NCBI GenBank assembly: GCA_051362555.1
Contig: CM120647.1
Location: 2,108,001 to 2,172,000 of the forward strand
DNA length: 64,000 nucleotides
DNA from: Lingula anatina
Taxonomy: Eukaryota; Animalia; Brachiopoda
Reading direction: 5' to 3'
Shown: piece after piece, positions 1 to 64,000 of the stretch
Position numbering within the stretch: position 1 is the first letter of the stretch
Layout of the letters: each line of letters starts with the position of its first letter
Notes under the pieces: generated by a model
What the model saw: only the letters and a program-made list of their open reading frames with translations
Database searches by the model: none
Told to the model about the DNA's origin: nothing
Translations under genes and position numbers: made by a program

Positions 1-615
1 AACTCGATTTGAACGCTAAAGGCGCAGTGGTTACACCAAGTTACTTAACCAAATTTTTAAAATTTCAGTTGACTCAAAGAAACGGTGCTTCTGTGCGTGA
101 TAGGTATCCGATTACCAAACATAAAACTCTCTCTGTATAATATCAAGGCAATCAACCTACGTATTTTGAGTACCAAAATTGCTGACTTGTTGACAACTCT
201 AAAGATAGACGAGTCACGTATTACAACCAACTATATTTTCATCGTTTTTCTCTGCTCTTATTGCAAATGGCTTCACAAGGGAAACTGTGGATTTAAATTT
301 AAATATGAGGGACATGTTTTCATTGACCGTTACTACGTATTCCTTGCTGAGATGCATTGCCGGCTTAAGAATCGTCTGCTGAATAGGGAGCGTTGTATGC
401 TAGAGCGGCCGTAGCTCATACTGAAACTGATTCCATCTAGATTCCATATGTCATGTGATGTCCGCACGGTGCTCGTATACCCTTTCCGTGTGGAGGCAGA
501 CGGTGATCGTGCAATATAGTGCGGATTGACGGCCTTCGTTTAGCTTCTACGCTATTGTTAAAATAAAACTTATATCAATTTTGAAATCGTACGTCTCCCA
601 TGGTAAATGTAATGT

Positions 616-1046
616 AATTACCTCCGCCAAGAAGGTTATGTTTTCACCCTTGTTTGTTTGTTTTTCTGTCTGTCTGTCTGTCATCAACATAACTCAAAAA
701 GTTATAGATGAATTTCGGTGAAATTTTCAGGGTAGGTCAGAAATGGGTTAACTTTAAAGTGGTTTGGTTTTGGTGGTGATCCGGATCAATAATCAATCAA
801 TAATCAAAAATAAAAAAAAATAAGTTATGGACGGATTTTGATGAAATTTTCAGGAACTGTCAGAAGTGGGCCAACGAACAGATGATTAGTTTTTGGTGGT
901 GATCCGGATCAATAATCAATCAATAATCAATAATCAAAAAAAAAAAACTAAATCATTATAGAATGAAAATTTAGGGCTGAAACGGCATTGGGTGGAGACG
1001 TTGCTGCCTTGGCGGAGGTCTGCGCTCTCGGAGTGCTTTTCTAGTT
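616..1046 (+). mobile_element. Helentron-associated non-autonomous element (HINE/DINE-1-like)
   Basis: Subterminal inverted repeats ACCTCCGCCAAG (620-631) and CTTGGCGGAGGT (1008-1019); (GTTT)/(GTCT)n microsatellite after the 5' subTIR; two tandem ~120-bp core units; 3' hairpin GCGCTC-TCG-GAGTGC followed by CTAGTT. Confidence 0.8.
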
Positions 1047-1899
1047 CTCAACTTTAATCTTTCTGCATCTCAACACGTTCACTTCCCAGTAAGTCACGTA
1101 TACGTACGACTATACTCTGAAGGGTTTAAGCAAGGATTCTTGATTTCAACATTTTTCACCTGTTAAAGTTATATGTAGTGTGCGAAGGTCTCAGTTCGCG
1201 CACATCTGAAGTCAGGATGAATACAGCGAGTATTTTGAAAACTACATGTACTGTCATCAGTTCTGCGGACACAATATTCATGCATGCAGTTTGCACGTTT
1301 TTATCTCATGAAGTTGCATATAAAAAGAAGGCTTTTTTTAAAAATCACGACAGAAACCTCTAGACGAACAACAGTGCTGTTTACAATAAATCTTTATAAA
1401 AGCTGTTAAAATTATTCAAGAAAGCATCTTGGACCAACATTATAATCTCATTTAATCATAAAAGCTGAATTAAACGAACTTACTTGAATCAGGCAAAAAA
1501 TGCTCAAAACTACAATCAGCTTCATGGTGACTTCTGTTAGTAGAGCTCTGGTTTCCAAAGATTCTTTCGGCGGGATTCGGCGTTTCTTGTCGACACCTTT
1601 CCCAAAACACAGAACCGAGACAGATCGTTGTTGGTTTTATAGCGTCCCTGGATTGACGTGCGCTGACAGCTGACTGGGGCACGTGACACAGTGGCACCAG
1701 GGACCGCCTGGTGTATTGGAGGCAGAGGTGCGGGTTGTTTACGTACCGCCAGAAGTTTGTCTACGCAGAATCTGCTTTAAATCAATAGGATGTTTGTGAG
1801 GACGACAAGTTTCATCTTTATCAGAACATAGTTAAAGTGGACATTTTAAGCCGCTGTAACCAACCTCGATTTTAACAGCTTTGAAATAATTTTACAGTT

Positions 1900-1946
<47 letters not shown>

Positions 1947-1960
1947 TTATTATTATTATT
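1900..1960. repeat. (ATTT)n/(ATT)n microsatellite
   Basis: Directly visible. Confidence 0.9.
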
Positions 1961-1987
1961 GTTAAAACATGCGAACTTCACCCCTAG

Positions 1988-2253
1988 CAGTGGCGGATCA
2001 ATGTTTTATGAGGGGGGGGCAGATTTATTATATATATATAATATATTAAAAATATCTTATATATATAATATATTAATAATAGAAAAAGGCTGTTTTACCA
2101 ATATATGCAGGGTACCGGGATGGAATCATTCTTTGGGTTGGCCTTGTTTTGATTGTTATAGCAGGGATATGGTGGTGCCTATAGCTTAGGGGAGGGGGGG
2201 CACGTGACCCATCCCCCCCCCCCCTCCATCCCTCTCCCCTGGAACCGCCATTG
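1988..2253 (+). mobile_element. CAG(T/G)GG-ended MITE (family D), degraded
   Basis: Termini CAGTGGCGGATC ... GGAACCGCCATTG resemble other family D copies; TSD not preserved. Confidence 0.55.
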
Positions 2254-3081
2254 CTTGCACGTATCGTAGTGCAGCAAAAACCACGTCCTGTCTGGTATCA
2301 CATGTCTACACTCGCCATGAGGCTGTTAATATCTCCCATAGTCTACTGATACAGCTCTGTTCTCTTATCATATACTACCACAGTCCGGCGTGCTGCAGTG
2401 AGTGGTGAACCGCGAGTCTAGTCAAGACCGCGTCCTTCTCACTTAGTATGAAACAACAATTTAAAACTCTGCCGGGCACTGTGACCTTCGCTCACGTAAT
2501 ATGAAAATAAGAACACCATATATGATTTAAAATTTCAATTGCTTGTTTCTTTTCAAAATTACTGTTATTTTTTCTTTACATTGCAATATCGTAGACGGTC
2601 ATACCCAGTAAATGGCACACTGAATTAAAAGCCATCGGTGTCAAGATCATTGCAGTGCCAGGCAACTGATGGAGATTTGTTTTCTGTGCCGGATGTTAAC
2701 GCTCACTTTTAACCTCTTGTTTTTCGGGCTTGAAACTTTACATGCTGAAAAACAACTCTTCAGCCCATTCCTGTACAAATAAACTACTGCGCTCCGCCAC
2801 TCCTGGAAAAGGGTAGCAGTTTGGGCCTCATGTTTTCAGTGCACTGTGCCCCATGCAGCACCTGTTACAGAGTGGGAGTGAACAGCGCTTTAGTTTTCTG
2901 TACTTAGAATGACAAACATGTTTATTTGAAAAACAAATATCGGTGCACTGGCCCTTATCAGTGTGTATGTACCTTATTTTTGTTGTTTAAGGTAATGATT
3001 CAATCAGGGGCATTGACCGTGTCTTGAATCTACAGTGTTTGTGCTGGTCATATTCACGTTAAATACAAGGTTCGACGGTAA

Positions 3082-3306
3082 GACTGGGTTCCCACAGATT
3101 TAGATCGATCCATATAGATCGACCTAACTCCCCGGGGGTTCAGCTAAATTGATGTCAGCTTCCGGGAGCCAAGCGCGCACAAAAGTTAATTACTCCCATG
3201 CAGCTTTTAGTAGGCGGGTTAGACATTTAAGCCGGTTAAGCTGACAGCAATCTAGGGAGACTCCCCAGGGGGATAGATCGATCTAAATATCTGTGGGAAT
3301 GGTCTC
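3082..3306. mobile_element. Palindromic MITE family A (PIF/Harbinger, Tourist-like)
   Basis: TTCCCACAGATTTAGATCGATC ... GATCGATCTAAATATCTGTGGGAA inverted ends; homologous to copies at 16318, 23873, 28216, 34681 and 56972. Confidence 0.8.
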
Positions 3307-4010
3307 TATAGATTCTAAATATACGGATGTCTAAACCACCACTACTCAGTAAAACCCTTACACCAAAAATGAAAAATATATCACCTCGAGTTTTAACGAT
3401 TGCTTTAATGAAAATAACTGACAACTCCATTTTTGTGAACAGACAAAATTGAGAACAGTTATAAACGGGTTACAGAGAAATATGATCTTGTTCCTCTATT
3501 GCTGCCGTCTTATTTAAAGTGTTGCAACAAATTCATTTATTAAATAATGTTTTTATATATTTTCTGGAAACACAAAGAATACAGGATAAATATGTGTGCA
3601 GTAAATCACATTTAAAGAGGAGAGAGCCCCTTATTACAGATAAAAGAAGCCATAGAACATAACGGTGTTATATCTTATAAGAATAAGAGCAAAATATTTT
3701 AGTTCTTTTTAAGAAGCAGATTTGTGTACCGTATGCATATATGTCTAACAACTCGTGCAAAACTAAATAAAAAAGTGTTTTTTTTTTTAATTATTTTTAT
3801 TACGGCAGGATAAATGTAATTTTATAAAGATCTTAATTGTTGGCTCTATTTTTAGTGTAGAAATTGAAAAGTTTTTAAAATACTTGAATCATATCCTACG
3901 ACTACATAGATGCCATCAGAATATTTTCATTGTTATTTGAATATTTCTTGTCTGTGTGTTGTCTGGTGTGACTGTAGTAGCTCCCTCTGACGGAGCATCA
4001 CATGATGCTA

Positions 4011-4012
<2 letters not shown>

Positions 4013-4077
<65 letters not shown>
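4013..4077. repeat. (AT)n microsatellite
   Basis: Directly visible. Confidence 0.95.
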
Positions 4078-4082
<5 letters not shown>

Positions 4083-4296
4083 CTCTTCGGTTGAGCGAAG
4101 TGAATTAGAATGGATTATTTTCTCCTAGAGGGCGACACTGTATACATGTATTGTGATAATTGTGCTATTTGTAAGTGGGTAAGTTATCACAGTTGATCAT
4201 TCCACCAGTTAGCCCAGTACAGTCAACAATTATTTTTTTACTTTTGTATTTCGTTTTTCTGATTTTGGTTATTGTCGTTTTAATTTAATTAGTATA

Positions 4297-4563
4297 CAGG
4301 ATCGGACCCAGGATTATTTGAAGGGGGGTCCGCGGATGCGAAGCCTCCCCCTCCTGCCCCCTCCCCCTGGCGTGGGGTCCGGGGCCCGCTGAAGGGGCCG
4401 AAAAAATTTGGTATTTTAGAGGGCGAATTGCGCCACTTGGTACGGTTAAGATCTATGATTCAGCTTGTCAAAATTCTAATTTCAAGAGTGATTTGGTGTG
4501 TTGTTTTTCAGAAATCCAAGGGGATCAGCCCCCCCCCCCTGACACCCCCTATATCCGCCACTG
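4297..4563 (+). mobile_element. MITE family D (longer subfamily)
   Basis: CCAGGATTATTTGAAGGGGGGTCCG head and TATGATTCAGCT-like internal block shared with 4882-5175, 55959-56070 and 58885-59172; ends ATCCGCCACTG. Confidence 0.7.
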
Positions 4564-4682
4564 TTTACCGTGCCACTTTACCGGGTTCTTACACGTAATT
4601 CGTCCGGGGGGGGGGGGTACTCCCTTTCACAGGCCCCAAGGCACCCAATATTACACTAGCCAAACTTTTTAAAAGTCTCTCC

Positions 4683-4846
4683 CAGGGGCGGATCCAGAGA
4701 TGTTTTTGACAATCTTCCAAATGAACTTTGTTGATTCATCCTCCATTTTTGACCGTCTTCCGACAAAATTTAGATACCCGTCAATGAAAACTTTAAAATC
4801 TGACCGTCTTCCGGAAGACCCAAAAGACGACCTGAATCCGCCCCTG
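4683..4846 (+). mobile_element. MITE family D, 5-bp TSD (hAT5-like)
   Basis: TIR CAGGGGCGGAT...ATCCGCCCCTG flanked by TCTCC on both sides; internal sequence shared with 38288-38454, 55651-55808 (inverted) and ~35500-35582 (inverted). Confidence 0.85.
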
Positions 4847-6292
4847 TCTCCAGGAATGGATCCAAGATAATTTGCAGAGGTGGATCCAGGGTTATTTGAA
4901 GGGGGTCCGGAACGACAGGCCTCAGATGCGAGGGGCCGTAGCAATAGTCCGAAGGTTCATTGGTCAGAATGTTCACTAGAGAATCTAGGACCAATCAGAT
5001 GCAAAGCCGGACATCGCTCCCTTGGCTTGGGGTTCGGGGCCTGCTCAAGGGCCCGAAAATTTTTTTGGTGTTTTGGAGGGAAAAAGGTGCCCTTTGGTAC
5101 AGTTTAGAACTATGATTCAGCTAGTCAAATTTCTAATTTCAAGAGGGAAAATCAGTGTGATATATTTTTCAGAAACAGGATCAGGATTACAGATATCGAT
5201 GTACGAAAGTTTTTAAAAATACATTATGGTCACATTTAAGTCTCTTTATGTATAAAATTCTACGGCTGCTCTGTTACTCTTTGAAATGAATTATTAGAAC
5301 TCGCAGTTGGATATACTGTACACGTCTGATACGAATTGAGGACTATGAATTAAATGAGATTTTTAGTTGGTTTTCTATCCTTTGTTGATCTGAATAAGCC
5401 ATTAGATCAATTAGACGTAAAGAGAGTTCTGGGTGTCTGCCAGTTCTAGTTGTCCCAGTGATGGCAGGCTCCAGGCTCAGATGTAGAGAACTAGTCAGAT
5501 TGCAGCGAACCAACACTTCATGAAGAACAGGACGTCTGTCGTGAATTTTCTAATTTTTGTTTTAAAATAGCATTTTTGTCAGAAATCAATTTTAAGAGTA
5601 AATAGTTTTCTGTCTGGTATTTGTTACCATTATTCTGTTTGAATATAATGTGAAATTATACGCGTTGCTTCTTTTACGTTGTACTCAAGAAACACCATTG
5701 TGAAAGGTAGCTCTCGTTTCTATGAATGCGTTAAAGAAGCCGATAGTTATCAGCTTTGCGCAGTGGCGGTACCATAGCCAATGAGGTTTATCCGAGGCGT
5801 GGTTATTGCTAGTTGAAAACTATACCCAATACCCCGTGCTGACGTCGTGAAATACCGACGGTAGCACAATTTTTGAACGCCTCTACGGGGGCTTACAGCA
5901 ACATGTATCAAAACCCATTCATTCCTCTTTAGATAATAATAATAATTTTATTGAGCACTAAATGATATGAAAACATTTGTAGGCTCACTAGACAACAATA
6001 TTCACACAATATATAAGAAAATACATTTATATATGTTTACATATATAGTATGTTTTTGAACTGATGTTTTTTTTTTTTTTTTTTTTTTTTCAGTTTCCGT
6101 TCGCCTAGACCAATATTATTGTATCCTTCGACCTCCCAACATTCATTCATTCAGACACAAATCTTCTGTATCACGCAAGAAGATAAAGGTGTATTTAGAC
6201 CTAAGTTCTTATCAGTTCATTAAGACCGAGGTAGATATTAGGCTAAAATATATAATGAAAAATATCAAACGCAAGCCGAAAAATTTAGCTAA

Positions 6293-7374
6293 GGCCACAC
6301 TTTTTTATTTTTATGGATGACATCCTCTGGGGACCCCAAAATCGGCGCGAGCGGGCGAAAAAAAAAAACAGTCCAAAAAAAAAAAAAAAACTGCTTAAGA
6401 AAAGTTATGTTTTCAGTACACAGCTGGAAACACTAATTTACCACAGAAACACGTATCAAACTAACAGCATGTCTTTATCCATGCTCTCAAAATATTAAAG
6501 CATTGTGAATAGGGCCTACTTCGTAGAAAGGTAAAAAGTCATGAATATATATGTGCTGCATATTACCAAATCTATTTAAGGTTATTTCATGCATTCTGTT
6601 GGTATAGCAATCAATACAACAAATATCAAATAAACAGCGTGTCTTTATTTGTACTCTCAGAAAATTTAAGCATTGTGAACACTTCACAAAATTGTTAAAA
6701 AATGAAGCAAAGATAGGCCTATGCTTCCTACTACCAAATCTAAAAAAGGTAATTTCGGTCGATGCCATTTTGTCTACTTCGACTCACACGTAGCAGCCAA
6801 CTATCGGGTGGCCTGTCTGACCTTCAGTCCACCAAATACCACGACGCTCTTGTCGACCCTTTTTTCGCTACAAAAAAAAAACCTGGTAAGCCTATGTGCT
6901 GCTTTGGACAGAATGTCACTGAAATTTTCCGGGCGATGATCGCTGGCCGCGGCCAGCCTTTCGTATAATTGTAAAAATGTGATATCTCTATGTCCAATAT
7001 CAATGGCAAACCAATCCAAAACGACGACCCCCGTTCTCTTTATGACTTTAATTGTCGTGTATTTTGAAATTAATGGTAGAGATGAATTTGACGACAAAGC
7101 GGCCATATTTCCATGTGGTGATAATACGCATGCGCAGAAAGCTCATTTTCCGCACTCGGAACTACTCCGATATCTCCGCAGTCGACAATGACAGCATGGA
7201 GCTTGCGGAATTAGCCGAGGATTGCCGATTACATTTTCCGGCAAATTCAATAACGACGTTTGCAACAACCGACTTCCTTGGGGGGGGGGATTTTTTTTTT
7301 TTTTTTTTTTTGGAGAACGGACGAAAATCGGTGCGCGCGCAGGATGTCATCCATAAAATCAAAAAAGTGTGGCC
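6293..7374. mobile_element. 1.08-kb non-autonomous TIR transposon with TAA TSD (PIF/Harbinger-like)
   Basis: ~34-bp imperfect TIRs GGCCACACTTTTTTATTTTTATGGATGACATCCT / AGGATGTCATCCATAAAATCAAAAAAGTGTGGCC; TAA on both flanks; no long ORF. Confidence 0.8.
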
Positions 7375-9196
7375 TAATGGCCAATCTGGGCGTAGGCCTT
7401 CATCAGACTGATGTTGGCCGTAAGCTAACGGTATGATAAATTATCGGCTTGTGTTTGATAATTTTCATTTATGATCCAACTACCAAGCAAATGAACGTTT
7501 TTGCTTATTAAGGCTGTAATAGTTTAAGTAGTTAAAATGAAATGAAGTTTCGACCGCAGGCAGATGTTTCTAGTGCGCAGTTCAAATGTTTTTTCAAAGA
7601 GCATTTCAATTAAACCGAAATAATGAGTTTCTCATGAGATTTAAAAAATAGTAGTCTCGAGTGTGCATTAAAACAATGCAACTGACGCTCTGTTTTCAAG
7701 GTTGTATCTGTGATGATTGTAATTAAACGCTCGGTTTCTGCACAGCTGACGTCTTTACCCTCTCATTGTGCTAATTACTTCCATCAGAGATAACAGGCCG
7801 CGCTTCTTCTCAAGGTCGTTCTGCTAAAAAAAAGTCAACATTTGAGTCACGTTAGTGACGCACACATTTTGTGGAATATTTGCATAATTCTGCTCGATTA
7901 TTTAATGTTCCTGTTTTAACGCCCTCCAAATATGAAAACAAAACAACAGAAATTTTACTTAAAAAATGATATAAAGCAGTACGAATTAGCATAAATGTCT
8001 TTAACAGACGCAACACGACAAATATGCTCACTTTTTTGTGAAAAGGACCCCAGAAATGATTCTAGATACGCCAGTAGCTGTACGTGGGTGGATCGTTACT
8101 TGAATTAAGCCCCTTCCTATGTAAAAGATATGACGTCAAGAAACCGTTGGTAGGGTAATGTGACCGCGAGAACCGTCAGAAACAAGCCCTATATATACAC
8201 AGCAGAAGTCGGTCTTGAAATTAGATGTGCAAATACCATCGTTGATAAGCAAGACTTAGATTCATTGATAAATGACAGCAAAGGTGCACTATTTTTGTTT
8301 ATTATTAACAAGCTGGTATTCAACGCAAAGGGAGGCGAGAGCTCGACCATCAACATACACAAACAAGAGAAGCTTCCTCACTGATCCGCTTCCGAAATAC
8401 TAGACGAAGGGTATGTATTTGCATTTGTTATCATAAGTTTGTCAACTTGGAATGTCATTTCAGAAAAATATATATATAAAAATTTTCTAGTACATGTACC
8501 AACAAAGCGGTAGAGGACGAGATTTCCCAAACCTACATTTAGTGCTCGGAATTTAAAAGAAATGTTTCTTGTTATGAAAATATATTAACACTATATTGCG
8601 AAATGTCAATAGATGCAAAATAAATTAATAAGCAATAAATAGATAGATTGAAAAAAAATCCATGCAGAGGAGCGGAAAAACTGATGTAGAGAATATAAAC
8701 CTAGAATATGGCAATAAATTTGACGGAAACAGCCGTATAGATGAGCACATTACCAGAGATCGTTATCGACATCAGACCTCAATTTAACCAATTTAGCTCA
8801 GAGCAAATCCTGATTATATGCAACATATATTTTTTGTTGTTTGTCTGTTCATTTCTAGAGACTTAGGCCTATTCAATCGTTTACATAGCATGTTTGGGTA
8901 CTTTTTTCCTCATAAAACGTGTTTGTGCTTTTGCACTTTCTCCAGTTAACATTTGTTTGTTTGTTTCTTCGTTTATTCTCTCATTCCATATGCCTTTTCA
9001 TTAAAATATTTTTCATTCATTTAATGTCATTCATGTATTCATTCCTTTATCTAGGTTAACTGAAGAATAGATAAATTTCAACTGAATAATGCACAGGCTA
9101 ACTCTGTAAACAATTTTGCCTTTTTTTTTTTTCAGATTCGTCAAATTGGCCCTCTAAATTAAAAAAGGACAGTTTTGTCCCCACCTTAACCCCACC

Positions 9197-10535
9197 ATGA
9201 AGCGGCGTCCCCAGGCAACTCCCAGCCCCCCATCGTGGCAGTTCACGCTGTATGACCGTGCTTCGCCGGGGACTGAGGCGCAAAAGACCGTGCCGAAGCT
9301 GACAAAGAAATCTCGTCTTCCACCCTTGACACTGAATTTATTACGATATATGACAGTGAAGGAGGAATCGAAGCCTGTGCGGCTCCCCCAAATAATGCCT
9401 CTCAGGTCCCCCAACACCCCCAGGAGGCACGTGACCTCGGCGTTAGGGAGCTATGCCGAGTTGGATGCAAGATCGAACACGCCGCAAGGAGGCGCATCGT
9501 ATGGGAAAACCAAGACGGACCTGTCCTGGTAAGAGATATCCAAAGACACATTTTATAATTGCAATAAAATATCAAGATTTTCATTTAACATACCATGTAT
9601 GTATTAACATGGCTTATTTATGATGAATCTTAACAACCACTGTCACCATTCGAACGCATTAATTCTTAAACTTGAGCCCGTTTGTTTGTGAGTTTGTTCT
9701 TGGTCATGGCTTTTTCCGGCGATACAATGTAGAAGCCACAGTTTAAGAGATTTTTGGATAATTGATAAGAAACTAATTTTATTTTCATAAGGATCTTCTT
9801 TACTGTTAAAATGTAAAAAAAAATCCTGACGTTTTGAAATTATTAACGTCTGTGATAAAGGCTACGAGAATCCCTAAAAAACAGTGCATACTGACCATAT
9901 ACCAGAAAGACTCATTAAAGCTACATGTATGTGATTGAAGACAATGGATTATTGTTTACAGACGTGTCATAACGCAGTTGCTTTCATTTCTGCTGAAGAA
10001 GAAGTGTTTAAATGTCCATTACTAAGCACTAGCGACCATTTAACAAGACAGCTTGTTCTAAAAATTTTGTAAGATCTCTTAATTGAATCCTTTTATTTAT
10101 ATTTTTTTAATTTTGGGTGTACTCTCATTTTAAGGCGTGGGCTATGGATAAGCTTTAGAGGACGTGATAGTTGACCCCCGTGAGAGAGCTAGTACATCAA
10201 ATTAATACATGTATACCACCAGCAGGTGGGTATGGGCGATTCCCCTCCCCCCATCCATGCCCCCCCCCCCCCCCCCCCCCCCCCCCTTATCCAAATATAT
10301 TATCCTCGGTTCTCGCATTTTATGGTTATATAATTGCAGGTATATTTGCATATATCATTGCAAGTCTATACTTTATTGAGTAATTTTCTTTTCCCGTTAG
10401 CCGGGAGGCGGCGTACCGACAGCAGCTCAGGGAACCGTTTTCCCCTCCTTACAAAGAGAACTTAGGGCCTGGGGCATTGAGGAAAGTATGGGGCGTCGCC
10501 CGCGCATCAGCCCTGGAGACAAGGAAAGGTTGAGA
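9197..10535 (+). CDS. Candidate orphan gene (Pro/Arg/Ser-rich, probably disordered), 2 putative coding exons
   Basis: GC-rich segment 9136-9528 bounded by polyT-CAG acceptor and CTG|GTAAGA donor; ATG 9197 in CCACCATG context; second GC-rich segment after TTTTCTTTTCCCGTTAG acceptor at 10401; possible upstream UTR exon with AGG|GTATGT donor at 8410. No recognisable family, and the reading frame of the last exon is ambiguous. Confidence 0.4.
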
Positions 10536-10718
10536 CGAGAACGTGAAGCACTGGAGTCGAAATTACAGTGGACTAGTTCCTCCCTGAACTTCAATCCACA
10601 CGGCTGTAACACCACCAGGGACATCTTTGCCAAGGGTTCCTTGCCCTCCATCCAACGTCCCAGCGGCTCTGCCGAGGACACCAAACACGTGGACGGTGAC
10701 ATGTAGACTATAAGTTGA

Positions 10719-10853
10719 TACCCTCTACCAGGGCGACAGATAGATTTTTTACAGATATTCACAGATATGTTTCTAGATAGATAGACGGTAATTTTGGTCT
10801 GTAGTCATCTATCTATCTATGTAGTCATCTATCTGTCGCCCTGGTAGAGGGTA
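10719..10853. mobile_element. MITE family B, 9-bp TSD
   Basis: TIR TACCCTCTACCAGGGCGACAGATAGAT; flanked by ATAAGTTGA (10710-10718 and 10854-10862). Confidence 0.85.
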
Positions 10854-11829
10854 ATAAGTTGACTAGTTAAGATATCAACGCTGTGTCCACACTGTGCCTC
10901 AGTGCAAGGCTAGGACGACGCGAGATGGCGCTAGTTAAATCTCAGAGAACTGTGAACCCGTGGTTTGAATCAGCTGCAGCAGCAGTTTCTGTTTTAATAA
11001 AGTAGGTAAAATGAGGGGTGCACAGTTAGTTTTATTTTTCATATTTGTATTGTAGTTTGAGCAGTGTGTATACGCTAGGGGAATTTCATCTGGGTAGCTC
11101 GATATTTATCAAACCAAAATTTTTGTTGGATCAATCAGGCACTGGTAAAAATTTTATCAGATAGTAAACATTATCTCTGCACAAGATAGAATATGTCGAG
11201 CATCAGGGAAACGTTTTTTTCTAATTCATTTATCTTGATTATGTGCCAAGTATGGCGGTCATAGGCGACCGGAATTTGAGTGATTGTGGTTAAATGCAGC
11301 GAGTTAATATTCTAATTATTTTTCATATATAATGTTTATACTTTACTGTAAACACTTAGATCTATATTCAGTCATTTCAATGTTTTTCTATTATTTGCGC
11401 CTATTTATTTTGTACAGCTATCTTCACTGACAGATCATTCTGATGTAAAATTTACGTGCTATATAATGTATAATAAAGTACCACTGTAATCTCAACAGCA
11501 GCCGCAGTAACGTACAGATCTCCCATTGTTAAACTACTTCAAACCCTAGGCGTGACACCTGAATCCATTTAACCTTGAGTACATCGTACAGTTGCTCACC
11601 GAGTTCCAGTCTTTAGCATGCAGAAGAGGCGCCATCAGAACACACGCCCAGTGCCCTGCACCCTGCTGCATGCTTTGCTTCAGTTTTTTTTTCTTTTACC
11701 TTTTCTTTACGTCAGTTTTTTTTTCTTTTGCCTGTTCTTTACCTCGGTTTGTTTTTTACTTTTACCTGTTCTTTACCTCAGTTTTTTTCCTATTGGCCAG
11801 TTTGTATGTTTACAACCTAACTCTAAATA

Positions 11830-12000
11830 TCATGGATGTATTTTGATAAAAAAAATCCTGAATAGTTCAGAAATGGATAATCTTTAAATCGATTACATTT
11901 TGGTAATTGTCCGTGAGTAAACGAATGTAGTGAATGGATTCGATGATAAATAGAATTCAGGTGCCTTGGCGGATTTCTGCGCTCTCTGGGTGATTATTCT
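11830..12000 (+). mobile_element. Degraded 3' fragment of the Helentron-type element
   Basis: GCCTTGGCGGATTTCTGCGCTCTCTGGGTG resembles the 3' subTIR and hairpin of 616-1046; a core-like stretch lies upstream. Confidence 0.55.
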
Positions 12001-12389
12001 TTTTTTATTTTAATTACAATTGTTTTTAACGACAACCTAGATACAGGGTTGAATGCTGGCCATGACGTAAGCAGGATAGCACCCCCGTCATTAGTACGGC
12101 CTCATTACCGGCGCTAACTAACATCATTTCTTAACAAGAACGGTCTAATGGAAGAGCATAACGTAACCAATGGATATTTGTGCGGTTTCACAAGTCATTA
12201 GAAGGGGGCAAGGTGACCTTCATTGATTTCTGAGGTTTGAAAAACATACTCGTCTAAAATTGGACCTGGACAAGAGTTTAACCAAGCTTATTACTGGAGG
12301 AATTGTTGTATGTATTCAGTGGTGATAATTGAGAAAATAATAAACCTTGTGACCAAACTGAGTATGTATGATTTAGGGCAGAGAGCTAG

Positions 12390-12477
12390 CAGGCCTACCC
12401 AACTATCAGACTGGCACCGAATGATCCTGAATTCACCGGTAGATCGGACCACACTGCCAGTTTTCAAGGTGTGCGTC
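12390..12477 (+). mobile_element. MITE family C left arm (host of the 3.8-kb insertion)
   Basis: CAGGCCTACCCAACTA...CACCGAATGATCCTGAATTCACCGG matches the inverted arm at ~60250-60343; the sequence resumes at 16279 (TGCGTCAGTACGCG). Confidence 0.8.
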
Positions 12478-12724
12478 TGTTAAGATACTTCATGGTATAT
12501 TACCACTTCATAGGATAAGAATTACTACTTCATGATAGAAGGCGACTTCATTGGTTAAAAAATAAGGACCCTTAGGAGACTTCGTAGTATATTACCACTT
12601 CATGGTACATTGTTTCCAAACATGTTTCAGTTCTGGTTGGATGTGGAAATTAGGCGTAAAGGTCGATATGAAGTTTCATTCTAGACCATGATTTCCAGAG
12701 TGACGCGTGTATTTGAAACGGTGT

Positions 12725-12755
<31 letters not shown>

Positions 12756-15700
12756 GGGGAGGAGTAACATTACTCAAGATAGTGCGTATTTTATCTCGTT
12801 GGAGAAGCTGTTATTTTCAGATGTTCTCGTAGATACCCGTGAGATTAACTTCTATAAATAATGTACTTAATTTCAAGAGCTCCGGTCCAGTGACGGAAAG
12901 CATAAAGCTAGTTTTTTGTTTTACCCATTTAGTTTTGAGATATTTCAGATTTCAGGACGAGTGAAAACTGACAATATTTGGACGTTGAATCATGGCAGGT
13001 CTAAGGCACTAGATGTATGAGACAAACGAAGTGTATAAGTAAACACATTGCCTGCCTTTTAACTAGGGCATAAAACTGACCATGTGTGGTTTGATTGACG
13101 TACGGCGCAGGTTTATAGATATGGCTAGTACACAGCAGCAAGAATGTACGTCTTTCCACTGTAGGTAGAGAACTCTACTAGGCAGAGAGGTTTTAATTTT
13201 GCTCCACACTAGGTGTACATTAATATCTTTAACAAACCGTCTATTCCATTATTCGTGTTATAGAAGTGTCTCTTTTGTAACTATGACATAAATGTTATGA
13301 CTTGCAATAACAAGCTATAAAAATAGGCTTTTCTATTGATATGCAACATAAATGTTTCGAAAATATCTCGGTCGTTTAAAAAGATTGACCTCCTGGCCTA
13401 TATACTTAATGAAAACGCTTAGGTCGGAAAGTCTGAAATCTGAATGATTTGAAACGGTCAACTGTCCAGATAGAAGAATGAGGGGAGAATGAAATACTGG
13501 GGATTCATAAAACTGGTGTAGAGCCGCATTTTGCAACTGCAACGCATTTTTCAACCAAAGAAAATCGTGAAAACGAATTTTTCAACCGGAACGCATTTTG
13601 CAACCAGAATTTTTTCTTAGTCAATAAATAGCTAGTGTGAAGTTCTATAGAGGTAGAATTGGAATGGGGACGGGGTTGTCTCGGCTAGGTACGCTTACAT
13701 TGGTCAAGCTTTCCCTGTGGTGGACAATTCATTATATACATACATAATCTATTTCACATTGTTACTTCCTAAACCATCATAGTTAGGAACTTGATACGTC
13801 GGGGATTAATAAACCTATCATTAAAGGAATTTGCAAAGGCTCTTCGGAATTCAATTGTGACTTGGGGTGTGGTCGACCCTGGGGGTGGTCTATTCTAATT
13901 TTTACATCGTATTTTATGCTAGGAACATGAAACATGGCTACATACTATTTTGAATGTGGAATGTCACTTCGGATTTATTTATTTTTTTTGGTGGGGGGGG
14001 GGGGGGCTGGGGGCGGTTGAGTCTAATTGACATTGTGTTTCCTGCTATATTTATCCTTAAGACCAATAAAGCTGGGAACGTAATGCTATGGGGATTGAAA
14101 AATCTGCCTTAGGGGATGTGTATGGGTCCTTCTGGGTTTTTGTGACATTGGGTGTGGCCGTCCCTGGGGAGGTTGATTTTAAATTTTACATCGTTATTCG
14201 TGCTTCTGCCCTTACGCCATTACAGTTGGGAACATGAAACCTTCCGGGCTGATAAGCTTACCATTGAGGATATGCATATAGGTTTCCGGGAATGTTAGTA
14301 TGATATTTCAGGTGTGGCTATCCCGGGGGGTGGTTGATTCTATTTTTCACAACTTTATTTCTGCCATCTATACACTTAAATTTTAAGGAACATGAAACGG
14401 AGATTGATGAACCAGTCATTTTAATGAATGTGCATGGGTCCTTGAGAAATGTAGAGAACAGCAGAAGCACATACAGAACTAAATGGACTTCCAGCCATAT
14501 GCATAAATATAGGTCAGGGAATCCAATTAAAAACTAATTCAAGGCCCCACACACTCGATCAGGAATCCTAGCGTTTAACTGCTGTTGTGTCTTAACACAA
14601 AACAAAAATGTTTATTTCCCAAGAGCAGTAATTAATTAACATGTGTGTTTTATGTTAAAGAACAATGGGACTTGGACCCTACTAGGCTAGGATTCCTGAG
14701 AGTATGGGGTCTTGAATGGGTTTTAATTAACTTGACCTATATTCAAGAATACGACTGAAGGTCTGTCATTTAGTACTGTCTGCTGCTTTCTCTACATTTC
14801 CCCTTCCTTCCTTACTCGAAGACCGCCATCAGATTCACACATACGATGTAGTACTAGCTGGGTCGGTCCATCTCTGCAAGGAATCTTAAGTGCAATCTAT
14901 GGAATCAGCTTCATTGCCTGACAAACCACTAATCACTCCACCCCCTAGGGACGGCCACACCCCAAGTCACACTAATGTAGCCCACCCATGCACCAAAGAC
15001 TCATGTTCTTAATTCGAATGGTCTAGGGGGAGATGAAATAAATTACGGTAATATATATGTGTACCATCCCCAGGGACAGCCACACCCCAGGTCACAAAAA
15101 AATAAATAAATAAATAAATAAATAAACCTGCCTATGCACACCCCGACATTTTAGTTTCCTCAACCTAAAGACCTATGGGTGTATAGAAGAAAATACAATT
15201 GAAAGATAATAATCAACCACCCCTAGGTCACCAAAGTCACCAAAAATCCGAAGGACACGTGCACATCCCTAATGGCAAGTTTAAATATCCCCAACGTCTC
15301 ATGTTCCTCACTTTAATGGATAGAGGATACCAGTAACAACGATATAAAAAATATATACCCCCCCCCCCCAAAGGACTGCAAAGTCCCCCTACTAAAGGTC
15401 TACGGGTAGATAGAAGAAATTACGATGTAAAAATTACAATCAACCACAATAACAATTAACCACAATTCTGAATAAATATCAATCTACAAGCCTGTTGATC
15501 TCGCAGACCAACTACGTTAGGCTGCTAAACAACGAGTAGACCTACCCCCCCCCCCCCCCTCCGAACGCCTTATTAACAGTTTCAAAATGCAGACTGTGTC
15601 GCAGATAATACTTTCGGGTCAAATGAGAGCCAGCCAAGGGCACATTTCGGGGACACCATTGATCACATCATGATGGACATTCACAGGTGTAGGACCAGAA

Positions 15701-16278
15701 CAGAGCATCTCGGAAACCAAGGGACAGACGTAAATCATTACACTTGCGCGTGTCTTTCCTCATGGAAAAATTAGTCTTATAATCCAGTAACCTACGCGTA
15801 AATTATGTTTTCATAGCCTGGTTTACCTGATCTATTAGTTTTATGCATCAAGCGTATCAGGGAAGGGAGGGCCCAGGGGGTCTGGACCCCCTTTTCTTCA
15901 ACGCTGACCATAATGTCCCATAATGTACTGATTTTTAGAAATACTGAATCCTCACCTACATACGCCTGTGTATTATAAAATTACTCAAAACATGCATTCA
16001 ATACCACTAAAGAAACCCTTTTCAGTCATACAAGTGAATTAAAACGTACAGTTTACCTATTTTGGATAATATTTACAGTACAAAAACAATATATTTCAAA
16101 AACGTTCTCTCTCATAGCGTTGGGCCAACAACAGGTACTATTTCACCATTATCCCATGAAGTCGCAGGCAATATCTTATGTGGAGATGAAGTCGCAAAAT
16201 ATCCTATGAAGTCGATTTGACAGTAAAATCAGAGCATTTATCCTATGAAGTGGTAATATACCACGAAGTATCTTAACA
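12478..16278. mobile_element. 3.8-kb TIR element, TGT...ACA ends, 6-bp TSD, superfamily unassigned
   Basis: 41-bp TIRs, 40/41 identical (TGTTAAGATACTTCRTGGTATATTACCACTTCATAGGATAA); TSD TGCGTC at 12472-12477 and 16279-16284; the empty-site sequence is seen in the family C copy near 60250. Confidence 0.85.
14444..14802. mobile_element. Fold-back MITE nested in the 3.8-kb element
   Basis: GAAATGTAGAGAACAGCAG ... CTGCTTTCTCTACATTTC, with further inverted blocks (AATATAGGTCA/TGACCTATATT, CAGGAATCCTAGC/GCTAGGATTCCTG). Confidence 0.7.
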
Positions 16279-16317
16279 TGCGTCAGTACGCGTTAGGCGA
16301 TTTGCCTAATCGTCTAA

Positions 16318-16532
16318 GACCCCATTTCCAGAGATTAGATCGATCTACTTTAGATCGACCTAACTCCCTGGGGGTTCACGCTAAATAGCTGTCAGCCGAG
16401 CGGACACGAAAGTTAATTACCCCTTTACAGCTTGTAGTAGGCGGGACGGACATTTAAGCCGGATTATCTGACAGTTATCTAGTGAGACTCTCCGCGGGGA
16501 TAGATCGATCTAAAAGCTCTGGGAATACAGCC
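16318..16532. mobile_element. MITE family A, TAA TSD
   Basis: TAA on both flanks; near reverse complement of 56972-57186. Confidence 0.85.
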
Positions 16533-18378
16533 TAAGGCTCGTGGCTGACTAAAGGGGTTTTAGTGTCTTTTAGCTCGATTTTCGACCTAATATCTCATCC
16601 CACGAGCTAAAATGTATATCTAATCACCACCTTGACAGATAATTCTTCTCGCTATGGCTACTTGTGTCACTTGGTTAAGTCATTTGGGTTGATCGTTCCT
16701 GAAGGCTCATTTCTAATGAAACTATCGTTGTGCGTACATGTAGATCGATTCAACTCCGCGGGGACTCTTGCTGAATGCAATCAGATTAACAGGCTAACAC
16801 GCTTCCCCCTGGCGTTGGAAACAAGAGATACTTTAACTGAGAATGAGCCCAAATCGTTTAGTTGTTTTTTTAGTTAAGAAGGGCATCCTGAGCTCAATTA
16901 ATTTAATTTTTATGAAACTCAGCCCAGACTACCAGCTTTGTGCTAGTGTGAATTCGTGTGTGCTGAGTGCCCCAAGTTATAGCCATTCTGTTTCACAAAT
17001 GAATTACAGCTCGAAAATTCATCGGAATATTTAGACCATTATTTTAGTTAACTTTGACCCAAGGTAAAAGTTTATTACAAAGAAACAATGGCTAAAATTA
17101 ACCTCATTTACATTGGACGGCGTCCTTGCTGCGTCCTTTGCGCGACCATGAAACTGGCATCGCTGTGGTCGTAGAAAGGAGGCACAAGCATCGCTTCGGT
17201 TGCAGAATGAATGCTCAATGATCGGCCAGTTGTCGGCACGTAAAGTATTATGTTTTCACTCTAAAACGGGGCCGTGATACGATACATGTACCTTCTTTTT
17301 AAGTGGACAATTACTTACGAATTTATTATGGACTAAAGAAGACTAAAAGTCAGGCTTAAAAGTTGAGGTATGGGCTAAACACCCTTTTGTGCCACCGAAC
17401 CATGATGTTAGTTTAGTCGACTTCATGTATAGTTGTCGGTTAGTTAGCTAAACTAAAGACGTGGTCACACCGAACACAAATAAGTGAGTAAATGTAGGTA
17501 CGGTAACGTATTTAATGGGGGGGGGGGGGTCCTGAACCTACCCCCTTCGGTTTTTAGGGGGAAAAAACACACTAAAAACGTCTTTCCGCTGACCTATCGA
17601 TTCCTCTGAACTCATCAATTTTAATTTTTTTTAAACAAATAATTCTGATGTTTTTAGCCAGATGTTGTGCTTGAATCTTGTAATTTTGTCATACTTTTAG
17701 ACATACTTTTGTCAGACATTTAGGGATACTTCATACCAAAAACGTACATCAAAGCCCTATCAAAGATCTATAACATTATCATTACGTGTTTTGGTTATAT
17801 AAACGTTATAATGATAACGCTATATTAATTTTCTTTGTTTACTGTGCACGACGTACCCGGTATGTCTAACGAACCGCCTGCGTATATCTGCGTATGTGTA
17901 GAATTTCTTATACGTGCTATACGCTACATATATATAGTGGGACAGGACCTTTAAACAGAACATGTTTGGCTTACTGGCGTATTTTAAAGCTTTATGAATG
18001 TAATTTGTGCACTTTGTGTACAGAGTCAGCGCAAGGTAGCGGGTTCATTCGTTTTATATTCGTCCAAGTTGTATACTACGTGTATATTATTGAAGGGTTT
18101 CAAGTTCCAACACTGAAATAACAAAGCTCAAAGTGTACGCATTTTATACTGATGTTAGACTACGCATATCATTTTACCGTGACAACGTGGCCCGGATGCC
18201 GTCTGTGAGTTGGCTGGGTATGGTTGGGGGGCGGGGGGGGGGGGGGGGGGAGGGGGGGGAAGTTGTCGTTTGGGAAGCGAGGAGATATAGAGCGATCCTG
18301 TATTCTAAAGTGCTAGTGTTCCTAGCCAGACCTACCAGACTCGGCACCGAATGATTCCGAATTCACCGCCGGGTCTTC

Positions 18379-18539
18379 TGGCCCTGGTTTCACAAAAAAA
18401 CTTAAGTCAGGTTCCCTTTAATTACCAAGGTTACATGGTCACATGGATACATCTTACCCTATCAGGAGCAGTGTAACAGCACTCTCATGGAAATCCTAGT
18501 CAACTAAGCCAGGAAACTGACTTTTGTGAGACTGGGGCC
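18379..18539. mobile_element. Short Harbinger-like MITE
   Basis: GGCCCTGGTTTCACAAAA ... TTTTGTGAGACTGGGGCC inverted ends; lies next to a family C fragment (18322-18370). Confidence 0.5.
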
Positions 18540-19339
18540 TGGACATCAGAGTGAGGGATGGTAAGAATCTCGGCTTCACTTTGGGTCACCAACACGATAT
18601 CAACGTCCAAAACCAAGTGATGACGATCTCATTACGTAAGTGACACAGTGGCACTAGTGTTTATTTCTCATTTATACACACTGTGACGTAAATACAAAAA
18701 GATGCCGTTTAAGTTTGATATGCAGTGTCTTGTAGATGCCAAATGTGTCTTGAATATGCTTGTATATGTAGAACAACTCGAGTGTCCTGTCATGACATTC
18801 CCCTATGGAGACAATGAATTTATGGTCAAGTAATCGCGAAATCGTTAAATGGAAATAAATGAACAATAGTTATTGCACTTTTCATTTTAAAAAATCAAAC
18901 TCTATCCTTTAAAATGATAGATATTCAAAACAATCTTAGGTGATGAATCACAATATATATTAATTCTTGAATAAGTGGTTTAGGTAAGCTGTCGGTTTTG
19001 CTTTAGACTAGCAGATATAATCTATGTTTATTGGAACCATCCGTATTACATAAATGATCGTAGTGAGCAGCAAAAGGAATGTTTCTAAGACTACTGGCCC
19101 CGAAGCTCTGAACAGGATGGCCAGTTACGTGTGCCCTCTTGAACGTCACCGCTGTGAAGAATCCGTAGGTTATTAAGATTACGCAGTTATTGTACACCAA
19201 TCCTAAGGGTCTTTTCCACCGTGTGTGGTATACGGGACGGGGGAACCGTGAAACTTTTGCCATCTAAAGGGATTCCATTTGGGCCTAAAGAATCACAAAT
19301 GAACAGCGTGACTAGAGGTTTACCCAACAAATGCGGCGA

Positions 19340-19731
19340 TCACAAGTTGTTTGACGTCTGTGATGCCGAGCTAAAGGTGGACACCTTTCTCACATTTAGA
19401 GTTTGCTGGGTCATCGACTTCACCATTTTCCTCGTGGACGGAGGCTTGTAGCAATAATGAGCGAGGAAGAAGAACAGGGCAGTCAAACACTTGACGCCGA
19501 GGCCGAGGAAGAAGAAGTTCCTCCCCATCAAGGCGCTGTCGTAAATCCAACACGAGCCGTTCTCCGTGCAGTTCTGCTGCCAGAGCTGACACGTACCGTC
19601 AATGATGGCGCCAAACAGGATTGGACCCGGTACCGTGCCTGCAATGTCAAGGTCACATAGTCAGCCTATACATACACACACACACACACACACACAGTAC
19701 CGTGCCTGCAATGTCAAGTTAACATGGGCAG

Positions 19732-19787
<56 letters not shown>

Positions 19788-22700
19788 TATACATAGAACA
19801 TTGTTTGAACATGTTTGTATGTACTGGTATGTACGTAGATATGCATACATACATTTTACACTAGATTATCTTTTGTATCATTTGCTAAAAACAAAGGCAA
19901 CCAAGCCTAAAGTTATATCTTTATACATGTATATGGTGGACGGCTATATTCTAATACAAAATAACAACTAGTACTGAGAATACAATAATTACGGTCGCAT
20001 TTGAAGTATATTATGTGAGATGTGCTACTTTGAGATGCGACAACTTCGTGGTAACTGACAATAATGTGGCTCTCTCCGAATAACAAAAAAAAACGCAAAA
20101 TTCTCTCGAAGAATGAACGAATTTTTATGTTAATTTTAAAAATTGTTACCTAAGAATCTGATGAAAACCCACTGCAATCCAAGACCAAAGGCTCTCTGTC
20201 CGTCAGGAATACACCTGGTAAATATAATATAATATAATATAATATAATATAATATAATATAATATAATATAATATAATATAATATATAGCACCGGTATGA
20301 TATGAGCTGTAACAGTACCGCCATCTATTGCGCGTTTCACCAGGAATACAACTGGTAGAGATATGTGAGGTCACCAGAAAATACATGTATAATCTCATAA
20401 TATCGTCGGCATTGTGACGTCATCTGTTATATTTCGACCATAGAGAGGTTTGAATCTTTCATTTTTTTTTTTTTTTTTTTTTTTTTAGCTTCCAAAGATG
20501 TAAACAAATTGAATGACACATGATTTCGATGTTACTCATCTGGTTATTTGTACAAGCACGAAAAGTTACTTTCATAATGTATTTAATGTGTTTGTTGTCA
20601 TGTTTATATGAACCAAAAAAGACAAACAATAAATGTACGTTATCTAAATTCTTGTTTACTGCACATTTTTCTACTGTCTCATAGAATTTGGTTTTCGTAA
20701 ATTTACCTATGTTACAAGATACGATAAGGCCCATCCCACCCAAAGCATTCCTCTAAGACTAAAACCCTAATGACCGCTTGATTGCAATCATCCACACCGT
20801 ACCTGAGAGTAACAGAGGTGGCCGGGGTAGCCGACATGAACGTAAATAGTATCAGCACCAAAGCAATGGGTAAGAACAGGTACAGCGTCCAACACTCGGC
20901 GGTACAGCGTCCTGTCTTGATGCTGGCCGCAGCCGAGACGTTTGACCCCAGCTCCTCGGCGATACAGCTACAGTCTGTGTACACCTGAAAAATGTGGAGA
21001 AAATGTGACCGTGGACACACCTCACGTATGGGGTATAGTCAGGGTATACTGTATGCTTCTTATGGGAATAATCCAGTGGTTCAGCTTTTTTTCTAATATA
21101 GCATTATCTTTTGAACACGAAACATGTCTTTTAAAGCGGAATTCCAGGATTGAACCGTTTTACAACCACTATAGCTGGTATAAAGTGTAAATGAATTAAT
21201 GTGGAAATTTGACCAAAGTTTCGGACTGTCAAAGTGTGCCAATATTATTAGAAACGTATTCTAGCCGGATGCAGAAAAGAAAATAAAACATTTTTATTTA
21301 TTCCCCGATTTTCATTTCCTGGTTCCTTCCGCAACGCATAAAAACTATTTGCAGTTTTCAGAAAAACATGTCATCAACATCATACGTCAGTGTAAAAACT
21401 CTCTCGGGACAAGTTTGTACAATTTTCAGTAATGAGCATCGGTTTCAATACTTTGAAATACATTTCTAGTTATAATCTAAGATCTAATAAACAGATCTTA
21501 GTTATAACCAATGTGTTACCTTTGATCCGTTGACCAGCGCAGACGACAGACAGCCGGCGTGACAGGGGGTGAAGTACTCCTGGCCATTCAGACAGATCGG
21601 TTCAAAGCTGGAGGTGGTGCACCCGCACCCGGCGTTACACTCTGCTGTGATGTTGTTAACTTGGACGGTGGTGCTGTAATGTTATACAGACAACATTCAA
21701 ACAAACAGAATAAAAAACAAAACAGAAAATAAACTATTGAAACTGGACCTGGAAGGATACAAAAATGGCGCTGACATCACAGGTGTAGAGGTGGAACCGG
21801 TGTGACAGGAATGGTATTCCTAGGAATGGAAGTCCGGGCTCCCATATATTTATATAATTAATTAGTACAGGTTTAGGTTAGTCGGAGTATTGAGGTTATT
21901 ACATGGGACGAGTGCCACCTGTACAAAGTAACAGGGAACCGAGTTGTTAACAGCGGATTTCCATTCCCGTTACACCCGACCCCGTTTCACATAAGACGTC
22001 GAATGCACAACGGAGTTAAGATTTTACACCAAAATTATTTAGCCGACTTTGATCTAGCAGAAGACTTGGGCCACGCTCTTTGTATAAAGTACTATCAAAC
22101 GGATAATTTACAAAATGCCATATTAGCTTTATGGTTAAAACAAGATATTTATTTTTTTTACATAGGTGTCATTGAGCAAAACAAGGATCGGAGTGTGGGA
22201 GATTTTTGAAAAAAATCATGTATGGCGTGATCCTTATAAAAGTGTCAACCTTTTCGAATTCCTTTTTTTTTTTCAGTCCAACAGTATTCTCTCACATTTC
22301 TTTTGGGTGGAGTCTAAATGAGTGCCTCAGGCAATACTGGTACAAAAAGATGTATACAGCAGGCCTTAAATAACTCCCCAAACATTGTCCAAAGTCTACG
22401 ACCCTGCACACAGTACCTGTTTGGGTAAGGTATGTCAACTCCGAATACGGACGGCGTTTCACAACTGATCCAAAACGAGGCAGCCAGCAGTGCTGCCATG
22501 ACGCAGGCTGTCATACTGAGCTTTAACATTCCTTTCACTTTCAGTTTCAATTTGCTGGAGATAATGCCGCCAAGCAGCTGACCACCTGCCGCCCCGGGAA
22601 CGGCCACGAACCCTGGAATAGGTCAAGGTCAGAATAAGCAAACTTGTGTGCACGCTTCTTCACTATGTAAAATCTTCAAATAATGAATAAGGTTTTGAAA

Positions 22701-25051
22701 CAGCAACAATCCCTTCTATGCTTTTCATTTAAGTTGAATATATCTCATGCAAATATTACAGTTGTCAACTTTCTCTTCCTAGGTTCGTAAAATCGTTGGT
22801 ATTCCGCACAAACGACTGCAGAATGTGATGACCAAGGTTACCCCGGCCACCTCCCTGGGGATAACACTGACAGGTAATTAAAGCTTTATTTAACCCTAAT
22901 CTAAGACACTTCTCCCCACCTGTCAACATGGCCGCCCAGCTGGCCGTCAGTCCAAACTGGTTTTGTAAGAGTTTGGGGAGAAATGTAGCGAAGCCACTGG
23001 TGACTAGCCCTTCAGTGCAGCCAGCCAGCGTCACGAACACGAACGTTGGGTTCTTCAGAAGAACCTGAAATATTTCACTTCAAATGATTAAATTTTTTCC
23101 ATGCTTTGTGTTGCGTTATACGACAGATATTTGGATCGATCAATGATAACAGAGAGCTGATCTGATGATTTAAACTTTCTGGTTTTGTTATTAAGCCGTC
23201 ATGTAAGGGTGTATCTAAACTACGCTTGGGCGAGTCTCATGAAATGTACAATATCAACCCATATTATAGGGTTGAGGTGATTTCAATGCAAAATAGAAGC
23301 ACAAAACAATATACTTATTAATCAGATGAAATTAAGTCACATACACTGTGACGTCAAATGAATCTATCTACATACTTTCACAGACTTTTGCATTAAAATA
23401 TTCGGAGTCCAAAGCTGAATATCACAAAATCAAACAAGTTGAAATTTGCACATAAAAGATGACAAAAAGCCACATGTCCACACATGTCTACAACACATTT
23501 CTTCCCTCAGAAGACGTACCTTTGCCGCGGTTGGCATGTCCCTGATTGACTTTCCAAATCCAGGTCGGTTGACTTCGTCTTCGCCGCCATCTTGGTGGGC
23601 CTGGGACTCTCTGGTTAATCGCACCTCCTTGGCGGCTGGAAGTATCAATCACTTCACTGATCACTCCAGAAACTCAGCTGAATGACTTCAGTGCGCTTTA
23701 CTCGGGATTGACAAGAGCACACAATGTACTGGTTAGGAGAAATTCCCAAATCTAAATTTTTAGGCTAGGCGCATAGTTAGGTGTTTAGTGACGTCATAAT
23801 ACTTAGTACACTAGTGTCGTCAGACGCGTTTCATAAAATAGAAGACCAGTATATAAAGGGTGACGTATTTTAGACTGGGTTCCCATGCCTAGATCGATCC
23901 ATCTGGATCGGTCTAAATCCCTGGGGAGTCTCACTAAATTGCTATCAACTAACCGGCTGAAATGTCTGTCAGGCCTACCGAATCAGCTAGGGGGTAAAAT
24001 AATTACCCTCAAGCAGCTATACTAAGCGTGACAGACATTTAAGACGGTTACGTTGATAGCAATTTAGTGAGACTCCCCAGAGAGATGGATCGATCCAAAT
24101 ATCTGTCTGAATGGTCCCTTAATCTACCCTACTGTCATTCAATCAGGAGAACGGGGCGTATCCCCCGTGAACCCCTGACTTACTGGGGAGCTCCCTGGGG
24201 TAAGCACACAGAGCCACGGTCACCGTCCACGCTAAGAAACCAGCCATCACAAACCCCAGCCACCATGCTCCAACCCAGCGAGGATCTTGTGGGGTTATGT
24301 TGACACTGAAACGAACACGTGCACGCACGCACGCACGCAAATACACTGAATTAGTATGAGATGGACAGAAAAACATATGATCGATCAATAAATTTAAGTT
24401 TCATTTAACGTTTCTTTTATGTCATCAGTGATTGAATCAAAAATTATATTCGATAAATTAGATCAAAAAATTTAAATTCTGCAAATAGAGAGATAGCCAA
24501 ATGCCAATTTAAAATGTTTGAATCCTATTATTATCTCCTAGAGTTCTGTACATGTATCAAGGATTACTTAGTATCGTTATCAATAGAGTACTTATATTTC
24601 TCTCTGTCGTATATACATTATTTTTGAAATTATAAATACAAACAAAACTGATATATTAAACTCACTTTTCTACATTAACATTTTCAAAGTCGACGTAGAT
24701 ATTAAGGAACTGGCCTCCGACTATGTATCCAATTGCTGGCCCCAAAGCGGAGAACGCGTACAGAATGCCTGGATATGGGAGAATAGCGAGATAAACATTT
24801 TGGTATATTCAAATTGCAATTTGATGTTATACTATATTATTCTTTTAAAAATTAATAATAATAATAATAATAATGTGAATTTGTTCTAGCACAATTATTT
24901 TACCATAGGACATCAAATCACACGTCACATAAATATGAACTTAAGCTCGTATAAGCAATAATTACCTGCTAATCTATAATAAGGGCTTAACAACCTACAT
25001 ACCCATCTAATATGTAGTAGAGTGAGTGTAAAGCTACAAATCTCTCCCTCC

Positions 25052-25084
<33 letters not shown>

Positions 25085-28000
25085 AGAAAGAGGGAGGCGG
25101 CATCGTGTACTAACCTATGTATATAGGCGACACCTTGGTCTTCACGTTCTCGTCTATAAACACTGTCCCCAGGGAGTACAGTGTGGTCCCGCCCACCCCG
25201 TGCAGCAGCTGTCCCAGGATCAGTACGTACAGGTAGTTCTGGAGGTACGAGTTCTGTGGATTAACGGTACACGCTGTGGAGTTCCCAGTGCCTGCCGGAT
25301 ATTGAATGATAGGTTAATATTGCTGAGTGAGGAAATAATGCTGTGAGGGCCGTGGTCAAGCCCTGAGTTTCAGAGGCTACTTGAGACTAACCTCTCTGCT
25401 ATAAGCACAGCTCAGCCGTTACCAGGGCCATCTGAAACTCTGGTTGACTAAACAGTTTATTCCAACGAAATAATGTGTATAAAACGCGTATTCTAAAATC
25501 AAATTAAGAAAAAAAACCAATGACGAAATGTATCTTTTAAGATTTAGAATAAAACTTTTTTTTAGATTTAAAATTCTATAAATCGTCTGTTGATTAGAAA
25601 TGGTAGCGTCTGCGACAAGTCAGTCAGTATTGAAACCTTGTGCTTTGTAGATAAAACATTTTTAAAAACTCTTTTGAGGCGATTTACTTTTTTTCACGTA
25701 ACAATGTGACAATATAAAAATGCTAGTTCAACTCTGCGTTGACAGCATTGTGTGTGGAAATTAAATCAATGGAGATTATGTCTGCACTTTCCCCGCGTTG
25801 GCTGTCGCCCCCCCCCCCTTTTACCTGTACATGTATATGCAATGGTGCCTCTCAACTGATATAACATTACCTGTACATGTATCTGCAATGGTGTCCCTCA
25901 ACTGATATAACATTACCTGTACACGTATCTGCAATGGTTCCTCACAACTGATATAACATTACCTGTACATGTATCTGCAATGGTTCCTCTCAACTGATAT
26001 AACATTACCTGTACATGTATCTGCAATGGTACCTCTCAACTGATATAACATTACCTGTACATGTATCTGCAATGGTACCTCTCAACTGATATAACATTAC
26101 CTGTACATGTATCTGCAATGGTGCCCCTCAACTGATATAACATTACCTGTACATGTATCTGCAATGGTACCTCTCAGCTGATATAACATTACCTGTACAT
26201 GTATCTGCAATGGTACCTCTCAACTGATATAACATTACCTGTACATGTATCTGCAATGGTACCTCTCAACTGATATAACATTACCTGTACATGTATCTGC
26301 AATGGTACCTCTCAGCTGATATAACATTACCTGTACATGTATCTGCAATGGTACCTCTCAACTGATATAACATTACCTGTACATGTATCTGCAATGGTAC
26401 CTCTCAACTGATATAACATTACCTGTACATGTATCTGCAATGGTGCCCCTCAACTGATATAACATTACCTGTACATGTATCTGCAATGGTTCCTCTCAAC
26501 TGATATAACATTACCTGTACATGTATCTGCAATGGTTCCTCTCAACTGATATAACATTACCTGTACATGTATCTGCAATGGTGCCCCTCAACTGATATAA
26601 CATTACCTGTACATGTATCTGCAATGGTGCCCCTCAACTGATATAACATTACCTGTACAGGTATCTGCAATGGTGCCCCTCAGCTGATACAACCCCGTGG
26701 TGAAATGTGGCATGCTCATCACTAGAGAGCCACACCCCATGATGAACGCTGCTGTCGACAGCAATCTGGAAATATGAACAGTTTATTACTGAATATATCC
26801 GAAAAATATGAGTCTCTGATTTTCCTCAAAATGCTTTGAAAATAATACTTGAAAGTGCTGATTCAAGAGAAAAGTTGGTATCCTTCTTGCCAAAAGGTAC
26901 ATTGCAGTATGTGTTTGAAAGTGACACAGGTATCAAAAGAATAAAATGTTATATAAATGTTGAAATTTGTATGGATGTGACTAAACTAATCAATGAGACA
27001 TGTACATAAATGGAAACATGTAATTAATTTAACGAATGTTGTCCATCAGCTATCACCCTACAGGATAATTCCCGTGGGAGGCACCCTGAGCTTCAGAGAT
27101 AACTTGACACTAACCTCTTCACTATTAGCCTATCTTCATCGTGTCAAGTTACCTCTGACGAAAATAGTTTGACCTAGTTTATATAAGCCAATCGAATCCA
27201 TGTTTCAAAATTTTTCACCAAAGTTTGGTGAAAACGCTGATTGGTTGACCGTCAATCGGCAATCCTCGGCTGATTCCGCAAGCTCCACACTAACAACATA
27301 GTTATTGTCGAGTGCGGAGACATCCGAGTAGTTCCGAGTGCATAACCGTACACAAAGAAAGCATGGAGTATATCGGAATTGAAACCAGAGCAGTTTGATG
27401 CCCTGCATAATTATCTACTGAGGGATGATGTATTTTGCGTGCTGCCCACAGGTTACGGCAAGTCCCTGATATTCAGCCTTATCTTTGATTGGTCCGGATT
27501 TGAACAAAGCGCGCTTTGACTCGTTCGCGTTCATTGGCTAGATCGTTCAATGAGTCATTGAGTGCGGGCTTTAAATTTGATTGGCGGGCGGCGGAGGCAA
27601 TCGAATGTGGTCAGAGGTAACTTGACACGATGAAGATAGGCTATAGAGAAGAGGTTAGTGTCAAGTTATCTCTGAAGCTCAGGGTGGCTGTACGTGGTCG
27701 CGCTTCGCTTGGGAGGGGTCTCTTACATCAATTTTTTTTTACAGAAGAGTGCATGGTATAGGAGCATTTCTTTCTTTTTTTTTTTTTTTTTCATAAAAAT
27801 TTATTTGTTTAAGTTTTCTGCGGTTGAAATCCAAGATCTAATGCATTCTCAAACCAGAATTGCGTTGTGTTGGGCAGTTGCCCTGAAGCCTGGTTTGGTG
27901 GCGGATGAGTGTGGGCACATTGTTCACAAGACAAAAATTCACTGATGTACTTGAATATATTTACGTACCTCGGTTTGTGCGCGTGCGCCCTAAAGTAACT

Positions 28001-28942
28001 AATGAGAATGACGGTGGTCCCCGCCGCAATGTCGTAGGCGCTGGAGACGAGGCCCACGCGAGAACTGGGCAGGTTAAAACGCCTCTCTACAGACGTGGTG
28101 TTCACATTGTTGATGCCATTCACAACAAGACCTGGAAAGAAGGAAAACGAGGATTCATATAATGCACACCACCATCAAGATAAAGATGTATGCAGGCATT
28201 CCATTTACAGCCATAGGGTGCTTTCCCAGAGATTTAGATCGATCTAGAGATTAAGATTTAGATCGACCTAACTCTCTGGGGGTTCACGCTAAATTGCAGT
28301 CAGCCGAGCGGGCACCATAGTTAATTACCCCCTTACAGCTTTTAGTAGGCGGGACAGACGCTTAAGCCGGCCAAGCTGACAGTAATCTAGTGAGACTCCC
28401 CACAGGGATAGATCGATCTAAAAATCTATGGAAATGGGGTGATAGATTAAGCTGGTAAAATACATTTACTATGTCGCAAGGGCACAAAATTGGACTACCT
28501 TGGAATAAGTCCTTGTGATTAGGTCGAAACGTCGTGATCTCCATTTCAAATTAAGATCCAGTATTAGATTTCTCATTATCTCAGCATGATGTGATTGGAT
28601 GAATCGAAATATTAATTTTGATAAATACTAGATTTCTTCGATTCGTGAGAAAAAGAGAATAATTAGAAAAAAAAATCAAAAGAAAAACAAAAAGGTAGTT
28701 TATTCACCTTGTATCGTAGTAAACCAGCACATGAAGACGAGAAAGGCTTTCGGGTTGTTGCACACCTGAAGCCAGCCCGGTCTGCACCCCCTGTAGCCGC
28801 ACCCCGGGGGAAACTCCGGCTCTAGGCGGAACTCGCGGTCAGCTTCGGCTTCTATCGCCTTTTGACGGACGGGATCGTCAATTTCCGTCGACATGTAGCC
28901 ATTATCGCTAGTCCGTTTTAGTTCAAATCCTTTCGAAGGCAT
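19340..28942 (-). CDS. SLCO: Organic anion transporting polypeptide (OATP/SLCO family, SLCO4-like), paralog 1, 689 aa
   Basis: 13 phase-consistent GT-AG exons: 28942-28708, 28131-27969, 26765-26653, 25291-25115, 24768-24666, 24305-24184, 23635-23520, 23064-22920, 22612-22417, 21673-21520, 20984-20803, 20214-20150, 19638-19340 (2070 nt). OATP signature DPRWVGAWWLGF, ERRF..SS..G...S.YD, Kazal-like CNAGCGC..FEPIC..YFTPCHAGC, PGPILFGAIIDGTC..W. Confidence 0.95.
19672..19783. repeat. (CA)n tracts inside a duplicated splice-acceptor segment
   Basis: GTACCGTGCCTGCAATGTCAAG occurs at ~19630 and ~19697, each copy followed by a CA tract. Confidence 0.85.
20221..20286. repeat. (AATAT)n pentanucleotide microsatellite
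   Basis: Directly visible; abuts the acceptor of SLCO exon 12. Confidence 0.95.
21797..21978 (+). mobile_element. MITE family E
   Basis: GGTGTGACAGGAATGG...CCATTCCCGTTACACC; a second copy lies at 62203-62368. Confidence 0.7.
23873..24118. mobile_element. MITE family A (fully palindromic variant), TTA TSD
   Basis: TTA on both flanks; long inverted arms; in SLCO paralog 1 intron 6. Confidence 0.8.
25821..26692 (-). repeat. 46-bp minisatellite, 19 copies, made of the SLCO exon-3 3' end plus GTAA donor
   Basis: Unit TTACCTGTACATGTATCTGCAATGGTACCTCTCAACTGATATAACA starts every 46 bp from 25821 to 26649; the last copy is the real exon end. Confidence 0.95.
27082..27686 (+). mobile_element. Internally deleted TIR transposon with RecQ-like helicase remnant (Academ-like)
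   Basis: ~77-bp TIRs CACCCTGAGCTTCAGAGATAACTTGACACTAACCTCTTC...; 27352-27480 translates TKKAWSISELKPEQFDALHNYLLRDDVFCVLPTGYGKSLIFSL (SF2 Q-motif plus Walker A). Confidence 0.8.
28216..28441. mobile_element. MITE family A, ATA flanks
   Basis: Homologous to 16318-16532; ATA on both sides. Confidence 0.8.
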
Positions 28943-29739
28943 CTTTTGTCTCTCTATATCTACTGTCTGGTTTTGGTGGTGATATTTTCGTGCGTTCCTA
29001 AAGTTTTAATGTGTGCGTTATAATGAAGTAATTCACATCCGGTCAGATATCAGACCGACGGCGTGTCATTATTTATAACTAATATTCCAGGTATTGATTT
29101 GCGCACCTGTATCCATTGACGTGACGTAACGTTGACGTGACGTTGACGTGAAGTAATTTTTGAAAAGAATCACATATAATATCCGTATCCTGCTTAAAAA
29201 TTAATATATGTTTGAAGTCTTCTCATCGCTGTGTGTGTCTTATAGAAATTCTGTTTCACTAGATATCCAGTAGTGTATATCGGAGTGATCAGTCTCCACT
29301 TGGTCTCTGACAATGTTCACTTGGTCTTTTACAATGTTCACGACGTTATGGTATATCGTTTTTTAATCAGATACTTCCACAGATAACCACGCAAGGGTAG
29401 GTTACGCAAGACGTTCAATTCTTGTTAATAATGCACGAGCCATCACGTTCCATTGTTTGAATGTAGGCGACTGTCTTCGTCATATTAGACAATATTAGGC
29501 TTCTGAAAGGATAAAAATAGAACGAAATAAAACAGTTTATAACGTGTATATATAACACATTTAAGTGTACCCGCACAAAAATGCAGTAGTAACGAGGTAG
29601 CATAATAGCATTAGTGCAGCAGTGGTGTGGAATATGTTTGTAGTAGAGATGCAGTATAGCCTACTGTACTTCTACGCAAAAAACACATAGGGATGTACAG
29701 AGAGAGGAGAATTAATGCCAATTAAACTGCTTTTGCAAC

Positions 29740-30280
29740 TCAGACTGCATTTTTATCCAATGTTTCTTTTTTTTTTTTTTTTTTTTTTTTTTGTAAATTT
29801 GAAAATCATAAGAAACATGGTTTTCCCTAAATGATAATTATGGCGGCAGTACCCAAAATAGGGTTTTCTTCAATTTTGATACAATATAACAACGTAATGC
29901 TTAACAGCATAATGGACAGCGATTTTAATAATAAAATATAAGTATCATGGATATTAAAATATGTCTTCAAGTCCATGGAAGTTCAAAGTCACACCTTAAA
30001 AATGTCAATATGTGAAAATTAGAATTTCACAAAAAAATGCGTAACTTCGAGAAAAACCAATCAAATAGACTGGTTTTCTAACTAAAGCTGCATTTTATAC
30101 CTATGTTTCTTTTTTGTAAGTTTGAGAATAGTTAATGACATGGTTTTCTTTTAATGGTCATCATGGCAGCAGTGCCCAAAATAGGATTTTCTTCAATTTT
30201 GATGCAATATTACATTATGCTTAACAGCATAATCACCACCAATCTTTAATTATGCATTGTAGGTAGCATAGATATTTGGT
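29740..30280. repeat. Diverged direct duplication (~200-bp homologous blocks ~340 bp apart)
   Basis: CTGCATTTT...ACATGGTTTT...GGCAG(C)AGT(A/G)CCCAAAATAGG(G/A)TTTTCTTCAATTTTGAT...ATGCTTAACAGCATAAT occurs twice. Confidence 0.75.
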
Positions 30281-30439
30281 ATCGATTACTTGCTTTCCCG
30301 CAGTGCCACTGATGTGAATAGGCTCTTTCACATTTTTTTCTTTCTGTAGTCAGCAATTATTCCCTAGTCTTCCCAATATTCAGTACCAGATCTTACTAGT
30401 TGCTGCCGAAGTTCGTGCACCCCTGCAATACAGTGTATC

Positions 30440-30621
30440 CAGGCCCGTAGCCAGCAATTTCAAATAGGGGGTCTTTTTTCTGAAAAAGTGGACCTTTTAC
30501 CATGAAACCTCAGTGATAGGATAAGATAGATAACATTTTACCCAGAGGAAACCTTTTCCCGGCAAAAGGGGGGTTCTTTCGAACCCCCCGAACCCCCCTC
30601 CCCCCTCCGGCTACGGGCCTG
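30440..30621. mobile_element. MITE family D-related, 5-bp TSD
   Basis: TIR CAGGCCCGTAGCC/GGCTACGGGCCTG; GTATC on both flanks. Confidence 0.85.
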
Positions 30622-32893
30622 GTATCAAATTTAATTTATTTTATACATAGCCGGCAGTTACATTGGCTGAGTTTTCACGGTCTGGCTTATGCATGTACCC
30701 TGAGGAAAATAGGTTATCTCAAGACGCGGGGTGGTGGGGTGTGTGGGGGGGGGGGGGGGGGAGGAGGTGAACTAGGTGCCTTGTCTCTCTCCGGACCCGC
30801 TTATATTGATTCAAGTAAACAGAACTCATTGATAGAAGTTGTAAAGTTAAACTTTAAACCGACGTTATCATCAAAGTGCACAGACGGCAGGTGATATATA
30901 TATTGTACATGTAACCAGGCCAAGGCCTACTCTACGTACTTTGCACTTACGTCACTGTCTGCAGTTTTGAATGGTGATACTGTGGTAAATGGAGGCAAAA
31001 AAAATAGCCATCTCCCCCCCCCCCCCCCCATAGTGCTTAAGGGCCTCATAGTGTACAGAGAAATGTGACATAATTCAGTAAAATATCAGTAAAGCCCAAC
31101 CTTATTTTAGTTAACCGTCAGTTGCCCTGTGGCGACACTGATTTGTAGCAGGTTGGTAAGTGAAATCCAACTCTGTGTTTAAATAACTTCCTTGTGGATG
31201 ACAAAGGGTGGCATATCCCCCCCTCCCCACCACACACGCACGCGCACACACACACGCACACACACACACATACACATAACGCAAACTCACCCGCAGTTCT
31301 TAAAAATATAGCGAGTTTTACCAGCTTTAAAAACGTAACCAAGTGGAGGAAAACAGCAGATAGTATTTACATGTATATAAGTGGAAATTCCACAATCAGC
31401 ATGTTTTGTGACCAATGAATATTTAGTTTAACTCTCTTGGAGAGGGGCGGTCTTTGAAAATGGTTTTCGCCACGTGTCGGTCACCATACCTGTATGCAGA
31501 AAATATAATTATGATAATTATAGTAATATGTAAACAAAAGAGTGACCCTTAACACAGACACGCCCCATGAGTACACGCCGTGTATATCAACGTCCCAAGG
31601 CCGCCTGCACCGAGCCACGGGTTCTGAAGCGCAATAAGAAAACTGACAACGTGCCCCTCGAAGCACGCCGCTAGCGTGTGGGCTAAATACGGGCAACAGC
31701 CACGACCGGACGGGACCCGCGTGACGTCCCTGTTGTAGGAGCTGACCCGGCGGACCCGCTGACCAAGTTGGTCATACAAGTAGCGTGTGGAGAACGTTGA
31801 AGGTCTGCGGAATATTCAGAAAGTTGTACAGAAAAATTACCAGGTACTTTACCTGAACGGATGACTGCCCTGGCAATGACGTTATAGACGTAGATCAGGT
31901 CAATGCCCCGCTACATCTTGTAATATATGGCCCGCGATAACGCTTATCTTACTCGTTTGGAACAAATACGTACCAATTTAGCTCTTTACGGCGGCGTATC
32001 ACGCGCCGCCGCTGACTAAAATACTTAAAAGGTTCTTCATTTTACTTGGAAACGAAAATTGCCTTGAACCTGGTTATGTCGACTATTTGAGTAACCAAAT
32101 TCAGAGATGTGTCACGCTCTTCCCAAGGTTCCCATATATTGATACATACTGTATGTACATGTACAAACACCAGTTGACGTTTTAACGCTTACCTTACCTT
32201 CGGACGAAATCATCTTTCTCTCCGACCTGCTGCGAGATATATCCCCGGATGACATCTCCAAGGGACAAGTAGCTCCACTGATAAAAACTGATAGCAACCA
32301 CAAGGCAGATGCTGCAGGGGGGGGGGGGGGGGGGGTGCAGCGACACGGGCCGTCAATCTTACCGAATCAGAACCGAAAACTACAGTCGATTTTTTGTGTC
32401 TGTGCATGGATGTCGTCTGCCTTTTTACACTTATCAGAACAAAACCTTGCCACCAGTCTTAATGAGAAAGGAAAACATAAATGGGGAAATATTCTGTTGG
32501 AAGTTCAGATTAGTTGTAACAAAGTAGGACCGTCCCTAGATCGTTCCAAACTAGACCATTGTAAACGTGTCCCTGACGGATCTTGTCTCAGGCGACATCA
32601 GTGGTCAGAACATTCTTTGGGTGGGCAAGTAACCGGAGGAGCGAGGCGCAGATATCCTTAATAGTCTGACTTAAATGTCCTTATATTGTGTACAGTTATT
32701 AAAAGGCTGGTTTGATATAGGCTTTTCTGATCGTTTGTTTATTTTTTTCTTTTCTATTTTTTTCTCCTCTCTCTCGTAAAGAAAATATATTGGAGGTAGC
32801 AAATGTAAAATTCAAATGAAAAAATCAAATACAAGACAATGCAAAAAACATACGCTTTAGACTGTAGTTATATGTTGCAGAGTGCTGGCCGGG

Positions 32894-32896
<3 letters not shown>

Positions 32897-32953
<57 letters not shown>
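32897..32953. repeat. (TA)n microsatellite
   Basis: Directly visible. Confidence 0.95.
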
Positions 32954-32958
<5 letters not shown>

Positions 32959-34319
32959 GAACGACAGACCAATTTTTCAGAAGTTTGCACCAGTGAGGGA
33001 GCATTCACATGGTAGATAGATCCGCCCCTTTCACCTATCTCAGAAGATACCTCAATTGACTTATTGCATTGGCTAAGCATTATCTAAAATTTACCTCAAC
33101 AGTTTACTGATTGGCAGCGTACAATAATTACGACGCTTTCCTGAAACTACTGACGGTAGTGGTCTCACTGAACCTCAAAGAAGGAAGTACAACCAGGATT
33201 TCCTGAAGTATATCCTAGCAGCTGAATTCCTTGGCATAGGCTGGGATATAATTTTAATGATATTGATGGTCTATACTACATCAAATACACTGAGAGTGAC
33301 ATAACAGACCATTATATTGCCCCTGGTGGCTTTCTATAAATTATTCTTCAGTTCATTTGCAATCATAAATTTATTTCTCTTATTTGTAGCCAAATCAAGG
33401 ACATCGATGGGAGGTTTCGGCAGAGAAATACAAGCAGCAGTAGTGCACAGAGGAAATTCTGACATTCCAACGGCCACGTATAAACCATGAGTCACACGTG
33501 CCATATACAGCAGAAAACAATTGACCCCTCTTATCATAACCAACAACAACAATAAAGATCACATTATAGAAACGCCTGACATTTAGACACAGTCACACCA
33601 TTGTTTCAATAGTGATAGGAATAACACAAAATGAATACACCAAAAAGATATGTGTAGCGATTGTTAGATAAATGTAAACATGCAAAAATATTTACTCCAA
33701 GGAGTGCTCGCATATATTGAAGACTACGCAATACTGTTGTCGACTTTTTTTTTAGCGTTTGATGCATGTTATATCAAACTCAAAATAATATCATTTAAAT
33801 ATACGTAGAATATAGAATATCACTTTTTTCACTTGCCGAGTTAAGAGTCGAGTTAAGAGTCGAGTTAAGATGTAAAGATGTAAGCGGGCGTTTTCTTTTT
33901 TCATTTTTTTTCCTAGTTTCATCATGTTAAAAAGGTGGATTTTAAATTAACTAAAAAGAACACGGGTTAAATTCAAACAGCAGAACTCTACTGCGCGGTC
34001 TGCTTGAAATGCACCTGCAAATCAAGGCTGATAAGATCAAATCTGGGATAGGGCGCAAGGTGATGACGCGAGGTTTTACCCCCGGAGGGGGGAGGGGGTA
34101 TTAGCAGAGTTTATGAAGGGGATTGTGTACTGCAGTTGCTGTGTGAGCGGGGAGGGCAGCCATGTGAGTATTGGGCACACATGAGATGATGGTTTTGGAT
34201 CACGCAAAAACAAACATTTCGAGATATGCCCTAGTAATATAGATATCAAACTTTAATAACGACCTGATAATAACCGGTCGTTTAGTGTAAGCTATCGAAC
34301 GATCAAGTCTTGCTAGGAG

Positions 34320-35800
34320 TACACAGCGCTGAGCCCCAGTGATAGTCCTGCATCTGTGCCTTTTCTACGCTTCAGCTTATGTGGAACCCTCAGAAGGGTG
34401 CCCCTCCCAAAGTACGCCTGCTGCAACACAAAATTAATGAAGCGTATACGTATGAGTTTGAGTTTTCCCAGTGTAAACACGATAATGGCATCGAGACCAA
34501 TCTCTATTCAAGCATTAATATCCACAGGGCACACATGGCTTGGTATTGGTCTCCTTGTCACAGTCAGCTGGCTGTCCTTGTACACTGGTAGCTGTGGACT
34601 TCTTATCTGGACCAAGTACTTGTGTCTGTACACGGGTCATCCTAGGGACCATCCCCAGACCCTATCGTACTAACTGTGAATCGAACTATCTCCGTGGGGA
34701 TTCTGGCTAAATTGCAATCAATTTAAGCGGCTTAGATGTCTGTCACGCCTTCTGAGGCTGATAATTAACTATCGTTTAGCAGCTTTAGTGGGCGTCCCAG
34801 ACGTCTAAGCAGCTTGGGCTGAAAGCAATTTAGAGAGAAACCCCTGGGAGATGGATCGATCCTGTTAGATCGATCTAGATATGGGAATCCAGTGAGAGTA
34901 CAGGACTGATCAAATGAAGGTGGGGGGGGGGAGGCAGGACCGGCGCAAACCCTCCGTCTGTGTCCTGACTCACAGGGTCGCGGGGATTGTAAATTACGGA
35001 AATTAATTTCCTCACATTCTGGGGGATCGAAAGGTATTATTACGATACTAGGCGCATAGGAATCACTTGTATGTGTATGTGTGCTTAAATAGGGATCAAT
35101 CTCAACCTCGCTTTGTGACTTCATTTTGTTGATTCCTATAAGCATATTGAGAAATAAAACCATCTATTATAAACTTATTTATTTTATATACAACAATAAA
35201 CCCGTAACGGAAATGCCTAAAAAGTGCTGAACATCCATGTTTTATATAAAGCTAACTTATTTACAGTCATCAGTGTTTTATCTCCATATACAGAAAGCAA
35301 CTGGTTTTAAAATATTATTGATTTAAAAGCCAAAGAAGTCTAATCAGGGCACCATTAGCAAGATTCTGGATTCAATTAATTTTACTTCCTAACCTCAAGG
35401 GGGCATTGGATCTAAACTCCCTGATCAGACGCTTTCCACGTATTCATTTTCATTGTGTCTGTGTACGTGTGCGCGTGTGTGTGGGCGCGTGTGGGGTGGC
35501 GGGCGGGGGAGGGGGCAGTCGAGGATTGGCCAAGAAAGATCATTTGGAAGACTGTCAGAAAATATCTCTGGATCGGCCCCTGCCCCGTGCGCCTCTGGTA
35601 GCATTGTAACTACCGGTATTCCTAAGGTGCTTCCCACTCACCTTCGTACACCGGCGTGCCCAGTGGAGGGCGTGAACTCGGTACAGGACCCCGGGGAAGG
35701 GGGTGAGCCAGACGTCAAGATAAAACCATGATAAATGAACACACCTTGAATGTTCCACTTAATCCAATGCTTCACACCTGTCCGCAAACAGACTGCAGTT
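34320..35800 (+). pseudogene. Probable decayed rhodopsin-class GPCR pseudogene
   Basis: Colinear degenerate motifs in shifting frames: TM2-like ALSPSDSPASVPFL, TM3-like KYACC...MSLSFPSVNTIMA then DQSLFKH*, TM4-like LGIGLLVTVSWLS, TM6-like VFLRCFPLTFVH (~35616), TM7-like LNVPLNPMLH (~35746). Interrupted by MITEs. Confidence 0.35.
34681..34893. mobile_element. MITE family A, diverged and left-truncated
   Basis: Right end GATCGATCTAGATATGGGAATCCAGT; internal blocks match the 23873 copy. Confidence 0.65.
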
Positions 35801-36299
35801 TACCCCAGACAGAGCATCACATCAGCGATATCATTTCTACGACGATACTGACACAGATAAACAATGCAGTTGTTAGATGTGCTTCACACAGTCCAAAAGG
35901 ACAAATATGGGGTTGTCTGCATTTATGTTGGGTTGAAACTTTTCAGCGCGCCTCTTCTCTGTGGCTGGTCTGATGACGCCGAGATCATGCCTGCCAGCAT
36001 TCAAGGGCGCTACGTTTCCCCGCCGAGCTCAAGGTCGCTGGACAGGACACACAGTATATCCTGGAGATGACACCAAGGAAGGTCGACCCAGCTTCTGGTG
36101 TAAACGCGCCTTTACTTATATACCCACGTTTTAAAAGTATGAAGTAGTCCGAAAAGTGGACCGTCAAGACGTCAGTCAAGGAGCAGTGTCAATATATCGT
36201 AAACTTTCAGTGTTTACCCGTGCTTTATTGGCCTGTCATGAGCCGCCGACGAACAATATACTGCTTTGTGGACTTAAAGTTTTAAGTCTTTAAATCTAC

Positions 36300-36319
36300 C
36301 TCTCTCTCTCTCTCCTTCC

Positions 36320-36385
<66 letters not shown>

Positions 36386-36388
36386 GCG
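36300..36388. repeat. Compound (CT)n(GT)n(GC)n microsatellite
   Basis: Directly visible. Confidence 0.9.
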
Positions 36389-37449
36389 TCCAGGCCAATT
36401 TCGCACTGCAGTCTGAACATAAAGTCTTTGAAGCCCAAGGACCCAAATAACATTTATTTCGCTTACTGTCCGTAATTTATCTGAGCAAGCTAGGACCCAT
36501 CACACACAGCTAGCTTGCCGAGTTCTGCAGTCAAGCTGGGTTGATGGGTCCTGGAGTCAAGTGAAGAAAAGTGGGGTCTCTAACATGTGGCATTGCATCG
36601 TGTTTTTTTAGTTCGAAAATAGATAGAATGATTGGCGATAGGTACAACTTATTAATTGATATCGAGAAGAATTTTGTAATCATATTCTGTATTCTTTTTT
36701 TCTTAAACTCTAATCACTCCATTTGATTAAACTGTGTCGAGGAGCTTGCTTTGTTTAGTTTTAAAAACACAATTTGTAAAGATTTGCGATAAACGGGATT
36801 CTATCAAATAGCGTCGTTCCCAGCAGTATTTACAGTCTACCCATTAGTATGACGTGAGCGCAGGGAGATAAGTGCTGTGCAAATAGTGTTCTGCTACTTC
36901 ATGAAAAGAAAACTTGGCAGTAAATTTTCGATTTCAGAATTCACGTATACTACCTGAGCTAGTGCCATGATTTTAATCGTCTTATAACGTCTTAAAAGAC
37001 GCTAACAGCAACGAGGAAGAGATTTTTTGCTGGGGGAGGGATTATTTAATAGACACACATTACCCCAGTGCTTGGACATACGTTCATGGCTGGTTGAAAT
37101 CGAATACAGGCTGAGTTGTTCTTCTATAATATAAGTAAACACTGTGTTCGTATTATTTGTTTAATGGCACGAAGAAGCCGTAATACCCAAAACTGATCTT
37201 GTCGACTTGTTCAACTCTCAAGTGGTCGTAAGCCTTGAGAGAAATGATCGTGCTCTTTAAGTTTTTTTCGTATCTTACGATTTTGTATCCAACATATCTA
37301 CACAAACCTCCAAACTGATAAAATCTATATATATATTTCATGTCTATTTATGGAGCAAAGAAAATTTATGGTGTCACCTGCATTCGGCCCGATATTTGCA
37401 CCTTTTTACTCAGAGGCACATAAGCGCTCGCGTTAACACAAATACAACC

Positions 37450-37510
<61 letters not shown>

Positions 37511-38287
37511 ACATACATGAACACACGTACACACAGTTATGTTCATACCACAAATACACATACAAGTAAACATACCCATGCATATACAACATCTGTTTTA
37601 ACACTAGACATTTATCATGACTGTTTAGCTATGTGCTTCCGTATAGTATTTCCAAGTGCACTTTATCAGTAACGCGCACACGCGCAAGCGCGCACGCACA
37701 TGAAGGCAGCAGTGCACGCACACTCATTGACATCACTTTCTTTGTGTCAGGCAGTCGGGTGCCATCCATCCCGTCAACCGATGTAGGACATTTCATTCAC
37801 ATGTTTTGTACATGTATAAAAATAGCTTTTCAGAACAAATATGAACATTTGACATTTTAGAAAGAAGGGCAGTGTTTTGAGATGTCAGTTCAGTTGTTGT
37901 AAATGAGGGAAGTTGGTACTTAATACATTTCCCCTTCACTGCTTCTGAAACTAGTGTTTAGTACAAGAAAATTGACGAAAATTAGACTGATACGTAATCG
38001 TGATTACTTCAACTACAAATGTTAAAGGGTTAGGGTCAAATTGGTTTTTTAAAAAAATCTTTTTAAAAGTTAAGCGCCGAAAGCACGTCACGCACGGATG
38101 ATCTGTTAAAAGATATGCCATGCGTCATTTCGCGTTAAGAAAATAAACAGAAGAACAGAACAGAAACATTCTGATGTGAAAACCTTGAATATTGGACGAA
38201 ACAAAGTGCGAAGAAAGAAATGACATAATGACCTTTTTTAGGAACAATGCGGATTGCTGCCACTCGGTACAAGACATCACGCAACAT

Positions 38288-38454
38288 TAGTGGTGGTTCC
38301 AGAGATATTTTCTGATAGTCTTTCAAATTATCTTTGTTGATCCATCCTCCATTTTTGATCGTCTTCCAACAGGACAAATTAGATATCTGTCAATGTAAAC
38401 TTGAAAATCTGACCGTCTTCTGGAAGACCCAGAAGACGACCTAACCCGCCCCTG
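38288..38454 (+). mobile_element. MITE family D
   Basis: Homologous to 4683-4846. Confidence 0.75.
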
Positions 38455-39899
38455 TATGCATATTCTGTGTGTTGGCTTGTTGATTGCAAATTTCCTCTCC
38501 TTGCACTTTACTTTCTAATTCACAGTATTTCGTTAGATACAGTGCAATACGAACATATCACAATTCGCTGGGGGTGCAGTTACCAATACATGTGCTACCG
38601 TGCGAGAATGTGCGTGACTATCAAAGCTGACATGTCTCTCTTTAAAAAAGACACCTACCGTCACGTGTCCTCCCAGACACCTGTTGTTCTCCAGACACAC
38701 GTGTCGCAGTGGTCCACCGTCCTTTATCTATCGCCTGTCCTTGTGTAGTGCCACAGGGATCCAGAACGACGTCTTGTCGTCACTACGTATTACACAGTAC
38801 TACGTTGACAACAACAGCTGGATATACTCACACTCCGAACGCAGCACAGAGTTGTATATATGTACAACATACATGTATGCCGGTGACGGGACTCGGTCGC
38901 CTTAGTTTCTCTGGCGTTAAGAGATATCAAGTCCTTCCTTCATCTACTTGTCACATACATTGTAGCCGTCTGCTACATAATTTACTTCCCTTCATTTATG
39001 AATTCAGAAGCTACCAGAGCTGAGTTTAGCACATCTAAACGACTGTATTCCTTCGGCAATGGACACATAAGTGCACGAACGTTGTTTATTGAGTAAATTT
39101 AAATCTGTTTGCTGCGACACTCTTAATTTAAACCCAGGCGGCGCAGGATTTGGCTCAAGTATCAGCAACGGTATATATTTACTCACCTCAGCAGTGAATG
39201 ACTAGCTGTCATTATCAAGGATTCGTTTGAAAATGTTCAATTTGCTCAACAATCTGTATCACAGTGTAAGCACAGTCCTTTTCAAATGTGCTTGAAGACA
39301 AATTAGCGTTTTTTTTTTGTTTTTTTTTTACAACCCAAGCCGTGGGCCTGCTAAGCAAAGCGAACTAAGCGTTAGATATAGAACAACCTGTAAATTTGAT
39401 AACGTATTAAACTAGGAGTTTATTTTCTGTCAAAAGGCGGGCTTATGTTACAGTTGACAATAATCCATATTGCATTGCAACTGGTGTACGTGTCATTTCA
39501 AATCATCCAGGTAATGTATAAATGGTAGGCAGCTCTTATCTTTTTTTTTCTGCGTGTATCAGAAATAAAACGGTTCTACGTGGCACATGAACTCCTTTTG
39601 GGTCCATCATTTTGATGAAAACATATAGGTTTATTTTGTTTTTATGTTGCTTTAACCAAAGAGATAAAAAGAGCTCTTGCTTTTAACGGATGTGATATGA
39701 GCGTTTACTTATTAGACCACCCCACACAAGGGACACGTGAGAAAAGAAGCAACCCAAACACTCTTTTCCGTCCTGTTATTTGTGCCTTTCTGTCCCCGCC
39801 ATGAGTGAGTGTAATTCGACCATCTGATACGTGTTTGTGCTGGAGTAAATAGTTTTATCTTACGTCCTCACAATCATCTCACAAATGAAAATTCCCTTG

Positions 39900-39903
<4 letters not shown>

Positions 39904-39955
<52 letters not shown>
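39904..39955. repeat. (AT)n microsatellite
   Basis: Directly visible. Confidence 0.95.
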
Positions 39956-39957
<2 letters not shown>

Positions 39958-40426
39958 AATTTACTTCTTTTGATATTACCTGCACCATTTTTGTACATCA
40001 ATGTCTAGACAGCGTTGTACAAATTCATTTTAATCTTAATCTCCAAAAAACGTTTCTTCATCACCAACCCCTTGGTTGAACCATACTGTTCCTAAGATTT
40101 AAGATTAAAACATTTCCTTGGCCTCAACGTTCCCTTCTAATTCTGTAAAATCACACTGCAGCACATTGCATATAATTCTAATATATTTTAAACAACTTTA
40201 TTTTAAACAACTTCGGCTGCCTATACTTATACATGTGATCTTGACGTGCGTTTGACCAGCTCACCTAATGCTGCAGTATTCCGTGTGTTTATAAGGTTTA
40301 ACAACATGTAATGATGTATCATCATAGATCTCATTTCTAGGCGTTTCTATGCGTTGGCCCTATTGCATATTTGCCTCCCTCACCCCCCCCACCCCCCCCC
40401 ACCCCCCCCCCCCACCCCCGGGAACC

Positions 40427-40560
40427 TACCCTCTATCAGGGCTGCAGTTATTATTATGTGGTAATTTTCGGCTGACTTCAACCCAAAATGACCATCTATC
40501 TAGCTAGAGATATATCTGTGAATATCTGTAAAAATCTTCCAGTCGCCCTGGTAGAGGGTA
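40427..40560. mobile_element. MITE family B, diverged
   Basis: TACCCTCTATCAGGG ... GTCGCCCTGGTAGAGGGTA; TSD not preserved; another solo end near 41060-41090. Confidence 0.7.
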
Positions 40561-41859
40561 GAGAATAACCATGAATTCAACCAAATACACATCTGTGAAT
40601 GTGTAGTGAAAATCAATGTCGGTTACCCAAAAATTACTGACCGATTTGGCAGAATATATACATGTATTATCCAATACTCAAGTTACTCTACCTGTCTCAA
40701 AAAGGAATTGCTTAGTTGGCTCTACGAGCCTCTCTTCAATTATTAATCTCATTATGTTGCAATTTAAATTTTATATTTACTTAAGGTGTTCACAGGGTAA
40801 ACCAACATTAGGAGGTTTGATTTCATCGCTTAGATATCTGGTGAAAACAGATAAGTCACTCTGTCCGAACAATTCAAATATAATTAAGTTATTTTCAATC
40901 TGAATATTTAGCGTACGACGATGTAATCAATTAAAAAGTGTCATAGTACAACATCTCTTATGTGTGAGTGTGTGAGCGAGTGCTATTCCCTTCTTTCTTT
41001 TTGTATTTTCATGTATTCGTGATGTATTGTGTCACTAAAAGATATAAAAAAGGAAAGAAAAAATCCATCTGTGGCCCTGGTAGAGGGTTACCCCCCCCCC
41101 CCTTCCTCTGGTCATCTGTTTTTAGCACTGTGCAAGGCAAACCTTGTCACATACGGGATAACTCTGTGAAAGTTGCAGCACACACGAATGAAATACTCTT
41201 AGTATAGCCTTCCCGGATTATTTTAAAAAGGAATTATAGACATTTTTGTTAAATTATAACTGAAATTTTATGACTCTAAAATGTTTTATAAACATTAATG
41301 GGCTTTTTTAATTAATGAAATAACGCGTACGGACTTTTAATTCTGCATAATTTGCATGAAATTTTCTTTTCCTTTCTTTTTCTTATCTTTTCATTGTAAA
41401 GTATATTGAACATAGTCGGATTTAACACTTTAAGTAAACAATAAGTGACTATATTCTAAGCAAAGGCACAAGAAAATGGATGTGGATGAAATAATGAGTC
41501 CATGTTGCCACGGTGGAATCGAAACTGGAATACATTTCTTCTCGTGTGTCTTTCGTACCTAAGATTAAAATAGGAACGGGTTATTTGTAATTGCAATATG
41601 AACAGAATGAATATATATTTTGAGAATAATGGACACAAAAGAAACTTTTGTGTTATGCAAAACTGTTTAATTTTTGATAAATGTAAAACAAGATTAGAGC
41701 TTCCAACTTTGGACATACAGTAGAGGTACTTGTAGAAAATATTTATACTGTGACTGTCATGATTTCAATGTGTCACGCGCACTTGTTATTTATTGTTAAT
41801 TGTAACAATTAAAATGCAAACTAATATCAATTGTAATACAAGGACCGGGGCCTATTTAA

Positions 41860-41904
<45 letters not shown>

Positions 41905-42690
41905 TGTGGGTCTGCCGTGCTATGATGAGGGCTAATGTGATTTGCAATGGCGCCTCTCTGAGAAATTACTACCAACACTTATTTTCTGGTTTCTGTGCAC
42001 TGGAGAATTTTTATTGTGCACACCCGGACTCCATACATGTAGTTGAAGTACCTAATGGTAATAATACTTTATTCCAAAATGTTGTTATGATTTACTAAAT
42101 AAGTAATTATGAAAATGAAATATTTTGTTTTAAAACTATAACACTGTCGTGTTATATAACCTTCCGTCCGAGAAGAGTTTTGCTCCGTCCAAATCAATAA
42201 CGAAGAGTAAAAGTAATAATACGTTTATACTACTAGGTTTTATTTCCCTCAGAAAGACTTTTCATGAAGAGGAGATGGTAAATGAAAAGAATAGAGGTCA
42301 TTACACTAGACTTCGTTTGCATGACAGTCACCGCTTTCTATTCTGTCCAAATCCGGTAATTCTTCATCGCTCCTGCTATCTGGGCGGCGTTGCGTTGGTT
42401 GTGTGTGTTTGTTGGTTGAGTGTTCTTTCCGACGGTGGCTGGGTCGCTATCTACTTCTACTACGGGGTGTTTACAGGGGGTTGCGGGGGTCGTGGCGGAC
42501 GCACCCTAGTTGGTAGATTTAGCACCTGGTTTTGATGGCACCTGGTTTTGAGGATGAGACAAAGTATCTTCCACGTCTTTGTGTATTAAGTATAAAGTAA
42601 TAAAGAGTCTGTTCTCCACAAGAGATCGGTTCGCAAGTCTTTGATTATCATGCCAATAGGTGAACCGGTGGTAGTATATTTACAAGGACG

Positions 42691-43014
42691 TTATGCATAG
42701 GAGCGTCTATCTTCCCACCTCCTGGGCGAGCATACCCCCTCCCTTCTAGACTATATATTATACATAGGAGCGTCCATCTTCCCACCTCCCTGGCGAGCAT
42801 ACCCCCTCCCTTCTAGACTATATATTATACATAGGAGCGTCCATCTTCCCACCTCCCTGGCGAGCACACCCCCTCCCCTCTAGACTATATATTATACATA
42901 GGAGCGTCCATCTTCCCACCTCCCTGGCGAGCACACCCCCTCCCCTCTAGACTATATATTATACATAGGAGCGTCCATCTTCCCACCTCCCTGGCGAGCA
43001 CACCCCCTCCCCTC
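42691..43014 (-). repeat. 67-bp tandem repeat (~4.8 copies) of the fucosyltransferase C-terminal codons and stop
   Basis: CATAGGAGCG recurs at 42696, 42763, 42830, 42897 and 42964. Confidence 0.95.
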
Positions 43015-44594
43015 GCCACCATTGGTCAAGGTTCTTATACCACGTGGGTTTTCTCTCTCCCACCTCCTGCATCTTCCTGCACAGTCGGCACCAGAAGAAC
43101 GTGTTCACCGAATGAAAGGAGCTCTTCCAGCGGAAATACTCGTTGTAAAGATCGTCATTTTTGTCGAGTTTGTGCAGATATTCAGCCAAAACCTTGGGGC
43201 TTTTGAAGTCATCCACGTTGATATAGGAGTGCGGAGGTGCTGCCCTCTTGTAGTCGTCTGGGCGACCCCCCATTGTGATTGGTATGACGTCGTGCCTAAA
43301 AAAGGATTTCGTAAAATACGTGTTATAGGCAGTTTCGCCCAATGTCTTCTCACGTTTACAGACAGAGATGGAAGTATGTGAGACAGAAAAGGGTGGGGCG
43401 TAGAATGGCGGACAGGGTTAAACAAAGACAATTAGCACGTAGGACGGACAAAAAGGGTAAAAATGAGAAAAAGGGCGGTACATACAAAACAACCACAATA
43501 GTTAAAGGGAATAAAATCATTAGAACCTTACATTTTATGCAAATATAATGTACTCGTAGGTACTCTGCAGAGGATAGTCAGGGAAGTTTTTGCAGTTTTA
43601 CCGCACATGTGCGCTGTTATGCTTACTAGTATACAAAAAAAACGTTTAACATGTATCTTTCCGAATCAAGTGAAAGACGACGTGGGCAAAAATGAGATTC
43701 GTCTTTGATGTTGGCAGAAACACACGACAAGTTATTTTTCCAGCAACGATCTGTCACCTTTATCCTATAAACATTTATTGGGATCCAGATTGATTAACCT
43801 TACCCTAAACCATTCAAAAAGAACTTCTCAGTGATGTAATCTCTGCAGTTCGAATTTTCAAACGATAAATAAAACTTGTAGTCCCTGTCCAAAATATCCA
43901 GGCAATGGGGGTCTTCCTTTGAACACGTCTTAATACCACATCCCCCGTAAATGTCCACTGGCATGTGTTTATTTAACTCCTCTGCATATCGTCTCCGGCC
44001 GTTCCTGTCCCCGCCACAGTTGGAGACAAACCAGGCTATTTTCTTAGTCTTCCCCGCCGCATAATTCTTCTTCGTCGGTTTTGGTGTGTTGAAGGCGGAG
44101 TCGTGGCCGGTAGTCATATTACCATAGGGAACATAGGAGCCGTATGGAGCCATGAGTGTGGAGTCGGTCCTGTAACTGACCGTCCAGTTGATTAGGTTGT
44201 TCAGTCCTTCCAGCCTGGGGGTGTGGTGGGGGGACTCCAGCAGGTACAGGATCCAGATCTGGTGCCAGGGTTTGCGATGCCATGGTTTGACGGCCTGACC
44301 CATTAGAAGGATGGCGTCTGCCTTCGACGCCATTGCCCTATCCGCTGTCACGAAGCAGTTCTTAACAGGGCAGTCATCTGCGTTGAATTGTTCCTGTCCC
44401 CCCTGCATCCCCGCCGGTAAGCCGGTGTACACCAAAATAAGCTTGAGTCCCGCGGAAGAGGCGGCAAGGGCGTCATTTTGGTATAAGTTCACGGTCTGTC
44501 TGCCTCCGCTATACGATTTGATATACGTCCAACTTACAACGAGAAAACATGTCAAGGAGATGCCATACACTATCCGCTTCAAGTGGCACCTCAT
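42959..44594 (-). CDS. Alpha-1,3-fucosyltransferase (CAZy GT10, FucTA-like), 375 aa
   Basis: Exons 44594-43804 and 43295-42959 (GG|GTAAGG ... TTTAG|G; 1128 nt). N-terminal TM anchor IVYGISLTCFLVVSWTYI; motifs ESP, NWTVSYRTDS, AWFVSNC, YKFYLSFENSNCRDYITEKFF, YNEYFRWK. Confidence 0.93.
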
Positions 44595-46554
44595 ATGCTG
44601 CAACGATATAGTCACTCGTTAATATCAACCAGGTGTATTGAAGGCGGTGACTGAGCCCTGTGCTGTTATATTCTAGACCTACTGTAATCCTGTTACCACC
44701 GCTACTCAAACTCTGAAGCGTGATCTGTTCAGTGTGAAGATATCACCCGATCAACTAGCCGTCCATGGGCTGCTGGACACACTGCTGCTCTTGGAATGCG
44801 GTCTTTTACAGAGGTATAAATCCTTTATAACGGCGTTAAGCCTCCATGTTCAACATGTCAACAAAGAGAGGAGTAATTGGGTCACGAACAGCGCGACACT
44901 GACCCAGTACGCAAGCGCATTTATCCAGGTACACAAAATTGTTTATTTCACCTGTCTGAAATTGCGTCCGCGATTCAAGCTATCGTCTACGCTGCATTCC
45001 ATATGACTGAATTAAGAACGGCAATGTGTAACGTTAACAAAAAAATAACACACACGGAAAAAGAATAAGGGCGCAATTACAACTGTGTGCGTTTTCCTTG
45101 TATTTTACATATATTAATAAAAAGAACTCTATTCTAATCCACTCTGTTCATACTTCAATATTTCACAGCCACCAAGCGTTCTATGCGCTGTTTGTATAAC
45201 AACAATGCTACCCCGGCCACCAGGTGAAGTTTTCTATTTACTTATTGAAAACCGGGGTACTGTAGTAGCGGTCGTCGCCCGCTCTATGCAGATAGGTAGG
45301 AGCGCTGTAAGGGAATCTCAGCACGTGAAGGGTTACATATGCATGCCGTACACATAAAACATTTGTACGTACAGGTATATGACGGGGACTCCATGCACGA
45401 CCAGAAGTATGTGTGACTTCAAATGACAACGCACTAACTTAATAATGCGTCATCTAGGTAAGTGCACCGCGTTTAAGTCACATTTATGTAACTAATGATT
45501 TACGTTAATCGCATACAATAATTTTCTGTGTCACGGAGCTACTGGGCACAGGTAAGTATTTAGTTCCGTGTTGGTGTATGTGCCAGTCCATGTGTATATA
45601 TACCCTATGACACCGTCCGTGCCTGTGTGACACCATCTTTACTGGATACTATCGAGGGGACTGACACCTGTGACATCTTTCTCGATGACTTAGAAGATTA
45701 GTGATAGGTTCAAGACAGTATGTTAGCTTTCTATATGTCTGTACTGCACATATTCTTTGACGAGAACTTGTGTGAGACGTCATCTCAGGTGAGCCGGAAT
45801 AATCCCCCGAAAGCTACTAGTATCTGTGGAATACATGTATTGTATAAAGTAAGTATAGAGGCTGGCAAGGGCGAGTCTGGGTGGGTGGGTGGGTGGGGGG
45901 GGGGAGAAGGGGGCGTTCCTGTACTTCGTTTTGGCTGCATCAGACATACATGTACATGTAGTAGAGTTCAGCATAAGATTTTATAATAACAAGGGCAATG
46001 ACCCCACCCATCTACCAATCAGGTCAATCTTTAGCCGAGGCGGTTTTGGGCTTTCTTCTTCGTACTATTTACAGGTCTCAGATCAGTGCTTTCTCTTCGT
46101 TTATGAATGGAACCCGTCCTTGTGTATGGCGTCTCCCTCGTCCGCTCTGTGCGACACAGTGTGAACGCGCGCGCGTGCGTGTGTGTGTGTGTGTGTGTGT
46201 AAGGGGGTAGGATGGGAGGTAACCACTGCTATCCGCTGTCTGCGCCCAGCCTACGTCCCCCACCCCTGTATCACCCACTGGTAGCCCCTAGTCCAGGGTA
46301 CAATACGCCCACTGCATCACTCCGCTGGGTTAAACTCAGTTATCAAGAGTAAACATCCAGAGGGCGTGGTCAGGTTAATGATTACCCAGGGGGTGTACCC
46401 AGTCCTGGCCGCCAGCTAACTTTACCAAGACACACGGCGTGCTCTTATCTCGCTGGGGACGATAGCACAGCTGTAGCAAATGGTTGCTGGATTTTAACGG
46501 TGAAGACTTGCGACAGGCGACAGATGTGTTGTAATTGTGTATAACTGTGCCGCA

Positions 46555-46555
<1 letters not shown>

Positions 46556-46596
<41 letters not shown>
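46556..46596. repeat. (GT)n microsatellite
   Basis: Directly visible. Confidence 0.95.
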
Positions 46597-46600
<4 letters not shown>

Positions 46601-46687
46601 AGTTAACCGTAATTAAATATAGACATTCTTTTATTTATTATATTTTGTGCACTAACGCTGTGCCTGTGTAGCGTTTTGTTGTTTGTA

Positions 46688-46826
46688 CATCAACACGCGA
46701 ATCATGACCAAAGTTCGTTGCGGTGAAGTTCCAAAGAGAACGCGTGTCGACGCGGGTAATATTATGATTTTGCTGGGGGGGGGGGCGTAACGATAAGGGG
46801 TTATAATGTTGTAGGGATGTTAGAAG
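46688..46826 (-). repeat. Interspersed repeat F
   Basis: Reverse complement of 63550-63713 (CAGCAAAATCATAATATTACCCGC...GGTCATGATTCGCGT). Confidence 0.75.
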
Positions 46827-48731
46827 ATCGAGAGTGAGAGTGTTGGACGTAAGGATATTGCTCACTAAACAGTGGTTTAAAATGTAAATTCTCAATCAGC
46901 CATGATAACCCTGTATAAAATACATATATAACTTACTAACTTTATTTAGGTGGAAGGAGAGCATCTGAAATTGCACAGTTTATTGTAAATGAAAGAAATG
47001 TGTACCAACAATTAACATCCACAAAATATACAAAAGTAAAATAGCACAACGAACCACAACTGCAGACCCACAGCAATTTGTGGGTCAGACCTATTATGAT
47101 TTTCGTTGAAAGTTGTGTAAAAGTTGTTAATCAAACCAACTAACTCAATCGAAGCTGCCTCACTTCGCCAGATTGATAGCTAATACAATAACTAGTAAAG
47201 ACGAGTAATTATTTTACGTGTGCACCAGTTTGGTGAAAATGTACATATGGATAAAATTATTTAAATAGGGATGAATTCACAGCTTTAAACACTAAATTAC
47301 AACCTGATATCTATAAAATTAAAAAGATCTCACCATATTAAACAGTAAACTACAGCATGATAACTACAAATATATTATTAAAAATGATAGAGTAACGCAA
47401 ATGGTGCGTGGGAATTATCACAAAGGCGTTCCGCTTTACTTTATGTATAAAGCCAGTGAATAGGAGGTCCTTGAATGATACAGATAGTGGAAATTGCCAT
47501 TGCTTCAACTCAATTTTATTCTTATAAAAAATATTGTGTGAATAATATGAATGACAAAATGTGTTGGGAATGTCTTGAATGTGTTAGAGAAGCTCTACCG
47601 CGGTACTTCAATGCTTGGCGAGGCGTATCTGGTGACAGTCTGGTAACAGTCCATCACGGACGAGTGAAAACCATGGTTGTGTTGACACCAGTTATAACAA
47701 GCTGTAAGTATGGCCTTTATGGCCCGGAAGGAAACGAGACAGCGATCAGCTAAACCGTCGCCGCGGACCGGAGAGATAACCACCCGTTGGGAGGGACCCT
47801 GAACACGTCGACAATTAATAACATACATGCATATATATATATACCACTTAATAATATATTACCCCAGGGAGCTGGGCACTATGGCCTCTCATCTTTGGAT
47901 AACGCGATCTTATAACTGCTACGGAGATTCCCAGGTTCCGTGTCTGAAACTCTGCACACGGAAAAAATGAAACGACTCCATATTGTAACTTAAACGGAAT
48001 ATATTTTACTAAAATAAAAAAAATACATGGTACAATCAAGGTCAAATGTAAGATTCAATCGAGACCCTTCCTCTCTTTCACGGAATTCCTTGATTTTTTT
48101 ATGTACAACTTAAAATGTCAATCAGATAAACTATATTGACTTTGTTTCTAATAAACTTAAACATGTTCTTTAACAAGCAGGCCTCCCTTTCATTACACGT
48201 GTATGTATATAATTAATTAAGAAACAGCTTATTAATTATATACACACATATTCCCAGGAGACTTTCTTCATTAATCTAAAATGTCCATCCAAATATATTC
48301 AGAGACTTTCCGGAAATCAGTTCCGATGCATAACCGGAAATATACATGTGCACGGTAATTTGATATGGAGAAATTACATGTGTATATGCATGCACTGGTC
48401 ATTACTGCCGCCTTATCATGTCACTGATTAGTACTATCTCTTATACAAGATATAACTGTATAATAGCAATGTCACAGTGTTCACTTGACTGGATTGAAGA
48501 CGCGCTTGGAATTTATGGAAATGATGGCTGCGATATACATGTAATCAGTCGATGCTTTCACGTGGACCCATCACAGGCACTTAAGTTAGATTTATCATAG
48601 TAAAAACACTTTTTCTTTCTTTTTTCTGGTCAAAACTTGTGGGAGTTCCTTTGTCGTATTAACTGCTTTTTTTTTTACAGTCCGCCATTTATATTTACAA
48701 ACTTGACGGTTAGTGCAATTACCAAGCAGCC

Positions 48732-49862
48732 TCACGCAGAGCTAATGACAGTAGAAGTGGACGCTGTTGTCTCTGTAGTGGACGCTCTTTGTCTGCTCAG
48801 GCAGTGATCATCATTTTCAGCACTCCCAGTTGGTGTGTCAGCTTTCCAACAACGATAACGAATACACTGCATAAAAAATTTCACCAACTCGTCTCGAAAA
48901 ATCCGAGCCGACGCGACATAAAGAAAAAAGTTAGTATTGTGATTCAGCAAACTTATCAGGAACAATATTGACCAAATGAAGTTATGTTCTGTGGAAGTGA
49001 TACTGAAGGAAGTAAACCCATCTACGGCTACCCGGTAGATTTGGAAGATTACTAAAGGCCCAGTGATCACGACGAACGCTGTCAGTGTCGTTAACAATAG
49101 AATGTTCACTTTACTGTTTGTTGATTCCTTGCCAGCACTGCGCTGCTTTTGACCGGTCAGTTGCCGCCTTAAAGAATGACTCTTCCTCAGCTTCCATACG
49201 ATAGCGACCGTCATCGCAGTAATGGCGATTGCGATTGCGAACCACAGTGTATACTCTAAACCGGTGAATATATAAAGTAATGTTGTTGATGGTGCGTAGC
49301 ATAATGTTATATTTGGAGAAGTAAGTAATAAGATCAAAACTGCAAGACCAGAACACGTCAGCAGAGCTTTCCGTCTCGTGCACAGGGAAGTGGCTTGGAG
49401 TGGTTTGAAGATTATTATAAGTCTCTCTACAGTTAGCGCTAATATGTAGACGAAGCAGAGCAAATAGAATGCGCTTTTCAAAATAATCGCTATGACAACA
49501 AAAGCTTCACACGACAGTTTCAGTCTGCTGGTGAACACGATGCATTCCCACGACTGCTGCAGGAGACGGAGCTGGTCCGCGCCGGCAAGGAACAGGATGT
49601 AAACGAAAGTGGATTTCTGTCTAAGACTCGGACGTCGAAGAACCACCAGGAAGGTGAGGAAGTTACCAACCAAACCAATGGCTGTCAGGGCGTGCACAGT
49701 GTTACAAAAACAGGTCCTCCCGGCCAGCCAGCATTGCTGCTCGGAGGAGAGCTCGGCATCGTTCACGTTGTCCAAACCATACCTGCTTAGATTGCCAAGA
49801 GAGGCGACGCTGGAGTTGCTGGTAAAATTACCAACTTCGGTCTGAATATCAACCTTATCCAT
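48732..49862 (-). CDS. Intronless class A (rhodopsin-like) GPCR, peptide-receptor-like, 376 aa
   Basis: Seven hydrophobic segments; GLVGN (TM1), STFVYILFLAGAD (TM2), LTVERL (DRY variant), P in TM6, NHNTNFFLY (NPxxY variant), helix-8 IFRDEL; N-terminal N-glycosylation sequons; Ser/Thr-rich tail. Confidence 0.92.
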   Translation of the reverse strand: MDKVDIQTEVGNFTSNSSVASLGNLSRYGLDNVNDAELSSEQQCWLAGRTCFCNTVHALTAIGLVGNFLTFLVVLRRPSLRQKSTFVYILFLAGADQLRLLQQSWECIVFTSRLKLSCEAFVVIAIILKSAFYLLCFVYILALTVERLIIIFKPLQATSLCTRRKALLTCSGLAVLILLLTSPNITLCYAPSTTLLYIFTGLEYTLWFAIAIAITAMTVAIVWKLRKSHSLRRQLTGQKQRSAGKESTNSKVNILLLTTLTAFVVITGPLVIFQIYRVAVDGFTSFSITSTEHNFIWSILFLISLLNHNTNFFLYVASARIFRDELVKFFMQCIRYRCWKADTPTGSAENDDHCLSRQRASTTETTASTSTVISSA

Positions 49863-50089
49863 TGTACATGTGTTGCCTTCAAGTAATTGATTCCCTCCCC
49901 CTTGGTGGTAGACGACGCAGTAATAGCCGGTTCGTAGAAAAGATCATGAAATAAGCGAAGCTGGTAGTAAGAGTATATCACCAATCCTCATCGTAGGTCT
50001 AAAGCCCCTACTCTCGACACTTAATGACTTTGTGCGATCTGATTGGTCGAGGTGAGCTGAATATGGAAGTATATACCCCGCCTCCACCC

Positions 50090-50399
50090 TACACTCTACC
50101 AGGGCGACTTCGGTTTTCTACAGATATTTACAGATATGTCTCTAGAAAAAATAGTCATTTTGGTCTGATGTCACCCTGTTGAGGAATCTCAAGGCTGATT
50201 ACATGGCTGGTAATTGTTTGCATAACTGCTGAGGCACTGCCACTTGACAGGTCCAGTTTAAGTCTGCTTGACAGCAATCAAGACAGTTAATTGCTCTGAC
50301 AGGGTGACGTCAGACCAAAATGACTGTCTATTTATCTAGAGACATATATGTATATATATGAATATCTGTGAAAAATCGATGTCGCCCTGGTAGAGGGTA
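50090..50399. mobile_element. MITE family B, full-length fold-back copy, 9-bp TSD
   Basis: TAC(A)CTCTACCAGGGCGAC ... GTCGCCCTGGTAGAGGGTA; CCTCCACCC on both flanks; long inverted arms. Confidence 0.88.
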
Positions 50400-50427
50400 C
50401 CTCCACCCCCACATTCCCGAGAGCCTC

Positions 50428-50577
50428 CAGGGCCGTAGCCTGAGCAAAATGCCAGGGGGGGCAGTAAGCGGACACGAGGGGGCGAAGCTACCGAGGGGAG
50501 GAGGGTGTGGTGTGTAAAATTCCAAATTCCAGGGGGGGCAGCTGCCCCCCCTGCCCCCCCCGGAGGCTACGGCCCTG
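50428..50577. mobile_element. MITE family D-related, 5-bp TSD
   Basis: TIR CAGGGCCGTAGCC/GGCTACGGCCCTG; GCCTC on both flanks. Confidence 0.85.
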
Positions 50578-51663
50578 GCCTCGTCTCAAGCCCTGTCTCA
50601 TTGACCTGCATTGTAATATCACTGTGTATCTCGCCAGGAAGTGACTGCATAAGGGCGCCGTATATTAAGATGTGATATCTCCACTAGATAATGACGCCGC
50701 AAGGGGAAAAGGAAGACATTTAAAATGTGCTGTGTTACGCCGCTCAGGAAATGTCGGGTCTCTCTTTCAGGCCGAGAAATACGACTTGATATCACTCTGC
50801 AGTACCTAATTCTTTATTAAACTTTGTTACTTTCTAACTGGTTACACCCAACTGAACATAAAATATTTATAGTGTAAACTCAATCATGGTATCAGGGGAT
50901 GAAGCGCTAATTTAGTTTCCTGTACTTTATTTCCGGTTTTGCATTTTTTGCGAATGTGATAAATACAGTCATTAGCAAATAATGAATCCATAACGTATTC
51001 TATTGACGTATTATTAAAAGTCATTAATATTATGCAAACACACAGGGAGACATCCTGCCCGCTGTGAATTCTAACAAACCGTCAAAATCCACAAGGAACG
51101 TAATCTTTTTCATGGTTGGTACATGTATGGGAGTATCCTACATCTCTTCTGCAGATTAGTTTGGATTTTAATTAAGATCAATAATAAGAATAAAAATGGG
51201 CCGAGTGATTGTGAAAATGAGTAAAATAATGCTCTTCAGCGAGTTACTTATTTCATGTATTCAATTATTGGTGATGATATACCTGTACTTATACTATACT
51301 GACTTGATCAATATTCAGTGAGGACACAGGAATAGTTAATATAACTTATTGACATGTAGAGAAGTGATACAGTGTAGCGTTAGGATCCTTAGCCAGGAAA
51401 TTACAAAACCGGCCAGATATTCTGTTTTATATAAAGCTTTTCTTTTACTCCAGGACATATAAGAACAAACAAACATTTCTTGTAACAGAAAGAATTCAGA
51501 TTTGTTTACCGCTAAAACTTTCGTAGATAACGAACCAATTCCTAATGAAATTCCCCACATTAAAAAGTACTGATTTTCAGTTGGACTTAGTAGTAGTAGT
51601 AGAAATGTCAACAGAATGAAAAAAATATTTTTCTTTTTCTGCATTAACAGCCCAGACAACAAA

Positions 51664-54623
51664 ATGACGTCAAAACGTGCATTACCAGATGATAATACTG
51701 CGAGCAACGATGTGTTGCTAGGCAACGAATCTGACGTCACATGTGGTTGGTTTAATTGGCGACCAAAATGTCTTCAGGTAATAGTGAGTTTCATGGAATG
51801 TCAAATTTAGTATATTTTTAAGAACCATAACTTTCTGATGATCTTAATATGATACACTTTTAGGGATCGTTTTATACGCTTCAAATTATGAATGACGTGA
51901 CTGGAATGTATGTGATTTATTTTAATCAATATATGTTATAATATCTCGTTAGTTTGTACCCCTGACGTTTACAAGTACACTATTTCACTACCTGATAACT
52001 ATCATGGGACATAACCTGAACTGTGATTACAACAAGTTAATCAGGAATTAATCTCTACTGATTGCTAGATGTTTAAAGGTTTTGTTTATTTAATTTAATT
52101 TAATTTAATTTAATTTAATTTAATTCAACCATAATTTGGCAAACAGTCGTCAGGAATCTCTCAATGTGTTTGTATATTCTACATCACCAGGTATTTAGCT
52201 CGGCTAAGTGGCTGGTGGCCTTCCTATGCATCGCCAACTGCGCCCAGTCCATGGTGGCCGGGGGTCTCCTCTCAACTGTCATAGGGACGCTGGAGAAGCG
52301 GTTCCAACTCACGAGCACCCAGACTGGCATCATTTCGTCCAGCTACGACATGGGGACGGTCCCCGCCCTCTGCGTCATTGCCGTCATAGGGAGACGAACC
52401 AACAGGCCGCGGTTCATAGCGGCTGGCCTAACCCTGGTCGCAATAGCAACCTTTATGTTCAGTCTTGGTCATTTTACAACAGGACGATATGTGTCCACTG
52501 CGGCGTCATCTGTTGACGAGAATATTTGCGTTTTGAACTCCACGTCTACTGCAGGGTGTGGCCGAGAAGAGTTGGCTGATTTCTCAGGAAAAGGATTGTC
52601 GAATTATTTTTATTTGTTCGTTTTGTCGTATTTCCTTGTTGGAATAGGGTCCTCCCCAATATATACCGTGGGTGTGACATTCATGGACGACTGTCTCACC
52701 AAGGAGAACGCTTCTTTTTGTATAGGTAGGTACGCAGGCTTTAGATTACAGGGTCGTAGGCTGCGGTGGAGGGTGGGGAGTGCCCCCCCCCCCCCTCCAA
52801 GAGTTTTTTTTTTTTAATACAATTTTGAGGTTCTCTATATAATGTATTTTAGCCTTTTCCATTCTATCATGGAAATACATACTACAGGAAATACAAACAA
52901 CCTGCTTAAACTTCAACAGATAATCCAAGAATAATACGACCATGAAATATTAGTGATGGTATACATATTTAATATTGTCGGTGAAAACGCTGCCTTACAT
53001 AGGCCGTACCATGCGACCACGTGAACCTTGCTATGCTTTCTCTCCTTTATAAAATGTAAAATGACCCTACTTTGTAAAAACTCAGTTACGTTTGGAGTGT
53101 GGGAAGGGAAATGACAGACGAAGTTGCCCCTCCCCACCCCCGGTCCTGAACTGTGAGTGGCAGGGATATGAAGTGGTGTTAACTTCCAGTAATTCTGATA
53201 TGTTTTCTTCCCCGTGGTGTCTTTCCAGCTGTGTTCTACGCCACTGGTGTCCTAGGCCCGGTGCTGGCCTACATCCTGCAGGCGGTCATTGTGGAGGAGG
53301 TCTACGTGGATGCGGACGTTCTGAGCGCAGCAAGGTGAGAGTCCATCACAGTGGCGTATTTAGGGTGGTGTCGGGGGGGGGGGGGGTCCTGACGGAGAAA
53401 ATCACACCAATGGTCCCCTCTCGAAATAAGAATTTCGACTAGCTGAATCACAGTTCGAAATGGCACCATACTTTCTCTAAAATATCAAAACTTTTCGGGT
53501 CCCTTCAGCAAATATACGCTAAGGAGGAGGGGGGGGGGAGTATCAGCTATGCATCAGCGGACCCACCACCTTTAAATGATCCTGGATCCGCCCCTGCATC
53601 AGGGAGTAATCAATAACGCTGGCGATAGCATGATATAAAGAAGGAGGCAGTTCTACCTCCCCTGGCCCTCAATCTCTACCTAACGTAACAACTAGAACAA
53701 TTCTGACTTCACCTTAAGTGTTATGGCCACGTAAAACTCCACCCCACCCTCTGTCGAGAGAGTCTTGGGAATCCAATGCGGCGCAGTTTGGCCGCTGTAC
53801 AGGTGAGCCCACCTGTCAGCGACGTACACATTTAGTAGTATATTTGCATAACAGTCTCATAGCCCTTTTTAAATTAATCTTAATTACAATCCGAGGAGGA
53901 TCCTATATTACAAATCAGAGATCATTGCGATCAGATGTGCACAAATGAAGAATTAAGCAAAAAAAGTACTATTGACAATGAAGATTACAAGCACTACATG
54001 AATACTACAACTTGTAAGCCATGCAGGATTTTTATAACTTCTGTCAATTTAACGATTGCAACCCTAAATGCTTAGATTTCTTCGTTGGCACCTTCACTAT
54101 CTATTTATGATATTTAAAAAGCGGGTACAACGGTTTTTGCTGTTAGACGAATTCTATTATACTCTATTTAATTCATTAATTTACTAATTTATTGGCAGTG
54201 GCATTCTTTAATTTTGTTTTTTACGTCTTTGAACATTGTTTATATTCACAATAGTTTCATTTAACAGTTTATCTGTAGAGAAGGGGAGCAACGCCTGGCT
54301 CGGCGCTTGGTGGATTGGGTATATTATAGCAGCGTCTCTTGTGGCGATGATGATTCTCCCTATAGGTGGACTTCCGCAAGACATGCCAGGTTCTTGTCAT
54401 TAAATTAACATTGGCTATATCTGAGTTTAATTTTTATTAAAGAGGATAGAACTTTGTGAAAAGACATGCTGTCGCAAAGCGTATCAGTCATTTCTTCCTT
54501 GTTTTATTTGTTCTTATTTTATTAACAATTTATTCTTAGTAGATTTGACCATTTTGCTAGTTAACGAATTTTCAGAAATATGTTATAAAGCGTCTGTATC
54601 ATTTTAACCATACAGTATTTTTG

Positions 54624-54656
<33 letters not shown>

Positions 54657-57600
54657 TTCTAGGTTCATTTCCATTTCTAGGCGCGAAAAAAATCCGGGAA
54701 AGTAAAATATCAGAAGTGCATACCTCTTCAGACGACAACTCCAATGACGTCATGACCACCACGCCTACAGGCCTTGAAACCAAGGTAACCGCCAAGCAGT
54801 GCTGTCAATCAATACAGGTTCTCTTCACCAATCCCGTGTACATGTTCATCACAGCGAGCGCCATCTGTGAGCAGTTTATTGTGAGCGGATTCACGTATTT
54901 TGGGCCAAAATATATTTCAGAGCAATTCTTGACATCTGAAGGACTAGCCGGATCACTGTGGGGTAAGGGTAATCAGAAACGGTATTTTTTTTTCTTTTGT
55001 CCACACTTTCTTTATTTTTCAATGCGAATCGTGCCCTGTTCAATATTTCAGAACATGGCATTTTGTCAGTGATTGTGCTGTTTCGGAAAGATCTCTAAGG
55101 CGCGGACCACAGGTACAAATTGAATGATAGATATTTAACTGGGCCTACACCATTCCCTATGTATAAAGGCATGAACGCTTTTCATATGTGTCATTTGGGG
55201 GAATATTGTTTTCATAGGCGCTGGGTTTCCAGTGGATAAAGTTTTTTTTTCAAAAAATTAGTTGTAATTTACAGTATTGGCATTTCTTAGGGATAAGGGG
55301 AACCGAAGTAATTTAGAATTCAGAATCAGGGTCTCTATGATAAAAAAATATAATTTTTTCCTTGACAAGGAGGTCTGCCCTTTTCAAGTGCACTCTAGTT
55401 CAAAATTTTGGTATTCGTCAACGTGATTTTGTTATTGTTTCAGGTGCAGTCGCCATTCCCGGCGCGGTGGGAGGGACAGTGGCAGGTGGAATCGTCATCA
55501 AGCGGTACCGTATGACCTGCAAGACCATTCTGAAAACAAATTTCTTTCTCGTGTTCATTTCTCTCCTGTTCGTCCCAGTGTTTTTTCTACAGTGCCCAAA
55601 TCTGGAGTTTGCTGGGATTACTACGGGATATCACAATGGCAGGTAATATGCAGGGGCGGATTGAGGCCGTCTTCTGGGTCTTCCAGATTTTCAATTTTAC
55701 ATCGACGGGCATCTAATTTTTTTCTGTTGGAAGACAGTCCAAAACGGAGGATGGATCAACAAAGATAGTTTGGAAAACTGTCCAAAAATATCTCTGAATC
55801 CGCTCCTGATATAGCCTTGTTGAAAGTGGCAATTGATTGGCGCTTATTTCAGGAGGAGATTGGTCAGCCGTACCATCTGTCACCGTCCTCTGAGAGAGGG
55901 TCAGAATTATAATCCCAACCACCATGAAATTATTCTAAATTACGATTTATATCATAGGCAGGGGCGGATCCAGGTTTATTTGAAGGGGGTCCGTTTTTTT
56001 TTTGGAATGACAGGCCTCGGATTTTTGAGGGCGAACGGTGCCATTTGGTACGATTTAGAACTATGATTAAGCTTTACTATCTACAATTAAAAAGACCCAG
56101 TTCAATAGAAAATGGAACGAATTTTTATATCAACCCTGTATCAATTTCTGATTCCCCATCGAGTAAATTCTAAATCATTCTTACGTATATGAAGATTAAA
56201 ATAGATTAAAAATAAATGAAGAGAGAGCGAGACAGGTTGAACACAAAGAATGGAAATTAACGGTATTTCGGTACAGAGTTTACTTGTGAATGACCCTTAA
56301 ATCGGGGCTTAAGTAAGCTCAGTATCTGTGGGTATTTCTAAGGGCGAAAAAAAGGAAGCCAAGATATGAAGTTGACTCGTGCACAATTAATTGAATGCAC
56401 TTCATTTCTTTACGTACTAAAAGAGAGGAATGTCAAGACTCGCCTACCGCCCCCGGTTCCTTTGTTTAAACCCCTTTGACTTTTCTGCTGACAAACCGAC
56501 TTTTCTCGACCTGAGCTCAAAACTACGGATGATTTTTTACCTAATCTGGGTTATAGAAACAAGTCAAAGATGTTTCTCTACGATAGATTAGTTAAAAAAT
56601 AACCGAGAGAAAAAGGCTTCATTCTTAGTGTTACTTGCGGTATGAAACATTTACATGTATATACTGCTCGTAGAATATAAATTCCAAAAAGCATGCCATA
56701 AAATCTATAACATTATAATATGCGCCTCCGAACAAAAACTTCATAGAATGAGGCAAAGCAAAGATGCTGTTGTTAATGCTGAATTAATTTGGTTTTTACT
56801 TAAAAAAATAGAAAAAAATAAATTAGATAAAAAAGTGTTTTCAAGTAAATATTCAATAAAATATTAATTCTCTTGCGGCGTAGCATCCATTTTATATATA
56901 ATGAAAATATAATTTTTACCAATCTGATTAAATACAGGATAAAATATAGAACGAACAACTTCAATTTCAAAGGCTCTATTCCCATAGATTTTAGATCGAT
57001 CTATCCCCGCGGGGAGTCTCACTAGATTACTTTCAGATAATCCGACTTAAATGTTCGTCCCGCCTACTACAAGCTGTAAGTGGGTAATTAACTTTCGTGT
57101 CCGCCCGGCTGACAGCTATTTAGCGTGAACCCCCAGGGAGTTAGGTCGATCTAAAGTAGGTCGATCTAATCTATGGAAATGGGGTGTTTGATTAAACCAG
57201 CCCGACTTATTCCACTATAAATTTATTAATTTTCACACGTTATTGAGTTTTTTCTTTTTATTATTTTTATGAAGTACTAACAGTATATCGCAGATTAAAG
57301 CTCGAAATACTGTCAATGCATTGCATCAAATTGTTTTAATTTGTCAGTTTTAATTTTGTAGTTTATTTGAAAACAACAGTTTTCACGCACGCTCCTGTCA
57401 ATATACAGAGACGGGCTACTTATTTCCCCGGCCCTTTATAAGGAACGAACAAAACCGGTAGTTTTTAATTTTACCTGGCCACTAACAACATTATCTCGGC
57501 CTTTTCCCTCCGTAGCACATGAAAAAAATGACAAGGTTTTTATACCATTCGTTTTTTTTAAATGATCCAAAAATATTCATTTTGTGTAAAAGAACATGAG

Positions 57601-60600
57601 TACGATTAAAGTAATATAAGTTCCGATTTCGTACGAGCACCAAAGAAAGGATTATGAAGTAACATACATCGACAACAACACTAATTCATGTATAGTCATT
57701 TCACATCATTTCCAAAAAAATTGACGACTAATTTTAGTACAAGAACCCGGGACTCTTTCACGTTGTTAAATTTCAGTCTCTCGGTTGAAATAAAAAACCC
57801 GATGTTTTTTAACGCGCTGCAAGAAAAAAAAAAGAAAAGAAAATGCCCCCTACCTCCAGAATGTTACGACATGTATTGTTATAGACAGGTATGAATCAAA
57901 TTCAAACAGGCTAATTCAACTTTGATGGAAGCTGTCAAGCGCACACGACTATGAATGACTGTTGTTTTTTTTTTAACAAACGTCAAATACAATTACTACA
58001 CTCTTCTCTCCGAACATGTAAAACTCCAAAATTCACATCTTTTGATTGACAAGATGCCAATCAAATCCATCAGTTTTGAAAGCTGCTGTCAAGTAGTAAC
58101 AGCTTGATTGGCAGGTTATATAAACAAACGTCGATCAAAATCATTACTATAGTCGTCTAACACGTAAAGTTGCAGCTTCCTACATCCTTTGATTGACAAG
58201 CTGCCAATCAAATTCAGTTAGTTTTGATAGTTGCTGTCAAATAGTAACAGCTTGATTGGCAGGTTATATAAACAAACGTCAATCGTCGTGCACTGTGATT
58301 TCTCTTACTGTGAAGCAGTGAGTACGCCAAAAGAGAGCGCTAAAATCTGAAGTTAGTAATTAAATTGCAAAATATTTCAAGAGAATATGTGAAACATGTT
58401 TCCAAAACTAGTTCTCTTTTTGAACCCTTCAGCGTGTCTAATACGACACTCTAGATTACAAACTATTTTGTAAAAAGAAGAATTTAGCAAAAGAAACCAA
58501 TTTAAAAACAGATTCAAGTAAAGAAACATGACATTTGACTTTTTTTTTTGTATTATGTTTGGAATATTGACAGATTCTTTTACTGTCAAAGTGTACTTTC
58601 TGCTAAATAAATAAATAAAACGATACTAATTCATCTTCATTAAAGGTGACATTCGTGTTGTGGTTGAAGTAGGTGGTTTAATTGGCTAAATGTTAGCAAG
58701 GACCCGTGATAATAAGTGGATGGGAAACAAAAATATTACTGTGAACAAAAATATTACTGTGAACTATTCTCTAGACATTTTCAACAAACAAACCGCTACT
58801 TCGCTCTTGTAACTATTTTGTTAGTTTATTTTACTGCAGTAAAGCGTGGATAAAATAGTTCCGAACGCCCTCACAGTGCCAGGGCAGGGGCGGATCCAGG
58901 ATTATTTGAAGGGGGGTCCGGAAGGACAGACCTCGGATACGAAGCCGACCATTGCCCCCTTTGTGTGGGGTTTGGGGCCTGCTCAACGCCCCCAACAAAG
59001 AATTATGTTTTGGAGAGCAAACAGTGCCCTTTGGTATGGTTTAGAACTATGATTTAGCTAGCCAAAATTCTAATTTCAAGAGGGGAATATTGGTGTGATA
59101 TATTTTTCAGAAATCGAAGGTGGGGTCAGGACCCCTTCACCCCCCCTCCCCTCCCCTCTAAATCCGCCACCGATAGGAGTGAACTGTCGTCTTAACTCTA
59201 GTGTGATAACCATATAATTATGTTTGGATGTTTTGAGACTGTGAGTTAAGATGTTTAGATTCGCTCTTGCACCAGGGTAGCACATGCAGGGATATTGATC
59301 TCAATGTTGTCTAAGTCGGGGTTTGTTTCATTGAGGTTTGCAAAAGTTTATTGCAGAAACAAGGGTGAATCGGAAACAACAATATTGAAATGTATCCAAG
59401 ATACATGTTATTAACGATGCATGCCCTCAATCTCATGATAGTAAAAACAATTCTAAGTATAATGGTTAAGCCTATTTTGACTTATGTATTTAGTTTGACT
59501 TATTTTTTTTTCTTATTGTTGTGACCGAAGTTTTTTTTTTTTTTTTAATTTAAAAAATTAAAAAATTTTAAAACATTATAGGTATGGATAAGATATAATG
59601 AAGAAGAATATCTTGTTTCAGTGACGTTGGCTTCACCAGTGTATGTAACACAGAGTGCGACTGCTCTGCTCTCCAGTACAACCCTGTGTGTGGATCAGAC
59701 CTGGTCACCTACTACTCCCCCTGCCACGCAGGCTGTCTCAACTGGACCACGATAGGGGGCGCCAAGGTACAATGTTAGAAGTTATTATCACATGCATTTA
59801 GTGAAATCTCGCGACTGTAAGACAGAATGCACACCATCACTGTAGCGTGTCACAAAACCGTTCTTTGGGTTTTCCTGTTTGAATGAATCTTGATGTTATT
59901 CACAAGGATTTTACTATGTGCCTTTGTTACAATTAAATAATTAATCTGACGCCTCAAAAGTTGCACATTTTTACGTACTTTTACATTAAGGATCTGTGAT
60001 TCTTAGTTCTAAATTGCTGGCAACTAACAAACAAGTAAAGAGACTGCTTTTTCACCGAATTATCCCGAATTCACCGGCAGATCGGACCACACTACCCGTT
60101 TTCAAGGTGTGTGTCGGTACGCATTTCACAGTATCATACCCTGAACAAATTTTGAGATGAGATGTACTACTTTCCAGCCCCGCTGAGAATCATCACTATC
60201 ACATCGCGTACTGGGCAAAAGCGGTGGCGCGTCTGATACTACAAAGCGCGTACTGACGCACATCTTGAAAACTGGCAGTGTGGTCCGATATGCCGGTGAA
60301 TTCAGGATCATTCGGTACCGAGTCTGGTAGTTGGGTAGGCCTGTTTTTAGTTATTAATCATTTATTGTTTTTGTTTAGACGTATACGAACTGCAGGTGTG
60401 TAGCAGCGAGTCCATCAGTGAATGCGACTGCCGTGGACAGTGCTTGTACTGGCCTGTGTCCAGTGGCGCCACTGGTCGGATATCTGTTCATACTCCTCAT
60501 ACTCATGTTATTGGTGTTTGCCGCCAGTGTTTGCGGAATTATGGGAACGTTAAGGTATTCATTTTTATTACTTCCAACTCCTTATCTTCTTGGCGAGTAA

Positions 60601-61538
60601 TTTACCACAAAGCGTCGATTCGACGTCAGAATTGTCGTAGAAATTACGTTGTACGTAATGAAGACCGCCATACGCACAAAGAAAGCGTCTCATAAATGCT
60701 GTAATTAACACCTGCTCTGCTTCTAAATACGCCCACGCCCAATTTAAATAGTAGAATGTTATTTGAACAAAGTTTACACATGGCTGTTTACCAGTAGATT
60801 CAACAAAACAGTGGACGAGGTGATAAGGAGACTGAAGTGTTGATAAGGAGACTTAAAATTTTAGACCGATTTTTGGGCTAAAGTAATTGTGTTAGACCAT
60901 CTCCCTGATGCCCCAGTTCACGTACAATGATTCTTGTGTAAAACCGCTTTTCTTCTTCCCTCCAGGTCAATCCCGAGCTCAGAGAGGGCAGTCGGGATAT
61001 CCGTCCAGTGGATTCTTCTAAGGAGTTTTGGTAGGAGTTGACTTCTGTCGTTTCAAACTGATCAAACAATATTCATCTTTGAAAATTATCGTATCATCAA
61101 ATTCCCTGAATAAAACTTTTTGATGAGATTTTGTTCGAATGAGTTGATTTCATGCATATTTCCCTCAGATTGAAATACTTTCTGTATAATTATGGTAGTG
61201 ATGGTACACACATATCCACTATTTTGTTCAAGATGTTAATTTTTTGTTACTTTTTTCTTTCAGGTTTTATCCCCGGTGGCATTGCCTTCGGGCATTTCTT
61301 CGATAAAACATGTCTTCTGTGGCAGACGACATGCGATGAGTCAACAACCAGTGCTTGCCTCTTTTACGACAACTGGTCGCTAGGTGTGCACATGTTAGTA
61401 GTTTGCGGTGTATTAAAGACAACCTCTCTGTTATTCGTCACGCTGGCATGGAAGCTTTATAAACCACCTCTGCCGCCAGATTTGAATTACGACAATGGTC
61501 AGGCGGTCAATGAAGAGACAGACAGTACTCGCTTGTGA
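51664..61538 (+). CDS. SLCO: Organic anion transporting polypeptide (OATP/SLCO family), paralog 2, 672 aa
   Basis: 10 phase-consistent GT-AG exons: 51664-51777, 52191-52725, 53229-53334, 54268-54389, 54681-54962, 55444-55642, 59622-59766, 60379-60554, 60966-61030, 61264-61538 (2019 nt). Motifs LEKRFQLTSTQTGIISSSYD, NAWLGAWWIGY, Kazal-like CNTECDC..YNPVCGSD..YYSPCHAGC, PGGIAFGHFFDKTCLLWQ. Confidence 0.95.
53349..53596. mobile_element. MITE family D, 5-bp TSD
   Basis: CAGTGGCGTAT ... GGATCCGCCCCTG; CATCA on both flanks. Confidence 0.8.
55651..55808 (-). mobile_element. MITE family D
   Basis: Inverted homolog of 4683-4846; flanks ATATG/ATATA. Confidence 0.8.
56972..57186. mobile_element. MITE family A
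   Basis: Near-identical reverse complement of 16318-16532. Confidence 0.85.
58034..58284. repeat. Direct duplication of ~100-bp block
   Basis: TTTGATTGACAAG..GCCAATCAAAT...AGTAACAGCTTGATTGGCAGGTTATATAAACAAACGTC occurs twice, ~148 bp apart. Confidence 0.85.
58885..59172 (+). mobile_element. MITE family D (longer subfamily)
   Basis: CAGGGGCGGATCCAGGATTATTTGAAGGGGGGTCCG ... AATCCGCCACCG; homologous to 4297-4563. Confidence 0.75.
60053..60343. mobile_element. MITE family C (fold-back, left tip eroded)
   Basis: Inverted arms GAATTCACCGGCAGATCGGACCACACT / AGTGTGGTCCGATATGCCGGTGAATTC; ends GTTGGGTAGGCCTG. Confidence 0.8.
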
Positions 61539-62202
61539 TACATGTCGTACTCTCCGAAAACATGCGATCACCATGAATTTCCTTTATGAGCACATTCTGT
61601 TTTTAAGTTGTGTATCCTGACAGAGAAAGGCATCTTCTTCACGCCGTATGTGACATTTTATAAACAGTATTTTACTTAACATACATGTACAGTACATGTA
61701 GGCGGAGCAGGCGTGAACACTGCATTTCATTATTTTTAGCATTTCGTATTTTTATGCATTCCACATACATTGTAACATATGCTAAAAGCAAAAGTATAAA
61801 CCTATATGTTTATGTCAATACATTTACAAATACAATGAATAACATTCTTTAAAAACGTTTTGAGTTATGACTAATACAAACGCATACAGAGTCATAATTT
61901 GATGGACAGATGATTATATCATAGTGGCAAAGTGTAGGACCTTTAACAAGTACAAAAGCTTATTCTTCTTTAATTTATTTGAGGACAAGCTATACTTTCT
62001 GATCATAATTTTGATTTTTGATCATACATTATGCACCTAAAATCGGTTGTTAGGGCGACTACGTCCTAGCTGTAACTGCCATTTTCTTTGAACCCGAAGA
62101 CAAGGAAATGTCCAATAGGGGTTGGTTAAAATACTACCTAAACCGACTAAGTTACGTAAAAAATCTACAGTAGAATTTTCATGCTCTGTATCACTTTGGA
62201 GT

Positions 62203-62368
62203 CGGTGTGACAGGCATGGTAGTCCTAGGAATGGAAGTCCAGGGTTCCAATATGATTATTTCAGATTAGGGTTAGTCGGAGTATTGGGATAAATATATGG
62301 AACGAATAACTGTACAGAGAAATGGGGAACGGACTACGGTTCCTAGCAGACTACCATTTCTGTCACAC
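62203..62368 (+). mobile_element. MITE family E
   Basis: GGTGTGACAGGCATGGTAGTC ... GACTACCATTTCTGTCACAC; homolog of 21797-21978. Confidence 0.7.
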
Positions 62369-63549
62369 TAGAACAATTCTGAGAGTTACAGTGTACTTAA
62401 AATTTGCTTCATGCGCACAAGCCTCGAAAACCAAGTATCAGTGTATCGTGGAGATTGAATCTAGTCCTCTCGAAGTCACCCGACAGCCCAGGCTGCTAAA
62501 GTGGACTATGAGACAATTGTCTTATGTCGTTTAACGAACGATTGATCCAAAACTAATGTAGTTGACACAGGTGCTGAGGTATTGAATGTCCTGGTTAAAG
62601 TGTGCATTGGCCGGTACTGCAAATATTCCTAAAATGTCAAAGCATCTGCAAGAGGGGGCGGCGGTTTTGCATGACATTGTTATATTTACTTTGACCAAAA
62701 CAAACGTGTAACTGTAAGAATAAAATGTTTTCTTCCTCGCTTTTTCAACTACCTTTAAATAAATTTCATTTTAAAAATGAAGAATGGATTGCCTGTCAAT
62801 TTGCACTAAAATGATAATAACGGCGAAGCCTACGGAGGTAAGGTATAATCCGTGCGTGTTCATGTAGCAGGTTCCGGTTGCGTCCCATCCCTCTCATGTC
62901 AGCTGAGGTTTGAGTGGCAGTGGTTGGGGCTACGTCTCACGTCCAGCAGTGCCCCTTTACCAAACTGACAGGTAGCAGCCTACAGTTACCTGGGGTATAT
63001 TGGGTTGTTGGTTCGTTAATTCAAAGATAATAATAATAATAATAATAATAATTAATATTAATATGGATGCAATATAAGTCATCACTTTGAAACATTTGCA
63101 GGTATACTAAAATAATTATTTTTAAGCAGTTAAATAAAATGCTGGAGCTCATCACTTTGTTCCAATTACAAGCGCTCCAGTCGGTGAAGGGGCGTCCCGT
63201 TCATTTATTGAATTATCCAGCACGTATACTTATATCAGTTTTAGAATGTAACATTACAGACCGAGACCCCAGCTAACCGAAGACAAATTGCACATACATA
63301 ATTTTTCTTTGTCTATTGAATATCTCTGCCAAACACACATAGGATTTTTAAATCTCAGACGCGGTGTCTATCTCATACACGTACACAGAGAGTGCAGCGT
63401 CAGCTGTTACACTAACCAGCAAGGTGAAAGTGATATCCACCGGAACCTCAGTTTTGACATTCGAGCTGCTGAAATGCTCTTTTGGCTCAATTCCGCTAGA
63501 TTTCAATTGCTTTTTATTGACGTAAGCGTCAAAAATTCCAATTCTCCAT

Positions 63550-63713
63550 TTATAACATCCCTACAACATTACCCCCCCCCCCCCCCCCCCCCCCCTCAGC
63601 GTTACTTTCCGGCAGAGATCCTTACCCAGCAAAATCATAATATTACCCGCATCGACACGCTCTCTTTGGAACTTCAGCGCAACGAAGTTGGGTCATGATT
63701 CGCGTATTGATGT
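63550..63713 (+). repeat. Interspersed repeat F
   Basis: Homolog of 46688-46826. Confidence 0.75.
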
Positions 63714-64000
63714 CCCTAACATTACAGTTATTTTTTTTTATAAAAGCTGTCTCACATATCTTAAAGATATGAGTACGTCTAATACAGTGCAAGTTTTTGA
63801 CCAGAGGAGGTTTTCTATAGTTCTTATATCGACCAATGTTTTAGTTGAGATATATGCAAACCGATATCAAAATTCATGTAAAGTTGCCGCTATTTCTCCT
63901 TGCATGTTACTGGATCTTCACCCCCCACCCCTCCCCCAACCCCCACCTCCCCGCCTCAAACTGCACGTTGATTCCTGCGCTCCAGGAGACGAGGAGGTAC

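What the first reader, a model, noticed from the sequence alone, without database searches (positions are those of the whole stretch)
12478..16278. 3.8-kb TGT...ACA element with 6-bp TSD and Tn7-like arrays of repeated end motifs
Seen: 41-bp TIRs (40/41 identical) and TSD TGCGTC. The insertion is shown by interruption of a family C MITE whose uninterrupted sequence occurs near 60250. Inward-facing ACTTCA/ACTTCG motifs are repeated about 6 times at the left end (12487, 12505, 12527, 12545, 12578, 12597) and about 5 times inverted at the right end (16156-16268), often 18-22 bp apart. Known: TGT termini with several ~20-bp transposase-binding sites typify the retroviral-integrase clan (Tn7/Mu, IS481, Ginger). 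Ginger usually makes 4-bp TSDs and Tn7 5-bp, while eukaryotic 6-bp-TSD groups (Polinton, IS3EU, hAT6) have other termini. Inference: a non-autonomous member of an unclassified DDE family.
Basis: partly seen in the sequence, partly recalled or inferred. Interest (0 to 1): 0.7.

Follow-up and report, generated by a model that had tools for sequence, protein, structure and literature searches.

The report
CpG-targeting six-base-duplication DNA transposon
This is a gene-less jumping DNA element, present in roughly 10-30 full-length copies in an animal genome, whose copies sit next to a short CG-centred sequence; its ends suggest it is moved by an integrase-like enzyme, likely of an already known group, but the enzyme was not found.

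Summary
The element is real. It spans 12478-16278, with 41-bp terminal inverted repeats (40/41), TGT...ACA ends, a 6-bp duplication TGCGTC and 6+5 inward-facing ACTTCRT motifs. It interrupts a MITE whose intact copy lies at 60054-60343. It encodes nothing recognisable. Contigs from four DNA runs show the whole 3.8 kb is multicopy (about 7-33 times flank depth).

Other copies end at the same ACA and are followed by a CG-centred hexamer (consensus AACGTT in two runs; another 9 of 33 contigs per run fit TGCGT). This supports a 6-bp staggered cut at NRCGYN, though paired flanks of other copies could not be read.

The claim that eukaryotic 6-bp groups have other termini is too strong: IS3EU/GingerRoot makes 6-bp duplications and sometimes has TG...CA ends. 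That group has no reported base preference. Ginger1 shares TGTNR ends and a CG-centred target but duplicates 4 bp. Bacterial IS481 matches TGT, 6 bp and a palindromic target. The end arrays are not specific to Tn7.

Verdict: a non-autonomous integrase-clan DNA transposon with an unusual mix of features. The family cannot be assigned without its transposase.

The parts
12472..12477 (+). Left target-site duplication TGCGTC (CG at positions 3-4)
12478..12518 (+). Left 41-bp terminal inverted repeat, begins TGTTA
12487..12603 (+). Six inward-facing ACTTCRT motifs; 12572-12603 is a second copy of TIR positions 3-34 (87.5%); presumed transposase-binding sites
   Evidence: function inferred
12478..16278 (.). 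Whole 3801-bp non-autonomous element; longest stop-to-stop frame inside is 82 aa; no Pfam or Rfam match at cutoff; multicopy throughout
13774..14370 (+). Left half of a degenerate internal mirror array: 4 diverged units near 13856, 14007, 14141, 14311
14444..14802 (.). Nested 359-bp palindromic MITE (arms 67% alike) with 3-bp duplication CTT; its left junction lies in a contig at 33 times flank depth, so it is carried as cargo
14934..15447 (-). Right half of the internal mirror array: 4 units near 14971, 15096, 15227, 15447
16157..16269 (-). Five inward-facing ACTTCRT motifs; some other copies share only this last 130-140 bp
16238..16278 (-). Right 41-bp terminal inverted repeat, ends TAACA
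16279..16284 (+). Right target-site duplication TGCGTC
12390..12477 (+). Left part of the interrupted host MITE
16285..16292 (+). 8-bp continuation of the host MITE, then cut off by another repeat
60054..60343 (.). Intact copy of the host MITE giving the empty site

Best explanation
It is a gene-less, multicopy DNA element with 41-bp inverted ends and a 6-bp duplication, whose copies sit beside CG-centred hexamers, and it is likely moved by cut-and-paste in trans by a retroviral-integrase-type DDE transposase encoded elsewhere. Shown: the boundaries, this copy's duplication, the motif arrays, the lack of coding, the multicopy state, the shared right end and the CG-centred flanks. Inferred: transposase subunits bind the roughly 18-bp ACTTCRT-cored sites at both ends, bring the ends together, nick at the CA-3' termini and join them 6 bp apart across a target of the form NRCGYN centred on the CpG; gap repair then makes the duplication. 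The interior is passive cargo. Among known families IS3EU/GingerRoot is my single best guess (about 0.35), ahead of a Ginger1/2-related lineage (0.25) and an undescribed IS481-like lineage (0.2).
For: TIR, duplication and empty site. 11 of 11 sites share ACTTCRT, with G at +8 in 9 of 11 and A at +12 in 10 of 11. No ORF above 82 aa; 0 of 82 short frames and 0 of 6 read-through frames reach a Pfam cutoff. Selected interior contigs stand at 7-33 times flank depth in 4 of 4 runs., of 33 partly laid contigs per run: 6 (X1) and 9 (X2) leave at 16278 with consensus beginning AACGTT in both runs; 9 (X1) and 9 (X2) run on to 16283-16284 and then diverge (agreement 0.47-0.61); depth falls to single-copy level by 16286. 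Random flanks would run on that far with probability 0.003-0.022, binomial P at most 3e-8. TG...CA ends are those of the integrase clan. Copies sharing only the last 130-140 bp fit the motif array being the part needed in cis.
Against: No transposase or autonomous partner was found, so the enzyme class rests on the termini, and TGT...ACA also occurs outside the clan (PlavakaA, 2-bp TSD). Left and right flanks of other copies could not be paired; 6 bp for the family is deduced from the position of the CG, assuming a symmetric target. Three X2 contigs leave at 16279 with a consensus that would put the CG one base further out (unexplained). 67 loose-end rows were hidden, the aligner's scoring was modelled rather than known, and contigs are not independent (alleles, sites shared between runs). 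Described IS3EU/GingerRoot elements have no base preference and mostly TA...TA ends.
Confidence: 0.75

Rival explanations
1. Ordinary non-autonomous member of IS3EU/GingerRoot with the minority TG...CA ends; the CG preference is a family quirk (a sub-case of the best explanation).
For: 6-bp TSD; TG...CA in 5 of 77 GingerRoot copies; GC-rich targets (61% against 50%); reported in oyster, coral and fish. TIR of 36-43 bp in the IS3EU-related Styx/REP9.
Against: Complete Repbase IS3EU families 'always' have TA..TA ends; fungal ones TAYGG..CCRTA. No base preference in 72 GingerRoot or 36 REP9 sites.
Confidence: 0.35
2. A Ginger1- or Ginger2-related element whose stagger widened from 4 to 6 bp around the same central CG (a sub-case of the best explanation).
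For: TGTNR ends, TIR 40-270 bp, length 2.6-7 kb, targets CCGG (75%) or CCGT/ACGG (24%) in Ginger1. A Ginger2 MITE terminus matches 8 of the first 11 bases (compared by eye).
Against: Ginger1 and animal Ginger2 duplicate 4 bp, TDD-4/5 5 bp. At this site no 4- or 5-bp duplication fits symmetric ends. Repbase's rule (same TSD length, at most 1 mismatch in 11) is not met.
Confidence: 0.25
3. An undescribed animal lineage close to bacterial IS481 or IS1202 (a sub-case of the best explanation).
For: Most IS481 make 6-bp TSDs; ISLxc2 has TGT ends and duplicates the palindrome NCTAGN; IS1202 ends are TGT plus an internal second copy of the inner TIR, as at 12572-12603.
Against: Known eukaryotic IS481EU is confined to parabasalids, with 4, 15 or 25-bp TSDs. 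No prokaryotic genome held the end pattern (exact-pattern scan only).
Confidence: 0.2
4. Derivative of a non-integrase superfamily with 6-bp TSDs (hAT6, Polinton) or another cut-and-paste group with convergent TGT ends.
For: hAT6 and Polinton make 6-bp TSDs; arrays of short subterminal motifs are typical of hAT elements (own knowledge).
Against: Polinton ends are AG...CT type. hAT6 termini could not be checked in any paper held; I recall hAT ends as YA...TR, which TGT...ACA does not fit.
Confidence: 0.12
5. Solo LTR of a BEL or Gypsy retrotransposon.
For: TG...CA ends and 3-6-bp TSDs are LTR-element features.
Against: 41-bp near-perfect TIRs with mirrored motif arrays, 3.8-kb length, and relatives that share only the terminal 130-140 bp fit a DNA transposon.
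Confidence: 0.04

Closest known systems
IS3EU/GingerRoot (Cerbin et al. 2019, PMC6839031; Kojima and Bao 2023, PMC10045372)
   Same: 6-bp TSD, TIRs, multi-kb size, occasional TG...CA ends, GC-rich targets, present in marine invertebrates
   Different: Mostly TA...TA ends; no base-specific target reported; GingerRoot TIRs 100-150 bp; subterminal arrays not mentioned in the GingerRoot paper
Ginger1 and Ginger2/TDD (Bao et al. 2010, PMC2836005)
   Same: TGTNR termini, TIR and element length range, palindromic target preference, CG-centred in Ginger1
   Different: 4-bp (TDD 5-bp) TSD; targets CCGG/CCGT or RTATAY, not NRCGYN
Bacterial IS481 family (PMC10045372; ISLxc2 in PMC2516522)
   Same: TGT ends, mostly 6-bp TSD, duplicated palindromic hexamer with free outer bases
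   Different: Prokaryotic, about 1.1 kb, autonomous, target NCTAGN; the eukaryotic offshoot IS481EU has 4/15/25-bp TSDs
Tn7 and IS1202 family ends (PMC10132070)
   Same: TGT...ACA outer ends with extra internal copies of the binding site, arranged differently at the two ends
   Different: 5-bp TSD for the ISAjo2 group (and, recalled, Tn7); prokaryotic; no tns genes or sequence match here; the resemblance is architectural

Membership tests
IS3EU/GingerRoot | 6-bp TSD | tested here: met
   Direct for this copy; indirect for others
IS3EU/GingerRoot | TA...TA termini (TG...CA in a minority) | tested here: inconclusive
   TG...CA here: fits the 5 of 77 minority, fails Repbase's 'always TA..TA'
IS3EU/GingerRoot | No base-specific target | tested here: not met
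   Strong CG-centred preference against none reported; a descriptive trait more than a defining one
IS3EU/GingerRoot | Transposase in the IS3EU/GingerRoot clade | not testable with these tools
   No coding remnant; no assembly held
Ginger1 | TGTNR termini, TIR 40-270 bp | tested here: met
   TGTTA, 41 bp
Ginger1 | 4-bp TSD CCGG or CCGT/ACGG | tested here: not met
   6-bp TGCGTC; CG at positions 3-4 after the end in other copies
Ginger1 | Gypsy-like integrase with HHCC and GPY/F | not testable with these tools
   No ORF; partner not found
Ginger2/TDD | 4-5-bp TSD in AT-rich RTATAY | tested here: not met
IS481EU | TGT...ACA termini | tested here: met
IS481EU | TSD about 4, 15 or 25 bp; parabasalid host | tested here: not met
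   6 bp; animal-type host genes
Tn7 / IS1202 | TGT ends with repeated internal binding sites | tested here: met
   binding itself untested
Tn7 / IS1202 | 5-bp TSD and TnsB-like transposase | tested here: not met
   6-bp TSD, no such gene
Polinton | AG...CT-type termini, polymerase and integrase genes | tested here: not met
hAT6 | hAT-type termini and transposase | not testable with these tools
   Only the 6-bp TSD is documented in a paper read; termini recalled, not checked
Any Repbase/Dfam family | Same TSD length and terminal 11 bases with at most 1 mismatch | not testable with these tools
   Rule read; the databases are not available here

The most novel reading that the evidence does not exclude
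This is the non-autonomous trace of an undescribed animal lineage of integrase-clan DNA transposons that joins TGT ends and multi-site end arrays to a 6-bp cut centred on CpG: an IS481-like element in animals, or a Ginger with a widened stagger. It might read CpG methylation state when choosing targets.
Probability: 0.25. Interest if true: 0.65.

Novelty: new variant of a known kind. Interest (0 to 1): 0.42.

Why it matters
The eukaryotic DNA transposons related to retroviral integrases are few and poorly described, and they bear on where LTR-element integrases came from. In the papers read here, none combines TGT ends, a 6-bp stagger and a CG-centred target. If the partner transposase is found, it would allow a test of how stagger length and target choice change in this clan, and whether a CpG-seeking transposase senses methylation. 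If it turns out to be IS3EU/GingerRoot, the gain is modest: a first base-specific target for that group among the cases read.

Tried and rejected
No whole genome was held, so a genome-wide pairing of ends could not be run.

Exact TIR patterns found 0 hits in viral contigs, 0 in metagenome contigs and 0 in prokaryotic genomes. A looser pattern gave 2 metagenome hits. Both were rejected as chance: neither locus holds an inverted partner end and L001 has no other similarity to the element. L001's match is preceded by a CG-centred hexamer, and only about 4 kb inward of it was available.

No coding remnant: the best transposase-like Pfam hit was HTH_Tnp_Tc3_2 on a 29-aa frame, E 0.015, 16 bits against a cutoff of 31.5, among 82 frames; rejected. 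The read-through frames gave nothing; Rfam gave 0.

A window scan for other TG/TA-ended TIR pairs with duplications showed no second family member in the visible output, which was cut and swamped by TA repeats.

A shifted boundary with a 4- or 5-bp duplication was rejected: it breaks end symmetry, and the base after ACA varies among copies. Amplification of element plus host MITE as one unit was rejected: depth is single-copy by 16286 and the flanks diverge.

No RNA holder was listed, and no RNA run was laid, so expression was not examined. Earlier scan findings gave nothing relevant. PMC5718144, PMC12810828 and bioRxiv 2021.09.26.461848 (passages) gave nothing on this combination. The Kojima review 10.1266/ggs.18-00024 was not held.

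Full report
Observation. The element runs from 12478 to 16278 (3801 bp). Its 41-bp terminal inverted repeats match at 40 of 41 bases, begin TGTTA, and are flanked by TGCGTC at 12472-12477 and 16279-16284. A 32-base TIR pattern matches only these two places at up to 3 mismatches; 0 of 100 shuffles gave 2 matches. All 11 share ACTTCRT and weaker conservation extends to about 18 bp. Clusters of four or more in 130 bp occur nowhere else in the window. Positions 12572-12603 repeat TIR bases 3-34 at 87.5%.

Insertion. The left flank matches the intact palindromic MITE at 60054-60343 over 89 bp at 93%. On the right the match continues for the 6 duplicated bases plus 8 more, then another repeat takes over. 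In run X3, 31 contigs leave the reference at 12477 and continue as the empty MITE.

Interior. The longest stop-to-stop frame inside is 82 aa. None of 82 frames of 28 aa or more, and none of six read-through frames, reaches a Pfam cutoff; Rfam finds nothing. The interior holds a nested 359-bp palindromic MITE with a CTT duplication, inside a decayed mirror array of 4+4 units. Host genes (two OATP, GT10, GPCR) and CpG o/e 0.82 point to an invertebrate animal.

Family. No assembly was held, so I used contigs of public runs of the same organism label. All 30 bins are covered in 4 of 4 runs. The 4-5 interior contigs per run that I picked from the visible tables stand at 11-33 (X1), 16-20 (X2), 16-24 (X3) and 7-13 (X10) times the flank depth. 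The tool warns that depth is not copy number, so 10-30 copies is rough. A contig across the nested MITE's junction at 33 times flank depth shows the cargo moves with the element. At the right end, 63 of 97 contigs in X1 are under 95% alike, so older relatives exist as well.

Target preference. This is the main new result. I laid 16130-16288 on X1 and X2; 33 contigs per run fitted only partly. Six (X1) and nine (X2) leave exactly after ACA at 16278, and the consensus of what follows begins AACGTT in both runs and then differs. Nine in X1 (6+3) and nine in X2 run on to 16283-16284, so their flanks fit TGCGT, and then diverge with agreement 0.47-0.61. Depth drops to single-copy level by 16286, so these are different sites and not an amplified MITE composite. 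Under three modelled scorings a random flank would run on that far with probability 0.003-0.022; 9 of 33 gives P at most 3e-8. Caveats: 67 rows were hidden, the true scoring is unknown, contigs include alleles and sites shared between runs, one may be this locus, and three X2 contigs leave at 16279 with the CG one base further out. CG at positions 3-4 is seen directly; the fuller pattern NRCGYN rests partly on symmetry. A CG at 3-4 is what a symmetric 6-bp stagger predicts, whereas a 4-bp stagger would put it at 2-3. The base after ACA varies, so it belongs to the target. Paired flanks of other copies were not seen.

Mechanism. The most likely account (0.75) is cut-and-paste in trans by an integrase-type DDE transposase. 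It would bind the repeated sites, pair the ends, nick at CA-3' and join the ends 6 bp apart around the CpG. Binding, enzyme class and chemistry are inferred from the termini and from known families. That some copies share only the last 130-140 bp, just enclosing the five motifs, fits the array being the cis-acting unit.

Comparison. IS3EU and GingerRoot form one lineage with 6-bp TSDs; complete Repbase IS3EU families always have TA..TA ends, and GingerRoot occasionally TG..CA (PMC10045372: first part, passages and supplement part 1 of 18). In GingerRoot 5 of 77 copies have TG...CA, targets are GC-rich with no base preference, and relatives occur in oyster and coral (PMC6839031: parts 2-4 of 7, passages and supplement part 1 of 2). 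Its figures S4 (target logo) and S7 (coral termini) were not seen and bear on this. REP9/Styx has 36-43-bp TIRs and 6-bp TSDs with no consensus (PMC8232023, PMC10853768, passages). Fungal IS3EU ends are TAYGG..CCRTA (PMC12730594, passages and part 2). Ginger1 has TGTNR ends, 40-270-bp TIRs and 4-bp CCGG or CCGT/ACGG duplications; Ginger2 has 4 bp within RTATAY (PMC2836005, passages and Discussion; PMC3845634, passages). The GingerRoot paper calls Ginger2 a 6-bp-TSD group, but the source paper gives 4 bp in a 6-bp target. Most bacterial IS481 make 6-bp TSDs, and ISLxc2 duplicates NCTAGN with TGT ends (PMC2516522, passages). IS1202 and Tn7 ends have TGT plus internal binding sites, with 5-bp TSDs for the ISAjo2 group (PMC10132070, passages). 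Repbase classifies non-autonomous elements by TSD length and the first 11 bases (PMC4455052, passages); that test could not be run.

Novelty. Ten literature searches and the papers above showed no eukaryotic family with TGT ends, a 6-bp TSD and a CG-centred target. This is weak evidence of absence, since most such families are recorded only in Repbase or Dfam, and I recall unclassified Repbase entries named by a 6-bp TSD. Scans for relatives elsewhere found nothing real.

Verdict. A real, multicopy, non-autonomous DNA transposon that works like an integrase-clan element and fails at least one listed feature of every named family. I rate it a new variant of a known kind, interest 0.42. There is a 0.25 chance that it marks an undescribed lineage, which would deserve about 0.65.

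Noticed in passing
window 14444-14802: Nested 359-bp palindromic MITE with G(A/G)G...CCC ends and a 3-bp duplication CTT (Harbinger-like by recalled features), carried by many copies of the larger element; depth is higher here in X1, suggesting free copies too.
   Followed up: partly
window 13774-14370 and 14934-15447: Four diverged repeat units on each side, in mirror orientation around the nested MITE, 70-90% alike; a decayed foldback of about 1.7 kb inside the element, origin unknown.
   Followed up: partly
window 16141-16151: Contigs in both runs laid (3+2 in X1, 2 in X2) share the end only up to here and continue into unrelated sequence: possible sister or autonomous families using the same ends.
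   Followed up: no
window 15717: Contigs in X1, X3 and X10 (12, 8, 8) diverge here into a similar but different sequence, marking a second subfamily.
   Followed up: no
window 16279: Three X2 contigs leave one base later than the rest, with a consensus that shifts the CG by one base; an extra terminal base, a longer duplication or a consensus artefact.
   Followed up: no
window 16313-16533 (also 3089-3300, 28223-28423, 56971-57191): Extremely high-copy short repeat (summed contig depth about 2.5 million in X1) just beyond the point where the host MITE is cut off, 8 bases after the duplication.
   Followed up: no
window 12390-12477, 18332-18368, 60054-60343: Palindromic host MITE family of about 290 bp beginning CAGG; one intact copy and two fragments.
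   Followed up: partly
window 19340-29005 (-), 52119-61538 (+), 42959-44618 (-), 48732-49943 (-): Two multi-exon OATP transporter genes, a GT10 fucosyltransferase and a rhodopsin-family GPCR frame; with CpG o/e 0.82 this points to an invertebrate animal. The element lies about 3 kb beyond the last OATP exon found.
   Followed up: partly
window 42849-43006: Tandem repeat with a 67-bp period overlapping the end of the fucosyltransferase's last coding frame.
   Followed up: no
L001 4012-4051: Loose-pattern hit with three ACTTCAT motifs and a CG-centred hexamer beside it, but no partner end within the locus; treated as chance.
   Followed up: yes

What the first reader, a model, noticed from the sequence alone, without database searches (positions are those of the whole stretch)
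19630..43014. Recurrent tandem duplication anchored on coding-exon boundaries (donor, acceptor, stop codon)
Seen: three separate repeats in 64 kb straddle a CDS edge. They are the SLCO exon-3 donor (46 bp x19), the SLCO last-exon acceptor (67-bp period x2) and the fucosyltransferase stop (67 bp x~5). No comparably homogeneous minisatellite was noticed away from exon edges. In the two larger arrays the copies farthest from the coding copy are the most diverged. Inference: a lineage-specific process, or a survival bias, produces exon-edge repeats, which could feed intron gain, microexon birth or alternative termini.
Basis: partly seen in the sequence, partly recalled or inferred. Interest (0 to 1): 0.7.

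Follow-up and report, generated by a model that had tools for sequence, protein, structure and literature searches.

The report
Exon-edge minisatellites in brachiopod Lingula
In a lamp-shell (Lingula) genome, short stretches at the ends of three protein-coding exons have been copied head-to-tail into neighbouring non-coding DNA; the genes stay intact, and the copies are likely harmless drifting repeats of a kind already described in lancelets and humans.

Summary
The three repeats are real and each sits at a coding edge. A 46-bp x19 array copies the exon-3 donor of an intact 689-aa SLCO4C1-like gene (685/689 identical to Lingula anatina XP_013409397). A 67-bp x2 duplication copies its last acceptor. 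A 67-bp x4.8 array copies the last 56 coding bases of a fucosyltransferase, stop included. The two splice-site arrays match the amphioxus 'mirage' minisatellites and the human F7 intron-7 VNTR, and earlier notes of this scan report the same on other DNA (annelid, urchin, abalone, shark, camelid). So the process is not lineage-specific. Edge enrichment in this window is suggestive only: P=0.0003 (3 of 4 arrays with period >=30) to P=0.08 (3 of 12 local duplications), in one window chosen after the fact. The divergence gradient holds for the stop array but not the donor array, where the coding copy is the outlier. All 18 decoy donors and the decoy acceptor give early stops; only 12- or 24-nt microexons keep the frame. 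No intron gain or new terminus was seen. RNA was too shallow to test splice choice.

The parts
19340..28942 (-). SLCO4C1-like (OATP) transporter gene A, 13 coding exons, 689 aa, intact; exons 28708-28942, 27969-28131, 26653-26765, 25115-25291, 24666-24768, 24184-24305, 23520-23635, 22920-23064, 22417-22612, 21520-21673, 20803-20984, 20150-20214, 19340-19638
   Evidence: All 12 introns GT-AG, one stop; 685/689 identical to L. anatina P0127 = XP_013409397.1; RNA run X17 covers the bins of exons 1-3
19630..19783 (-). Array A: two-copy 67-bp duplication of the intron-12 acceptor; unit = (TG)n tract + about 28 nt intron end + 9 nt of exon 13; real acceptor at 19638, decoy at 19705
   Evidence: use of the decoy gives a stop at residue 608
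25821..26694 (-). Array B: 46-bp x19 mirage-type minisatellite; unit = last 42 nt of exon 3 + GTAA of the donor; real donor at 26653 and 18 decoy donors in intron 3
   Evidence: unit appears multi-copy in DNA run X5 as well
42959..44594 (-). Alpha-1,3-fucosyltransferase (FucT-A-like) gene, 2 coding exons (43804-44594, 42959-43295), 375 aa, intact
   Evidence: first exon 94% identical to L. anatina P0001
42691..43014 (-). Array C: 67-bp x4.8; unit = last 56 coding nt including TAA + 11-nt spacer; four extra copies downstream of the stop; a four-G-tract (G-quadruplex-type) pattern in 4 of 5 copies
11673..11788 (.). Control: 32-bp x3.6 T-rich array, 7.6 kb from any annotated CDS edge

Best explanation
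These are minisatellites copied from the ends of intact coding exons (two spanning a splice site, one ending at a stop codon) that likely arose by local duplication, likely grew by slippage or unequal exchange, and are likely tolerated because only the copy joined to the exon would be used. Shown: the anatomy; intact genes; decoy sites lead to premature stops; the intronic copies of array B are more like each other than like the coding copy (three columns fixed in all 18 copies); end copies carry private variants. Inferred: (i) separate founding events with different local triggers, namely a (TG)n tract in A, an end-joining-type spacer and a G4-type motif in C, and none evident in B; (ii) concerted evolution among the non-coding copies while selection holds the coding copy; (iii) exon-proximal splice-site choice as shown for human F7, with nonsense-mediated decay removing slips; (iv) a modest excess at edges because an array anchored in a selected exon end cannot be removed by one deletion and so lasts longer.
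For: Array anatomy. Intact 689-aa model with the same exon 3/4 and 12/13 junctions as the annotated L. anatina protein. 18 of 18 decoy donors and the decoy acceptor truncate the protein. In DNA run X5, summed contig depth is 296 in the bin holding two units against 23-66 in single-copy bins. A second L. anatina model, P0121, is 'partial' and starts at residue 165, inside the repeat unit. Amphioxus mirages and the F7 VNTR show the same layout with normal splicing. Edge excess over a viability-conditioned null.
Against: Splice-site choice was not measured: X17 depth is 1-4 and no exon junction rows were listed; X11 and X14 show no exon coverage. Length variation between individuals was not measured, and contig depth is not a copy number. 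Arrays A and C have no read test. Enrichment falls to P=0.08 (P=0.24 for splice sites only) with the looser duplication set. The longer-survival step is untested. No fold-energy signal for the units (z between -1.9 and +1.2).
Confidence: 0.65

Rival explanations
1. There is no real edge bias: ordinary minisatellites fell on edges by chance, and this window was singled out because they did.
For: 9 of 12 local duplications are off-edge, P=0.08; splice-only P=0.24. One window, chosen after the fact. Array A is weak. The three arrays have unlike anatomies.
Against: 3 of 4 arrays with period >=30 are on edges (P=0.0003), and both arrays with 4+ copies are (P=0.002). Repeated reports in amphioxus genes.
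Confidence: 0.2
2. A mutational process targets exon and CDS edges (for example transcription- or splicing-coupled breaks, R-loops or nucleosome borders), so founding duplications arise there preferentially.
For: Excess over a null that already removes lethal placements. Array B takes only 4 intron bases and array C ends exactly at the stop.
Against: A stop codon has no splicing or chromatin mark of its own (general knowledge). The anatomies differ. SLCO gene B (9 coding exons) and the GPCR have no edge repeat. No direct test.
Confidence: 0.1
3. The arrays are functional: decoy donors tune SLCO level through nonsense-mediated decay, or supply an in-frame 12-nt microexon or a store of C-terminal variants.
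For: 17 decoys have the same 9-nt donor as the real site; 12- and 24-nt microexons would keep the frame. Proximal copies of array C are identical to the coding end.
Against: The microexon acceptors are pyrimidine-poor (0.35-0.47 against 0.47-0.94 for real acceptors). The annotated protein lacks the insert. X17 shows no excess depth in the array bin (very few reads). Mirages and F7 pseudo-sites are reported silent.
Confidence: 0.04
4. The arrays are an assembly artefact.
For: No long read spanning an array was examined; A and C are untested.
Against: Copies carry interspersed variants (9 variable columns in B, 6 in C), and unit B has raised depth in another sample.
Confidence: 0.01

Closest known systems
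Amphioxus 'mirage' minisatellites (Adh3, globins BflGb6/BflGb9, troponin C, PGBD5); PMC3087553 and PMC3902484, passages read; the original Adh paper (PMC117041) was not held and is known to me only through PMC3087553 and recall
   Same: The unit spans an exon-intron boundary, on either the donor or the acceptor side. Unit sizes (46, 67 bp) fall in the 10-72 bp range given for Adh3. Splice signals are repeated, the gene is intact, inner copies are homogenised and border copies are left out.
   Different: Host is a brachiopod. Length instability and normal splicing were shown in amphioxus but not here. Array C ends at a stop codon, not a splice site.
Human F7 intron 7 37-bp VNTR (PMC1557585; abstract and Discussion read)
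   Same: The first unit holds the exon-donor junction, followed by identical pseudo-donors, as in array B.
   Different: 5-9 copies against 19. Some F7 pseudo-sites keep the frame, while all 18 here give early stops. Use of the upstream site was shown by experiment there and is inferred here.
Intron gain by tandem genomic duplication (Rogers model, as summarised in PMC3087553; PMC4974935 seen in a search listing only)
   Same: Starts from a duplication that includes AG/GT signals.
   Different: Here the introns have unique sequence and a partner splice site outside the repeat, so the repeat sits in an existing intron; no new intron.

Membership tests
Mirage / junction-spanning minisatellite | Head-to-tail repeat whose unit spans an exon-intron boundary | tested here: met
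   Array B (42 nt exon + GTAA) and array A (acceptor + 9 nt exon)
Mirage / junction-spanning minisatellite | Same feature, for array C | tested here: not met
   The unit ends at the stop codon and contains no splice junction of the gene model; it works like a mirage but is a CDS-end variant
Mirage / junction-spanning minisatellite | Duplicated splice signals retained | tested here: met
   18 of 18 extra copies keep CAG|GTAA; the decoy acceptor keeps TTGCAG
Mirage / junction-spanning minisatellite | Normal splicing at the exon-joined copy | tested here: inconclusive
   The annotated L. anatina protein has the normal junctions, but it is a gene model; RNA depth 1-4, no junction rows listed
Mirage / junction-spanning minisatellite | Copy-number variation between alleles or cells | tested here: inconclusive
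Mirage / junction-spanning minisatellite | Concerted evolution with border copies excluded | tested here: met
   B: inner copies 0-2 from consensus, distal three 2-3, coding copy 6; C: 0,0,2,6
Intron gained by tandem duplication | Both splice sites of the intron come from repeat units and the intron is made of the duplicate | tested here: not met
   Intron 3 has about 530 unique bases and its own acceptor at 25291; intron 12 has its own donor at 20150

The most novel reading that the evidence does not exclude
Lingula has a genome-wide, several-fold bias for tandem duplications that end within a few bases of a coding edge, stop codons included, caused by a mutational process that recognises coding edges. 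This would make mirages a general invertebrate source of decoy splice sites and in-frame microexons.
Probability: 0.12. Interest if true: 0.6.

Novelty: new member of a known kind. Interest (0 to 1): 0.27.

Why it matters
As it stands, it extends a known oddity (mirage or F7-type minisatellites) to brachiopods and adds a stop-codon-anchored variant. Its value is as one more data point that such arrays are widespread, and as a natural test of splice-site choice among 19 near-identical donors. It would matter more if a genome-wide count showed a true edge bias and told mutation from retention; the papers I read call the origin of mirages unclear (PMC3087553).

Tried and rejected
Genome-wide test: no genome is held for this window, so only the window was tested. 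Hidden genes: 149 of 154 stop-to-stop ORFs of >=62 aa outside the four genes, plus the GPCR ORF, were scanned against Pfam; only the GPCR passed a cut-off, and two hits were below cut-off. Small or non-coding exons would be missed, so some 'off-edge' repeats could lie on such exons. Sequencing runs: no RNA holder listed among indexed runs. Reads were laid only on 26600-29400, which holds 2 of the 19 units: 1 of 3 RNA runs covered the exons, too thinly for junctions; 25 joints and 534 loose ends were not shown. Arrays A and C and the 11673 array have no read test. Hairpin trigger rejected (6 folds, z -1.9 to +1.2). Dispersed or transposon origin of units B and C rejected within the window (no 14-mer match elsewhere). 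Read-through extension of the fucosyltransferase rejected (second stop after 4 codons). Papers not held: the original mirage paper and Gao and Lynch 2009. Literature searches listed no report of mirages in a brachiopod, but only the top 20 rows were seen and the library lacks most subscription journals. Early exon coordinates were off by a few bases and were corrected.

Full report
Source and genes. The fucosyltransferase exon at 43806-44594 (-) is 94% identical to Lingula anatina FucT-A, with the next hits at 56% or less, so the window is from the brachiopod Lingula. Four intact genes were modelled: SLCO gene A (-; 13 exons, 689 aa, all introns GT-AG), the fucosyltransferase (-; 2 exons, 375 aa), an intronless rhodopsin-family GPCR (-; 48732-49862) and SLCO gene B (+; 9 exons, 52191-61538, open frame). 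Gene A matches the full-length L. anatina protein P0127 at 685 of 689 residues, with identical exon 3/4 and 12/13 junctions. This gives 50 CDS edges and 6234 coding bases.

Observation. TRF returned 74 rows; four arrays have a period of 30 or more, and three of them are the reported ones. Array B (25821-26694) has 19 copies of a unit made of the last 42 nt of exon 3 plus GTAA. The working donor now reads CAG|GTAATG, with its last two bases taken from the next copy, while the likely original intron start (CAG|GTAAAA) sits at the far end. Array A (19630-19783) is two copies of the last acceptor with 9 exon bases; about half of it is (TG)n and the unique part is 33/37 identical. Array C (42691-43014) repeats the last 56 coding bases, ending exactly at the TAA, separated by an 11-nt spacer that differs from the DNA after the last copy and occurs nowhere else in the window. 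So C is a CDS-end duplication, not an exon-boundary one. The spacer may be an end-joining insertion (inference); loss of the original flank by a later deletion is not excluded.

Divergence. In B all 18 copies differ by 4-7, with no significant trend (rho 0.38, p 0.12). Three columns are fixed in all 18 copies against the coding copy, and the three distal copies hold private changes. This is concerted evolution of the non-coding copies with both borders left out, the pattern described for amphioxus BflGb6.

Chance. The null places a unit of the same length at random among positions not wholly inside CDS, so simple survival bias is already counted. Results: 3 of 4 arrays with period >=30, expected 0.18, P=0.0003; 3 of 6 with period >=20, P=0.0008; 3 of 12 local duplications from my own period scan, expected 1.09, P=0.08; splice sites only, 2 of 4 P=0.009 and 2 of 12 P=0.24; gene spans only, 3 of 5 P=0.03. 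The size cut-offs were chosen after seeing the data and the window was selected for this pattern, so the bias is suggested, not shown. No genome was available.

Consequences for the genes. Donor copy 1 gives a stop at residue 196 and copies 2-18 at residue 187. The decoy acceptor gives a stop at residue 608. In-frame options exist only as 12- or 24-nt microexons inside unit B, with pyrimidine-poor acceptors (0.35-0.47; real acceptors 0.47-0.94). Reading through the fucosyltransferase stop meets another stop after three residues. Neither intron is built from the repeat, so there is no intron gain. Four of five copies of C hold a four-G-tract pattern (26 such matches in the window, most in G runs); that it drives instability is inference.

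Reads (stretch 26600-29400, holding 2 of the 19 units; 3 RNA runs and 1 DNA run). RNA run X17 has depth of about 0.3-4 in the bins of exons 1-3 and none in the unique intron bins between them, so gene A is transcribed; X11 and X14 show no exon coverage. No exon junction was listed, so donor choice is untested. The array bin (0.48) is not above the adjacent exon bin (1.58). DNA run X5, from a different sample and study than the best holder, has summed contig depth 296 in the array bin against 23-66 in single-copy bins. This fits an array in that animal too, though the tool warns that such depth is no copy number. A second L. anatina model, P0121, is marked partial and begins at residue 165, inside the unit, as expected if that assembly breaks at the array (inference).

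Mechanism. Most likely (0.65): independent local duplications, growth by slippage or unequal exchange, tolerance because the exon-joined site is used and slips are degraded, and a modest excess at edges because an array anchored in selected sequence persists. Shown: anatomy, intact genes, truncation by decoys, homogenisation. Inferred: founding mechanism, splice choice, decay, retention. Rivals: chance and selection of the window (0.2), edge-targeted mutation (0.1), function (0.04), artefact (0.01).

What is known. Ebner et al. 2010 (PMC3087553; passages) describe 'mirages', tandem repeats spanning exon-intron boundaries in amphioxus Adh3 and globin genes, on both donor and acceptor sides, unstable in length and without splicing defects, and already propose intron gain from them. 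PMC3902484 (passage) adds PGBD5 and troponin C. Borensztajn et al. 2006 (PMC1557585; abstract and Discussion) show for the human F7 37-bp VNTR that only the most upstream of 5-9 identical donors is used. Earlier AI notes of this scan list the same kind in eight other findings (unchecked leads), none in this genome and none on Lingula repeats. Arrays A and B meet the structural tests for mirages; splicing and length variation are inconclusive here; array C works like a mirage but fails the splice-junction test.

Verdict. Real and ordinary in kind: a new member of a known class in a further phylum, with a small stop-codon variant. Interest 0.27.

Noticed in passing
window, throughout: The palindrome TACATGTA occurs 25 times outside array B against 1.8 expected from base composition; one of the fixed changes in array B's intronic copies creates this motif in 17 copies.
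   Followed up: partly
window 28200-28440 (similar at about 3080-3290, 23860-24100, 34680-34900, 56980-57190): Very high-copy element with inverted ends, MITE-like; summed contig depth about 1e6 in X5 and abundant in all three RNA runs.
   Followed up: no
window 27070-27730: A second high-copy element of about 660 bp with long terminal inverted repeats in SLCO intron 2; internally deleted copies are seen in X5 contigs.
   Followed up: no
window 11673-11788: The off-edge 32-bp array reads as donor-like motifs (CAG|GTAAAA, GAG|GTAAAG) on the minus strand; it could lie at an unannotated non-coding exon end.
   Followed up: no
window 52191-52725: SLCO gene B's first modelled exon (535 nt) appears to cover what gene A splits over exons 1-4, so the paralogues differ by about three N-terminal introns; both keep the 65-nt penultimate exon.
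   Followed up: no
window 29232-29400: Trace RNA depth (about 0.5) in X17 upstream of SLCO gene A, over a 21-bp x2 repeat at 29297-29341; possibly a 5'UTR exon.
   Followed up: no
window 42691-43014: All repeat copies encode the window allele's Glu where both annotated L. anatina alleles have Asp, so the array is either young or tracks the coding copy; not polarised, since paralogue P0067 also has Glu.
   Followed up: partly

Follow-up and report, generated by a model that had tools for sequence, protein, structure and literature searches.

Genes and repeats at the locus

The window, i.e., the whole 64,000-nt stretch of Lingula anatina DNA analysed here (contig CM120647.1, positions 2,108,001 to 2,172,000; GC content ~40%), carries on its minus strand an SLCO4C1-like (OATP, PF03137) gene whose coding span, 19340..28942, comprises 13 coding exons. 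The gene was recognised by a PF03137 match and by a full-length orthologous model, and it is almost residue-for-residue identical to the RefSeq L. anatina SLCO4C1-like proteins P0121 and P0128, two near-identical models located on separate scaffolds. A protein search using exon 1 as query returned no match, and exon 4 (25115..25291, minus strand) matches P0121 and P0128 at 100%. Exon 3 (26653..26765, minus strand) is a coding exon of 113 nt ending in phase 1, and its final 40 nt constitute the first unit of a tandem array that continues into the following intron. We take the segment encoded by these 40 nt to be part of the second extracellular loop of the transporter. This loop is poorly conserved, with a Q>E replacement in one of the DNA runs described below (X10) and wide differences among bivalve homologues. 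Of the two RefSeq models, the partial one starts within the repeated peptide, which could mean that its scaffold, or the model itself, begins at the array.

Of the four tandem arrays in the window with a period of at least 30 nt, three overlap a coding-exon edge, a hint that exon-edge arrays are common in Lingula; the fourth lies at 11673-11788. At the last SLCO exon, the acceptor and the initial 9 nt exist in two 67-nt copies (19625-19758, minus strand) together with a TG microsatellite, placing a decoy acceptor 67 nt upstream of the real last-exon acceptor (19638). An alpha-1,3-fucosyltransferase gene has another array at its end (42691-43025, minus strand), where its final 18 codons and the stop stand in five 67-nt copies that run 3'; this array served as a control. 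The fucosyltransferase exon is 94% identical to an L. anatina protein, the next match being at 59%. The array copies follow the window allele, not RefSeq P0001, at two residues, and the distal copies bear missense changes.

Other elements populate the region. Within SLCO intron 2, an element with ~30-nt inverted ends (~27080-27690), likely a non-autonomous transposon, is covered by numerous diverged RNA reads, and in run X15 this coverage is strongly one-sided. Copies of a short repeat family (28214-28441 and 3080-3290), built of direct and inverted internal parts, show depths in the thousands in each of the four RNA runs. On the plus strand (52119-61538), another SLCO gene, distantly related to the first and beginning with a large coding exon, faces away from it, and a single-exon rhodopsin-family GPCR frame of 403 codons from stop to stop lies at 48732-49943 (minus strand).

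Structure of the exon 3 array

Tandem Repeats Finder delimited the array at 25821-26693, with a period of 46, 19.0 copies, 96% matches and no indels. Each unit consists of the last 40 nt of exon 3, GTAA and a 2-nt linker, and 19 CAG|GTAA donors succeed one another on the minus strand at a spacing of exactly 46 nt, from 26653 down to 25825. The 19 repeats at a 46-bp period and the 18 extra CAG|GTAA sites reported in the initial annotation are confirmed, with a repeated exon part of 40 nt. The 18 intronic units, all of them exon-end copies followed by GTAA, occupy 25821..26648 (minus strand). In the window, a poly-G run on the gene strand (25808..25818, minus strand) lies directly behind donor 19, ~830 nt away from the donor in use. 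In X10, a run of this kind comes straight after the single donor. Such a run might have promoted the first slippage, or might influence donor choice.

Splicing and the putative microexon

Donor 1 (26649..26652, minus strand; CAG|GTAATG) is the authentic donor and corresponds to the junction in P0128, which contains one copy of the repeated peptide at this place. Among donors 1-5, it is the only one leaving an open frame into exon 4: donor 2 causes a frameshift with a stop inside exon 4, and donors 3-5 run into the TAA that belongs to the second donor. The prediction that only the first donor is productive is therefore borne out for the five donors tested. Read-through to a later donor (2-5) shifts the frame, as was also predicted, although the TAA within the array is met only from donor 3 on.

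The units were further proposed to contain, each of them, an in-frame microexon of 12 nt adding D-T-C-T to the protein (first putative copy, 26607..26618, minus strand). The underlying AG-12 nt-GT motif is in phase 1 and exact in 16 of the 18 intronic units, whereas unit 17 has ACG and unit 19 is devoid of the AG. Upstream of the putative acceptor, pyrimidine content is 40-45% in the three units checked, with competing AGs, as compared with 50-90% at seven real acceptors, and the first copy would require a 34-nt intron. Since its acceptor is pyrimidine-poor, its intron would be of 34 nt and its span takes in one of the five silent sites described below, the microexon cannot account for the silent pattern. 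No isoform with a DTCT insertion was found among the RefSeq models, where P0121 and P0128 (the two cluster members) carry a single DTCT.

Exon 3 is covered in one of four RNA runs only (X18), at a depth of 2-3 (about two reads). In this run, the 81-nt bin 26600-26680 has a depth of 0.36, equivalent to 29 nt, while the depths expected are 0.358 for splicing from donor 1 to exon 4, 0.346 for the microexon and 0.914 for donor 2. This bin mean weakly suggests that one X18 read ends at donor 1. The SLCO protein is most likely unchanged by the array.

Variation among units and silent bias

Compared with the exon, the intronic units exhibit six shared changes at five sites, all six being silent in the exon frame. 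TTG>TTA (26690, minus strand) is found in all 18 intronic units and ACC>ACA (26660, minus strand) in 17, the remaining unit having ACG; CTG>TTG occurs in 16 units, AGG>AGA in 13 (one of which also bears a private stop change), GGC>GGT in eight and GGC>GGA in four. This agrees with the earlier claim that every site differing in several units is silent. Private changes are confined to units 17-19 and number four: AGA>TGA and ACA>ACG in unit 17, GGC>GAC in unit 18 and GAT>TAT in unit 19. The three non-silent ones and their distal position had been recognised, but the silent ACA>ACG had been overlooked. The array interior is made up of five recurring unit types, and divergence did not change significantly with distance from the exon (rho 0.38, p 0.12).

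A random change in the unit has a probability of 0.24-0.33 of being silent. Under this mutational null, the shared changes alone (6/6 silent) yield p 0.0002-0.0012 (0.003 if the type of base change is taken into account), and all changes together (7/10 silent) yield p 0.004-0.026, such that the silent excess holds nominally for the shared changes (p 0.0002-0.003). A fairer null lets the exon, too, drift at its silent sites and brings these values to 0.004-0.014 and 0.05-0.16, respectively. All of them are nominal and post hoc, the locus having been chosen for its silent look. The silent bias is real but moderate. No clear silent bias is seen in the fucosyltransferase control array, in which one of two shared changes and two of six changes overall are silent, the silent boundary first base of units 2-5 being left out.

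Array length in other DNA runs

Contigs of four DNA runs (X1, X3, X4 and X10) were aligned to 26600-27000. Summed contig depth on the unit is ~5000 in both X1 and X3, versus 55-62 and 74-92, respectively, on the flank, while X4 displays a single contig of 76 nt (46+30, loop size) at a depth of 33 versus 19. Extra units per haplotype are roughly ~29 in X1, ~18 in X3, ~1-2 in X4 and 0 in X10; these numbers are estimates from contig depth, scaled to simulated window contigs, and not counts. The amount of exon-boundary units is very different between runs bearing one species label, the units being present, short or absent. In X1 and X3, unit words are many times deeper than the flank, so that the array is no product of misassembly, although its exact count of 19 is that of the assembly. 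Additionally, the unit contigs of 60-61 nt in X1 and X3 have the sizes obtained in simulation.

The array is absent from X10, where both haplotype contigs leave at 26649 straight into a poly-C flank that resembles the stretch beyond unit 19 in the window. X10 differs from the window at 33 positions in 315 nt (26655-26969; ~10%), with two amino-acid changes in exon 3. Such divergence, as read from the contigs, is in line with X10 being a distinct lineage under one species name.

Silent states in coding copies

The initial annotation viewed the array as an archive of selected exon alleles, repeatedly swapping with the coding copy. At 26690, the coding copy of the diverged X10 reads TTA, the state of all 18 units. 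The ACC/ACA site (26660) lies near contig ends, where its letters are unlisted, and was addressed by contig-end logic using words of 31 letters (k=31). In de Bruijn simulations, the exon contig ends at 26630 with the window allele alone, at 26661 with two states at 26660, at 26653 when the coding copy equals the intron copy, and at 26691, 26684, 26679 or 26676 with two states at other array sites. The observed ends are 26661 in X1 and X3 and 26653 in X4. By this graph logic, and not from letters, ACC and ACA likely segregate in coding copies, with two states in X1 and X3 and the intron-copy state in X4. By the same logic, the coding and intron copies of X4 share their last 30 nt. Successor contigs expected past 26661 are absent from the listed contigs.

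Leu TTG, AGA, GGT and GGA were found in no coding copy of X1, X3 and X4 (six haplotypes, X1 possibly including the window's own). The X1 exon contig has no other letter and a near-diploid depth, the X4 exon contig has one other letter, and the single difference in X3, of uncertain position, is most simply explained by a flank variant that X4 also has. In the unique part of exon 3, these three runs contain 3 silent variants in ~18 silent sites. Two of the five silent sites are traced to coding alleles, TTA by direct reading and ACA from contig ends. In the reverse direction, exon-type ACC occurs in none of the 18 window intron units. A contig of X3 (26615-26674) with one other letter and a depth of 116 may mean exon-type ACC in intron copies; simulation matched its record in 2/1500 cases with intronic ACC and TTG, and in 0/1500 in each of five other settings, and this contig is given no weight in the argument.

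The comparison of haplotypes consequently supports the archive of exon alleles in part, through TTA in X10 and the ACA deduced in X1, X3 and X4, while the states of the other three sites are in no sampled coding copy. Frequent, ongoing swapping is unsupported, as Leu TTG, AGA and GGT/GGA are common in units yet missing from these coding copies. Since ACC is found in 0/18 window units, exchange cannot be frequent.

Simulation of exchange

A toy forward simulation was run with 300 chromosomes, an artificial 15% advantage maintaining arrays and three non-independent draws per replicate. Old simulated arrays contain 24-34 shared changes, a fraction of 0.29-0.35 being silent with or without the exon taking part. 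With six shared changes, besides four private ones, the real array is far below 24-34 and therefore looks young. In young-array runs, where population silent diversity was 6-12% and intron copies were under no selection of their own, silent changes made up 0.60-0.85 of the shared changes with exon exchange versus 0.31-0.36 without. Draws with at least four shared changes were all-silent in 38/302 cases with exchange versus 0/115 without. Even with exchange, all-silent draws are a minority (15/201 among those with at least five shared changes). Simulated private changes were mostly non-silent in both settings. The pattern is thus reproduced by simulated exchange, and the toy simulation shows that such an origin is feasible, no more. 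It predicts that 59-79% of the silent shared changes recur among six other coding copies, whereas 1/6 was seen, or 2/6 including X10. We argue from this mismatch, together with the 0/18 for ACC, that exchange is episodic and partly from unsampled haplotypes, or that chance contributes.

Origin of the silent pattern

We favour, as the probable explanation, a young, untranslated and length-variable minisatellite whose shared changes are silent through crossovers with coding copies of different haplotypes, and which forms a passive record of exon alleles. Slippage or unequal crossover would have duplicated 46 nt across the donor, and out-of-register crossovers would then expand the array and shift it onto new exon haplotypes. 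The same crossovers would place pieces of other coding alleles into intron units. The imported differences would be silent because coding alleles have already passed purifying selection, and the array's own new mutations, i.e., the private ones, would be random. By analogy with human F7, the spliceosome would take the most upstream donor, leaving the protein unchanged.

A single seeding from an older exon allele carrying TTA and ACA, with no later exchange, is possible without being probable; the three sites varying within the array would then be neutral, and silent by luck at a locus picked for that. Once the two sites so explained are set aside, five of the eight remaining shared and private changes are silent (p 0.03-0.11), and the overall 7/10 loses much of its force with an exon drifting silently beside a freely drifting array. 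That the three open-site states are in no sampled coding copy also agrees with this scenario, as do the proportions in the fucosyltransferase control. The four remaining shared changes are nevertheless all silent (4/4; p 0.003-0.011, or 0.024 by type), an outcome that none of the 115 simulated arrays with at least four shared changes attained without exchange, and the identity of the X4 coding and intron copies over 30 nt also speaks against a lone founder. Selection may instead act indirectly, if units enter the coding position so often that arrays with many missense or stop units are purged, while distal private variants, rarely recruited, escape. Non-silent changes are indeed confined to units 17-19, farthest from the exon, and the high diversity would imply a large population where weak selection acts. 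Transfer at a purging level would, however, load the coding copies with array states, contrary to what is observed, and old simulated arrays with exon exchange had no silent excess (0.29-0.31, in a small population with limited power). End units of comparable arrays escape homogenisation regardless, according to the accessible text of PMC3087553, and the loop concerned is poorly conserved. We judge indirect selection improbable.

Direct codon selection on translated units, through the 12-nt microexon or other internal splice sites, is less credible still and very improbable in our estimation. The motif is in phase and exact in most units, and splicing from a second or third donor occurs in certain human genes (PMC1557585, as far as its available text goes). 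The weakness of the acceptor, the four silent sites left outside the microexon, the premature stops from donors 2-5 and the single DTCT in both RefSeq models all contradict this half of the initial proposal. Additionally, X10 lacks the array and X4 has a very short one. As for misassembly, in whose favour it could be noted that no listed contig spans the array, the depth and size of the unit contigs in X1 and X3 reduce its probability to a negligible level.

The preferred reading, a passive record fed by crossovers, can be extended to a broader one. Exon-end minisatellites in highly polymorphic marine invertebrates could be two-way allele reservoirs, in which the intron stores silent alleles rare in the exon, returns them, and stays free of common missense or stop changes though untranslated. 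We regard this extension as unlikely, though worth stating. If it were true, the codon-like conservation of these introns would reflect their recombination with the exon, and, if true genome-wide, it would provide a simple case of protein selection shaping non-coding DNA through recombination. Silent-biased intron differences need not mean translation.

Comparison with known exon-boundary minisatellites

Donor-spanning minisatellites have been described in human F7 intron 7 (37 bp x 5-9), IFI6/6-16, CBS, LMNB2 and PDGF (Borensztajn et al. 2006, PMC1557585). According to the accessible text of that article, the most upstream donor is used, and some genes leak to the next one or two donors. These arrays and that of Lingula have in common an authentic donor followed by identical pseudo-donors in polymorphic number. 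The F7 unit includes 4 exonic bases only, such that no codon-level pattern is possible, while 40 of the 46 nt are exonic in the Lingula unit. Variable internal tandem repeats are also known at exon-intron boundaries of human duplicated genes (PMC2812944). They resemble the Lingula array in being boundary repeats of variable number, which could create new splice forms or introns, and differ from it by transcript support for altered structures, none of which was found for the Lingula array; the word 'synonymous' is absent from the available text of PMC2812944. A literature search, with subscription journals mostly outside its reach, revealed no report of such repeats in brachiopods or Lingula, nor of a silent bias in boundary repeats.

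The closest likeness is with the 'mirage' minisatellites of amphioxus, described in Adh3, the globins BflGb6 and BflGb9, PGBD5 and troponin C (Ebner et al. 2010, PMC3087553; PMC3902484). As far as the accessible parts of these two articles go, mirages are copies of exon-intron boundaries in variable number, with a homogenised interior and diverged ends, the end units escaping homogenisation (PMC3087553), and they leave splicing undisturbed; somatic instability was reported for the Adh3 mirage. Their texts, to the same extent, contain no analysis of silent versus non-silent changes, and their host is a lancelet rather than a brachiopod. Mirages and the Lingula array share head-to-tail boundary-spanning copies, repeated splice signals, a unit within the 10-160 bp range, haplotype-variable copy number and a uniform interior with diverged ends; undisturbed splicing may be a further likeness. 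With its boundary-spanning units, repeated splice signals, length instability and homogenised interior with diverged ends, the Lingula array is a mirage-type exon-boundary minisatellite, a class already described in print, which the initial annotation had overlooked. It extends mirage-type repeats to a brachiopod, and its being present, short or absent among runs of the same label means that the birth of such an array can be studied.
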